NCBI GenBank assembly: GCA_038087875.1
Contig: CM075990.1
Location: forward strand, 1,116,001 to 1,180,000
DNA length: 64,000 nucleotides
Origin: Malacoraja senta
Taxonomy: Eukaryota
Reading direction: 5' to 3'
Part shown: positions 1 to 64,000 of the stretch, in pieces
Layout of the letters: the number at the start of each line of letters is the position of its first letter
Position numbering within the stretch: the first letter of the stretch is position 1
Position numbers and translations under genes: made by a program
The notes under the pieces: generated by a model
Databases searched by the model: none
What the model saw: only the letters and a program-made list of their open reading frames with translations
Told to the model about the DNA's origin: nothing

Positions 1-104
1 TGCCAGTGTCGCCTCGGCTACACCCTGCACGGGAATGGCCTCGACTGCAAGGAAGGTCAGTGCCTCCACCGCCACCTCGCTCACCGCTCCGCAACCACAA
101 TCCA

Positions 105-600
105 TTTAGTTTATTGCCACGTGTAACGCGGTACAGTGAAAAGCTTTTGTTGCGAACTAACCAGTCTGCGGAAAGACAATGCATGATTACAATCGAGCCG
201 TTCACAGTGCACCGATACAAGATAAATGGAATAATGTTTAGTGCTAGGTAAAGTCCGATCAATGATAGTCCGAGGGTCTCCAATGAGGTAGATAGTAGAT
301 CGGGACCGCTCTCCAGTTGGTGATAGGATGGTTCAGTTGCCTGATAACAGCTGGGAAGAAACTCACTGAATCTGGAGGTGTGTGTTTTCACACTTCTACT
401 GTACATCTTTTGCCTGATGGGAGATGGGAGAAGAGGTAGCGGCCAAGGTGCGACTGGTCCTTGATTATGTTGCTGGCCTTGACGAGGCAGCATGAGGTAT
501 AAATGGAAGGGAGGTTGGTTTGTGTGATGGTCTGGGCTGCGTCTACAATTCACTGCAATTCCTTGCGGTCTTGGATGGAGCTGTTCCCAAACCGTGCTGT
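105..600 (-). mobile_element. Rex1/Babar-type LINE 3' fragment (same family at ~2850-3340, 10125-10430, 26545-27740, 59095-59340; + strand at ~48715-49120)
   Basis: Recurrent 3' end ttagtttattgtcacgtgtaccgaggtacagtgaaaagc. The copy at ~27 kb encodes WFGNSSIQDRKKLQRIVDAAQIIT, a C-terminal segment of Rex1-type RT ORFs. Confidence 0.65.
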
Positions 601-1776
601 GATCCCCTCACTCACGGTAAAGGAAAGCGTTCTATCACTGCCTTAAAAATACCATTGATGGCCTCCACAGCCTTCTGTGGCAATGAATTCCACAGATTCA
701 CCACCCTCTGACTAAAGAAATTCCTCCTCATCTCCTTCCTAAAGGAACGTCCTACTGAAACTGATCTCCTTTAGTTTAACTAGGCATGATTGTGAGCTGC
801 CTGCAAGTTGAATTACAAGTTCAATGTCCCAGGTTGAACTACTGTATGTGATCCATATGCCTCCAAATGCGGTGTGCGGGGAGGAACTGCAGATGCTGGT
901 TTATTCCAAAGATTGACACAAAGTGCTGGAGTAACTCAGTGAGTCAGCCAGCATCTCTGGAGAAAAAGGATGGGTGGTGTTTCGGGTTGGGACGCTTCTT
1001 CAGACTGAAAGTAGAGGGGAGGGAACTGGAGGTAAGAAAAGGCCAGAACAAAGTGGGGCCGTTAACAGATGTCCACCTGCGCTTGGTCTCGCTGTTATAT
1101 ACCTGGAGGCTGCAGTGAATCGTCCGATCAGCAGAGAAGGTTATTGGCTGCAACCTTCCCTCCATTGATGAACTGTACACTGCAAGGGCCAGAAAGCGAG
1201 CGGGCAAGATCATCTCTGACCCCTCTCACCCTGGCCACAAACTCTTTCAATCACTTCCCTCTGGAAGGCGACTCCGGATTGTCAAAGCTGCCACAGCCAG
1301 ACATAAAAACAGTTTTTATCCACTAGTAGTTGCTCTACTCAACAGCCGAAAATCTGTAGCCTCCCTTTGATCTGGTATTTTGTTGGTTCACATGCTTGAT
1401 CAATGGTGTTTTATCATTAATGTTTTATTATTATTAATGTTTAGTGTTTTCTGAGTCATTCGTAACTGTCACTGTTGTTACTTGTGGGCGGAGCACCAAG
1501 GCAAATTCCTTGTATGTGAATACTTGGCCAATAAACTTACTTGCTTACTTAAAAACGTACTTACTTATATAGGACCCCACACCCCAACATGGATACAGTA
1601 GATGAGGTTGGAAGAGGTGCAAGTGAACCTCTGCCTGACCTGAAAGGGTCAGGGGTCGGGGTCAGGGTCCCTGGACAGAATCGAGGGAGGAGGTATGGGG
1701 ACAGGTGTTGCATCTCCTGCGGTTGCAGGGGAAAGTACCTGGGGTGGGGGCAGTTTGGGTGGGAAGGGATGTGAAC

Positions 1777-2175
1777 GATACGATACGATAGAACTTTATT
1801 TATCCCAGGAGGGAAATTAATTTGCCAACAGTCATAAAAAAAACCAAAATACACGAAACATGCAAATAAAGAGACAAGTGGTAAAGCTTTGGGGATGTTG
1901 GGGGAGGGGGGAGACAGTCTCAGTCTCAGTCGACCCCACGACAGAAGGGGGAGGAGTTGTACAGGTTGATAGCCACAGGGAAGGATCTCCTGTGGCGTTC
2001 TGTCCTGCATCTTGGTGGAACCAGTCTGTTGCTGAAGGTGCTCCTCAGGTTGACTAGTGTGTCATGGAGGGGGTGAGCTGTATTGTCCAGGATGCTCCGC
2101 AGTTTGAGGAGCATCCTCCCCTCCAAGACCAACCTCCCGTGAATCCAACTCCGCCCCCAGGACGGAGCCAGCCTT
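1777..2175 (-). mobile_element. Rex1/Babar LINE, 5'-truncated
   Basis: (TATCG)n tail; encodes LLKLRSILDNTAHPLHDTL...RCRTERHRRSFPVAINLYN; near-identical to 62459-62880. Confidence 0.8.
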
Positions 2176-2500
2176 CCTGTGGAAGAAATCGGTCTCTGCG
2201 GAAAGCAGAAAGCGGTGTAGATGGGAAGATGTGACTCCATATCTATCTGCCCTGCTAAAAGTCTCTTAAACACCACTATCGTATCTGCCTCCACCATTAC
2301 CCCTGGCAGCATGTTCCAGGCACCCACCACACTCTGTGTTAAAAAAAACATATCCTCCCAAGAGTTCAACTTGCAGGCAGTAACAGCTCGGGGCATTGAG
2401 TAGGGTCAGTGAATCATGGTGCAACTCTATAACACTTTGGTTAGGCTGCATTTGGAGTATTGCATGTAGTTTTGGTTGCAGTTAGACTGTGCCTGTGTTA

Positions 2501-2501
<1 letters not shown>

Positions 2502-2531
<30 letters not shown>

Positions 2532-2773
2532 AGAGCATGTATGTGTCTGCATGAGTGTGAGCGAGTGTGTGTGTGATTGTGTATGAGTGTTTGTGTCTGA
2601 GTGTGTGCATGTGAGTCTGCGTGTGTATGTGTATCCATGAGTGTGTGTTTGTGCATGAGTGTGCGTGTGTGTGAGCATGTGAGTGTGTCTGTGTGCATGA
2701 GTGTGAGCGAGCATGTGTATGTGCGTGTGCGTGTGAGTGTGAGTACATGTGTGTATATGTCTGTGTGTCTGTC
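2502..2773. repeat. Degenerate (GT)n microsatellite
   Basis: Visible dinucleotide repeat. Confidence 0.95.
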
Positions 2774-3403
2774 TGGGAATTTGATGGAAATGCTTTGGGA
2801 GCAGGCATGGACATGAAGGGCCGAATGGCCTCGTGAATCTGAGCATCAGGTTTAGTTCAGTTTAGTTTATTGTCACTTGTACCGAGGCAGAGTGAAAAGC
2901 TTTTTTGTTGCGTCCTATCCAGTCAGCGGAAAGACTAGACATGATTCCAATCAAACCGTCCACAGTGTACAAGTACATGATAATGGGAATAATGTTTAGT
3001 GCAACAAAGGCCAGTAAAGACCGATTAAAGATAGTCCAAGGGTCTCCAATGAGGTAGATGGGTTTTCAGGACTGCTCTTCAGTTGGTGATAGGATGGTTC
3101 ATTTGCCTGATAACAGTTGGGAAGAAACTGTCCCTGAATCTGGAGGTGTGCGTTTTCACACTTCTGTACCTCTTGCCTGATGGGAGAGGGAGTGACCGGG
3201 GTGAGACTGGTCCTTGATTACGCTGCTGGCCTTGCCGAGACAGCGTGAAGTGTAGATGGAGTCAATGGAAGGGAGGTTGGGTTGTGTGATGGTCTGTGTC
3301 TAGGCCTGTGTGATGGTCTGTGTGATGGTCTGGGCTGGCTGGGTGGGTGGGTGGTGGTTTGTCAGACAGTGTGACCCAGACGCCGTCTCCTGTCTCCCCA
3401 CAG

Positions 3404-3531
3404 CCGGCTGTGGACGCAGAGTGGACAATGTGGAGGGAGTCATCACCAGCCCCAACTGGCCCGACCCGTACCCTAACCGCAAGGAGTGTAGTTGGACCAT
3501 CTCCGCACCCCCTGGGCACAGGGTCAAGCTG
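3404..3531 (+). CDS. BMP1/tolloid-like metalloprotease, internal exon (N-half of CUB4)
   Basis: Acceptor ctccccacag and donor gtaaac; 128 nt, phase 1 to 0. Encodes (A)[42 protein letters not shown], matching the tolloid CUB4 start (ITSPNWP..YP..KEC.W.I...PGHRVKL). Confidence 0.95.
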
Positions 3532-4616
3532 GTAAACCCCCGTGTCCGTGCCAACCCCTGGAGCAGGGGGGTAGGGGGGGGGGGAAAGGGGGAGTGTCAT
3601 GTCCCGGACACCTCCCTCCCCCGCCACCGCAGTACCGGCCAGGGCGCAGCACGATCCCACGGACGGGGATGTCCACGTACCTGGCGTCCCGCGGGGAATG
3701 TTCCAGAGGGTCCCTGGGCCGATACTGCGAGCTAGGTCTCTCAAAGGGGCAAGATGGGCACTGTGCCCACATGGGCATGATGGAGGGGGGAGAGACTGCG
3801 GGGGGGGGGGGGGAAGGGGTCTGTAGGAGATTTATCATGGGTGGGGGGAGACCATGTGTAGGGGGCTGTTAGAGATCTGTGGATGGGGGAGAGACCGTGA
3901 GGGGGGGGGGGGCGTTGAGGATCTGTGGGGAGGAGGGGAACGGGGGAAGGTTTGTGATGAGCGTCAGGGCGACATTGGCAAGGGTCTTGTCCGGGGGTGA
4001 GTGGGCGGAGGGCCCATTGGGAGGATGGGTGGGGGTGGCAGAGGGGGTGGGGCACTGGTCAGGAGGAGGGGGGAGGGGATGTCGTTCAATGAGGGGACCA
4101 AGGGTTGTCAATGAGGATCGGGAGAAGAGCGGCACTGTGGCGCAGCGGTAGAGTTGCTGCCTCACAGCGCCAGAGACTAGGGTTCAAATCTGACTATGGG
4201 TGCTGTCTGTTTGGAGTTTGCACGTTCTCCCCTTGACCTGCGTGGATTTTCTGCCGGTGCTCCGGTTTCCTCCGACACTTGAAAGACATACGGGTTTGTA
4301 GGTTAGTTGGCTTGCTTACATTGTAAATTGTCCCTAGTGTGTAGGATAGTATTAGTGTCGCTGGTCGGCGTGGACTCGGTGGGCCGAAGGGCCTGAGCTC
4401 AAACTCCATTTATGTCTGGGACATAAAATTCTAACCACTAATGCGACGCGCAGTAACATTACTGCTGTTGACTCTCGTATAGGTTTCACCCCGCTGATCA
4501 GTAATTGAACACCCATCAATAGACCTGGTTTCATGGGACAGACACAAAGTGCTGGAGTAACTCAGCGGGTCAGGCAGCATCTCTGGAGAAAAAGGATATG
4601 GGACGTTTCAGGAAAT

Positions 4617-7600
4617 AGAGTGAGACAGTGTGGAAACAGGCCCTTTGGCCCAACTTTCCCACACCGACCAACATGTCCCAGCTACACTAGTCCCACCTGC
4701 CTGCATTAGGCCCGTATCCCTCCAAACCTGTCCTATCCTGGTACCTGTCTAACTGTTTCTTAAATGTTGGGATAGTCCCGACATCAACTACCTCCTCTGG
4801 CAGCTTGTTCCATACCCCACCATCTTTTGTGAGAAAAAGTTACTCCTCAGATTCCTGTTAAATCTTTTCCCCTCAACCTTAAATCTATGTCCTCTGGTCC
4901 TCGGTTCACCTACTTTGAGCAAGAGACATTGTGCATCTACCTCTCATGATTTGATACATCTCTATAAGATATCCCCTCATCCTCCAGAGTTCCAAGGAGT
5001 TTGCACATTCTCCCTGTGACTTGCGTGGGTTTTCTCCAGGTGGTCCCAGAGTCACAGCCGACTCAACCTCTCCTTATAGTACAGCCCCTCTAATCCTGGC
5101 AACATCCTCGTAAATCTTCTCTGTACCCTTTCCAACTTGACAACATTTTTCCTATAACCAGATAGAAACATAGAAACATAGAAAAAGATGTGCAGGAGTA
5201 GGCCATTTGGTCCTTCAAGCCAGCACCGCCATTCAATATGGTCATGGCTGATCATCTAAAATCAGTACCCCGTTCCTGCTTTTTCCCCATATCCCTTGAT
5301 TCCTTTAGCCCTAAGCGCTAAATCTAACTCTCTCTTGAAAACATCCAGTGAATTGGCCTCCACTGCCTTCCATGGCAGAGAATTCCACAGACTCTCTGGC
5401 TGAAGACGTTTTTCCTCATCTCAGTCCTAAATGGCCTAACCCTTGTTCTTAAACTGTGACCCCCTGGTTCTGGACTCCCCCAACATCGGGAACATTTTTC
5501 CTGCATCTAGCCTGTCCAATCCTTTAAGAATGTTATGTTTCTATAAGATCTCCTCTCATCCTAAATTCCAGTGAATACAAGCCCAGTCGACCCATCCTTT
5601 CATCATTTGTCAGTCCCGCCATCCTGGGAATTAACCTGGTGAACCTACGCTGCACTCCCTCAATACCAATAATGTCCTTCCTCAAATTAGGAGAGCAAAA
5701 TTGCACACAAAACTCCAGATGCGGTCTCAGCAGGGCCCTGTACAACTGCAGTAGGACCTCCTTGCTCCTAAACTCAAATCCTCTTGCAATGAAGGCCAAC
5801 ATGACATTAGCTTTCTTCACTCACTGCCTGCTGTAACTGCATGCGTACTTTCAGTGACTGATGTACAAGGACACCCAGGTCTCGTTGCACCTTTCCTAAT
5901 CTGACACCATTCAGATAATAATCTGCCTTCCTGTTCTTGCCACCAAAGTGGATAACCTCACATTTATCCACATTATAGTGTATCTGCCATGCATCTGCCC
6001 ACTCACCCAATCTATCCAAGTCACCCTGCAGCCTCAGCTTTGTGTCATCCGCAAACTTGGAGACGTCACATTTAATTCCCTCGTCTAAATCGTTAATATA
6101 TATTGTAATTAACTGAGGTCCCAGCACCGAGCCTTGCGGCACCCCACTAGTCACTGCCTGCCATTCTGAAAAGGACCCATTAATTCCTACTCTTTGCTTC
6201 CTGTCTGCCAACCAATGTCATGTCAATACCTTACCCCCAATACCATGTGCTCTAATTTTGCCCACTAATCTTTTGTTTTTTAATCAAAAATATTTACACT
6301 ACAATAAAACAAAACAGAACCCACCACCATAGAACAAGACAAACAAGAAACTATTATACAACTATCTTACAATCCTTGTCAAGGATGCACACACTACTCT
6401 CTTGTGTGGGGCCTTGTCAAAGGCTTTTTGAAAGTCCAGATACACCACATCCACTAGCTCTCCCTTATCCATTCTACTTGTTACATCCTCAAAAAATTCC
6501 AGAAGATCAGTCAAGCATGATTTCCCCTTCGTAAATCCATGCTGACTTTGACTGATCCTACTCAAAACTGAACACAATATTCTAAATGTCTTATACAACT
6601 GGAACATGACCTCCCATATTCTATACTCAGTACTATGACTGATGAAGGCCGATATGCCAAAGCCTTTTTGACCACCCTATCTACCTGCGACTCTGCCTTC
6701 AAGGAACCATGCACCTTCTGAAGAAGGGTCTTGAACCTGAAACTCCTTCTCTCCAGAGATGCTGCCTGTCCGGCTGAGTTACTCCAGTATTTTGTGTCTA
6801 CCTGCACTCCTAGATCCCTCTACTCTACAACACTACTCAGAGGCCTACCATTTACTGTGTAGGTCCTGTCCATGTAAGACTTCCCAAAATGCAACACCTC
6901 ACACTTTTCTGTATTAAATTCCATCAACCATTCCTCCGCCCACCTGGCCAATCGATCCAGATCCTGCTGCAATCTTTCACAACCATCTTCACTATCTGCA
7001 AAACCACTCACTTTTGTATCATCAGCAAACTTGCTAATCTTGCCCTTTATGTTCTCATCCAAATCATTGATTGTAGATGACAAACAGTAACGGGCCCAGC
7101 ACCGAACTTTGAGGCACACCACTAGTCACAGTCCTCCAGTCCGAGAAGCAACCTTCCACCATCATCCTCTGCTTCCTTCCATGAAGCCAATTTTCTATCC
7201 ATTCAGCTATCTCTCCTTGGATCCCATGCAATCTAACCTTCCAGAGCAGCCTACCATGTGGAACCTTGTTGAATGCTTTGCTGAAGTCCATGTACACAAC
7301 ATCTACAGCTCTGCCCTCATCAACCTTTTTGGTCACATCTTCAAAAAAATCAATCACATTTGCGAGACATGACCTCCCACAGACAAAACCATGCTAACTA
7401 TCCCTAATCAGCCCTTGCCCGTCCAAATGCCTGTATAACCTATCCTTCAGAATACTCTCTAGTAAATTTCCAACTACAGATGTTAAGCTCACTGACCTAT
7501 AGTTCCCAGTATTTCCCCTGCAGCCCTTCTTGAATAACATTTGCCACCCTCCAGTCTTCCGACACCTCTCTTGTATTTAAAGACGACTCGTAGATTTCAA

Positions 7601-8250
7601 CCAGGGCTCCCGCAATTTCCTCTCTGGTTTCCCAAAATGTCCTCAGATATATCTAATCAGTTCCTGGAGATTTGTCCACCTTCATACACGATAGTACCTT
7701 CAGTACTTCTTCAATGGTAACACTGACTGCTCTCTAGACACTTCCGTTGACTGCCCCAAGTTCCTCCTTCCTACCGTCTTTCTCCTCGGTAAATGCGGAG
7801 GAGAATTACTCATTGAGGACCTTGCCCTTCTCCTGTGGCCCCATACAGAGGTGACCACTTTGATTCCTGAGAGGTCCCACTCTCTCCAGTTACTATTTCC
7901 CCCCCTTATGTATTTATAAAATCTCTTAGGATTGCCCACAATGCTATCTACCAGAGCTATCTCCTCGCCCCTTTTTGCCCTTCTGATTTACTTTTGAGTT
8001 TGCTCCTTAGTTCCCAAAACTCCTCCAGGGATGCACTTGATCCCAGCTGCCTATACATGTCCCATGCATCCTTCTTGATTTTGACCAACGCCTCAACTTC
8101 TCTCATCTGCCAAGCTTCCTTACGTTTGCCCTTCAGTCTAACAGGGATGTGCATATCCTGAGAGCTTGTCAGCACACTTATAAAAACTTGGCCGAAGTTC
8201 CTTTCCCCTCAAACAACCTGCTCCAAACAACTTGAGCAAGACTTTCTGTC
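4617..8250 (-). mobile_element. Older CR1 LINE (RT region) with a younger CR1 (~5164-6560) nested inside
   Basis: Two sets of CR1 RT motifs: VDVVY(M/L)[34 protein letters not shown]. The inner copy has an (ATAGAAAC)n tail at ~5162-5184. Confidence 0.9.
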
Positions 8251-9117
8251 ATACCTTCAGACTGAAGAAGGGTCTGGACAAAACATCACTAATTGATCTT
8301 CTCCAGAGATGCTGCCTGACCCACTGAGTTACTCCAGCTTTTTGTGTCCATTGTTGGTATAAACCAGCATCTGTAGTTCTGTTTCCGCTGGTTTTACTGG
8401 ATGCAGGTTTTACTTTTTAGCGATACAGTGGGGAAATGGGCCCTTTGGTCCACCGAATCCACGCCTTCCAGCAATCAACCCGTACACCAGCACTATCCTA
8501 CACACACTAGGGACAATTTATAATCCTTACCGAAGCCAATTAATCTACAAACCTGTACAGTAGGTAGACAAAAATGCTGGAGAAACTCAGTGGGTGCAGC
8601 AGCATCTATGGAGCGAGGGAAATAGGCAACATTTCGGGCCAAAACCCTCCTTCAGACGGCCCAAAATGTTGCCTATTTCCCTCGCTCCATAAATGCTGCT
8701 GCACCCGCTGAGTTTCTCCAGCATTTTTGTCTACCTTTGATTTTCCAGCATCTGCAGTTCCTTCTTAAAAACCTGTACAGTATGTCTTTGGAGTGTGGGA
8801 GGAAACTGGAGCACCTGGAGAAAACCCACGTGGTCATGGGGAGAATGTACAAACTCCGTACAGACAGCACCCGTAGTCAGGATGGATCCCGGGTCTCTGG
8901 CGCTGTGAGGCGACAACTCTACCGCTGCCCCACCGTGCCACTTATGTGAGTTGTGGAAGGTGAGGTGGACCTTCTCAACTTCTCCCCGTTAGCTCAAGAG
9001 CGGCTGGATGATGGAAAGATCACTTGGGGTGGAGCCTGGGAGAAGATTGTGGTGGGGAGTTGGTGGTGCCAGGATGGACAGAATCCAAGCTCGGGCTAAA
9101 TGCTTCCACCCCTCTAG

Positions 9118-9331
9118 GCCTTCATGGAGTTTGAAATCGAGCTGCACCAGGAATGTATTTACGACTATCTGGAGGTGTACGATGGTCTCGGCGAGAGGCC
9201 CGCCTTGTTGGGCCGGTACTGCGGCAGCAAGAAACCAGAAACCATCGTCACCACGGCAAACAAAATGTCCCTCAGATTCTTCTCAGACGCATCGGTGCAA
9301 AGGAAGGGATTTCAGGCACAGCACAGCACAG
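9118..9331 (+). CDS. BMP1/tolloid-like metalloprotease, internal exon (C-half of CUB4)
   Basis: Acceptor cccctctag and donor gtgagt; 214 nt, phase 0 to 1. Encodes [23 protein letters not shown]...[10 protein letters not shown]...[20 protein letters not shown] and joins the previous exon in frame. Confidence 0.96.
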
Positions 9332-11982
9332 GTGAGTCACAGAGTGATACAGCGTGGAGACAGGCCCGTCAGCCCAACTTGCCCACACCCACTAACATGT
9401 CCCAGCTACACGAATCCCACTTGCCCATGCTTGGTCTATATCTCTCCAAACCTGTCCATCCATGTACCTGTCAATGTATTGCTATAGCACCTGCCTCAAC
9501 TACCCTCTCTGGCAGCTTGTTCCATATACCCACCATTCTTTGTATAAAGACATTGCCCCTCAGGTTCCTATTAAATCTTCCCCCACACCTTCCTTCTGAA
9601 CCTTCTGAATTTTGTAATCGGCAGGGCAGTACTCTGCATATCGCCAACTTGGACAATTTAACATTTTATCAAGCCAATTAACCTACAACCCTGTACGTCT
9701 TTGGAGTGTGGGAGGAAACCGAAGTTCTCGGAGAAAACCCACGCAGGTCATGGGGAAAACGTACAAACTCCATACAGACAGCACCCATAGTCGGGATCGA
9801 ACCCGGGCCACCGTGACTGTCCCTTCATCAGTTCATATTATATATTGGGCCATTCGGCCCATCAGTTCTACTACACATTTATTGATCTTGAGCTATCTTT
9901 CCCTCTCAACCCCATTCTCCCCATAACCCCTGACACTTCAGCCGATCAAGAACCTGTCGATCTCTGCCTTAAAAATACCCATTGACTTGGCCTCCACAGC
10001 CTATATGTTTAAGGTGCAACTCACAGGGTAAGCACAGTGCTTCAAGTATGGGGCCTTTGTAAGTGTCCAAAAGTAGAATTCCACAGAATTAGTAGAACAG
10101 AGACTGTTGGAAATAATAAGTTATTAGTTCAGTTTAGTTTAGTTAATTGTCACGTGTACCGAGGTACAGTGAAAAGCTCTTTGTTGCGTGTGCACCAGTC
10201 AGCAGAAAGATAATATATGATTACAATCGATCCATTTACAGTGTACAGATACATGATAAGTGAATTATATTTAGTGCAAGGTAAAGCCAGCAAAGTCCGA
10301 TCAAGGCTAGCCCAAGGGTCTCCAAAGAGGTAATTAGTAGTTCAGGACCGCTCTCTAGTTGTGGTGGGATAATTCATTTGCTCGATAACAGCTGGGAAGA
10401 AACTGTCCCCGAATCTGGTGGTGTGCATTGTAATAATAATATAATGATTCTAATTACAATTATTAAATGTAGTATTATTATAATTATACATCTGTTCTTT
10501 CAAATTACACCTGCTGTGTATTTCCAATGTTTTCAATTTAATTTTATTGATGCTTCTGTGTTAGAGTTGCTGCCTCACAGAGCCAGAGGCCCGGGTTCGA
10601 TCCTGACTACGGGTGCTGTCTGTATAGAGTGTCTACGTTCTCCCTGTGACGGCGTGGGTTTTCTCCGGGTGCTTCGGTTTCCTCCCGCATCTCAAAGACG
10701 TGCGGGTTTGTAGGTTAATTGTCCCTCTGTAAATTGCCCCTAGTGTGTAGGGAGTGGATGAGAAAGTGGGATAACATTGAACTAGTGTGAATGGGTGATC
10801 GCTGGTCAGCACGGACTCTGTGGGCCGAAGGGCTTGTTTCTATGATGCATTTCTAAACTATTCATATAGTGTTTTTTCTGCTGAGAACCATGCAGGCTGT
10901 CTGTCCTGTTTAATAGATTCCCCCCTTTCCTCCCTCACACCCCCCCCCCCCCCCTACATTGCCCACCCCTCCCTCTCCTTCCCTGTGCCCCACCTGGATA
11001 CGTACAGTTTTCACCCCCTTACCTAATCTCACACTATTTGTCTTTTCATCTCTGGCCTTTGAACAAACATAGAAACATAGAAACATAGAAAATAGGTGCA
11101 GGAGGAGGCCATTTGGCCCTTCGAGCCCGCACCGCCATTCATTGTGATCATGGCTGATCGTCCCCTATCAATAACCCGTGCCTGCCTTCTCCCCATATCC
11201 CTTGACTCCATTAGCCATTAGAGCTCTATCTAACTCTCTCTTAAATCCATCCAGTGACTTGGCCTCCACTGCCCTCTGTGGCAGGGAAATCCACAAATCC
11301 ACAACTCTCTGGGTGAAAAAGTGTTTTCTCACCTCAGTCTTAAATGACCTCCCCTTTATTCTAAGTGTGGCCCCTGGTTCTGGACATCTGCCAATATACT
11401 GCCCTCCCCTTCCCTCTCCCCCCCCCCTCCCTTCGCCTGTATCCACCTATCACTCGCCTGCCCCCATCTCTCTTCCAGCTTTCCTCCCTCTACCACATTC
11501 AGCCCGACCCGAAACGTCACCTATCCATGTTCTCCAGAGATGCTGCCTGACCCGCTACGTTACTCCAACACTTTGTGTCTTTTTTTTTGTAAACCAACAT
11601 CTGCAGTTCCTTGAGTCTCCACAAATTGACTGATTGATGGATTGAAAGATACAGCAGGGAAACAGGCCCTTCGGCCCATCGACTCCACGCTAACCACTAA
11701 ACACCCACTGGTTCTATGTTATCCCACTTCCTCATCCACTCCCAATACACACTAGGGGGCAATTGACAGAGGGCCGATTAACCTACGAACCCGCACGTCT
11801 CTGGGATGTGGGAGGAAACCGGAGCACCCGGAGAAAACCCACATGGTCACAGGGGGAATGTACAAATTCCACATAGACAGCACCGGAGGTGAGGATGGGA
11901 CCGGGGTCTGTGGCATTGAGAGGCAGCGGCCCTGTGCTGTGGTTATACAATGATGGGTGTGTGTGAGGGGGTAGCGGGGAGC

Positions 11983-12022
<40 letters not shown>

Positions 12023-12046
12023 TGTGTGCCTCTGCTTATGTTGCAG

Positions 12047-12297
12047 AGTGTGGAGGGGAGCTGCGAGCCAGGGTGAGGACTGGAGAGCTGTACTCCCACG
12101 CACAGTATGGGGACAACAACTACCCAGGGCAGCTGGCCTGCGAGTGGCTGATCACGGCAGAGGACGGCTACGCAGTCGAGCTCATCTTCCTCACCTTCCA
12201 GCTGGAGGAGGAGGCCCACTGTGCCTACGACCGCCTGCAGCTGTACAATGGCCCCAACCACAGCGCACCCCTACTTGGCACCTTCTGTGGGGCAGGG
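12047..12297 (+). CDS. BMP1/tolloid-like metalloprotease, internal exon (CUB5)
   Basis: Acceptor ttgcag and donor gtaagg; 251 nt, phase 1 to 0. Encodes (E)CGGELRARVRTGELYSHAQYGDNNYPGQLACEWLITAEDGYAVELIF...FCGAG. LYSHAQ.GDNNYP is characteristic of tolloid CUB5. Confidence 0.96.
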
Positions 12298-13040
12298 GTA
12301 AGGGTCTGGAGAGTGGGGGGGGGTAAGGGCCAGGGAGTAAAGTTCGGGGGAGTGGGGGGTAAGGTTCTGGGGGGGGGGTGTAAGTTTCGGGGGAGTGGGG
12401 GGTAAGGTTCTGGGGTGGGGGGTGGTATGGGTCGGGGGAGTGGAGGGGTATGGGTTGGGGGAGTGGGGGGGGTTAAGGGTCGGGGGAGTGGGGGGAGTAA
12501 AGGTTGGGGGGGTAAGGGTCGGGGAGTGGGGGGATAAGGGTCGGGGGGGAGTTGGGGGGATTGGGGTCCCATGGAGTAAGGAGAGTGGGGGGTGGGCAAT
12601 GCTGGCTCGGGAGGTTCTGTGGGGCAGGGGTACGGGTCCGGGTGGGGGGAGAAGCAAGCATGTAAATGGGCGGGGATGGGTGGCCCCACACGGTGCACAG
12701 TAACGTGGGGGTGGGGAGTGTATCAAGGCCACGGGGAGGGTGGGGCGATGGGACTGAGGGGTTGGGGGGGGTGAGGATCAAGGTCTCTGGGGAGAGTTGG
12801 GCTGATCAGAGTCTCCTGGGGATAGGGGTGGGGGTTGTGGGGCTTCAGGGAGGAGGGGGTGGGATGAACCGAGGTCCTTGGGGAGAGGTCTCCGGGGGGG
12901 GGGGGGGGGTCCCGGTGAGTGTTGAGCGGGTTGGGGCCCTGGGGAGGGCTGAGGGGGATTGAGGTTGGTGGGGTCCAGAGGGGAGGGTGGGGAGGGGTCG
13001 GGAGTGTGGGTCCGGGAGTGTGAGGGGGTTGTGGGATGGG
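12298..13040 (+). repeat. G-rich low-complexity/minisatellite tract in tolloid intron
   Basis: Repeated gggggagtggggggtaaggg-like units. Confidence 0.9.
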
Positions 13041-14103
13041 ACATAAGTGCCGAATTGATGGCCCAATGAATCCGACAGAAGAACCTTCGATCACGAACCT
13101 TTCCATTAGTTTGTTGAATTTATTTGCAGGGTGCAAGTCCGTTCATGCTGCCAATATATAGAGTTACAGAACACGGTACAGGCCCTTCGGCCCACCTTAC
13201 CCTTGTTATCCAAGTTGGCATTCTGGGCTCGTCCCTTATGCCTGTATTTGGCCCATACCCCATCAAATCCTTGCTATGAATACATTTGTCCAAAAGTCAT
13301 CCTTGTACCCACTTCTATAGCTTCCCCTGGCAGCTCATCCCAGATACAGCCCACCCTCTGTGAAAAAGTTGCCCCTGAGCTCCCTCTTAAATCTCTCCCC
13401 CCCTCTTACCTCAAGCCTGAGCCCTCTAGTTTTAGAATCCTCTACCCTGGGAAAAAGATTTTATCTGTGCCCCTCATGATCTTGTACACCTCAATAAGAT
13501 CACCCCTCGGCCCCCGAATCCAGTCGGCGCCTGGTACGCCTCTTCTGCACCCTTTCCATGAGTCTCCACAACCTTCCTGTATTAGGGGGTAAATCCCAGA
13601 ACTCTCCCCCTCCCTCCCTCCCTCCCTCCCTCCCTCCCTCCCTCCCTCCCTCCGTCGCCCAAACTCTCCTACCTCCTGTTCAAACTTTAACACTGGAGTG
13701 ATTAGACTTTAGAGATACAGCGCGGAAACAGGCCCTTCGGCCCACCGAGTCCGCGCCAACCAGTGACCTCATACATTAACACTATCCTACACACTAGGGA
13801 CAATTTACAATTTACAGAAGGCAATTAACCTACAAACCTGCTCGTCTTTGGAGTGTGGGAGGAATCCGGAACACCTGGAGAAAACCCACGCAGTCATGGG
13901 GAGAACGGACAAACTCCACACAGAGAGCACCCATGGTCAGGATGGAACCCGGGTCCCTGGCGCTGTGAGGCAGCAACTCTACCGCTGCGTCACCATGCTA
14001 CCCGATGCACCAGATTTGTAAATGAATGTTTCTGGTGAATCAGACTACGGAAGGTTTCAGTGTGTGGAGGGTTGATCGTGGCTTGGTCCGGGGTGATGGG
14101 TTG

Positions 14104-14140
<37 letters not shown>

Positions 14141-14141
14141 G

Positions 14142-14276
14142 CCCCAGGAGGTGGTCTACTCTGTGGGGAACTCGATGTTGCTGCAACTCCACACTGACGA
14201 CACCATCAGCAGGAAGGGATTCCACGCTCGATACACCAGCACCAAGTTCCAGCACCAGTTACACCCCACGATGTGA
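14142..14276 (+). CDS. BMP1/tolloid-like metalloprotease, last coding exon
   Basis: (CT)n polypyrimidine tract plus ag acceptor. Encodes [47 protein letters not shown], matching the tolloid C-terminus ([17 protein letters not shown]). This frame is not shown in the ORF track. Confidence 0.95.
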
Positions 14277-14469
14277 CCCTCCACCTCCACAGGACCAACT
14301 TCACCCCCCCCCCCCCCCCAGACCAAGGTCGGCAGCCCCTTCCCCCTCAAGTGAATCAGATTCAGAAACATATCTCATTTTACCCAAACTAGTGATTCAG
14401 TGTTATTTATACCATTCAGAAACCTGTCCTCTTCCATGTACATCTGTGTCCCCACTACTCCGCCTGGTC

Positions 14470-14800
14470 ACTTTCTCCATTCTTCTCCCCTCCCTCTCAC
14501 TAACCCTCTCTCTTTCTCTCCCCCTCACTCTCTCTCCCTTTCATCTCTCCCTCTCCCTCCCTCCTTCTCCTTCTCTCTTCACCTGCCTCTCTCTCTCCCT
14601 CCCTCTCACTCTCCCGTGCTCCACTCTCTCTCTCTGCCGCTCCCTTTCTCCCTCTCTCCCCCCCCTCCCTCTCTCCCTCCCCTTTTCTTCCCTCTCTCTC
14701 TCTCTCTGCCGCTCCCTCCCCCTCCCTCTCACTCATTGCCCTCTCTCGCTCCCCTCCCCCTCTCTCTGCCCCCCCCCTTTAGCCCCTCCCCTGTCCCTCA
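14470..14800. repeat. CT-rich low-complexity tract in 3'UTR
   Basis: Visible polypyrimidine sequence. Confidence 0.9.
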
Positions 14801-15578
14801 GCCCAGCCAACATGTAGAAGTGCCTCTCCTTGTTGCTTTTAGACAGTGGTCAGTGCCTCGGTGTGACAGAGACTGCCCTGGCCAGCCCTGCCCTGTCCTT
14901 CCCCGCTCTGTCCCTCCCCAGCCCTGCCCTATCCCTCTCATGCCCAGCCCTGCCGTTGTTCATAGTTAATATAGATTAGTGACATTCTGTCCACTATTTA
15001 TTCTTCAGGGGTGCGGGTGAGACAGAGGAGATGAGGATTTAGAAAGACACAAAAAGCTCAGCAGGTCAGGCAGCATTTCTGGAGAGAAGGAATAGGTGAC
15101 GTTTCGTTCGAGACCCTTCTTCAGACTGAGAGTGGGGAAAGGTAAAGGAGAGATATAGACGGTGATGTAGAGAGATATAGAACAAATGAATGAAAGATAT
15201 GCAAACAAGTAACAATGATGAAGGAAACAGGCCATTGTTGGCTGTGGGCGAGGTGACAACGAGTTAGACAATGAGACTCACCTGGGCGATCTTGAAGCTG
15301 GTCCAACGACTAGGGTGGTGTCGGCTCCATTGTCCACATCCCTGTGTTGTACATGAAGCAAGGCGGGGACTGGCGCATTTACCAGCAGATGCCCAGCTCC
15401 TGCCCCAGTCACCTTTACACCAAAGCCAAGTATCCCAGCAACACTCATTCCCCTCTCTGCAGAAACAACTCCGGGAACACGTCCTTCTGGCCTTTAGTGA
15501 AGGGCCTGAAAAGTACTGTTTACACAAAAAATATGCTTTTAACCTGAATTTATAATTCACTGTTTCTGTCGACATTGA

Positions 15579-15612
15579 AATAAACTATTGCTTATTTAAA
15601 AAGTGCAATAAA
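15579..15612 (+). terminator. Candidate polyadenylation signals of the tolloid-like gene
   Basis: Two AATAAA hexamers (15579-15584, 15607-15612) in an AT-rich unique stretch ~1.3 kb after the stop. Confidence 0.6.
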
Positions 15613-16629
15613 GACATAAAGTGGGTTATTCCCTGTGAGGTGATTCAGAATGTTCATGAGACATAGGACCAGAAGTAGGCCATTCGGCCCATCGAGTCGG
15701 CTGAACTATTCAATCATGGTTGATCTTTCTCAATCCCATTCTCCTGCCTTCTCCCCATAACTTTTGACGCCCGTACTAATCAAGAATTTGTCAATCTCCA
15801 TTTAAAAAATATCCATTGACTTGGCCTCCACAGTCGTTTGTGGCAATGAATTCAACAAATTCACCACCCACTGGCTAAAGAAATTCCTCCTCATCTCCTT
15901 TCTAAAGGTACGTCCTTTTATTCTGATGCTGTGTCGTCTGATCCTAGACTCTCCCATTGGTGGAAACATCCTCTCCACATCCACTCTATCCAATACCATT
16001 GTCCAATGAGATTTATTGCCTCTACCATTCCAAAGATATAAAGGCTTGTAGGTTAATTGGCTTGGTATAAATGGAAAAAAATGTCCCTAGTTTAGTGTAA
16101 TTTAGAGATACAGCGCGGAAACAGGCCCTTCAGCCCGCCGAGTCCGTACTGACCAGTGATCCCCGCACACTAACACTATCCTACACACACTAGGGACAAT
16201 TAACATTTATACCAAGCCAATTAACCTACAAACCTGCACGTCTTTGGAGTGTGGGAGGAAACCGAAGATCTCGGAGAAAACCCACGCAGGTCACGGGGAG
16301 AACGTACAAACTTCATCCAGACAGCACCTGTAGTTAGGGTCGAACCCGAATCTCAGGTGCTGTGAGGCAGTAACTCTACCGCTGCACCACCGTGCCGCCC
16401 TAGTGTGTGTTAATGTGTGTGGATCGCTGGTCGATGTGGACTCGGTGGGCCGAAGGGCCTGGATCCGTGGTGTATCTATAAACTAACAAACTAAACCTCA
16501 ATGTCCTTCTCATTTCAACATTTCTCACAAACAAACATTAAACCAGATCCAACATTGTTTCGTGGGGCTGTGAAACCACCTTCTGATCCATACATTCCTG
16601 CTGTTGCCTCCTGATGTCAGACTAACATG

Positions 16630-16810
16630 GGGAGGTCCCTATACCTCCTCCCTCGTCTCCATCCAGGGACCCCAGCTGTCCTTCCAGGTGAGACAGATGT
16701 TCACGAGCACCTCATCTACTGCACCCAGTGTTGCTGATGTGGCCTCCTGTACATCGGCGAGACCAAGTGTAGACTCGACGATCGTTTCGCTGAACACTTG
16801 CGTTGGGTCC
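16630..16810 (+). mobile_element. Penelope-like element GIY-YIG endonuclease fragment
   Basis: Translates as LIYCTQCC*CGLLYIGETKCRLDDRFAEHLR (IY...C..C...YIGET...R..EH signature). Confidence 0.8.
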
Positions 16811-18837
16811 AGACATCGTGTTTGGTGCAGTCATTTTTGTCTGAAAGGCCTGTTCCTGTGCTGTATTGTTCTATGTTGTACCTATATTGTACCTATCGCT
16901 GCCTTAACAAATATTCAAAGACTGCTCCGCTGTCCTCTGAGAAAGAGTTGCAAAGATACATGAACCCAGAGGGTAAAACCTCCACCTCATTGTTGCTTTA
17001 CAATGAACAGCAAGGGGTGAACATCTCCAGCAGTTGTCCCCTGCAATTGTGAAGGAAGAGATGATGGCGATCCTGGAGTTAATGGCTGTCTCCCAATGTT
17101 CTGGATCCTAGAACTGATCCCGCTGCTGGAATCCAGCCAATGTAGCTGGGCTTAACGGGAGAACATGAAACCAGGCACGTTAGACGGAAGAAACTCAGCG
17201 GGTCAGGCAGCAACCCAGGAGAACATGGATAGGTGATGGATGGGAAAGAACTGCAGATGCTGCTTTATATCGAAGATAGACACAAAATGCTGGAGTATCT
17301 CAGCGTGTGAGGCAGCATCTCTGGAGAGGAATGGGTGATGTTGTGGGTCGAGACCCTTCTTCAGACTGATGCCAGGGGAGTGGGCGGGACAAAGATAGAT
17401 TGTAGTCGGAGACAGTAAAACAGGTGGGAGAGCTGGGGAGGGGATGGAGAGAGAGGGAAAACAAGGGCTATTTGAAGTTAGAAATGTTAGGTAATGTTTT
17501 GGCATGGGACCCTTCTGATGGTGGGGGTGGGGGGGGGGAAAGAAAGCTGGAAGAGTGGAGGCGCAGGACAAAGCCTGGCAGGTAATAAGATGAGACAGGT
17601 GAGCAGGGCTATTTGATAGGCAGATGCGTGCACAAAGGCCAGAGAGGTGTGAGACAAAAGGATTGAAGTGTTGCCAATTGTGAAGCTAGAGGAGGGAATG
17701 TAGGTGGAGGGGGCGAGAGAGGTGTGGGTCCAGGTGGGACACGAGAGAGAGGGGGAACGAAGGGGATGGGGGGTTGTGGGGGAAGAGGGGAGAGGTAGGT
17801 GGGGCGCAGTCACCACATATCAGAGAATTCAACCTTCATAACATTGGATGGTACACTCGTTCTGTCCTACACCCTAGGGGCAATTTTACAGAAGCCAATT
17901 AACTTACAAACCTTCAAGTGGTGGGGGAGGAAACCGGAGCACCCGGATAAAATCCACGCGGTCACAGGGAGAAACAGTTGAGTTCAGCTGTTCCCCCACC
18001 TGCAAATGAGAAAAATACTGGCCTTGGTTCCTGGTCCCTGCTCATTTAGTTTAGTTTAGAGATACAGCATGGAAACAGGCCCTTCAGCCCACCTAGTCCA
18101 CGCTGACCATCGATCACCCATTCACACTCGTTCTATGTTATCCCACTTTCTCATCCACGTCCTCCACACTAGGGGCAATTTGCAGAGATTAATGAACCCA
18201 CACATCTCTGAGATTTTGTTTTAAACTGGAGCCCCCGGAGCAAACCCACGCGGTCACAGGGAGAACGTGCAAACTCCACACAGACAGGGCCCATGGTGAG
18301 GATGGAACCCGGGACTCTGATGATGATGATGATGATACTTCACGGTCACGTACTAGGTGCAGTGGAATTCATTGTTGTAAACAAAATACGTAAAAGAGTC
18401 GCCACAAAGGCACGGACACAGTTACAAAAAGTACCCTTGACTCACCTTGTAAAAGAGGTCTTTTGTTAATGTGTAGCAAGGAAGTGCAGATGCTGGTTTA
18501 AACCAAAGAAAGACACAAAAAACTGGAGTAACTCAGTGGGACAGGCAGCATCTGTGGAGAGAAGGAATGTGCGACGTTTTGTGTCGAGACCCTTCTTCAG
18601 ACATGTCCCTTTGGAGACTTGCCTGCAAAACACAGTGCCCAAGAGCAGTTGTAATGCAAGATTGCAACAGAACTGTGAAGGACTATTCCCCCCCCCCCCC
18701 CTACTGATAAGGAAGCCTGCTTCACTGCAGAATGTTTCAACTTGAGCTGTTTTACCTAGATTCTATCTTGGCCATTTCCCCATCATGCTGCCCAGTCTGT
18801 GAGCTCCAGGATTCACCAAACTACAACCTAATCATCA

Positions 18838-19345
18838 TCTATATAACTAAAAGTCTGATCTTGTATGTGGATGTATTTGTATGTGTCTGTCTGTCTGTCT
18901 GTCTGTCTGTGTCTGTGTCTGTGTCTGTGTCTGTGTCTGTGTCTGTGTCTGTGTCTGTGTCTGTGTATGTGTCTGTCTGTCTGTGTATAATCACATCTTT
19001 TCGAAAAAACAACGCGCGAACGGTAAATTGTTTACATATTCCGGTAGAGATTTTTCCCGTGTAGTCTGAAATTGCCTTATCTGAAATTTTCATGCTTTAT
19101 TTCTCGAGTTATTACTGAAAATGTTCAAAAATCGGACAAAACTTTGAAATAATAATGATTGTCTCGCTGATGATGGCACAATGGATCTGCCCCCCCTCTC
19201 TCTCCCCCACTCTTCCTCGCGCTGCGAGTGACGTCACCCCACCCCTCCCTCCTCCCCCGTTATTCAAAAGACGCAGAAAGAACGAGCAAGTCAGGGCCTG
19301 GATTGAAGTCGCCATAGTCGCCGGCCCGCTCGCTCACGGTCGACC
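18838..19345 (+). mobile_element. Non-autonomous Helitron-like element, 5' part
   Basis: Starts tctatataactaaaagtctgatcttg followed by a GT-rich microsatellite. The same actaaaagtct head occurs at ~30268 and ~30836. Confidence 0.55.
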
Positions 19346-19349
19346 ACCC

Positions 19350-20200
19350 TTCTCCCCCCTCCTCATCTCCCCCCTCCCCCATCTCCTCTCCCTCACTCCT
19401 CCCCCTCTCTCTCCCCCTCTCTCTCCCCCCTCTCTCTCACCCCTCTCTCTCCCCACATCTCCCCCTCTCTCTTCCCCCTCTCTCTCTCCCCCCTATCTCT
19501 CCCCCTCTCTCCCTCTATATTTCCCCCCTCTCCCCCCCTCTCTCCCCCTCTCTCTCTCCCCCACTCTCTCTCCCCTCCTCCCTCCCCCCCTCTCTCCCCC
19601 TTCTCTCTCACCCTTCTCTCTCCCCCCTCTCTCTCCCCCTCTCTCTCCCCCCTCTCTCTCCCCCTCTCTCTCCCCCTCTCTCTCCCCCTCTCTCTTCCCC
19701 CTTTCTCTCTCCCCCCTCTCTCTCCCCCTCTCTCTCCCCCCTCTCTCTCTCCCCCACTCTCTCTCCTCCTCTCTCTCTCACCGCTTTCTCTCTCCCCCCC
19801 TCACTCTCCCCCCTCTCTCTCTCCCCCTCTCTCCCGTCCTCCCTCTCCCCCCTCTCCCCCCTCTCTCACCCCTCTCTCCACCCTCTCTCTCTCCCCTCAC
19901 TTGCCCCCCACTCTCTCCCCCTCTATCTCTCCCCTCTCTCCCCCCCTCTCTCTCTCCCCCACTCTCTCCCCCTCTCTCTCCCCCCTCTCTCTCCCCTCCT
20001 CCCTCTCCCCTCCTCCCTCTCCCCCCTCTCCCCTCTCTACCCCCTCTCTCTCCCCCTTATCTCCCCCCACTCTCTCCCCCCTCTCTCCCTCTATCTCTCC
20101 CCCTCTCTCCCCCCCTCTCTCACCCCTCTCTCTCCCCCCTCCCTCTCCTCCCACTCTTTCTCCCCCCACTCTCTCTCCCCCCCTCTCACCCCCCTCTCAT
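19350..20200. repeat. CT-rich low-complexity tract
   Basis: ~850 bp of ctctctcccc-type units. Confidence 0.95.
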
Positions 20201-20364
20201 CCTTCTAAATTGCAGCGAATACTAGTCGACCCATTCTTTCATCATATGTCAGTCTCGCCATCCCGGCAATTAACCTGGTGTGATTGCAGTGAGTGGGTGA
20301 TGGGGGTGAGTATTCTGGCCCCTATCGTGGGAGTGGGGAGCGGACACTGTCCACTCATCTCATG

Positions 20365-20650
20365 AACAGCACCTCATATTTCGCTTGGGTAGCTTACACC
20401 CTAGCGATATGAACATTGACTTCTCTACCTTCAAGTAGCCCTTGCTTTCCCTCTCTCTCCATCTCCCTCCCCATACCCAGTTCTCCACCCGTCTTGCTGT
20501 CTCCGACTGCATTTTATCTCTGTACCGCCCACCCCCCTGACATTAGTCTGAAGACCTGAAATGTCACCTATTCCTTTTCTCCAGAGATGCTGCCTCACCC
20601 GCTGAGTAACTCCAGCATTGAACCAGTATCTGCAGTCCTTTCCCACACAA
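20365..20650 (+). mobile_element. Penelope-like element 3' end (endonuclease C-terminus plus terminal repeat)
   Basis: LIFRLGSLHPSDMNIDFSTFK* followed by the widespread terminal repeat ...ctccagagatgctgcc...gctgagtaactccagc. Confidence 0.7.
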
Positions 20651-20656
20651 TGTATC

Positions 20657-21262
20657 GACCCACTGACCCACTCCCCACTGACCCACTCCCCATTGGCCCA
20701 CTGACCCACTCCCCACTGACCCACTCCCCACTGACCCACTGACCCAACCCCCACTGACCCACTGACCCAACCCCCACTGACCCACTGAACCACTCCCCAC
20801 TGACCCACTGACCCACCCCCACTGACCCACTCCCCACTGACCCACTGACTCACTCCCCACTGACCCACTGACCCAACCCTCACTGACCCACTGACCCACT
20901 CCCCACTGACCCACTGACCCACTGACCCACTCCCCACTGACCCACTGACCCACTGACCCACTCCCCACTGACCCACTGACCCACTCCCCACTGACCCACT
21001 GACCCAACCCCCACTGACCCACTGACCCAACCCCCACTGTTCGACTGACCCAACCCCCACTGATCCACTGACCACCCCCCATTGACCCACTGACCCACTC
21101 CCCACTGACCCACTGACCCAACCCCCACTGACCCACTGACCCACTGACCCACCCCCCACTGACCCACTGACCCTCCCCACTGACCCACTGACCACCCCCC
21201 CACTGACCACCCCCCCACTGACCCACTGACCACCCCCCCACTGACCCATTGACCCATGGACC
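20657..21262. repeat. Minisatellite built from (ACTGACCC) and cccc spacer units
   Basis: Dozens of TGACCC hexamers at 8-bp and ~15-bp periodicity. Confidence 0.95.
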
Positions 21263-21624
21263 ACTGCCAGGCATCAGTGTCCATGTGTTGATGGGGACAA
21301 TGTGACCACCATGGAGGCAGCAAGTCCAGGAACACTGCACTCTGCACGTCTGTTTCCCCTGCGATCCCATGCACAACATGAACGAAATACCAGAAGTTGT
21401 TTGCTGCCCGATACTGAGCACAGTTCCAGGCACATTGTTCGGGACATGTTGCTGCCTTTACATATGCAAAACATTGTAATAATGTACCAGCACAGCGTTA
21501 CAACTCTGCCGCTTAACTTCCTTCTTGGCTTCCAATTCATCCCTCATTTCACATTTGATTTTCACGTGAGTGGTGTTCACGCTGGGCTGTGTTCTTCAAA
21601 AGCTGCAGCTCCAAGCCCCACACA

Positions 21625-21627
21625 ATG
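21625..21627 (+). CDS. Putative ATG-only first coding exon of the YxN-motif gene
   Basis: cacaATG|gtgagt: A at -3 and a perfect donor directly after the ATG, in unique sequence. Phase 0 matches the downstream exons. Linkage to them is inferred. Confidence 0.4.
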
Positions 21628-21928
21628 GTGAGTTACTGATCATTCCATTGGGCCAATGGTTCGTTATTGCCACATGTGCATCTGTCCAGTGAAATCACTT
21701 GTTTTGCATTATTTTCAGTAATATCTTTACCTCCAAATTTTACTCCAAAGACGTACAGGTTTGTAGGCTAATTAGCTTGGTAAGATTGTAAATGATCCCC
21801 CTGTATGGGGATCACTGTGTGTACTTGTCCTGTTTCTATGCTGCATCTCTAAACTAAACTAAACTAAACTACATAAGCAGAATCACACCATCAGTCTCCC
21901 AGGCTGGGTTAGGGTAATGTCACAAGCG

Positions 21929-22240
21929 GCACGGTGGCGCAGCGGTAGAGTTGCTGCCTCACTGCGCCAGAGACAGCAGTTCGATCCTGACTACGGGTGC
22001 TGTCTGTACGGAGTTTGTACATTCTCCCCGTGACCAAGTGGGTTTTCTCCGGGTGCTCCGGTTTCCTCCCACATTCCAAAGACGTGCAGGTTTGTAGGTT
22101 AATTGGCTTGGTATAACTGTAAATTGTCCCTAGTGTGTGTAGGATAGTGTTAGTGTGCAGGGATCACTGGTCGGCAAAGACTTGGTGGGCCGAAGGGCCT
22201 GTTTCTGCGCTGTATCTCTAAACTAAACTAAACTAAACTA
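21929..22240 (+). mobile_element. tRNA-derived HE1/V-SINE-type SINE, near full length (about 15 further copies, e.g. ~4130, 13705-, 16100-, 28440-, 33025, 34492, 37050-, 47920, 56870-, 60407)
   Basis: tRNA-like head with A box (TGGCGCAGCGG) and B box (GTTCGATCC), conserved central core, CR1-like 3' end (gggccgaagggcctgtttc) and (TAAAC)n tail. Confidence 0.9.
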
Positions 22241-22689
22241 ACAGTAGATTACACTGACGCAGAAGAGTCTCCATGTTTCCGGAACCATCTTGTATCCTTC
22301 AAGATTCGAAGTGTTTAAAAATGTAAAGTCTTAACTTGAATTTGAAGGCCAGTTGCCGTGGCAACGGCACTGGGCTGGAGTTGCAGGGTGGGCCTGGCGT
22401 GCCGATGTTGTCGGTGTTCTCCACCACTGCTCCGCCGCTCCGTGCCGCTGCAGGCCGTGTCCAATCCGCCCGCCCGTCCCCGGCCTCTGTGTGGCCTCCA
22501 GTGGAGCCCGATCCACACGAGCCCCAGGCTGCTGCAGGGCCTCTAGCGGCCTACTCCACCCCACCCCACCTGACCCACAGACCCACCGTCCCCTCGCCCC
22601 CTGCAGCCTCCGCTCAGCCTCCGTGTACCCAGGACCCCTCCCGCAGCCAACCTGAAACCCCCTGCTTGTGGTCTGGGTGGTGATTCATG

Positions 22690-23225
22690 TTCATAAAATA
22701 TACGTGCTGAATTATGTCATTCAGCCCATCAAGTCTACTCCACCATTCAATCCTGGCTGATCTATCTTTCCCTCTCAACCCCATTCTCCTGCCTTCTCCA
22801 CATAACCTCTGACACCCGCACTAATCAACAATCTGTCAGCCTCTGCCTTAAAAATATTCATTGATTTGGCCTCCACCGTCTGTGGCAATGAATTCCACAG
22901 ATTCACCCTCTGACTAAAGAAATTCTTCTTCATCTCTTTTCTAAAGGTACATCCTTTTATTCTGAGGCTATGGGCTCTGTTCCTAGACTCTCCCACTAGT
23001 GGAAACATCCTCTCCACATCCACTCTATCCAAGCCTTTCACTGTTTGGTAAGTTTCAATGAAGTCCCCCCTCTTCCTTCTAAACTCCAGCGAGTACAGGC
23101 CGAGTGCCATCAAACGCTCATCATACGTTAACCCTATAATTCCTGAGATCATTCTTGTAAACCTCCTTTGGACCCTCTCCAATGCCAGCACATCCTTCCT
23201 CAGATATGGGGCCCATAACTGCTCA
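22690..23225 (-). mobile_element. CR1 LINE 3' fragment
   Basis: WAPYLRKDVLALERVQRRFTRMI...LGLYSLEFRR.RGD, the CR1 C-terminal region. Confidence 0.9.
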
Positions 23226-23482
23226 CAAGAAGAACTGATAGAAGTATAGAGATTTCTGAGAGATTTAGATAGGGCGGACAGCCAGAACGTCTTTTCCAAG
23301 CTGATCACATTGAATGGCGGTGCTGGCTCAAAGGGCCGAATGGCCTACTCCTACACCTATTTTCTATGTAAAATGTCAAAGGTTAGAGGGCACAGCTTTA
23401 AAGTGATAAGGGCAAAGTTTAAAGGAGATGTGCGGGGCAAGTTTTTTACACAGTGGGGGCCTGGAAGGCGCTGCCTGGGGCA

Positions 23483-23550
23483 GTGGTGAAGACAGTGGTG
23501 AAGACAGTGGTGAAGACAGATGTGAAGACAGATGTGAAGACAGATGTGAT
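23483..23550. repeat. 12-bp tandem repeat (gtggtgaagaca / gatgtgaagaca)
   Basis: About 5.5 adjacent copies expanded inside a CR1 3' fragment. Confidence 0.9.
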
Positions 23551-23852
23551 AGTGGCATTTAAGCTTTTAAATAGGAATATGGAAATGCAGGGAATGGAGA
23601 GGAATGGATCATGTGCAGGCAGCAGAGATGAGCTTAATTTGACATTGTGTTTGGAGTGGATATTGTGGGCCAAAGCGTTGGATTAACTCAGCGGGTCAGG
23701 CAGCATCTCTGGAGAAAAAGGATGGGTGACGTTTCGGGTCGGGACCCCTCTTCAGTCTAACCTACCCCTGTGCACTGAGGCAAATGGTGGCAAAAACATT
23801 TTTAATTAAAAAGCGTCAATGTGGAGGGCTTGATGCACAGGGGTAGGTTAGA

Positions 23853-23880
23853 CTGAAGAAGGGTCCCGACCCGAAACGTC
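23853..23880 (+). ncRNA. Minimal hammerhead ribozyme motif in a Penelope-like terminal repeat
   Basis: CUGAAGA-A-GGGU(CCCG)ACCC-GAAA-CG-UC: hammerhead core boxes flanking a stem II hairpin. Confidence 0.65.
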
Positions 23881-25147
23881 ACCTATCCTTTTTCTCCAGA
23901 GATGCTGCCTGACCCGCTGTGTTACTCCAACACTTTGTGTCCTTTTGTATTGCATCAGTCCATTTAGGTCTCAGAGTGTTCATTAAGGAGCTGTAGTCAC
24001 CGCGATCAATAGACCACCAGGTAATTCCTCGGAACAAGAGGCCAGATTTACCATGGAAGGCAGCGACTGGCTTTATTTGAATTGGGGCCATTATGCAGCA
24101 ATATTATGAGTCTTAGAGTGATATAGCACGTAAACAGGCCCTTCGGCCCAACATGCCCATACCGACCAACATGCCTCATCTACACTAGGCCCACCTGCCC
24201 GCATTTGGCTCATATCCCTCTAAACCTTTCCTATCCATGCACCTGTCCAAATGTCTTTTAAATGTTATTGAACCTGCTTCAACTACCTCCTCTGGTAGCT
24301 CATTCCGTAGACCCACCACCCTCTGTGTGAAAAAGCTGCCCCTCAAGTTCCTATTAAATCTTTCCCCTCTGACCTTAAACCTAAGGTTCTTGATTCCACA
24401 ATTCAGAGTAAAAGATACTGTACATCCACCCTATCTATTCCCCTCAAAATCTTACACACCTCTATAAATCATCCCTCAGCCTCCTGTGCTCCAGGGAATA
24501 AAGTCCTACCCTGCCCAGCCTCTCCCAACAGCTCAGGCCCTCAAGTCCCGGCAACATCCTCGTAAATCTTCTCTGCACTATTTCCAGCTTCACAACATCT
24601 TTCCGATAACAGGGTGACCAAACCTGGACACAATGCTGCAAATATGGCATCACTCGTTTGCCCAGAGTAGGAGAGGTGAGGTGAGGTAAGGCGGGAAAGA
24701 TTTCATAGGAACCTGAGGGCGTAACTTTTTAAAACAAAGGGTGGTGGGTGTATGGAACGAGTTGCCGGAGGAGGTAGTTGAGGCAGGGACTATTGCAACG
24801 TTTAACAAACATTTGGACAGGTACATGAATAGAAAAGTTTTGGAGGGATATGGGCCAAACACAGGCAAGTGGGACTAGTGTAGATGGGGCATGTTGATCG
24901 GTGTGGACAAGATGGGTCAAAGGGCCTGTTTCCACGCTGAACGATTCCATAACTCTATGACCATCACCTCAATAATTGTGCATGAATAATTATATTATAT
25001 GCAAGTAACAGCTTTGAAAAGTGAGAAGAAATACTATTTTGCAAAACAGTGCGTGCTTTTAGAAAGAAGGGCAGAATAGGGTCAGCGGGAAAACTAGATC
25101 AGCCATGATTGAATGGCGGAGTAGTCTTGATGGGCCAAATGGCCTAA

Positions 25148-25347
25148 NNNNNNNNNNNNNNNNNNNNNNNNNNNNNNNNNNNNNNNNNNNNNNNNNNNNN
25201 NNNNNNNNNNNNNNNNNNNNNNNNNNNNNNNNNNNNNNNNNNNNNNNNNNNNNNNNNNNNNNNNNNNNNNNNNNNNNNNNNNNNNNNNNNNNNNNNNNNN
25301 NNNNNNNNNNNNNNNNNNNNNNNNNNNNNNNNNNNNNNNNNNNNNNN
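25148..25347. other. Assembly gap (200 N)
   Basis: Run of N. Confidence 1.
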
Positions 25348-26263
25348 AACAACGTTTAGTGTAAGATAAAGTTTGCTAAAGTCCGATTAAAGATAGTCCG
25401 AGGGTCTCCAAAGAAGTAGATCCCTACCAGTAGTTTCCCCCTTCTCCTCTACTTTCAGTCTGAAGAAGGGTCCCAACCCATGAAGAAGGGTTACCCATCC
25501 TTTTTTTGCAGAGATACTGCCTGACCCGCTGAGTTACACCAGTACTTTTAGTCTATTTTTGATAAATGGGAGGTGAGGTGAGCGGGGTTGGTGGGGGAGA
25601 GTGGGGGAGAGGGCCACTGAGGTGTGGGGTGTCTGAAATTAGAAAACTGCAACCGGGAGACTCAAGGATGGGCGGGGGAGAGTGGGAGTGGGAAGGGGAG
25701 TAAACAGGAAACGTAAAGCGAGATTGTTGCAGAGTACAGGAGGTCTGCAGGATGGTCACACTGAATGGCTGCACCTCTGACTATACAGCACGGGGAGAGA
25801 GGGGAGAAGAGGAGTGTGGGGGAGAGAGGGGGAGTGTGGGAGGGAGATGTCTGGGAGGGAGAGAGGGAAAGGGGGAGCAGGAGAGGGGCTGCTGCTTCCC
25901 CCCCTGGGGTAACCCCCCCCCCCGGAGAATCCCCCCCTCCATCCCCCACTGGGGCAGATCCCCCCCTCCTTACCTCTCCACACAATTTACATTTATACCA
26001 AGCCAATTAACCTACAAACCTGTACATCTTAGGATTGTGGGAGGAAACCGGAGCACCCGGAGAAAACCCAGGCAGTCACAAGGAGGACGTACAAACTCCG
26101 TACAGACAGCACCCGTAGTCAGATCGAACCTGTGTCTCTGGCGCTGTGAGGCAGTAACTCTACCGCTGTGCCACCATGCTGACCCAAACAGTTTGGTGAA
26201 GATGGATGTGCCTTGACGCACTGCCTCCTCGGTAAATCTAACTGTTTGTTTCCCTTCCTGTAG

Positions 26264-26293
26264 GCTCCGGTTTATGAAAACACAAACCAGCTG
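26264..26293 (+). CDS. 30-nt microexon encoding APVYENTNQL (YxN motif)
   Basis: Acceptor tgtttgtttcccttcctgtag with a branch-like ctaac upstream, and a perfect donor CTG|gtaagt. Symmetric phase 0 with no stop, in a small unique island between repeats. Confidence 0.7.
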
Positions 26294-27921
26294 GTAAGTT
26301 GATAGCCACTTCTTCAGACTGATTTGCGTGATGGTCTGGGCTATGTCCATGACTCTTTGGGATTTCTTGTGGTCTTGGATGTAGCTGTTCCCAAACCATC
26401 CTGTGATGCATCCTGAATAGAGGGTATTAGCTGCATGGAAAGGTTGGCCACACTTGGTTGTTGTCTCTGGAGTGGCAGTGATGGAGGGGAGACCTGATAG
26501 AAGTCTATAAAGTTGTGAGAGAATATAAAATTATGAGAGGTATAGTTTATTGTCACGTGTATAAGGTACAGTGAAAAGCTTTTGTTGCGTGCTAACCAGT
26601 TAGCGGAAAGGCAATACATGATTACAATAAAGCCATTTACAGTGATTCATGATAAGGGAATAACTCTTTACTGCAAGGTACAGCCAGTAACGTCCGATCA
26701 AGAATAGTCCAAGGGTCACCTATGAGGTAGATAGTAGTTCAGCACTGCTATCTGATTGTGGTAGAATGATTCACCCCTGAGTTTCTCCAGCATTTTTGTC
26801 TACCCGTGGTAGAATGATTGATGAGAGGATGATTCAGTTGCCTAATAACAGCTGGGAAGAAACTGTCCCTGAATCAGGAGATGTATGTTTTTTCACTTTC
26901 TATCCCTATTGCCTGATGGGAGGGGAGAAGAGGGAGTGGTCAGTGTGCAACTCATTCTTGGTTATGCTGCTAACCTTGCTGAGGCAGCGTGAGGTGTAAA
27001 TTGAGTCAATGTTAGTTTGTGTGATGATCTGGGCTGCATCTACAATTCGCTGCAATTTCTTGCGGTCTTGGATGGAGCTGTTCCCAAACCAAGCTGTGAT
27101 CCATCCTGATAAAGAATCCATGTCTGAAGAAGGGTCTCGACCCGAAATATCACCCATTCCTTCTCTCCAGAGATGCTGCCTTGTCCCGTTGAGTTACTCC
27201 AGCTTTTTGTGTCTACCATCTATCCTGATAAAATGCTTTGTACTGTGCAGCTGTAGAAGTTGGTGAGAGTTGTAGGGGACATGCCAAACTTCCTAAGCCT
27301 TCCAAGCAAGTAGAGGCGTTGTGTGCTTTCTTGGTCGTTGCTTCAATATGGGTGGTCCAGGAGAAGTTGTTGGTGATATTGACTCCTGGGAATTTGAAGT
27401 TTTCAACCATCTCTACTTCTGCACCGTCAATGCAAACTGGGGCATGTGTAGAGACTTCACTTCCTGAAGTCCATCACTATCTTGCTGACATTGAGAGAAA
27501 GGTTGTTGTCTCCACATCAAGACACGAGGTTCTCAATCTCCATCCTGTACTCCGTCTCATCATTATTTGATATCCGGCCCACAATGGTGGTATCGTCTGT
27601 GAATTTACAAATGGAATTAGATTTGTACATGGCTGCACAGTGGTGGGTGTACAAGGAGTAAAGAAGGGGCTGAGAACACATCCTTGCGGAGCCCACTGTA
27701 TTGAGGATTATCGTGGAGGATGATTTGTCCCCTGATTGGGGTCTGTTGGTCAGGAAGTCGAGGGCCTGTTCCTGTGCTGTACAGTTCTATGTAGGAAGGA
27801 ACTGCAGATGCTGGTTTATAGACACAGAATGCTGGAGTAACTCAGCGGGACAGGCAGCATCTCTGGAGAGAACGAATGGGTGATGTTTCAGGTTGAGACC
27901 CTTCTTCAGACCCTAATGAAT

Positions 27922-27949
27922 CTGAAGAAGGGTCTTGACCCGAAACGTC
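27922..27949 (+). ncRNA. Minimal hammerhead ribozyme motif in a Penelope-like terminal repeat
   Basis: CUGAAGA-A-GGGU(CUUG)ACCC-GAAA-CG-UC. Confidence 0.65.
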
Positions 27950-29835
27950 ACCCATTCCTTCTCTCCAGAGATGCTGCCTGTCCCGCTGAGTTACTCCAGC
28001 ATTGTGTGTCTCTCTCTTTTCATCAGCTTTGCGGGGACAGCTAGACTACTAGGCTTATCACCGTTCAGGAATCTTCTCAAAGGCAATAAATACCAGTCCC
28101 ACCTGTGTTGCCTAGGTCGTGAGAATGAAATAAGCTCAGTATACTTCTGTCAGGAGCTCCCTGCTCTTGCCTTCACTGTCCGAGCCATCAAATGTGTTCC
28201 TCACACTGCGTGCTCCACCATTCCCAGGGGAGCATGAATGTCTATCCCTGGGTCCTCGATATCCCTGGAGCTAGGAGCTGTCCATGCTGGAGGCTGCGAT
28301 GTCCACCAAAACCTTGTGCCAACTCTCTGACATCTGCGTTGACCCTCACTGGTATCACCCTTCCATGCCTGTGGCCATCGTGTGACATGTGACAGCATGT
28401 GCCCACACACACCAGATGACCAGGTCATTCCATTAAACTTTAGAGATACAGCACGGAAACAGGCCCTTCGGCCCACCGAGTCTGCACCGACCAGCGATCA
28501 CCACACACACTAGACAATTTACAATTTTACCAAAGCCAATTAACCTAGAACCCTGCACGTCTTTGGAGTGTGGGAGGAAACCGGAGCAACCCGGAGAAAA
28601 CCCACGCAGTCACAGGCAGAACATACAAGCCAACATACGAACGTACAGACAGCACCCAAGGTCTGGATCGAACCCGGGTCTCTGGCACTATGAGGCAGCA
28701 CTCTACCGCTGCACCACCATGCCTCCCCAAGACCCTTGACTTTGTCACTTTCAACATTGTCAAAACCTGTTTGGGTTTGACATTCTTGATATTCATTCAA
28801 ACTATTAAATCCCTTCTATCTGTTCCTGTCTATAGAAATAGTTCAGGTTCAAGTTCACATTTATTGCCACATGCACCAATTAAGATGCAGTGAAATGTAA
28901 GTTACCATGCAGCCGTACAATCAAAAATACACAATAGAATTGAACAGAAACATCCACCACAGTGGAATCAACATTCTTCACTGTGATAGAAGGAAATAGA
29001 AACATAGAACGGTATTGTCTGAAGAAGCATCCCGACCTGAAACATCACCTATTCATGTTCTCCAGAGATGCTGCCTGTCCCGCTGAGTTACTGTAGCACT
29101 TTGTGTCTTACTGGCACTTGGTTAACCAGCATCTGTAACTTCTTGTTTTCTACATAGAACAGTACAGCACAGGAACAGGCACTTCAGCCCACAATGTCTG
29201 TGCCGAACATGATGCCAAGTTAACACTAATCTCCTCTGCCTGTACATGATCCATATCCCTCCATTCCCTGCATATCCATTGTCTATCTAAAATGCCACAA
29301 TTCTATCTGCCTCCACCACCACCACTGGCAATGCATTCCAGGCACTCACCCACCCTCTAGGTAAAAAAATCCTTTCAACTTTCCTCCTCTCACCCTAACA
29401 CTATGCCCTCTGATCTTTGACATTTTCACCCTGGGAAAAAGTTCTGATTGTCTAGCTATCTATGTCTCTCATACTTTTATATACTTGTATCAGGTCTCTC
29501 CCAAACCTCTGATGCTCCAGAGAAAACAATCTAAGTTAGTCCAATGATTCCTTATAGCTACTAACCCTAAATCAGGCAGCATTCTGGTAAACCACTCTGG
29601 ATCAACCAAAGTCTCCACATCCTTCCTGTAATGGGGCATCCAGAACTGCACGCAATACTCCATATACGGACTAACCATAGTCATATAAAGCTGCATCGTG
29701 ACTTAAACCCTGACCAATGAAGTCAAGCATACCATACGCCGCCTTTACCATTCCATCTACTTATGTTGTCTCTTTCACATATAGACTTGGGCCCTGATCT
29801 CCCTCTATACATCAATGCAGTTAAGGGTCTTACCA

Positions 29836-31220
29836 TCTATCTATCTATATCTATCTATATCTATGTACTATTAAAACTCTGTGTGTGTGTGGATGGATGT
29901 GTGTGTGGATGTGTTTATTTATTTGTGGGTGTCACATTTGGCCTTTGATTCCTTGCTCCGCCAAAACCACACGCGAAAACTCCGCGATTTTTTCCATTGC
30001 GCTAGACATTACACTTTTACATACCCTAACACACTCCTTATTAGATTTAGACATTTTTATGTACACATTTTAAAATAAAATCCATCCCCCCCCCCCCACT
30101 CACTCATTTTGTCTCCTCTTGCTGGCCAGCCACCATAACGGCTGCTGCCGACCGGCTCTGCTCCAAAAACGACGCCATTTTTTTTCTTTTGCTAGCGATT
30201 TTCGCCGCGGGGTCTGAAGCACGTTTGGGGTCCAGTCCCAACGGGTCTGCTCTTGGTCTAGTATAATACTAAAAGTCTCGTCTTGTTTGTCTGTCTGTAA
30301 GATCAAGGAACTACGCCAAAATGGTACACAATAGCTCGAACATTTTTGCAGAATCTTACTCAGCTTTTTCCCGTGGTCGTTAGTATCAAGTTTCTTCACA
30401 TTTGATGTTATATTTCACAAGTTATTGATATTTAAAGTTTAAAAAAGGCAACTGAAAATAATAACTGCCTGTGAGAGTGAGACTTTTCTCGCAGCTTCCA
30501 ATGATGTCACAATGCCATCTCACAGTCGTCCAATCCCAATGGGATCTCACTTACACAAGCTGCCGTGAAGATTCCGAAAACCGAAAATGACATCACGATG
30601 TGATCTCTGCGGCTCTCTGCTGCTGATCTCTGTTGTAAGGAGAGGGACGTGGTGGGGGAGGTTTAAAAGTTTTAAAGTGACATTTAAAAGTTGGATTTCT
30701 TCAAATCTGCACTGGCAGTAAGGCAGTTATGATGTCATAATGCCCTACCAGCTATAATGTTTCCTTCTGAGTCCTTCAGAGCAATAGTCCTTCAGGGAAA
30801 GAATCTGCCAGCCTAACCCAGCACAGCAAAGTTTAACTAAAAGTCTCATCTTGTATGTATGCATGTATGTTGCCGAAATACAGCCAAAACGGTACACAAT
30901 AGTACAACGATTTGGTGGGCGCCTGACTCACCATTTGTCTGCGGTGTGCAGTATCAGGTTTCATTATATTTGGAAAAAAGTAAATCACTTTATAAACTAT
31001 AATGAATGTTATACTGTGAATGGGACAAGATTCAACGTGGCAGTAGCACCTGCGCAGTGCGCTCCCACTTGCCGGACCCGTCAGCTGCGCGTGCGCAGTT
31101 GTGGGAGGGTTGCTGTGCCCGGCGCCATTTTCAAATCGCCATTTTGATCTAATACTTCCATTCTAACTGAACATCTCGGGGATCTCTGGCGTCACAACGG
31201 GGACCCAACGGGTCGTCTAG
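29836..31220 (+). mobile_element. Tandem chain of non-autonomous Helitron-like units
   Basis: TC-rich start; heads acta(tt)aaaactct/actaaaagtct; 3' hairpins cccaacggg followed by CTAG at 30258-30261 and 31217-31220. Confidence 0.6.
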
Positions 31221-31339
31221 TTAACCATATACCTTTCCTTTACATTCGACCTCCCCAGAGTACAGCACCTCCTTTGTTAAGGTGCCACACGTGAGGCTGC
31301 TATGGAAGATGAGAGCCCATGGTATCAAAGGGCGCAAGT

Positions 31340-31861
31340 TGTGAAAGAACACTCACGATGCGTAGAGAATGTAGAGAAACAAGTTTATTTATTAGCAAGT
31401 CTGCAGAGTTGGGTGTCTCCCCTGTCAAGACACACCGAGGATCGGGATGACTTCCATCTTTATACATTTAATGGGTATCATTGTCACACCCTCATCCCTC
31501 CCCATTGTGCTTCTTCCAATCATAACATAAAGCCCACATTCCCACGAGAACGTCCTGGAACGTCCACCCGACGTCAAAGACACCTCCCATATCATGCATC
31601 GCATGTGCATTTAAATGAGACATCTTGTCATAGTGGGTGTGTGTACATATTCATGTAAGTTCATTGCCCATGCGCACTGAGTGTTTCTTGTGACCCTTAC
31701 CCTAGTTCTATGCTGGGCTGTTGCTATCTTCTCTGTTCTCATCCTTGAAAAAGTCACCATCTGTACTTGTCCTTTACTCCCCCTATCCTCCCTACTATAC
31801 TCCCTACTATACAAAGGGTTCTTGTCTAAATCAACTTATACCTATTAACCCCTTTCTCACA
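31340..31861 (-). mobile_element. Solo-LTR-like segment
   Basis: TGTGA...TCACA inverted termini, 522 bp, with a minus-strand AATAAA near the left end. No short TSD. Confidence 0.45.
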
Positions 31862-31894
31862 CTTTACATTCGACCTCCCCAGAGTACAGCACCT

Positions 31895-33020
31895 CCTTTG
31901 TTAAGGTGCCACACGTGAGGCTGCTATGGAAGATGAGAGCCCATGGTATCAAAGGGCAGATACTAGCATGGATATCAGGTTGGCTGGATGGCAGAAGGTG
32001 AAGGGGCCTTTTTCTGTTTGGCTGCCAGTGACGAGCGGAGTTCCACAGGGCTCGGTACTGGGGCTGCTACTCTTCACGTTGTATATTAATCATTTGAATG
32101 AAGGGATTGAAGGCTTAGTTGCCAAGTTTGCGGATGATATGAAAATAGGTGGAGGGGCAGGTAGTGTAGAGAAAGCAGGGATTCTGCAGAAGGATTTGGA
32201 TAGGTTGGGAGAGTGAGCAGACAAGTGGCAGATGGAATATAGTGTAGCAAAGTGTACCATGCTTTTTGGTAGTAGGAATAAAGGCGTAGATTATTTTCTA
32301 AATGGGGAGAGAATCCAGAAATCGGTGCCCAGGGGTTTTGGAAGTGCTGGTGCAGGATTCCCAAAAAGTTAATCTGCAAGTTGAATCAGTAGTAAAGAAA
32401 GCAAACTCAATGCTAGCATTTATTTCAAGAGGGCTGTATACAAATATAAGGATGTAATGCTGAGGCTCTACAAGGCGCTTGGTCAGGCCGCATTTGGAAT
32501 ATTGTGAGCAATTTTAGGCACCATATCTGAGGAAGGATGTGCTGGCTCAGGAGAGGATCCAGAGGGGGTTTACAAGAATGATCCCAGGAATGAGTAGGTT
32601 AACATATGATGAGCAGTTGACGACACTGGGCCTGTACTCGCTGGAGTTTAGAAGAATGAGGGGGGACCTCATTGTAAGGCTTGGATAGAGTGGATGTGGA
32701 GAGGATGTTTCCACTAGTGGAAGAGTCTAGGACTAGCCTCAGAATTAAAGGACGTTCTTTTAGGAAGGAGATGAGGAGGAATTTCTTTAGTCAGAGGATG
32801 GTGAATTTGTGAATTTCTTTGTCACAGAGGCTGTAAAGGCCAAGTCAGTGGATATATTTAAGGCAGAGATAGATAGATTCTAGATTAGTATGGGTGTAAG
32901 AGGTTATGGGGGGAAGGCAGGAGAATGGGGTTAGGAGGGAGAGTCATGATTAAATGGTGGAGTAGACTTGATGGGCCGAATGGCCTAATTCTGCTCCTAT
33001 CACTTATGTACTTATGATCT
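31895..33020 (+). mobile_element. CR1 LINE, 5'-truncated and degenerate
   Basis: [17 protein letters not shown] and AKFADD motifs; ends with the CR1 3' UTR gggccgaatggcctaattctgctcctat. Confidence 0.9.
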
Positions 33021-33460
33021 TATCACAGCGCCAGAGACCTGGGTTCGATCCTGACTACGGGTGCTGTCTGTACGGAGTTTGCATGTTATCCCCCGTGACC
33101 ATGTGGGTTTTCCCCGGGAGCTCTGGTTTCCTCCCGCACTCAAAGGATGTACAGGTTTGATGGTTAATTGGCTTCGGTAAAATTGTAAATTGTCCCTAGT
33201 GTGTGCGGGATAGTGTTAGTGTGTGGGGATCGCTAGTCGGCGCAGACTCGGTGGGCCAAAGGGCCTGTTTCCACGCTGTATCTCTAAACTAAACTGAACT
33301 AAAACGGTAGGGAGGAACTGCAGATGCTGGTTTAAACTAAAGTGCTGGAGTAACTCAGCGAGTCAGGCAGCATCTCTGGAGATAAGGAATAGTTGAAGTT
33401 TCGGGTCGAGACGCTTCTTCAGGCCGTGTTTAATGGAGGGTCCATTCTGCTGTTTTGCAG

Positions 33461-33685
33461 GCGTACAACAACGTGACAAATGAGGCCGTGTACATGAACG
33501 TGGAAGAGGGGAAAGCCCAGCGCTCATGGCAAAACCTGGAGCCCAGATGTACACAGCCTTTCTCCATTCATGCAGCCAGCCCAGTATCTCCACAAGGAAA
33601 TCCATGGCCCCCAATCTCCTCCCCCAAAGGGGGGCAACAACTCCATGAGATGATGTCCACTGGAGCCATCTATGAAAATGTTTAA
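33461..33685 (+). CDS. Terminal coding exon of a tyrosine-motif (YNNV, YMNV, YENV) adaptor-like protein
   Basis: Acceptor ttctgctgttttgcag, phase 0, 74 codons plus TAA. Unique sequence between repeats with three YxNV motifs, ending GAIYENV*. Confidence 0.65.
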   Translation, partial: AYNNVTNEAVYMNVEEGKAQRSWQNLEPRCTQPFSIHAASPVSPQGNPWPPISSPKGGQQLHEMMSTGAIYENV

Positions 33686-36600
33686 AGTAATCTGTGGAGT
33701 CATACAGCACAGAAACAGGCCTTTTGGCCCATCTCGTCAATGCTGACCCAGTAGGCATGCTGGGTTAGTCACATTTGACCCGTAACCCTCTAAACTCTTC
33801 CTAATTATAAAACTGTACAAATGTTCTTTAAGAGTCATAATTGTGTCCACTTCTATAACTTCCTCTGGTATCTCGTTCCAGATACGGACTACCCTCTGAG
33901 TGTATGGATTGCCCCTGAGGCCTCTCTTAAATTTCTCCACTCCCACGTTAGGCCGATGCCCTCTAGTTTTAGAATCCTCTACCCTGGGAACAAGCCAGTG
34001 AGCATTGACTTCATCCATGCCTCTCATGACCTCAATAAGGTCACCCCTTAGCCTCCTACACTCTAGAGAAAAAAGGTTCCAGCCTATCTAATCTTTCCAT
34101 TTCATTCAAGTCCATCAGCCCAGGAAACATCCTGGTGAATCTCATCTGCACCCTGCAACTTACTGACATCCTTCCTACAGCTCTGTGACCAGAGCTGCAC
34201 ACTGTACAACATGCACAGTCTCACCAACGACTTGAACATCTGCAGAATGATGTCCCAACTCCTGTCTCCAATACACTTCCCAAAGAAGGCAGGATCCAGG
34301 CTAGATCCTGATGTTAAATTAGATATCCTTCTTCACCACCAATTTTGAAGTCATCTGCAAATTTACCAACAATGTTAGTTAGCTACATTGTCACGCAGAT
34401 GGTTAATGTAGATGACAAACAGCAGTGGGCCCAGCACCAACCCCTGCAACACTCCACTGGTCACAGGCCTTCAATCAGAAAAGCAACCCTCCACGGCACA
34501 GCGGTAGAGTTGCTGCCTTGCAGCGCTTGCATCCAGAGACCCAGGTTCAATCCTGACAGCGGGTACTGTCTGTATTGAGGTTATACGTTCCCCTGTGACC
34601 GTGTGGGTTTTCTCCATGTGCTCCGGTTTCCTTCCACGCTCCAAAGACATGCGGGTTTGTCAGTTAATTGGCTTTGGTAAAAATTGTAAATTGTCCCCAG
34701 TGTGTGTAGGATAGTGCTTGTGTATGGGGATCGCTGGTCGGCACAGACTCAGTGGGCCAAGCGGCCTGTTTCTGCGCTGTCTCTCTGAACTAACCTAAAC
34801 TAAAATTCCCCTTAGATTCCCTCCTCCAAGCCAATTTTTAATCCAATTGACGAGCTCACCATGGATTCCATGCTTTTTAACCTTCTATACAAAGCTACCA
34901 TGTGGGACCTTGTCAAAGGCCGTATGAAACTCCATACAGACAACACCCACTGCCCTGCCCTCCCCTCATCAATACACTTGCTGACTATCCCCAATCAGTC
35001 TGTGCCTGACCAAATACTGGTAGATCCTGTCCTTCCAACAACTTCCCCACCACTGACGGCAGCCTGTAGTGGCCTTGCTTGTCCTTGGCACAACATTAGC
35101 CACCCTCCAGTCTTACAGATCTACACCCATGGCTAAAGATGATGCAAATATCACAGCAAGAGCCCATTCAATTCCCTCCCTTGCCTCCCACAAAGTCCAA
35201 GATTGCATTGTTCAGGCCCTGGGGATTTATCCACCTTTAGTACACTTTAAAGCACCAATATCTCCCTGGTAATTTGTATATGGGCCAAGGCATCACAACA
35301 ATGCCTCATTTACTTGTCTTCCACAATCTTCTTAGTAAATGTAGATGAGAAATATTTCTTTGATAGACACAAAATGCTGGAGTAACTCAGCAGGCCAGGC
35401 AGCATCTCTTGGGAAAAAGTAATAGGTGATGTTTTGGGTCATAACCGTTCATCAGACAGCTGACCCGAACCATCACCTCTCCATGTTCTCCAGAGATGCT
35501 GCCTGACCTGCTGAGCTACTCCAGCACTTTGTGTCTACCTTCGGTATAAACCAGCATTTGCAGTTCTTTCTTTCCTGAAAATATTCATTTGATATCTCCC
35601 CAAATCTCTTGTTGCTCTCCACAAAGATTACCATACTGATCTTTAAGGGGACTTAATCTTTCCTTAGCCACCCTTTCACTGTAGAGTCTCTTGGGATTTT
35701 CCTTTACCCTGCCCGTCAGCATCTTCTTCTCTTTTTGCCCTCCCTGTTGCCTTACATATACTCCTACACTTCCTACACTTGTTTGGGGGCTTCCCCTGCT
35801 CCCGACAGCCTAAATCTGACATGTGCCTCCTTTTGTGTGGGATGGAACTGCAGATATTGGTTTAAACCACAGATAGACACAAAAAGCTGGAGTAACTCAG
35901 CGGGACAGGCAGCATCTCTGGAGAGAAGGAATGGGTGACGGGTCTGAAGAAGGGTCTTGACCCGGAATCGTCACCCATTCCTTCTCTCTGGAGATGTGCC
36001 TCCTTTTCCCTGGCCATTGCCTCAATATCTCTTATCCACCAGAGATCCATAGATTTGACAGCCTGGCCCTTCAGCCCAACAGGAGCATGCTGCCCCTTGC
36101 TACCTCATTTTGGAGAGCCTCCTAATGCCAACTGTCCCTGCAAACAGACTCTCCCAATCACCCTCTGCACGTTCCCACATGTCGGCATGACCCACGCCCG
36201 GCTGCGTCTGGGAGAAGGAAAACAAAACAGGGTCAGTGATGTTATTTAGTGCATTGTATGGGATGTGCACACAGACCGGGACCAGCTGGGACTGGTTAAA
36301 GCCGCCCTCCCCCTCCACCCTCTACTCCCTTTCCCGTCCACCCTCCCCTCTCCCACCCCCCTGCTCCCCACCCTCCCCTCCCCCTTCTCTCCTCCTTCTC
36401 TCCACCCTCCGCTCCACCCTCCCCACTCCCCACTTCACCCACCCACACCACTCTTCAGCACGGGTCACAGGCCTTCACTGAGGTGGCAGCACCTCCTCCA
36501 CCCACCCCCCTAATCCTTTCATCAACCCCCCCACCCTTCACCCCTACCCCTCCGCTTCCCCTCCATCATCCACCTTCCCCTTCAGCCCTACCTGCTCTTC

Positions 36601-38566
36601 CCACCCATCTCCACTTCACCCACCCCCTCCATGCCCACACCCCTCCACCCATCCCCCCACGTCTACCATCACCCATCCCCCACTCTTCTACACTCTCCCC
36701 TCCCTCCATCCTCTTTCCCTCCCCCTCTGCACCTCCTCCCCCTTTCCTCCCTCCTCCCGTCGGCCCGTCGCTCCCCAGTCCCCGTTGATTCACCACATCC
36801 CCTGTGCCTGCCCCAGTCCCTTCCCCCAGGCAGGGTGCATGGGGTGATTGCCACATTCAGGTCACTCCACGGATGAGGAAGTCAGTAGTGGAACAATAAA
36901 GCCGTGTTGTGAAGCGGCCGTGGTCTTGTCCAGTCTCTGGGGGCTGGGGGTGGGGGGTCAGCATCTCCGGGTCCTTGTCCCATGGTCTGAACCTCTGGCT
37001 GTGAGGGGCTTCACTGAGTGTCTCACACCGAGGGGCTCCGTGACTCTTTAGTTTAGAAATACAGCGCTGAAACAGGCCCTTCGGCCCAGCGCGTCTGCAC
37101 CGACCAGCGATCCCTGCACATTAACACTATCCTACTCACATTAGCCTACAAATCTGTACGTCATTGGAGCGTGGGATGAAACCGGAGCACCGGAGAAAAC
37201 CCACGTGGTCACGGGAGAACGTACATACTCTGATCAGACAGCACCCATAGTCAGGATTGAACCCGGGCCTCTGGCACTATGAGGCAGCAACTCTACCGCC
37301 TGGCCACTGTGCTGCCCGCTGCTCCTATGCCTGGATCTCCTGCCCGTGTGGGGACTGTGCGGGGTCCACACGGTGCCCATGGAGCTGACGATCGGCCAGA
37401 GCTCGGCACTGCTGGCTCTGTACAGGCACACGGACACAGGGAGACGGGGGGATAGTGGGTCACAGGGGGGATTAGGTAAACCCAACATTATGTTCAGCAC
37501 GGACATCGTGGGCCGAAGGGCCTGTTCCCGTGCTGTAGTGAAATATTTCTATAAGCCTGGCACGACCTGAATGTGGACTCTCCTTTAGAGTGATCCCACT
37601 GGGACAACTTCAATTCAGTCACGTAACTGGAACGTCATAGAGAGATACGGCACAGAAACAGGCCCCTTCAGCCCACCAAGTCCACCCTGACCATCCACAA
37701 TCGGTAGAACCACGGCCTCACAGCCGCCAGAGAACTCAGGATCGTTCCTCACCTCGGGTGCTGTCTTTGTGGAGTTTGTACATTCTCCCTATGACCATGT
37801 GGGTTTCCTCTAATGCTGTATCTCTAAATTAAATTAAATTTTAAAACATTAAACCCATGTACACTAATCCCTCATTAATGTAGTCCAACATTGTTCTCTC
37901 CATGTTGTCGCCATTTAATATAATTTACAGAGGCCAATTAACCCACAAATATGTACACAAAGTGCTGGAGTAACTCAGTGGGTTTAGGCAGCATCTGAGA
38001 ACATGGATAAGTGACATTTCAGGTCAAGACCTTCTTCAGACTGACTGTGGGACGAGAGGGGCAGAAGATGGAAGAGAAGGGGGACAGGACAAAGCCTGTT
38101 GAGTGATAGGTGGATACAAGTAAAGAGGGTGGTTTGATAGGTAGATGGCTGGTGAAAGGCCAGAGATGAAAAGACAAATAGTGTGAGAAGGATAGAAGAG
38201 TGAATGGTGAAGCCAGAGGAAGGAATATAGATGGAAAGGGAGGGGGAGGGGAGAAACGGGTGTGGGTCCTCGTGGGGGACAGAGAAGGGGGGGGAGGGTG
38301 GAGGGTAGAAGGGGGCGGTGGGGTGGGTGTAGTTCGTAGGTTAGTTACCTACAGTAAAATACCATCATAGCATTGATCCCTGTTCATACCGCTGCTCTGC
38401 AGAATATCAGGTGCTGTTCCTCCAGTTTGCATGCAGCCTCATTGTGACAGTGGAGGAGGCCCAAGACAGAAAGGTCAATGTAGGAATGGGAAGGGGAGAT
38501 TGGCAACCAGGAGATCCATTAGGCCTTGGCGCACGTGTTCAGCGAAACGGTCTCTGAGTCTACACT

Positions 38567-39600
38567 TAGCAATGTTACAAAATTTTGAGATTTAAAAAAT
38601 AAAGTCTGCAATTTATCCCATCAGATAAAGCATCAAAAGAAGTTTAATTTGACACCTAATTCACTTTCATATCTTCAGTATTAAAGAAGTTATGGCCATT
38701 TTCATACGCGGAAATTAGCATCTTGTTCCCTATTGCTTTTCCATTGACTTAACACAAAAGCTGTGATCGAGGACAGTTAAAAGCCCATAACTTTCTTAAA
38801 AATTAAGATAACTGAAAGAAATGTTCAGTTATTATAGATTGAAGCATTCTGAAACAAATATGAATCAATCTTACTTAGAAGACATGAAAGTAAAGCATAT
38901 AATTAGTTAGTTACCTAATTGTAGCTAATTACAAAATTCAATTACTAGATCTAAACATCTATCAATTTCTTAAGAATAAACATTTTTAAATAGCCTAAGT
39001 GTCCAAATAACATTCACACAATAATTCACAATATAACATAATTTTTAAATCTCATTTTCATGAATTTACAGGCCAAATGGAAGGAATTGAATGTTTAATA
39101 CCTGTAAATTAATGGGCATTTAAATCATCTTGTGAGTGAGGATTTCTGGAACGCGATCTTTTGGAACGTTCATTTGTGGTGAATTTAACCCCGTATTGGC
39201 ATGTAAAATACTGCCGTTAGTTCGGGGAATAAAATCACCATTTCGCATGAAAAAATGTGAATTAAAGGCTTCTTAAGAAGCACTTATATACATTTAAAGA
39301 AACCACTCGTTTACCTGTCCCGTGTGTGAAATCCATCCCCGTTATCGGCGTTGACGCTTCAGGAGCTGATTTTAAAATTACTCCAGCGTTGACATTGACG
39401 ATTTAATAAAAATAAAAAATTCACAGAACGCCACTAGGAATGATTTTTCAGCAAAAGGTTGTACTCCAACGAAATATAATTCAGGACAAGGGAGGAGAAA
39501 CTACGTTTTAACCCCGCCCCCCCTTAAAGGTGCCAAAATCGCGCACACGGCCAGTGGCAGAATTACAGCGCGACTGTAGGTAAGTATTGTGACACACCTA
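38567..39600. mobile_element. Non-autonomous TIR DNA transposon, ~1.03 kb
   Basis: Termini TAGCAATGTTACAA / TTGTGACACACCTA (10/14 inverted match); flanking duplication CTACACT (38560-38566, 39601-39607); AT-rich and non-coding. Confidence 0.8.
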
Positions 39601-41919
39601 CTACACTTGATCTTGCCGATGTACAGGAGGCCACATCAGCAACACTGGATGCAGCAGATGAGGTTAGTGGAGGTGCACGTGAACATCTGTCTCACCAGGA
39701 AGGACAGCTGGGGTCCCTAAATGGAGGCGAGGGAGGAGGTATAGGGATAGATATATCCGAGGACATTGCGGGAAACTGGAGAGAAAATTGCGGGAGCCCT
39801 GGTTGAAATTTAGGTCGTCCTTAAATACAGGAGAGGTGCCGGAAGACTGGAGAGTGGCAAATGTTGTGCCTTTGTTCAAGAAGGACTGCAGGGAAAATGC
39901 TGGGAACTATAGGCTGGTGAGCTTAACATCTGTAGTTGGTAAGTTACTGGAGAGTATTCTGATAGATAGGTTATACAGGCATTTGGATGGGCAAGAGCTG
40001 ATTAGGGATAGTCAGCTGGTTTTGTACGTGGGAGGTCGTGTCTCACAAATCTGATTGATTTTTTTTGAAGATGTGACCAAAAAGGTTGATGAGGGCAGAG
40101 CTGTAGATGTTGTGTACATGGACTTCAGTAAGGCAATCGACAAGGTTTTGCATGGTAGGTTGCTCTGGAAGGTTAGTACGCATAGGATCCAAGGAGAGAT
40201 AGCTGAATGGAAAGCAAATTGGCTCCATGGAAGGAAGCAGAGGGTGATGGAAGAAGGTTGCTTCTCGACTGGAGGCCTGTGACTAGTGGTGTGCCTCAGG
40301 GTTCGGTGCTGGGACCGTTACTGTTTGTCATCTACATCAATGATTTGGATGAGAACATACAGGGCAAGATTAGCAAGTTGGCTGATGATACAAAAGTGAA
40401 TGGTTTTACAGATAGTGAAGATGGTTGTGAAAGATTGCAGCAGGATCTGGATCGTTGGCCAGGTGGGCGGAGGAATGGTTGATGGAATTTATTACAGCAA
40501 AGTGTGAGGTGTTGCATTTAGGGACGTCAAACAAGGGCAGGACCTACGCAGTAAATGGTAGGCTTCTGGGTAGTGTTGTAGAGCAGAGGGATCTAGGCGT
40601 ACAGGTGCAAGGTTCATTGAAGGTCGAGTCGCAGATAGATAAGGTGGTCAAAAATTCTTTTGGCACTTTAGCCTTCATCAGTCAGAGTATTAAGTATAGA
40701 AGTTGGGAGGTCATGTTGCAGTTGTACAAGACATTGGTGAGCACATTTAGAATATTGTGGTTCAATTCTGGGCACCATGTTATAGGAAAGATGTTGTCGC
40801 TTGAAAGATTTATGAGGATGTTGCCAGGACCAGAGGGTGTGAGCTATAGGGAAACATTGAGTAGGCTGGGTCTTTGTTCCATGGAACGCAGGAGGATGAG
40901 GGGAGATCTTATAGAGGTGTACAAAATCATGAGAGGAATAGATCGGGTAGATGTCGATTTAGATAAATAATGGCCTCACACCATGTCAAGTTATATAGAG
41001 TTTATCAGGAATAGGCAACTACAAGTTCTCACTTGAGAGTTCACTTTTAGACTAACGGAGTGCAGTAGACTGCGACGCTAACAAGCTAGTGGGCGTAAAC
41101 TACAAATGCACGACTCGTAGCACGAGCCACTAATCTACATCCCCTCTCTTAAAGAATCAATAACACTGTATACCCAATAACTAAGCAAAGCAAATATCAC
41201 AACCGATGACAGACGTGTGTAAAGTCAAACACACTTCACGACCGGCCTGCAAACACGACTGGCACGTGTTCGATAGAGGCCATCTCCATTCTTTTTCTCT
41301 GGGGACAGAGCTGGTGATTTCATCGCCGTGGGGGAGTGGACCAACGCCTCTGGGGTCGAAGCAGGAGACTGTGGCACAGGCGAAGATGGAACAGACACAG
41401 GTACTGTCACAGGCATGGATTGTTGTGCTGGCAAGAGCATGCGAGGGTCACCAGATGCAGATTGAAATGAACTTGTACGATCTGGATAATAAGGATAATA
41501 AGGCTCCTTCACAGGCAGAAAATGTTGTCTGTTTCGTCGGTAGGTGCCGCCATCGGTTCTAACAATGTACGAGCGTGGCTCCGAAGCGGGACCAGAAATC
41601 ACCCCAATACGGTCATGGCCTTTGTCAGTCTGTAAGCGGACCACCTGTCCTTTGGTCAATGGCGGCAGAGGCCTACTCATCTTGTCGAACCATTTCTTTT
41701 GAACGTCACGCTTCTGTAGCAACCTGGCTTGAATCTCTTCAGGAGGAAAGACATGTGGGGTTAATGTTTGCTCTGCTACGGGCAACAGGGTACGGGTCTG
41801 CCTTGACAATAATCGTTGAGCATGTGAACCCAAGGCAGGGTCACGGGAAATGTTGCGTAAGTTGAGCAAATCCAGGAATACGTCAGATTTGGCCCTGTGA
41901 GAGTTGTTTTGCACTTTTT

Positions 41920-43872
41920 GTAGCTAGTTCTTGTTCCCAATTCTATCAGATGATGGTATTTCTATATTTAGGATGATATTATACAAGTATGATATTAAAT
42001 TAGTTGATTCCGCCTTTATATTCATTGCATCGTCTAATAGGTCTGGAGACAAATTTTGATATTCTTGTGTATATTTTTTCAAATAGTCACGGATTTGAAA
42101 ATATTTAAAATATTGATTACTTCTCAGATTGTATTTAAGTTGTAGTTGTTAGAATGATAAAACATTTCCATTATCACACATGTCTCTTTGGTAGCAAAAA
42201 CGGGAAGGCAGACTATTATCTAAATGGTGGCCGATTAGGAAATGGGGAGATGCAGCGAGACCTGGGTGTCATGGTACACCAGTCATTGAAAGTAGGCATG
42301 CAGGTGCAGCAGGCAGTGAAGAAAGCGAATGGTATGTTGGCCTTCATAGCAAGAGGATTTGAGTATAGGAGCAGTGAGGTTCTACTGCAGTTGTACAGGG
42401 TCTTGGTGAGACCACACCTGGAGTATTGCGTACAGTTTTGGTCTCCAAATCTGAGGAAGGACATTATAGCCATAGAGGGAGTGCAGAGAAGGTTCACCAG
42501 ACTGATTCCTGGGATGTCAGGACTTTCATATGAAGAAAGACTGGATAGACTTGGCTTATACTCGCTAGACTAGAATTTAGGAGATTGAGAGGGGATCTTA
42601 TAGAAACGTACAAGATTCTTATGGGGTTGGACAGGCTAGATGCAGGAAGATTGTTCCCGATGTTGGGGAAGTCCAGGACAAGGGGTCACAGCTTAAGGAT
42701 AAGGGGAAAATCCTTTAAGACCGAGATGAGGAAAAACTTTTTCACACAGAGAGTGGTGAATCTCTGGAACTCTCTGCCACAGAGGGTAGTTGAGGCCAGT
42801 TCATTGGCTATATTTAAGAGGGAATTAGATGTGGCCCTTGTGGCTAAAGGGATCAGGGGGTATGGAGAGAAGGCAGGTACGGGATACTGAGTTGGATGAT
42901 CAGCCATGATCGTATTGAATGGCGGTGCAGGCTCGAAGGGCCGAATGGCCTACTCCTGCACCTAATTTCTATGTATCTATGTATCTATGTATCTATGTCT
43001 CCAAACATTTTAATTCCTATTCTATCCCAATATGTAAATGATTTATCTATAATAGATGGTTTAAACGACGGATTATTAACTATTGGTGAGAGAAGCGATA
43101 GGTTTCTTAATTTTAAAGTTAATTTTATTTGTTTCCAAATTCTAATTGTACTATGAATAATTGGATTTTTACTATATATTGTATTATTCAATTTTGTTGG
43201 TGAGAGAAGGATCGCTCCTATATTAAAAGGGGAACAATCCTCTCTCTCCATTACTATCCAATCCACCTGCTGGACAGAGTTGTCCAACAGGTGAATCACA
43301 TTTTTGACATTTGCTGCCCAATAATAATACAAAAAATTAGGGAGTGTTAATCCACCAAATTCTTTAGGTTTGCACAAATGTCTTCTTTGAATTCTATGGG
43401 ATTTATAGTCCCATATGAAATTTGTGATATCGGCATCCAGTTGGTAAGTATATTGGTATTGATTGGAATAGATATAAAATTTGTGGTAGAAAGATCATTT
43501 TTATAGCATTTATTCGGCCTATTAGACACATCGGAAGAGTTTTCCAAAATTTAATCAGGGCGTTTAATTTATTAAGTAGGGGCATATAGTTTGCATTAAA
43601 TAAAGATTTATATTTTCTAGTAATTTCAATTCCCAAATATTTAAATTTTTCTGAAGCAATTTTAAAAGGGAATTTTAACAGGTGTGTTGAGTCTTGAGGT
43701 TTTATCGTCATAATTTCATTTTTATTCCAATTTATTCTATATCCTGAAAAGGATCCAAATTCCTCTATTAGATTTAATATATTTGGTATACTGATTTGTG
43801 ATTTTGTGATGTATAGTAGTACATCATCTGCGTATAATGATATTTTATTGTTTGAGTATTTTGTAATATATT
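41920..43872 (-). mobile_element. Internal L1 ORF2 fragment inside the Gypsy element
   Basis: Homologous to the L1 at 52849-55131 (ISLYADDVLLYIT, FKYLGIEIT, GRINAIKMIFLPQ). Has no 3' UTR or polyA. Confidence 0.9.
42187..42994 (+). mobile_element. Young 5'-truncated CR1 inserted in the L1 fragment
   Basis: QRDLGV..RPHLEYCVQFWSP ORF, (TCTATGTA)n tail, probable TSD ATGTCTC (42180-42186, 42995-43001). Confidence 0.9.
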
Positions 43873-43958
43873 GTCTGTAAGCGGACCACCTGTCCTTTGG
43901 TCAATGGCGGCAGAGGCCGACTCGTCTTGTCGAACCATTTCTTTTGAACGTCACGCTT

Positions 43959-45750
43959 CTATTGCAACCTGGCTTGAATCTCTTCAGGAGGAAAGACATG
44001 TGGGGTTAATGTTTGCTCTGCTACGGGCAATTGGGTACGCGTCTGCCTTGACAATAATCGTTGAGCAGGTGAACCCAAGGCAGGGTCACGGGAAATGTTG
44101 CGTAAGTTGAGCAAATCCAGGAATACGTCAGATTTGGCCCTGTGAGAGCGCTCCATGACTTGTTTTGCACTTTTGACAGCCCGTTCAGCCAGACCGTTAG
44201 ACTGTGGATACTCAGGGCTGCTGGTGATGTGGTGAAAATTCCAGCGGCTGGCAAACTCTCTGAATTGCTGGCTGGTGAACTGGCTGCCATTGTCAGTCAA
44301 CAGCTTGCCTGGAGATCCATGGATTGAAAAATGACGAGATAATTTAGAAATCACACCGCTGGAAGTGGGGCTGCTGAGAAAATCAATGTTGAACCATCCT
44401 GAATACGAATCCACGAGCACCAGGTACTGCTTGCCGTGCCACTCAAATAAATCAGGTGCCACTGTAGACCATGGGAGCGCTGGTACAGGATGTGGCAGAA
44501 GTGGTTGCTTTTGTTGATGAGGTGCCAGGCTATTGCACACAGCACAAGCAGCCATATTGTTGTTGATGTATTCGGCCATGCCAGGCCAGTAAAACATGCT
44601 TTTCGCCCGTGAAACAGAGGTTTCAGCACCTGGGTGTCCTGCATGGACAGCGTCAAAATACCGGTGATGCATCGAACCACGGCCTTGTGTCCTTTTAAAA
44701 CAATTCCGTCTTGTAGCACTAATTCGTCCCGAACAGGGAAGAAAGGTCGGCCCGGCAATGGAATGTTGTAGTGCTTGTCTGGCCAGCTGCGCTTAATGAC
44801 AGAGTGACCGTAGGGTCTTGTCGGTGTCAGTGTGGGCAACCAGGTCCTCCATCCATGATGAAGGATACGGACATCACGATGAAGTCATCATCATGTGAGG
44901 GTAGATCCTCGCGGGTCTTGCAAGGTGCACGTGAAAGCGTGTCCGCCAGGTGCATATCCTTTCCACGTTTGTACGTGAGGACGATGTCATATTTTTGAAG
45001 TTGTAGTAACATCCATTGTAGGCGCGCTGGAGATTTATGAATAGGTTTACTGAAAATGCTGATTAGAGGCTGGTGGTTGGTTTCAATTGTAACTGTGCGG
45101 CCAAAGATGAAATCATTGAACTTTTTGCAGGTGAAAACAACCGCTAGTAAGTCCTTTTCAATTTGGGCGTATCGTTGTTCTGTGTCAGACATGGTGCGCG
45201 AGGCATAGGCAACAGGCTTATTGCCATGGCCATCATTTTGAAGGCATGCAGCGCCCAGGCCATGTTGTGAGGCGTCACATGTAAGTGTAACAAGCAGTCT
45301 ATGATCAAAGTACGCTAGAGTAGAGGTGGCCGACATCTGCCGTTTAAGAGTGTCAAACACTGTCTGTTGTTGTTCATGCCAGGTCCAAGCTGAGTCTTTG
45401 TGTGTGAGATGGCGTAATGGGGTTGATATTTCGCTGAAATCTGGAATGAATTTGCTCAAATAGTTCGCCATGCCAAGGAACCTCTGCAAGCTGCGCACAT
45501 CCGTGGGTGCTGGAAGTTCATTAATAGCGCTGGTTTTCGCTGGATCAGTTTTCAGGCCGTCCTTGGTAAATATATGGCCTAAGTATTTACCTCATTCACT
45601 CTGAATCTGCATTTTTTTAGGGTATTGAGTTTGAGATGGATGGCCTCGGCACGCTTCAATACTTTTGTCAGATTGCCGTTGTGTTCCTCGATCGTTTTCC
45701 CAGCAATGAGGATATCATCCACTACGATGGAGCAAGGGTATCCAGCAAAC
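43959..45750 (-). pseudogene. Frameshifted Gypsy pol remnant: RT C-half, RNase H, integrase
   Basis: IVVDDILIAG; LQRFLGMANY; LTCDASQHGLGA..PVAYASR..YAQIEK; HHCC zinc finger (HAGHPG...CAVC); DDE core (PDLF, LTDNGSQF, SNGLAERAV). Confidence 0.9.
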
Positions 45751-45769
45751 AATCCCACTTCTGACACCA
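45751..45769 (-). promoter_or_regulatory. Primer-binding site complementary to the tRNA-Leu 3' end
   Basis: The + strand reads AATCCCACTTCTGACACCA, the 3' end of vertebrate tRNA-Leu(CAA/CAG) including CCA, abutting the LTR. Confidence 0.8.
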
Positions 45770-47027
45770 TGTCGATTTAGAGTCCTTTTAATAATAATGG
45801 CCTCACACCATGTCAGGTTATATAGAGTTTATTAGAAATAGGCAACTACAAGTTCTCACTTGAGAGTTCACTTTTAGACTAATGGAGTGCAGTAGACTGC
45901 GACGCTAACAAGCTAGTGGGCGTAACTACAAATGCATGACTCGTAGCATGAGCCACTAATCTACAGTAGACGCACAGAGTCTCTTGCCCAGAGTAGGGGA
46001 ATCGAGGACCAGAGTATATAGGTTCAAGGTGAAGGGCAAAGAATTTAATTGGAATCCGAGGGGTAACTTTTTCACATAAAAGGTGGTGGGTGTATGGAAC
46101 AAGCTGCCAGAGGAAGTAGAGGCTGGGACTGTCTCATTGTTTAAGAAACAGTTGGACAGGTACATGGATAGTACAGGTTTGGAGGGATATAGACCAAGCG
46201 CAGGCAAGTGGGACTGGTGTACCTGGGACATGTTGGCCAGTGTGGGCAAGTTGGGCCGAAGGCCCTGTTTCCACACTGTGTCACTCTATGACTCCACAAC
46301 AGGTGTTGCATCTCCTGAGGTTGCAGGGGAAGGTACCTGGGGAGGGGGTGGGAAGGGTGGGAAGGGATGAGTTAACCAGGGAGTTGTGGAGGAAGCGGTC
46401 TCTGTGGAACGCGGAAAGGGGTGGAGATGGGAAGATGTTATTAGTGGTGGGATCATGTAGAAGGTGATTGAAATGTCGGAGGATGATGTGTCGGATGCGG
46501 AGGCTGGTGGGGTGAAAGATGAGGACCAGGAGAACTCTTGTTGCATCTGGGGGGAGAAGGAGCAAGAGCAGAGCTACGGGACACAGAAGAGACGTGGGTG
46601 AGGAATCCATCAGTGGGGTCTATGGGGTGAGGAATGATAGATGAATCTCTTACCCACTCTGTCTGGGCTTGCCCTCATTATCTCCGCTCTCAGGGAGGCC
46701 AACAGGAAACAGACTTGTAAACAAGAGTTAGCTTCCTGCCGCTTCCAGCCTCTACAAGATACAAGATACATTTATTGGTCACATGTGCCAGTTGGCACAG
46801 TGAAATGTAATTACCATACAGCCATACAATAGAAATAAAGAACACAGCATAGAGTTGATAGAGTTCAACATAAAACATCCCCACACAGCAGGATCAAAGT
46901 TTCCCACTGTGAGGGAAGGCACCAAAGTCAGTCATCTTCCTCTAATGTTCTAATCTTCCTCTAATGTTCTAATGTTCCCTCTGTCTGCGAGCCTGAGACT
47001 GTGGTGAGACCTGAAAACCACCATCGG

Positions 47028-47410
47028 AGAGAGAGGGGGAGAGAGAGACAGGGAGACAAAGAGAGGGGGGAGAGAGAGTGGGGGAGGGAGAGAGAGAGAG
47101 ATGGAGAGACAGGGAGAGAGAGTAGGAGAGAGTGGGGGAGAGAGAAGGGGAGAGAGAGCGGGAGAGGGAGATAGTGTGGGGGAGAGAGAGGGGGAGGGAG
47201 ATAGAGAGAGATGGGGAGAGAGAGAGATGGGGAGAGAGAGTGAGACAGGGGGAGAGAGGAGAGGGAAAGAAAAGGAGAGAGAGGAGGAGATAGGGAGGGA
47301 GAGAGAGAGAGGGAGAGGGAGAGTGGGATAGAGAGTGACAAAGAGAGGGAGAGGAACAGAGAGGGAGGGGGATAGGGAGAAAATTGGAGAGAGAGGGCAG
47401 GAGAGAGGGA
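47028..47410. repeat. GA-rich low-complexity tract
   Basis: Visible polypurine sequence. Confidence 0.9.
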
Positions 47411-49296
47411 GTGAGGTGGTACCCTGCGCAGAGCAGATGGAGGGTTAGGCCTTGAGCACAGGTACCAAGGCCATAGACAGCCCATAGTGTTTGCATCCCC
47501 ATGTAACGTAGACCTCACACCCCAGCCTCCTCCTGCCACATCTCCACCCTCTCCAGCACAAGATGTCCCTCCCCTCCCACACATTATTCCAGGGTAACAC
47601 CACTGTGCTGGATTAAATTTCACACCTTGCCTTCCTTCCAAATAGTTTCCAAATACTTATTTCAGTGCAACTCCTCCCAGGAGGGAGGGAAATGTGAGCA
47701 TTGTGGTTTGGAATAACACATAGATCAGAAACCACATGTTTGTGGGCACTGCCTTGCTTCAGTGGACAAATGGGACTAGCTCATATGGGGCATCTTGGCC
47801 AGCATGGTCGGTTTGGGCCTGTTTCCGTGCTGTGTGAGTCTCTGACACCATTCCCGCTCGACCAACATCATTTTCCTACCCATCACCAATTTCCTGCTCA
47901 ATTCTTCATGTACAAAGGGGCGGCACAGTGGCGCAGCGATTGAGTTGCTGCCTTACAGCGCCAGAGACCCGGGTTCGATCCTGACTACAGGTGCTGTCTG
48001 TACGGAGTTTGTACGTTCTCCCCATGACCTGCGTGGGGTTTCTCCAAGAACTTCGGTTTCCTCACAGACTCCAAAGATGTACAGGTTTGTAGGTTAATTA
48101 TCTTGGTATAAATGTATAATTTGTCCCTAGTGTGTGTAGGATAGTGTTAGTGTGCGGGCATCACTGGTCGGCAAGGGTGGGCCGAAGGACCTGTTTCCGC
48201 GCTGTATCTCCAAATTAAACTGTTTTCCTTAATGCACTGGAAGTTCTAAGTGTGAGTGCCGCTGTGTGGCTGTGAGGTGCTGGACCCGGCCTAGATGTCT
48301 AGGGCATGGTACACAGGACCGGGTCAGCAACTCCAGATCTAGCCTTCCTCCTGTCATGTGGTTCCATAAAAGACCTCAGTAAACCTTTCTGAATATCTCC
48401 ACTAACTATAATCTATTTTTAACTCCAGTTTTGCCGTCAGACTTTGTTGGAGGGAGTTTTGTGTTGAAGCCGAACCCTGAATCGGGCTCTCTCGTGGGGT
48501 CCAGTTGCCCTTTAATTATGGCTCAGGTAGGAACAGGCACAAAGAACACAATGTCTGAAGATGGGTCTCGACTCGCAACGTCACCCATTCCTTCTCTCCA
48601 GAGATGCTGCCTGACACGCTGAGTTACTCCAGCATTGTGTGTCTATCTTCGGTGTAAACCAGCATCTGCAGTTCCTTCCTACACAAAGAACATCTCGCAG
48701 CGCAGTGCTCCATATACACTTCACGCTGCTTCGGCAAGGCCGGCAGCATAATCAAGGACCAGTCTCACCCGGCCACTCCCTCTTCTCCCCTCTTCCATCG
48801 GGGAAGAGGTACAGAAGTGTGAAAACAAACGCACACCTCCAGATTCAGGGACAGTTCCTTCCCAGCTGTTATCGAGCAACTGCATAATGCTATTCCCAAC
48901 TAGAGAGCGGTCCTGACCTCCCGTCTACTTCACTGGAGACCCTGAGACTATCTTTAATCGGACTTTACTGGACTTTATCTTACACTAAACGTTATTCCCT
49001 TTATCATGTATCTGTACACCGCGGATGGCTCGTTTGTAATCATGTGTCGTCTTTTCATTGACTGGTTAGCACGCAACAAAAGCTTTTCACTGTGCCTTGG
49101 TACATGTGACAATAAACTAAACTAACCCACAGTTTCTCAAACAAGTTTGTTTATTCAAAGCCTTAACAGTATGCACTGGGAAACACTCTGAGAGAACCCA
49201 AAGTGTTTCCAAGATTCGCAGCATCTCACGATGCTTGTATATTCTCACAACACAATGGTTACATGTGGATTTTACATTATTGAGATAATTCATCAT

Positions 49297-51545
49297 TAGA
49301 AACATAGAAAATAGGTGCAGGAGGAGGCCATTCGGCCCTTCGAGCCAGCACCGCCATTCATTGTGATCATGGCTGATCGTCCCCTATCAATAATCCGTGC
49401 CTGCCTTCTCCCCATATCCCTTGATTCCACTAGCCCCTAGAGCTCTATCTAACTCTATCTTAAATCCATCCAATGATTTGGCCTCCACTGCCCTCTGTGG
49501 CAGGGAATTCCATAAATTCACAATTCCCGAGTGAAAACTTTTTTTCTCACCTCAGTCTTAAATGACCTCCCCTTTATTCTAAGACTGGGGCCCCTGGTTC
49601 TGGACTCACCCAACATTGGGAACATTTTTCCTGCATCTAACTTGTCCAGTCCTTCTATAATTTTATATGTTTCTATAAGATATCCCCTCATCCTTCTAAA
49701 CTCCAGTGAATACAAGCCTAGTCTTTTCAATCTTTCCTCATATGACTGTCCCGCTATCCCAGGGATCAATCTCGTGAACCTACGCTGCACTGCCTCAAGC
49801 ACAAGGATGTCCTTCCTCAAATTAGGAGACCAAAACTGTACACAATACTCCGGATGCGGTTCTACCAGAGCCCTATACAACAGCAGAAGAACCTCTTTAC
49901 TCCTATACTGAAATCCTCTTGTTATGAAGGCCAACATTCCATTAGCTTTCTTCACTGCCTGCTGTACCTGCATGCCAACTTTCAGTGACCGGTGTACAAG
50001 GACGCCCAGGTCTCGCTGCACCTCCCCCTTACCTAACCTAACCCCATTGAGATAATAATCTGCCCCCTTGTTTTTGCCGTCAAAGTGGATAACCTCACAT
50101 TTATCTATATTATACTGCATCTGCCACGCATCTGCCCACTCACTCAGCATGTCCAGGTCACCCTGCAACCTCCTAACATCCTCTTCACAGTTCACACTGC
50201 CACCCAGCTTTGTGTCATCCGCAAACTTGCTAGTGTTGCTCCTAATTCCCTCTTCCAAATCATTAATATATATGGTAAACAGTTGCGGCCCCAACACTGA
50301 GCCTTGCGGCACTCCACTCGCCACTGCCTGCCATTCTGAAAAGGGCCCGTTCACTCCTACTCTTTGCTTCCGGTCTGCCAACCAATTTTCTATCCATGTC
50401 AACACCCTACCCCCAATACCATGTGCTCTAATTTTATTCACCAGTCTCCCGTGCGGGACCTTATCAAAGGCTTTCTGAAAGTCTAGATACACTACATCCA
50501 CTGGCACCCCTTCATCCATTTTACTTGTCACATCCTCAAAAAATTCCAGAAGATTAGTCAAGCATGATTTCCCTTTCATAAATCCATGTTGACTTGGACT
50601 AATCCTTTTACTGCTATCCAAATGCCCCAATATTACCTCTTTAATAATTGACTCCAGCATCTTTCCCACCACTGAAGTCAGGCTAACTAGTCTGTAATTC
50701 CCCGTTTTCTCTCTCGCTCCTTTCTTGAAAAGTGGGATAACATTAGCTATCCTCCAATCCACAGGAACTGATCCTGAATCTATTGAACTTTGGAAAATGA
50801 TCACCAATGCTTCCACTATTTCTAGAGCCACCTCCCTGAGGACCCTGGGATGCAGACCATCAGGCCTAGGGGATTTATCATCCTTCAGTCCCATTAGCCT
50901 ACCCAATACTATTATTCGCCTAATGAAAATCTCTTTCAGTTCCTGTACCCCCTTAGATCCTCTGTCCTCCAGTACATCTGGGAGATTGTTTGTGTCTTCC
51001 TTAGTGAAGACAGATCCAAAGTACCTATTCAACTCTTCTGCCATTTTCTTGTTGCCCATAATAATTTCACCCGTGTCTGCCTTCAAGGGACCCACATTTG
51101 ACTTTGCTACTCTTTTTCCCTTAACATATCTAAAGAAACTTTTACTGTCCTTCTTTATATTCCTGGCCAGCTTCCCTTCATACTTCATCTTTTCCACCCG
51201 TATTGCCCATTTTGTTTCCTTCTGTTGTCCTATGAAAGTTTCCCAATCCTCTGGCTTCTGGCTACTCTTTGCTGTGTTATACATCTTTTCTTTTAGTTTT
51301 ATTCTATCCCTAACTTCTCTTGTCAGCCACGGTTGCCTCCTACTCCCCTTAGAATCTTTCTTCCTTTTTGGAATGAAATGATCCTGCGTCTTCCGGATTA
51401 TGCCCAGAAATTCCTGCCATTGCTGTTCCACCGTCATTCCTGCTAGGATCGCTTTCCAGTGTACTTTGGCCAGCTCCCCTCTCATGCTTTCATAGTCCCC
51501 TTTGTTCAACTACATCACTGCCACTTCCGATTTAACCTTCTCCTT
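49297..51545 (-). mobile_element. CR1 LINE, 5'-truncated, with a 663-aa uninterrupted RT ORF (49518-51509)
   Basis: [46 protein letters not shown] and FADDTKL motifs; 3' UTR and (ATAGAAAC) tail. Confidence 0.95.
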
Positions 51546-52437
51546 CAATCATTAATCAATGTTTCTGTGGCCATTATCTTTGGTTGACCCAAGTTAGCTT
51601 TAACCTTCTGTTTCCTGTTACTAGAAAAACATTCTTCCATTTATCTAACAAATAAAGAACACATCTATTTCCTGTTTAAGAAGGAACTGCAGATGCTGGA
51701 AAATCGAAGGTAGACAAAAATGCTGGAGAAACTCAGCGGGTGCAGCAGCATCTATTTCCTGCTTGGTTCTATTATCCTCAGCCAGGTTTACAACCTCCAA
51801 TGTTTATTTTACCTTCAGCTAGCTCAGTGGAATTTAAACACCTGATAAATCTACATATTGCCTCTCCTCACATCGGTGAGTTCCCCTCACAGCCAACAAT
51901 GGACCATTGTGGGCTCTACCTTTCCATGACTATCGTTGCTGCCTTAGATTTATCCATTTGCATACCTTTAATAATTGTGTTCTTTGTACCTCTTCATATC
52001 TCTAGTTTCCCTCTCCCCTGACTCTGTCTGAAGAAGGGTCCCGACCTGAAACGCACCTATCCATGTTCTCCAGAGATGCTGCCTGACCCGCTGAGTAACT
52101 GCAGCTCTTTGTGTCCATTCACTATGTTGGCATCATCTCCCATCATGCTTCCCCAGTATGTAAGTTCTAGGTTAAACATGTTACAAACTGCTCATCTTCT
52201 TTGTACTTTTCAGAATTTCCCACATCAAAGACATCCTGATGTAGGAAGGATCTGCAGATGCTGGTTTATACCGAAGATAGACCCAAAATCCTGGAGTAAC
52301 CCAGCAGGACATGCAGCATCTCTGGAGAGAAGGAATGGGTGACAATTCTGGTCGAGACCCTTCTGCAGACTGACTTCAGGTCTGAAGAAGGGTCGTGACT
52401 CGAAATATCCCATTCTTTCTCTCCAGAGATGCTTCTT

Positions 52438-55264
52438 TTTTTTTTTTTTTTTTTTTTTTTATTTATTTTTTAGAAGTACGGTAGATTACAGTAATGTACA
52501 ACACGTATATATTAATACATTTTTTGTACCGCTTCACTTTTTTAAACTTTAAGAAAGAAAAAGAAAGAAGTAAGAAAAGTGAAGAAAGTGCGCAAAGGTT
52601 GTGAAGTGCAAAAGAGTGTTGGGAAAAGAAAGCCCCTTAGAAAAGAGGTTAGAGAAGGAAGTAAAGTTAGAAAATAGACCCTAGAAAAAAAAAAGAGAAA
52701 GAAAGAAGGAACAATCGCTCTATTATAACTCTTATACCATACTTCATAGAGAAGGAACTACCAACCAAGTCTGTTTTTATTTTACCTCCCATTACCAGGT
52801 CCAGATACCTTTTATTTATTTATTTGTTTTTCTAAATTACTATGCACCTCATGCTTGTAATAGGTCCAAAAACGTAGACCACGTCTTTTGAAATTGATCT
52901 ACTTTGCCTACTAGGAGGAATCTCATCTCTTCCAGATGTAATGTTTCCAACATATTTGATGTCCACATTTTTATTGTTGGTGTGGGCGCATTTTTCCAGA
53001 ATTTAAGTATAAGCTTTTTTCCCATTATTAGCCCATAATTGAGTAAATTCTTCTGATACACGTTTAATTCAGGAATACCTTCCGATATTCCAAAAATAAT
53101 CCATTCTGGTTTTGGTACCAGTTTTATTTTGATTAATTTTGAAAAAATATCAAATATTTCAAACCAGAATTTTTGGATTTTTGTACAAAAAACAAAAGAA
53201 TGTGCTATGGTAGCTTCTTGACATATACATTTATCACAGATTGGTGAGACGTTAGGAAAGATTTTATTTAGTTTGGTTTTTGAATAATATAATCTATGTA
53301 ATGTTTTAAATTGGATAAGCGTATGTCGTACGTTGATCGAGCATTTATGCACCTGTAATAAATGATTATCCCAACTCTCTTTTGAAATTTTTATACCTAG
53401 ATCTTGTTCCCAATCTCTTCTAATTCCATCTGTTGTGGGTATTTCTATATTTAAGATGATATTATATAAGTATGATATTAAATTAACTGATTCCGCCTTT
53501 GTCTTCATTGCTTCATCTAGTGAGTCGGAAGGCATATTATAATAATCTTTTGTGTGTGTTTTCAAATAGTCACAGATTTGTATATATTTAAAATATTGAT
53601 TATTTTTCAAATTATATTTCAGTTGTAGTTGTTGGAATGATAGTAATTTTTCTAATTCATACAGATCTTCGAGCGTTTTAATTCCCATTCTTTCCCATTG
53701 TATAAATGCTTTATCTATGATTGAAGGTTTAAACGATGGGTTATTGACTATTGGTATTAAGAGAGATAGGTTTCTTAATTTTAGATTCTGTTTTATTTGC
53801 TTCCATGTTCTAATAGTGCTATATATAATTGGATTTTTATTATAATTTTTATTATTCAAATTTATTGGAGAGAGAATAATCGCTCCTATATTATTCGGGG
53901 AGCAATCCCCTTTTTCCATTATAATCCAGTCCACCTGCTGGGCAGAATTGTCCAGCAGGTGAATCATATTTTTAATATTTACTGCCCAGTTATAATACAT
54001 AAAGTTAGGGAGCGCTAGACCCCCCAACTCTTTTCGTTTGTTAAGGTGTGTTCTTTGTATTCTGTGGGATTTGTAATCCCATATAAAATTTGTAATGTCT
54101 GAGTCCAGTTTTTTGAAAAACTTTTTTGGGAGATATATAGGTATTGATTGAAATAGGTAAAGGATTTGTGGTAAGAAAATCATTTTTATAGCATTTATCC
54201 TACCTATTAAGGACATCGGAAGTGTTTTCCAAAATTTAATCAGATTATTTAATTTCTTAAGTAGGGGATTATAATTAGCTTTAAACATATCATGGTAATT
54301 TCTAGTAATCTCAATTCCTAAATATTTGAATTTTTCCATAGCTATTTTAAAAGGGAATTTCCTGAGATGTGTTGAGTCTTTTGGTTTAATCGACATAATT
54401 TCACTTTTGTTCCAGTTTATTCTATATCCTGAAAAGGATCCAAAGTCCTCAATTAAGTTTAATATATTTGGTATACTAATTTGTGGTTTTGTGATGTACA
54501 GTAGTACATCATCAGCATATAGGGATAGTTTGTTGTTTGAATATTTTGTGTTATAACCGTGAATATTCGAGTGTGTTCTTATTTTTTCAGCAAGGGGTTC
54601 AATTACCAAAGCAAATAACAGCGGTGATAGTGAACATCCTTGTCTGTTGCCCCTAGATAATTCGAATTTTGAAGATAATATATTATTAGTTAGTATTCTA
54701 GCCGTAGGTTTGTTATATAGTAGTTTTATCCATGCAATAAAGTTTTCTCCCAATTGGAATTTTTGCAATACTTTGATCATATAGTCCCATTCTACTTGAT
54801 CAAACGCTTTTTCTGCGTCCAGTGAGATGATAGCTAGCTCTTGGTCATCAGATTTATGTGAATGCATTATGTTAAGCAAACGTCTCAAATTATTAAATGA
54901 GTGTCTCTTAGGTATAAATCCTGTTTGATCCTCATGTATTAGTCTACTAACATACTTGCTTAATCTATTGGCTAATGTTTTTGCTATTATTTTCTGATCC
55001 GTATTTAACAAAGCAATAGCTCTATATGATCCTGGTTCTTCTATATTTTTATCTTTTTTAAGTATTAATATGATCGTTGATTCCGCTAGTGTTTCAGGTA
55101 GGTTTTGCTCTTTATAAGCATATGTATACATTTTTTGTAATCGTGGAGTAACTATATCATAAAAAGATTTATAAAATTCATTACTGAATCCGTCTGGTCC
55201 TGGTGTTTTTCCATTTTTTAGTGTTTTTATTGTGTCTTCTATCTCCTTAGAAGTAATTTGTGCG
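52438..55264 (-). mobile_element. L1 LINE, 5'-truncated, with intact ORF2 RT/C-terminal region (52849-55131 and upstream)
   Basis: DAEKAFDQVEW, RQGCSLSPLLF and LYADD motifs; C-terminal CDKC..EATIAHSFVFC; polyA tail (T run ~52436-52460); TSD GAGATGCTTCTT (52426-52437, 55265-55276). Confidence 0.95.
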
Positions 55265-55924
55265 GAGATGCTTCTTCATCTTGTCGAGTCCACACACAAG
55301 ATTAGAAGTTGTTCAGCCAGAGCTGAACACACTTCTCTGGCATCTGCGTACAATGGTGTCTGTCTTCTCGCTTCTTGTGCTTCTTGTGCGTGGTGGTGGA
55401 AAGATTGGTGGAAACAGGGCCGCGACGTGAACACTCTTTCCTTGACCACTCCAGGGATGCTGTCTGTCCCGCTGTGTTACTCCAGCATTTTGTGTTTAAG
55501 ACATCCTGGAGCTTGTTCTGTTAATAACAGGATCATCTTCCACTCACATTTGGTTTCTCTACCTCTGTCTTTTCCTATTGCCTTCCTCGTTAATATTAAT
55601 CCCAGCATATCCCTCTCCTCTCTCCCCACTGGTCTAACTCAATAACATGCCTGTGCACTACACCCATCTTCATCTTGAAGAGTTTCTGGGTGTGACTCTA
55701 GAATGTTTCCTGTTCTTGTTGTTATCTTGGAGTTTGTATACATCAACTGAAATATCCTGTTGGGTTTTCTGCCACTGCAATAAGTTGCCACTGAAGCAGC
55801 AGAGTGAAAATAATCTTCTTTGTCATCTCATTCAGGAAGGAAGCTTGCAGTCGCTGCACTATCTGACCTCCTCATGAGATCAATCCCAATAGTGGGGTCT
55901 ACCAGCATTTCACTACCTCATCAC

Positions 55925-56610
55925 AATAGACAATAGACAATAGACAATAGACAATAGGTGCAGGAGTAGGCCATTTGGCCCTTCGAGCCAGCACGGCCAT
56001 TCAATGTGATCATGGCTGATCATCCCCAATCAGTACCCTGTTCCTGCCTTCTCCCCATATCCCCTGACTCCGCTATTTTTAAGAGCCCTATCTAGCTCTC
56101 TCTTGAAAGCATCCAGAGAACCTGCCTCCACCGCCCTCTGTGGCAGAGAATTCCACAGACTCACCACTCTCTGTGAGAAAAAGTGTTTCCTCGTCTCCGT
56201 TCTGAATGGCTTACTCCTTATTCTTAAACTGTGGCCCCTGGTTCTGGACTCCCCCAACATCGGGAACATGTTTCCTGCCTCTAGTGTGTCCAAGCCCTTA
56301 ACAATCTTATATGTTTCAATGAGATTCCCTCTCATCTTTCTAAACTCCAGAGTGTACAAGCCCAGCCGCTCCATTCTCTCAGCATACGACAGTCCCGCCA
56401 TCCCGGGAATTAACCTTGTAAACCTACGCTGCACTCCCGCAATAGCAAGAATGTCCTTCCTCAAATTAGGGGACCGAAACTGCACACAATACTCCAGGTG
56501 TGGTCTCACTAGGGCTCTGTACAACTGCGGAAGGACCTCTTTGCTCCTTTATTCGATTCCTCGTGTTATAAAGGCCAACATGTCATTCGCTTTCTTCACT
56601 GCCTGCTGCA
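55925..56610 (-). mobile_element. CR1 LINE 3' fragment (similar copies ~58088-58830, 61090-61320, 11064-11385, 15655-16000)
   Basis: RPHLEYCVQF..ERLGLYTLEFR..YGEKAGTGY; (ATAGACA)n tail. Confidence 0.9.
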
Positions 56611-59600
56611 CCGCTCCAGTCACATCTTCCCCTCCTCACCCCACCCCACCTTCTGCAGGAACCCCCCTCCCTCCCTCCCTCCCTCCCTCCCCCCCCCACC
56701 TCCCTGTGTGACCCCCTGACTCACTCATCCACCCCTTCCCCATCCTAGGCATTTCCTCTACACCCCTGGAACTTGCAACACCTGTCCTTGCACCTTCTCC
56801 CTCTCTACCATCCCGGACACATAAATCCCTTCCAAATCAGACATTAACCTGCACCTGATGCAATTGATTGAAAGATACAGCATTGAAACAGGCTCTTCGG
56901 CCCATCGCGTCCATGCCGGTCATCGATCACCTGTTCCCACTAGCTCTGTGTTATCACACTTTCTCATCCACTCCCGATTAACTAGGGGCAATTTACAGAG
57001 GGCCAAGTAACCTACAAACCCGCACGTCTTTGGGATGTGGGAGGAAACCGGAGCACCCAGAGGAAACCCACACGGTCACAGTGAGAACGTGCAGACTCCG
57101 CACAGATAACCCCTAGGGTTAGAATTGAACCCGTGTCTCTGGCGCTGTGCAGCAACAGCTCTACCAGCTGCACCATTGTACCTGATGGTTGTTGAGAAGA
57201 AGCTATTCTTGAATCTGGAGGTCATGGTTTTCTGACTCCTGTACCTAGTTCCCGATAGCAGGAGTAAAATGAGAGCATGGTCAGGGTGGTGTGGGTGCTG
57301 GATGATGCTGGCTGCCTTTTTGGGGCAACACCTTCTATAGATCCCTTCAATGGTGGGGAGGTCAGTCCCCGTGATGGACTGGGCAGTGTTCACCACTCTC
57401 TGTAATATTATTTGTCCCTGGGCGTTCGAGTTGCCAAACCAGGCCATGATGCAACCAGTCAATATACTCTCTGCTGTACGGCTGTAGAGTTCAAGATAGT
57501 ATTTGTTAACATACCAAATCTCCTCAAACTTCCTGCGGGCAGTGTTAAAGTCCAACGCTTCCTCTCACTTTCCCAAATCTTGTCTACATTTGATTTCCAA
57601 AATGACCCGCAGCCTCCTCCTCCTTGTACAGCTTGGGCAGACTCTGTATCTTGTCCCGTTTAAATCAGCTCATGTGATTAACATGTACACAAGGTAAGTC
57701 AGACCACCTTGTCATGCTGGTTCTGGAATGCTTGTGTGATGAACAATGTCACAAACAGTACCTTTCCTTTGTCAATGATGACAAGTTTAGTTCTGAACAA
57801 CAAGAGGGAATTATTGGACAACTGGGATGCCCTCACAAGGGCGGAACGGTGGCGCAGCGATAGAGTTGCTGCCTGACAGCACCAGAGACCCAGGTTCGAT
57901 CCTGACCACAGGTGCTGCCTGTACGGAGTTTGCTTGTTCTCCCCGTGACCGCGTACGTTTCCTCCCACATTCCAAAGACACGTGGCTTTGCTGGTTAATT
58001 GGCCCTCTTGAAGTGGAATAATATAGAACTAATGTGCAGGTGATCAATGGTCAGCATGGACTCGGTGGGCCGAAGGGCCTTTTTCAACAGACAATAGACA
58101 ACAGCCAATAGGTGCAGGAGTAGGCCATTCAGCCCTTCGAGCCAGCACCACCATTCAATGTGATCATGGTTGATCATCCCCAATCAGTACCCCATTCCTG
58201 CCTTCTCCTCATATCCCTTAACTCCGCTATCTTTAAGAGCCCTATATAGCTCACTCTTGAAAGTATCCAGAGAACCGGCCTCCACCGCCCTCTGAGGCAG
58301 AGAATTCCACAGACTCACCACTCTTTGTGTGAAAAAGTGTTTCCTCATCTCTGTTCTAAATGGCTTACCCTTATTCTTAAACTGTGGCCCCTGGTTCTGT
58401 ACTTCCCCAACATGGGAACATGTTTCCTGCCTCTAGCATGTCCAAACCCTTTACAATCTTATATGTTTCAATAAGATTCCCTCTCATCCTTCTAAACTCC
58501 AGTGTACAAGCCCAGCCGCTCCATTCTCTCAGCATATGACAGTCCCGCCATCCCTGGAATTAACCTTGTAAACCTACGCTGCACTTCCTCAATAGCAAGA
58601 ATGTCCTTCCTCAAATTAGGGGACCAAAACTGCACACAATACTCCACGTTTGGTCTCACTAGGGCTCTGTACAACTGCAGAAGAACCTCTTTGCTCCTAT
58701 ACTCGAATCCTCTTGTTATAAAGGCCAACATGCCATTCGCTTTCTTCACTGCCTGCTGTACCTGCATGCTTACTTTCATAGACTGATGAACAAGGACCCC
58801 AGACCCCGTTGTACTTCCCCTTTTCCCAACTTGTTGATACAACATGTTGTATCTCTAAACTAAACCAAACTAAAAGGTCACCGTTAACTCCCCAACCGGT
58901 GTGGTTCCCCATACCACAGCTAGGCAGAGACTGCTGCCCCCAGTGCATTAACCAGAGGGAGGGTCTGGGTACAGAGGGGCCCCTTTCCTGCTGCTGTGAG
59001 ACGGAAGCACGAACACCGCAGAGGTGATTGCAACATCGCAACTTTGGCGGCAGGAAGGGTGATGTAGTGTCTGCACAGTGCCTGCCCAGTCTGGCTTTAG
59101 TTAGTTTCATTTATTGCTGTCACCAAGATACAGTGAAAAGCTTTTGTTGGGCACTATCTAGTCAGCAGAAAGACAATTCTCGATCACAATCGAGCCATTT
59201 ACTGTGTATAGATACATGATAAGTGAATAACGTTTAGTGCAAGGTAAAGCCAGCCAAGTCCGATCAAGGATGGTCTGAGGGTCAACAATGAGGTAGATAG
59301 TAGTTCAGCGCTGCTCTCTGGTTGCGGTAGGAAGATTTAGGATGGGGTTTCAATGTAAGGACACCCGAGCTGCTGCCAGCCCCCTTCCTGCTCTGCACCA
59401 GGAGAAGGCGTGGAGCAATGAGAGCACATTGCCCATGGCATTGTCACATGCGCCAACAGTGGAACAACAGAATAGACGACAGGCCTGTAAACACAACGCA
59501 CACAGATAATAAACACAAATTCAATAAGTTAATAGCCACAATACAAATGCAAAAAATCTGGTGCAATGCGACCAAACTCAGCCCCTAGTTCATAATTGAG

Positions 59601-62458
59601 GTTAAACACAAAATGGTGGAGTAACTCAGCGGATCAGGCAGCATCTCTGGAGAGAAGGAATAGGTGATGGTTTGGGTCGATATCCTTCGTCAGTCTGAAA
59701 GATAGAGGTGGGGAGTGGGGGGGGGGGGGGTGGGGGGGCGGAGGGGGTTGGAACTGGAGGCGAGAAAAGGAAGGCCCCAACCTAAAAATAATTCACTCTC
59801 TCCAGTGACAGAGGTGGGGAGGTGAAGAAAGAGGAGGGAAGTGTCTGAGATAGTCCAGGTGAATCTGAGGACAGGGTGGGAGATGGTGGTGAAGATAATG
59901 AAGTCCACAAGTTCTGCATTCCTTCATTCCAGAGATGCTGCCTGTCCCGCTGAGTTACTCCAGCATTTTGCGTCCATCTTCAGTGTAAACCAGCATCTGC
60001 AGTTCCTTCCTACTCATAGTTGAGGTTTGTGTGGTGTAGTATTCAAGATCTTGATGGCTGTTGTGAAGAAGCTATTACAGTCTAAGAGTCATACAGTATG
60101 GAAACAGGCCCTTTGGCCCAATTTGCCCTTGCCGACCAAGATGCCCCATCTACACTAGTCCCACCTGCCCACATTTGGCCCATATCATTCTAAACCTTTG
60201 CTATCCATGTGCCTATCCAAATGTCTTTTAAATGTTGTTATGGTACCTGCCTCAACTATCTCCTCTGGCAGCTCCTTCCACATACCCACCACCAATTAAA
60301 TTGTATTCTCTCACCTTAAACCTATGTCCTATGCTTCTTGATTCCTCCTCTCTGGGTAAAAGACTGTGCATTTACTCTTTCGATTCCCCTCATGATCTTA
60401 TCCCAGGTGGCACGGTGGCACAGCGGTAGAGTTGCTGCCTTACAGCACCAGAGACCCGGGTTCGATCCTGATTATGGGTGCTGTCTCTATCGAGTTTGTA
60501 TTTTCTCCCCGTGACATGTGTGGATTTTCTTTGTGTACTCCGGTTTCCTCCCACACTCCAAAGACGTACAGGTTTGTAGATTATTTGGCTTAGTAAAATT
60601 GTAAATTGGCCCTAGTGTGTCGGATAGTGTTAGTGATGGGGGGATCGCTGGTCGGCGCGGACTTGGTGGGCAAACTTTGAGGAGGTATGGAACGAACTGC
60701 CGGAGGGGGTAGATGCATAGAGTCTTGTCAAGAGTAGGGGAATAAAGGGCCAGAGAACATAGGTTTAAGGTGAAGGGTAAAAGATTTAACTTTTTCACAC
60801 AAAGGGTGATGGGTGTGTGCAACAAGCTGCCAGAGGAGGTAGTTAAGGCTGGGATTATCCCAACTTTTTAGAAACAGTTAGGTACATGGATATCGGTTTG
60901 GAGGGATATGGACCAAATGTGAGCAGGTGGAACTAGTGTAGCCAGGCAAGTTGGGCTGAAGGGCCTGTTTCCACACTGTATCACTCTATGACGCTATAAC
61001 ATCCTCATAAATCTTCTCTGCATTCTTCCCAGCTTAACAACATTTTCTGAACACAATATTCCAAATCTGGTGTAGTATACAAGATCTTAGACAATAGACA
61101 ATAGGTGCAGGAGTAGGCCATTTGGCCCTTCGAGCCAGTACCACCATTCAATGTGATCATGGCTGATCATCCCCAATCAGTACCCCGTGCCTGCCTTCTC
61201 CCCATATCCCCTGACTCTGCTATTTTTAAGAGCCCTATCTAGCTCTCTCTTGAAAGCATCCAGAGAACCTGCCTCCACCACCCTCTGAGGCAGAGAATTC
61301 CACATACTCACCACTCTCTGTGAAGGCTGTGATGGCTGTTGTGAAGAAGCGATTACACTTACAGTATGGAAACAGGCCCTTTGGCCCAATTTGCCCTTGC
61401 CGACCAAGACTTGTCTTCCAAAACTGAACACAATATTCCAAATGTGGTCTCATCAAAGTCTTGTACAACTGTAACATAACATCCCAACTCTTACAATCAG
61501 TATCCTGACTGATGAAGCCAATGTCCTAATCCTTCTTGACCACCCTATTTACCTGTTTAGTGTAGGTTGGTTTAGTATACTGAGGTATAGGGAAAAGCTT
61601 TTGTTTGCGATCTATCCAGTCAAATAAAAGACTACGCATTAATACAATGAAGCCGCAAACAAAAGATAGAGGGTCCAACATTCAATACACGGATGCAACT
61701 CACCACTTTCAAGTAACTATATACTGCATTTCCTCTGCTCTACAACACTCCCTCTGTTGAGGTCCTGCCCTGGTTTAACTGTTCTTGAACTTGTTGCTCA
61801 TGGTTTTCAGACTCCTGTACCTTCTTCCCGATGGCAGGGGCGAAATGAGAGTGTGGCCAGGGTGGTTTGGGTCATTAATGATGCAGGCTGCCTTTTGTGG
61901 CAGCCCCACCTATTCATCCTTTCAATGGTGGGGAGGTCAGTCCATGTCCTTCATGGGCCCTTCGGCCTAAATTCATGCTGAAAAAGACGTCTATATGAGT
62001 TAGTTCCATTTGCTTGACTTTGGCCCATATCCCCTGAAAACGTTCCTATCCATGAACTTATCTGAATGTCTTTTCAAATGTATAATTGTACCCGCCTCTA
62101 CCACTTCTTCTGGCAGCTTGTTCCACATAACTTCCACCCTCTGTGTGAAAACACAGGTCTCTTTTTAAAACTTTCCCCTCGCACCCATGTCTTCTAATTC
62201 TCGATTCCCCTACTCTGGGATAAAGGCTGTGACCCGCATGTCTTTGGGATGTGGGAGGAAATCGCAGTGCACAGAGTTCACCCCTGGAGTTCGGCCCCTT
62301 TGTCCATGATGAGACTGATGTCATGAGGTCAGGAGCTCAGTGACTTTGGCAAAACCCAAACTGAGCTTCTGTGAGCAGGTCGTTGCCAAGCAAGTGTCGC
62401 CCGAGAGCACCATCGATTCTCACTTTCATCACTTTGCTGATGATCTAGAGATGACTGA

Positions 62459-63640
62459 TACGATATGATAGAACTTTATTTATCCCAGGAGGAAAATTAA
62501 TTTGCCAACAGTCATAAAAAAACCATAATACATGAAACATGAAAATAAAGTGACGAGTGGTAAAGCTTTGGGGATGTGTAAAGATTGAGGAGGTTGGGGG
62601 GGGGGGAGGGGGGAGTCAGTCTCAGTCTCAGTCTACCCCATGACAGAAGGGGGAGGAGTTGTAAAGTTTGATAGCCACAGGGAAGGATCTCCTGTGGCAT
62701 TCTGTGCTGCATCTTGGTGGAACCAGTCTGTTGCTGAAGGTGCTCCTCAGGTTGACCAGTGTGTCATGGAGGGGGTGAGCTGTATTGTCCAGGATGCTCC
62801 GCAGTTTGAGGAGCATCCTCCCCTCCAAGACCAACCTCCCGTGAATCCACCTCCGCCCCCAGGATGGAGCCAGTCTCCCTGATGAGTTTGTTGATTCTGT
62901 TGGTGTCCGCAGCCTTCGCCCTGCTGCCCCAGCACACGGCAGTGAAGAAGATGGCACTGGCTACCACCGATTGGTAGAACATCTGCAGCATTTCACTGTA
63001 GGAATCATTGAAGGAGCAGAGCCTTCTCAAAAAGTACAGCCGGCTCTGTCCCTTCTTGTACAGGGCCTCAGCATTCCTGGACCAGTCCAGTTTACTGTCC
63101 AGGTAAACTCCCAGGTATTTGTACTCCCTGGTAAACTGCACATCCACATCATTGATGGAGACTGGGGACAGGGGTGTTCCTCTCCTCCTAACGTCCACCA
63201 CTAACTCCGTAGTCTTGTCGGTGTTGAGCTACATGTGATTCAGCCCACATCACTCAACAAAGTCGTTGACTATACGTCTGTTTTCAGCTTCCCTCCCCTC
63301 ACTGATGCAGCCCTCAATTGCAGACTCACCTGAAAATGTCTGCAGGTGGCAGGAGTCTGAGTTATATCTGATGTCCAAGGTGTAGATGGTGAACAGGAAG
63401 GGAGAGAGGACCATCCGCTGTGGGGCCCCTGTGTTGCTCACCACCATATCCAAGACATAGTTCTGTAGCCTGACATATTGTGGTCATCCAGTCAGGTCAT
63501 TGGTGATCCAGGACACCAATGGAGCATCCACCCGCATCTTCGTCAGTTTGCTCCCTAGCAGTGCAGGCCGGATGGTGTTAAAAGCACTGGAGAAGAAACA
63601 AAACATGACTCTCACAGTGCTACCTGGCTTATCCAGGTGA
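62459..63640 (-). mobile_element. Rex1/Babar LINE, 5'-truncated and degenerate
   Basis: RT pieces VRVMF..FSSAFNTIRP, TGAPQ..VLSPFLFTIYT and YKYLGVYLDSKLDWS..QSRLYFLRRL; (TATCG)-type tail. Confidence 0.85.
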
Positions 63641-64000
63641 GCGGTAATTGGGCAGTAATTATACACATTGGTGGTGGGTGTATTGAACGAGCTGCCAGAG
63701 GAAGTAGTTGAGGCAGGTACTATAACAACATGCAAAAGACACCTGGACAGGTACATGGATAGGACAGGTTTAGGGGGATATGGGCCAAACGTGGGCAGAT
63801 GGGACTAGTGTTGATGCGGCATCTTGGTCGGCATGGGCAAGTTGGGCTGAAGGGCCTGCTGTCATGCTGCATGACTATGAACTGCAATAACAAATGGAAA
63901 CCAAATACCCACCTCAATGAGTCCTCCCCTTTGTTCATCGCAAAGCTTTTCTTGTACACACACACGGAAAGAAGTGGCGACACAGGAGACTGCAGATGAT

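Follow-up and report, generated by a model that had tools for sequence, protein, structure and literature searches.

Organisation of the locus

We analysed a window of 64,000 nucleotides from Malacoraja senta (GCA_038087875.1, contig CM075990.1, positions 1,116,001 to 1,180,000). The gene order at this locus is TM9SF3 (exons of the TM9SF family), TLL2 (96% identity to the TLL2 of Leucoraja erinacea), a small candidate gene rich in YxN motifs on the strand of TLL2, and a lipoxygenase gene (Table 1).

Table 1 Features of the YxN gene and its surroundings (positions within the window)
Feature	Position	Strand	Remarks
Last exons of TLL2	3403..14276	+	own stop at 14274-76; AATAAA at 15579 and 15607
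Single-copy island	21270..21624	+	candidate promoter (putative role) and 5' UTR
Exon 1, coding part	21625..21627	+	ATG alone; good Kozak; phase-0 donor GTGAGT
Assembly gap, 200 N	25148..25347	.	within intron 1; true size may differ
Exon 2, 30 nt	26264..26293	+	phase 0-0; first YxN motif (YENT)
Terminal coding exon	33461..33685	+	74 codons and TAA; preceded by tract and AG
First AATAAA 3' of the stop	36895..36900	+	3.2 kb from the stop; possible poly(A) signal, inside inverted duplication

Every junction of the three-exon model is in phase 0, and the 85-residue product predicted from joining them, with four of its four tyrosines in YxN context, was reproduced from the sequence as the earlier note had described it. 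Exon 2 is preceded by a pyrimidine tract and AG and followed by GTAAGT, while the terminal exon encodes YNNV, YMNV, a Pro/Ser spacer (PVSP, two PxxP) and a C-terminal YENV. The claim that these islands are unique sequence holds, each of the three being single-copy genome-wide. Scored with an approximate vertebrate matrix, the donors at 26293 and 21627 ranked first and third among the 755 GT sites between 20.6 and 33.5 kb, and the acceptors at 26264 and 33461 ranked third and fifth among the 810 AG sites. The proposed three phase-0 exons with strong splice sites are thus confirmed, all sites lying in the top five of about 800 local candidates, and the 30-nt exon is the top-scoring AG..GT exon across the same interval.

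Exon 1 is the least secure of the three. An in-frame stop (21556-58) stands 22 codons 5' of the ATG, and the island before it contains one ETS core at 21517, three E-boxes and no TATA. No good exon was found in the intron islands 22327-22690, 28021-28431 and 29933-31861.

Chance expectation, homology searches and related species

Among 25,455 tyrosines, 4.1% are followed by an asparagine at +2. The last exon is the sole open frame with three YxN within 75 residues in six frames of 464 kb, and ten shuffles of these 464 kb gave 3 such frames in all. Over 746 kb, with thresholds chosen post hoc slightly below the scores of the candidate itself, a three-YxN frame opened behind one of the 146 strong acceptors that lie in unique sequence, and the 30-nt exon was the sole short symmetric exon with strong sites. 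The pattern of exons and motifs is far above chance expectation.

The last exon, with its acceptor, was compared in two related species, B and C; the contigs of all four runs used continue across the intron-exon border, which marks them as DNA. Frame, acceptor and stop are retained in both, there is no insertion or deletion, and no Y or N codon is altered; in species B the third motif reads YMNM, a Grb2/PI3K motif of the CD28 type. The differences comprise 10 nonsynonymous and 1 synonymous change (9 and 2 by the alternative path through codon 42), and 9 of the 11 sit in the spacer, codons 23-60 of 74. For this exon in B and C, omega values up to 0.3 are rejected (P 0.006-0.03), and neutrality is not. 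None of the 11 differences falls in a Y or N codon (P = 0.40), and the corresponding value for the motif zones is P = 0.18. In the test of selective conservation that the earlier note proposed, the sparing of the Y and N codons is not significant, and purifying selection is not seen across the entire exon. The chance tests and the frame held open in two related species support the part of the earlier note that saw here a real, unannotated coding fragment with Grb2-type motifs.

No homologue of the last exon was detected among annotated proteins, either in the longer class (0 matches, 2 candidates) or at near length (0 matches). The collection searched includes the proteomes of skates, rays, sharks and chimaeras, and the control query TLL2 was matched, so that skate annotation lacks this protein in a form that such searches detect. 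The lone match among 1.84 billion representatives, a 990-residue bacterial-type surface repeat protein, was rejected, its score being summed over repeats and missing the motifs. Likewise rejected were a one-row PDB match (E 0.89) and a metagenome match at one locus over 16 residues within the Pro-rich spacer. The unnamed clusters of the Atlas gave no usable match; the nearest Atlas cluster, LAT2/LAT-like, chordate and of 140 residues, scored a weak 0.79, which is below lead level and within the range reached by one third of shuffled proteins. Pfam held no family for the last exon (E up to 10) or for seven nearby frames, and genome searches with the Pfam LAT (PF15234) and LAT2 (PF15703) models had no match at the locus. 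A paralogue search found no second copy in the genome, nor was there a comparable YxN exon in about 28 kb downstream of two other tolloid genes. The literature search returned no description of the skate YxN gene, and no paper joining Grb2 and transmembrane adaptors such as LAT with sharks or cartilaginous fish.

The assembly gap and the nature of the product

In the 85-residue model the best 19-residue hydropathy is -0.12, hence there is no hydrophobic stretch; a myristoylation signal, a folded domain and a CxxC were not found either. A membrane anchor would therefore have to come from elsewhere, and no transmembrane exon is present in the assembled 15.6-33.5 kb. Intron 1, however, contains an assembly gap that the earlier note had overlooked. 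A comparable gap upstream in the same scaffold hides residues 1-566 of the 964 of TLL2; the scaffold lacks these residues, and a search of the rest of the genome did not recover them. Because a like gap removed over half of TLL2, the 85-residue model is probably incomplete, and a reading of it as the whole gene is doubtful. The gap at 25148-25347 would be the site of the missing N-terminal and transmembrane exons. The exons are likely, at somewhat better than an even chance, the start codon and the inner, cytoplasmic end of a small single-pass transmembrane adaptor with its membrane exons in the gap, possibly an orthologue of OPALIN.

If instead the model were complete, the product would be a disordered phosphotyrosine scaffold, soluble in the cytosol and clustering Grb2 there with no membrane anchor. 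Three exons that join in frame, with strong sites, a good Kozak context and no further good exon assembled, speak for such a protein; we nevertheless hold it to be unlikely, since it would have neither a membrane-targeting signal nor a folded domain, intron 1 carries the gap, and the YxN adaptors treated in PMC3342071 and PMC2196071 are all membrane-anchored. The exons could also be the tail of a larger receptor, of the Ig superfamily or a similar kind; the gap would then hide all of its ectodomain and membrane exons, and the ATG exon might or might not be part of it. The local gaps are able to hide a dozen exons, and receptors of this kind typically have short phase-0 tail exons that bear ITIM-like and YxNM motifs. 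However, an ATG-only first exon supplies no signal peptide, and a multi-domain protein would more likely have been annotated in skate proteomes and found through its last exon, which makes this origin improbable.

The excess of nonsynonymous changes (10 against 1) and the rejection of an omega of 0.3, together with the absence of the protein among annotated skate proteins and a signature of rearrangement just downstream, would fit a former adaptor gene that drifts neutrally in skates, its frame and motifs as yet unhit. Against such decay, three lineages are without a stop or indel, the splice sites continue to rank at the top, and the spacer holds 9 of the 11 differences, fast-evolving spacers being usual in immune adaptors; we give a relic little credence. 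Least probable is a chance arrangement, or a set of read-through exons of TLL2. A three-YxN frame did arise three times in 4.64 Mb of shuffles, the 746-kb thresholds were set post hoc, and the last intron of TLL2 is also in phase 0, so that its phases are compatible. Chance alone would, however, need to produce a strong acceptor in the correct phase as well, a stop codon immediately behind the final motif and, apart from these, a further exon of top rank that bears a fourth YxN. TLL2, for its part, ends with a stop and poly(A) signals of its own, and it is a secreted protein, to which SH2 motifs would be useless.

For the favoured single-pass adaptor, receptor triggering would lead to phosphorylation of the tail by a Src- or Syk-family kinase. 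Against this, only one of the four tyrosines is preceded by an acidic residue at a distance of at most 4 positions, in contrast to what is typical of Syk/ZAP-70 sites. Each pY-x-N could then dock the SH2 domain of Grb2, GADS or GRAP, and the four sites might be cross-linked through Grb2-SOS1-Grb2 into clusters that signal to Ras-ERK; a published model describes such clustering for trivalent LAT (PMC3291652). Where exons 2 and 3 meet, an ITIM-like LAYNNV arises that could recruit SHP phosphatases, and PVSP, an ERK consensus site, may provide feedback. As a default guess from the motif class, the cell type would be leukocytes.

Relation to OPALIN and to known adaptors

The YxN gene lies directly behind TLL2, a position not remarked on in the earlier note. 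In human this place belongs to OPALIN, which is on the strand of TLL2. The human order is BLNK, DNTT, OPALIN, TLL2 (table in PMC11339866). Because the next gene downstream in the skate is a lipoxygenase and not DNTT, so that a DNTT and BLNK flank was not found, and because DNTT was not located, synteny with OPALIN is one-sided. An inverted duplication flanks the lipoxygenase gene, as an inversion could leave. A DNTT palm model had no match in the genome. The thumb model matched polymerase beta and, beside NUDCD3- and CAMK2B-like exons, a gene resembling polymerase mu; the exon of the latter as a query returned itself only.

In published accounts, OPALIN has six exons (PMC5113975), is a type I protein of some 143 residues that spans the membrane at 31-51 (PMC5113975, PMC2396630, PMC6400977) and carries putative tyrosine and MAPK sites in its tail (PMC5113975, PMC6400977). 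It is described as mammal-specific and expressed in oligodendrocytes, with little phenotype on knockout (PMC5113975). A non-mammalian OPALIN is not described in the literature surveyed, which was without the primary papers Aruga 2007, Yoshikawa 2008 and Golan 2008; PMC4358222 and PMC7918048 matched through the names Opalina and Opalinski and were rejected. We tentatively propose, as a conjecture rather less probable than not, that the ancestral OPALIN, as kept in cartilaginous fish, was a Grb2-docking adaptor in the BLNK-DNTT-TLL2 block since early jawed vertebrates, and that mammals lost the YxN motifs and moved the protein to myelin. If the skate gene is an orthologue, OPALIN would be neither mammal-specific nor myelin-born, contrary to a repeated statement, and a myelin protein with a mild knockout would gain a testable origin; an unrelated fast-evolving adaptor would be a useful, ordinary addition. 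Transmembrane adaptors evolve too fast for homology detection, and which of them occur in sharks and skates, the most ancient animals to possess an adaptive immune system, is therefore poorly known. The YxN gene is a concrete adaptor candidate absent from current protein collections.

As in the definition of TRAPs, the skate sequence shows a multi-tyrosine tail without an enzymatic domain (all four tyrosines in YxN, no Pfam family). With LAT, LAT2/NTAL, LAX1 and GAPT it shares a short non-enzymatic tail, several YxN Grb2 motifs and small exons; the genomic neighbours of LAT, LAT2 and GAPT are different from those of the skate locus. The number of YxN Grb2 motifs is five in NTAL, four in GAPT and three, all distal, in LAT (PMC2196071, PMC3342071, PMC3291652). 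LAT and NTAL have a common organisation of eleven exons (PMC2196071), whereas three are visible in the skate, the rest perhaps hidden by the gap, and three of its motifs lie within one exon of 225 nt. In contrast to LAT-type adaptors, the assembled skate sequence has no membrane span or CxxC; a missing exon would carry the CxxC. The comparison suggests a resemblance to LAT, NTAL and GAPT that may be functional and not by sequence.

SCIMP, TRIM and SIT are single-pass adaptors of about 145 residues with short exons, and these and the CD28-type genes lie at other loci; YMNM of species B equals the CD28 motif, but the searches gave no sequence match to these proteins. DNTT adjoins OPALIN, whereas a lipoxygenase gene adjoins the skate gene, and the YxN cluster, with four motifs in the skate, is not mentioned in the accounts of OPALIN consulted. 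Both genes are nevertheless the first behind TLL2. In the skate model exon 1 codes for ATG only and the introns are in phase 0; an ATG-only exon 1 and introns that are all in phase 0 are probably features of OPALIN too.

Exon structure and predicted protein product

Three islands of unique sequence, each matching only itself in the 1.94-Gb genome, were present just as the earlier note had described. Joining them in silico reproduced its 85-residue product with four YxN motifs (tyrosine-x-asparagine, the Grb2-type SH2 motif) at residues 5, 13, 22 and 82, the protein terminating on the last of them. The splice sites, described there as strong, ranked 1 and 3 among 755 GT sites (donors) and 3 and 5 among 810 AG sites (acceptors) between 20.6 and 33.5 kb, using an approximate splice matrix. 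The in-frame stop 22 codons 5' of the ATG fits a 5' UTR. LAYNNV, created at the exon 2-3 junction, is ITIM-like, and the spacer of the tail contains two PxxP and a PVSP, which is an ERK consensus.

Exons of the YxN gene and the assembly gap in its first intron (window positions)
Feature	Position	Junction	Remark
Exon 1, ATG|GTGAGT	21625-27	phase 0	sequence read
Run of 200 N	25148-25347		3.5 kb past the ATG, 0.9 kb ahead of the 30-nt exon
Exon 2, 30 nt	26264-26293	phase 0, both	carries the YxN that adds to the three in the last exon
Terminal exon	33461-33685	phase 0	sequence read

A short-period ACCCACTG-type tandem array (20648-21260) lies immediately 5' of the putative promoter. Intron 2 holds a 411-nt unique island (28021-28431), with a strong acceptor at 28027 and without a good donor; it might serve as an enhancer or as an alternative end of the gene.

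No homologue of the YxN gene came up in word-based searches among proteins of similar or greater length; the same collection gives TLL2 from a skate, two rays, several sharks and a chimaera. The profile-search match, to one bacterial repeat protein, was spurious. Pfam and the unnamed clusters of the Atlas, a protein cluster collection, gave no match, and the nearest Atlas cluster was LAT2/LAT-like, at a score of 0.79 that one third of shuffled proteins reach.

Coding potential and divergence

Asparagine occupies +2 in 4.1% of tyrosines in the 464 kb around the locus, where no open frame other than the last exon packs three YxN into 75 residues; shuffling this stretch ten times yielded three such frames altogether. 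Over 746 kb, one of 146 strong acceptors in unique sequence opened a three-YxN frame, and among short symmetric exons the 30-nt one alone had strong sites at both ends, a test that overstates the case, its thresholds having been picked after the candidate was seen. Chance does not plausibly bring together the acceptor, the phase, a stop directly behind the last motif and another exon with a motif; we read these exons as a coding gene, present or former.

The earlier note had named frameshifts in related species as evidence against a gene. In DNA contigs of two such species, organisms B and C, the last exon has no indel and no stop, and acceptor and stop codon are kept. Organism B shows 5 differences (4 nonsynonymous) and organism C 10, of which 9 are nonsynonymous, or 8 when codon 42 is taken to have changed by its other route. 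As to the preferential conservation of motif codons that had been proposed, none of the 11 distinct differing places hits a motif Y or N codon, but with P = 0.40, and omega ≤0.3 was rejected (P 0.006-0.03) while neutrality was not (163 nonsynonymous, 49 synonymous sites). One difference turns YMNV into YMNM in organism B. The dN/dS outcome is the main result against function; it would suit a drifting relic and, just as well, a fast-evolving disordered tail. The gene reading is supported in part: it stands as to an unannotated coding gene, beyond chance, but the 85 residues are probably not complete, given the gap in intron 1. We take this for a real skate gene, unannotated and probably incomplete, whose functional kind is known.

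Assembly gaps and neighbouring genes

The gene directly upstream is TLL2. Its exon 9118-9330 shares 96% identity with TLL2 of Leucoraja erinacea (best of 306 matches), and the gene ends in a stop of its own at 14274-76, followed by poly(A) signals at 15579 and 15607. It is preceded by TM9SF-family exons, presumably of TM9SF3. A second 200-N gap lies 3.7-3.9 kb before the window (about 1,112,063-1,112,262 of G000:C14, the same contig). Beyond it only TLL2 residues 567-964 are present; the scaffold lacks residues 1-566, and genome searches, one of them with a stricter first look, did not recover them at any other place. The last TM9SF3 exon is apparently taken too, and TLL2, whole in a related skate, looks 5'-truncated here. 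Since this gap removes TLL2 residues 1-566, the 200-N gaps here are not small in true extent.

The earlier note could not find a transmembrane exon; likewise, the assembled sequence from 15.6 to 33.5 kb contains no hydrophobic exon, and no membrane anchor of any type was seen in the 85-residue model. Unique sequence there has a single hydrophobic window, at 31681, which is without good splice sites. From the size of such gaps, the lack of an assembled hydrophobic exon and the lack of an anchor in the model, we infer that exons for the N-terminus and membrane span were lost in the intron 1 gap, and we lean slightly towards a membrane adaptor with exons in that gap.

Downstream, a lipoxygenase, which we take to be ALOX5, starts at 73 kb in window coordinates (PLAT domain by Pfam; further exons). 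An inverted duplication flanks it, whose two copies of about 2.4 kb share 79-90% identity and lie at 36015-38365 and at locus L018 from the genome searches (window-relative about 157,511-154,621). The copies have in common an identical block of about 200 nt (near 36,040-36,243), with splice-like signals on both strands and no Pfam match. The duplication may be the trace of a rearrangement close behind the YxN gene; it could be the scar of an inversion, a product of gene conversion or an unknown exon in duplicate. Between YxN gene and lipoxygenase lie an isolated 62-nt exon-like element in unique sequence (57632-57693, + strand), with strong splice sites and no Pfam match, and long retroelement frames: 808 aa of an L1-like ORF2 at 52849-55275 (-), 663 aa of a CR1-like ORF2 at 49518-51509 (-) and fragments of Gypsy-like elements at 41200-45600.

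The human gene order is BLNK, DNTT, OPALIN, TLL2 (PMC11339866), and the YxN gene, being the first behind TLL2, is therefore in OPALIN's slot. Genome searches did not find DNTT in this assembly, which leaves the other half of the OPALIN synteny without a counterpart. Another contig, G000:C2288, carries a gene resembling polymerase mu next to NUDCD3- and CAMK2B-like exons (loci L069-L097).

Comparison with lymphocyte adaptors and OPALIN

Transmembrane adaptors are described as crossing the membrane once, between a short ectodomain and a tail with tyrosine motifs (PMC3342071), with five YxN in NTAL, four in GAPT and three distal ones in LAT (PMC2196071, PMC3342071, PMC3291652). Branched Grb2-SOS1 clusters are possible in models at a valence of at least 3 (PMC3291652), and a four-site YxN tail would form them in the same manner; phosphorylation, binding and cell type we infer as well. 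The YxN gene would resemble LAT, NTAL and GAPT in its way of working but is not recognised by their Pfam families, and is for that reason not placed among them.

OPALIN probably lies on TLL2's strand, with an ATG-only first exon and phase-0 introns throughout. If OPALIN is so built, the intron 1 gap coincides with the place of its exons 2-4, and the complete skate protein should come close to OPALIN in length; we treat these parallels as leads. Database entries named OPALIN probably exist for birds and reptiles. OPALIN is described as a type I membrane protein of six exons that spans the membrane at residues 31-51 and carries putative tyrosine and MAPK sites in its tail, and is called mammal-specific (PMC5113975, PMC2396630, PMC6400977, PMC11317624, PMC8060510). 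Such bird and reptile entries would by themselves speak against an OPALIN confined to mammals and would reduce the novelty of a skate counterpart. That the YxN gene is an ancestral immune-type OPALIN is a tentative reading, to which we give rather less than even chances.
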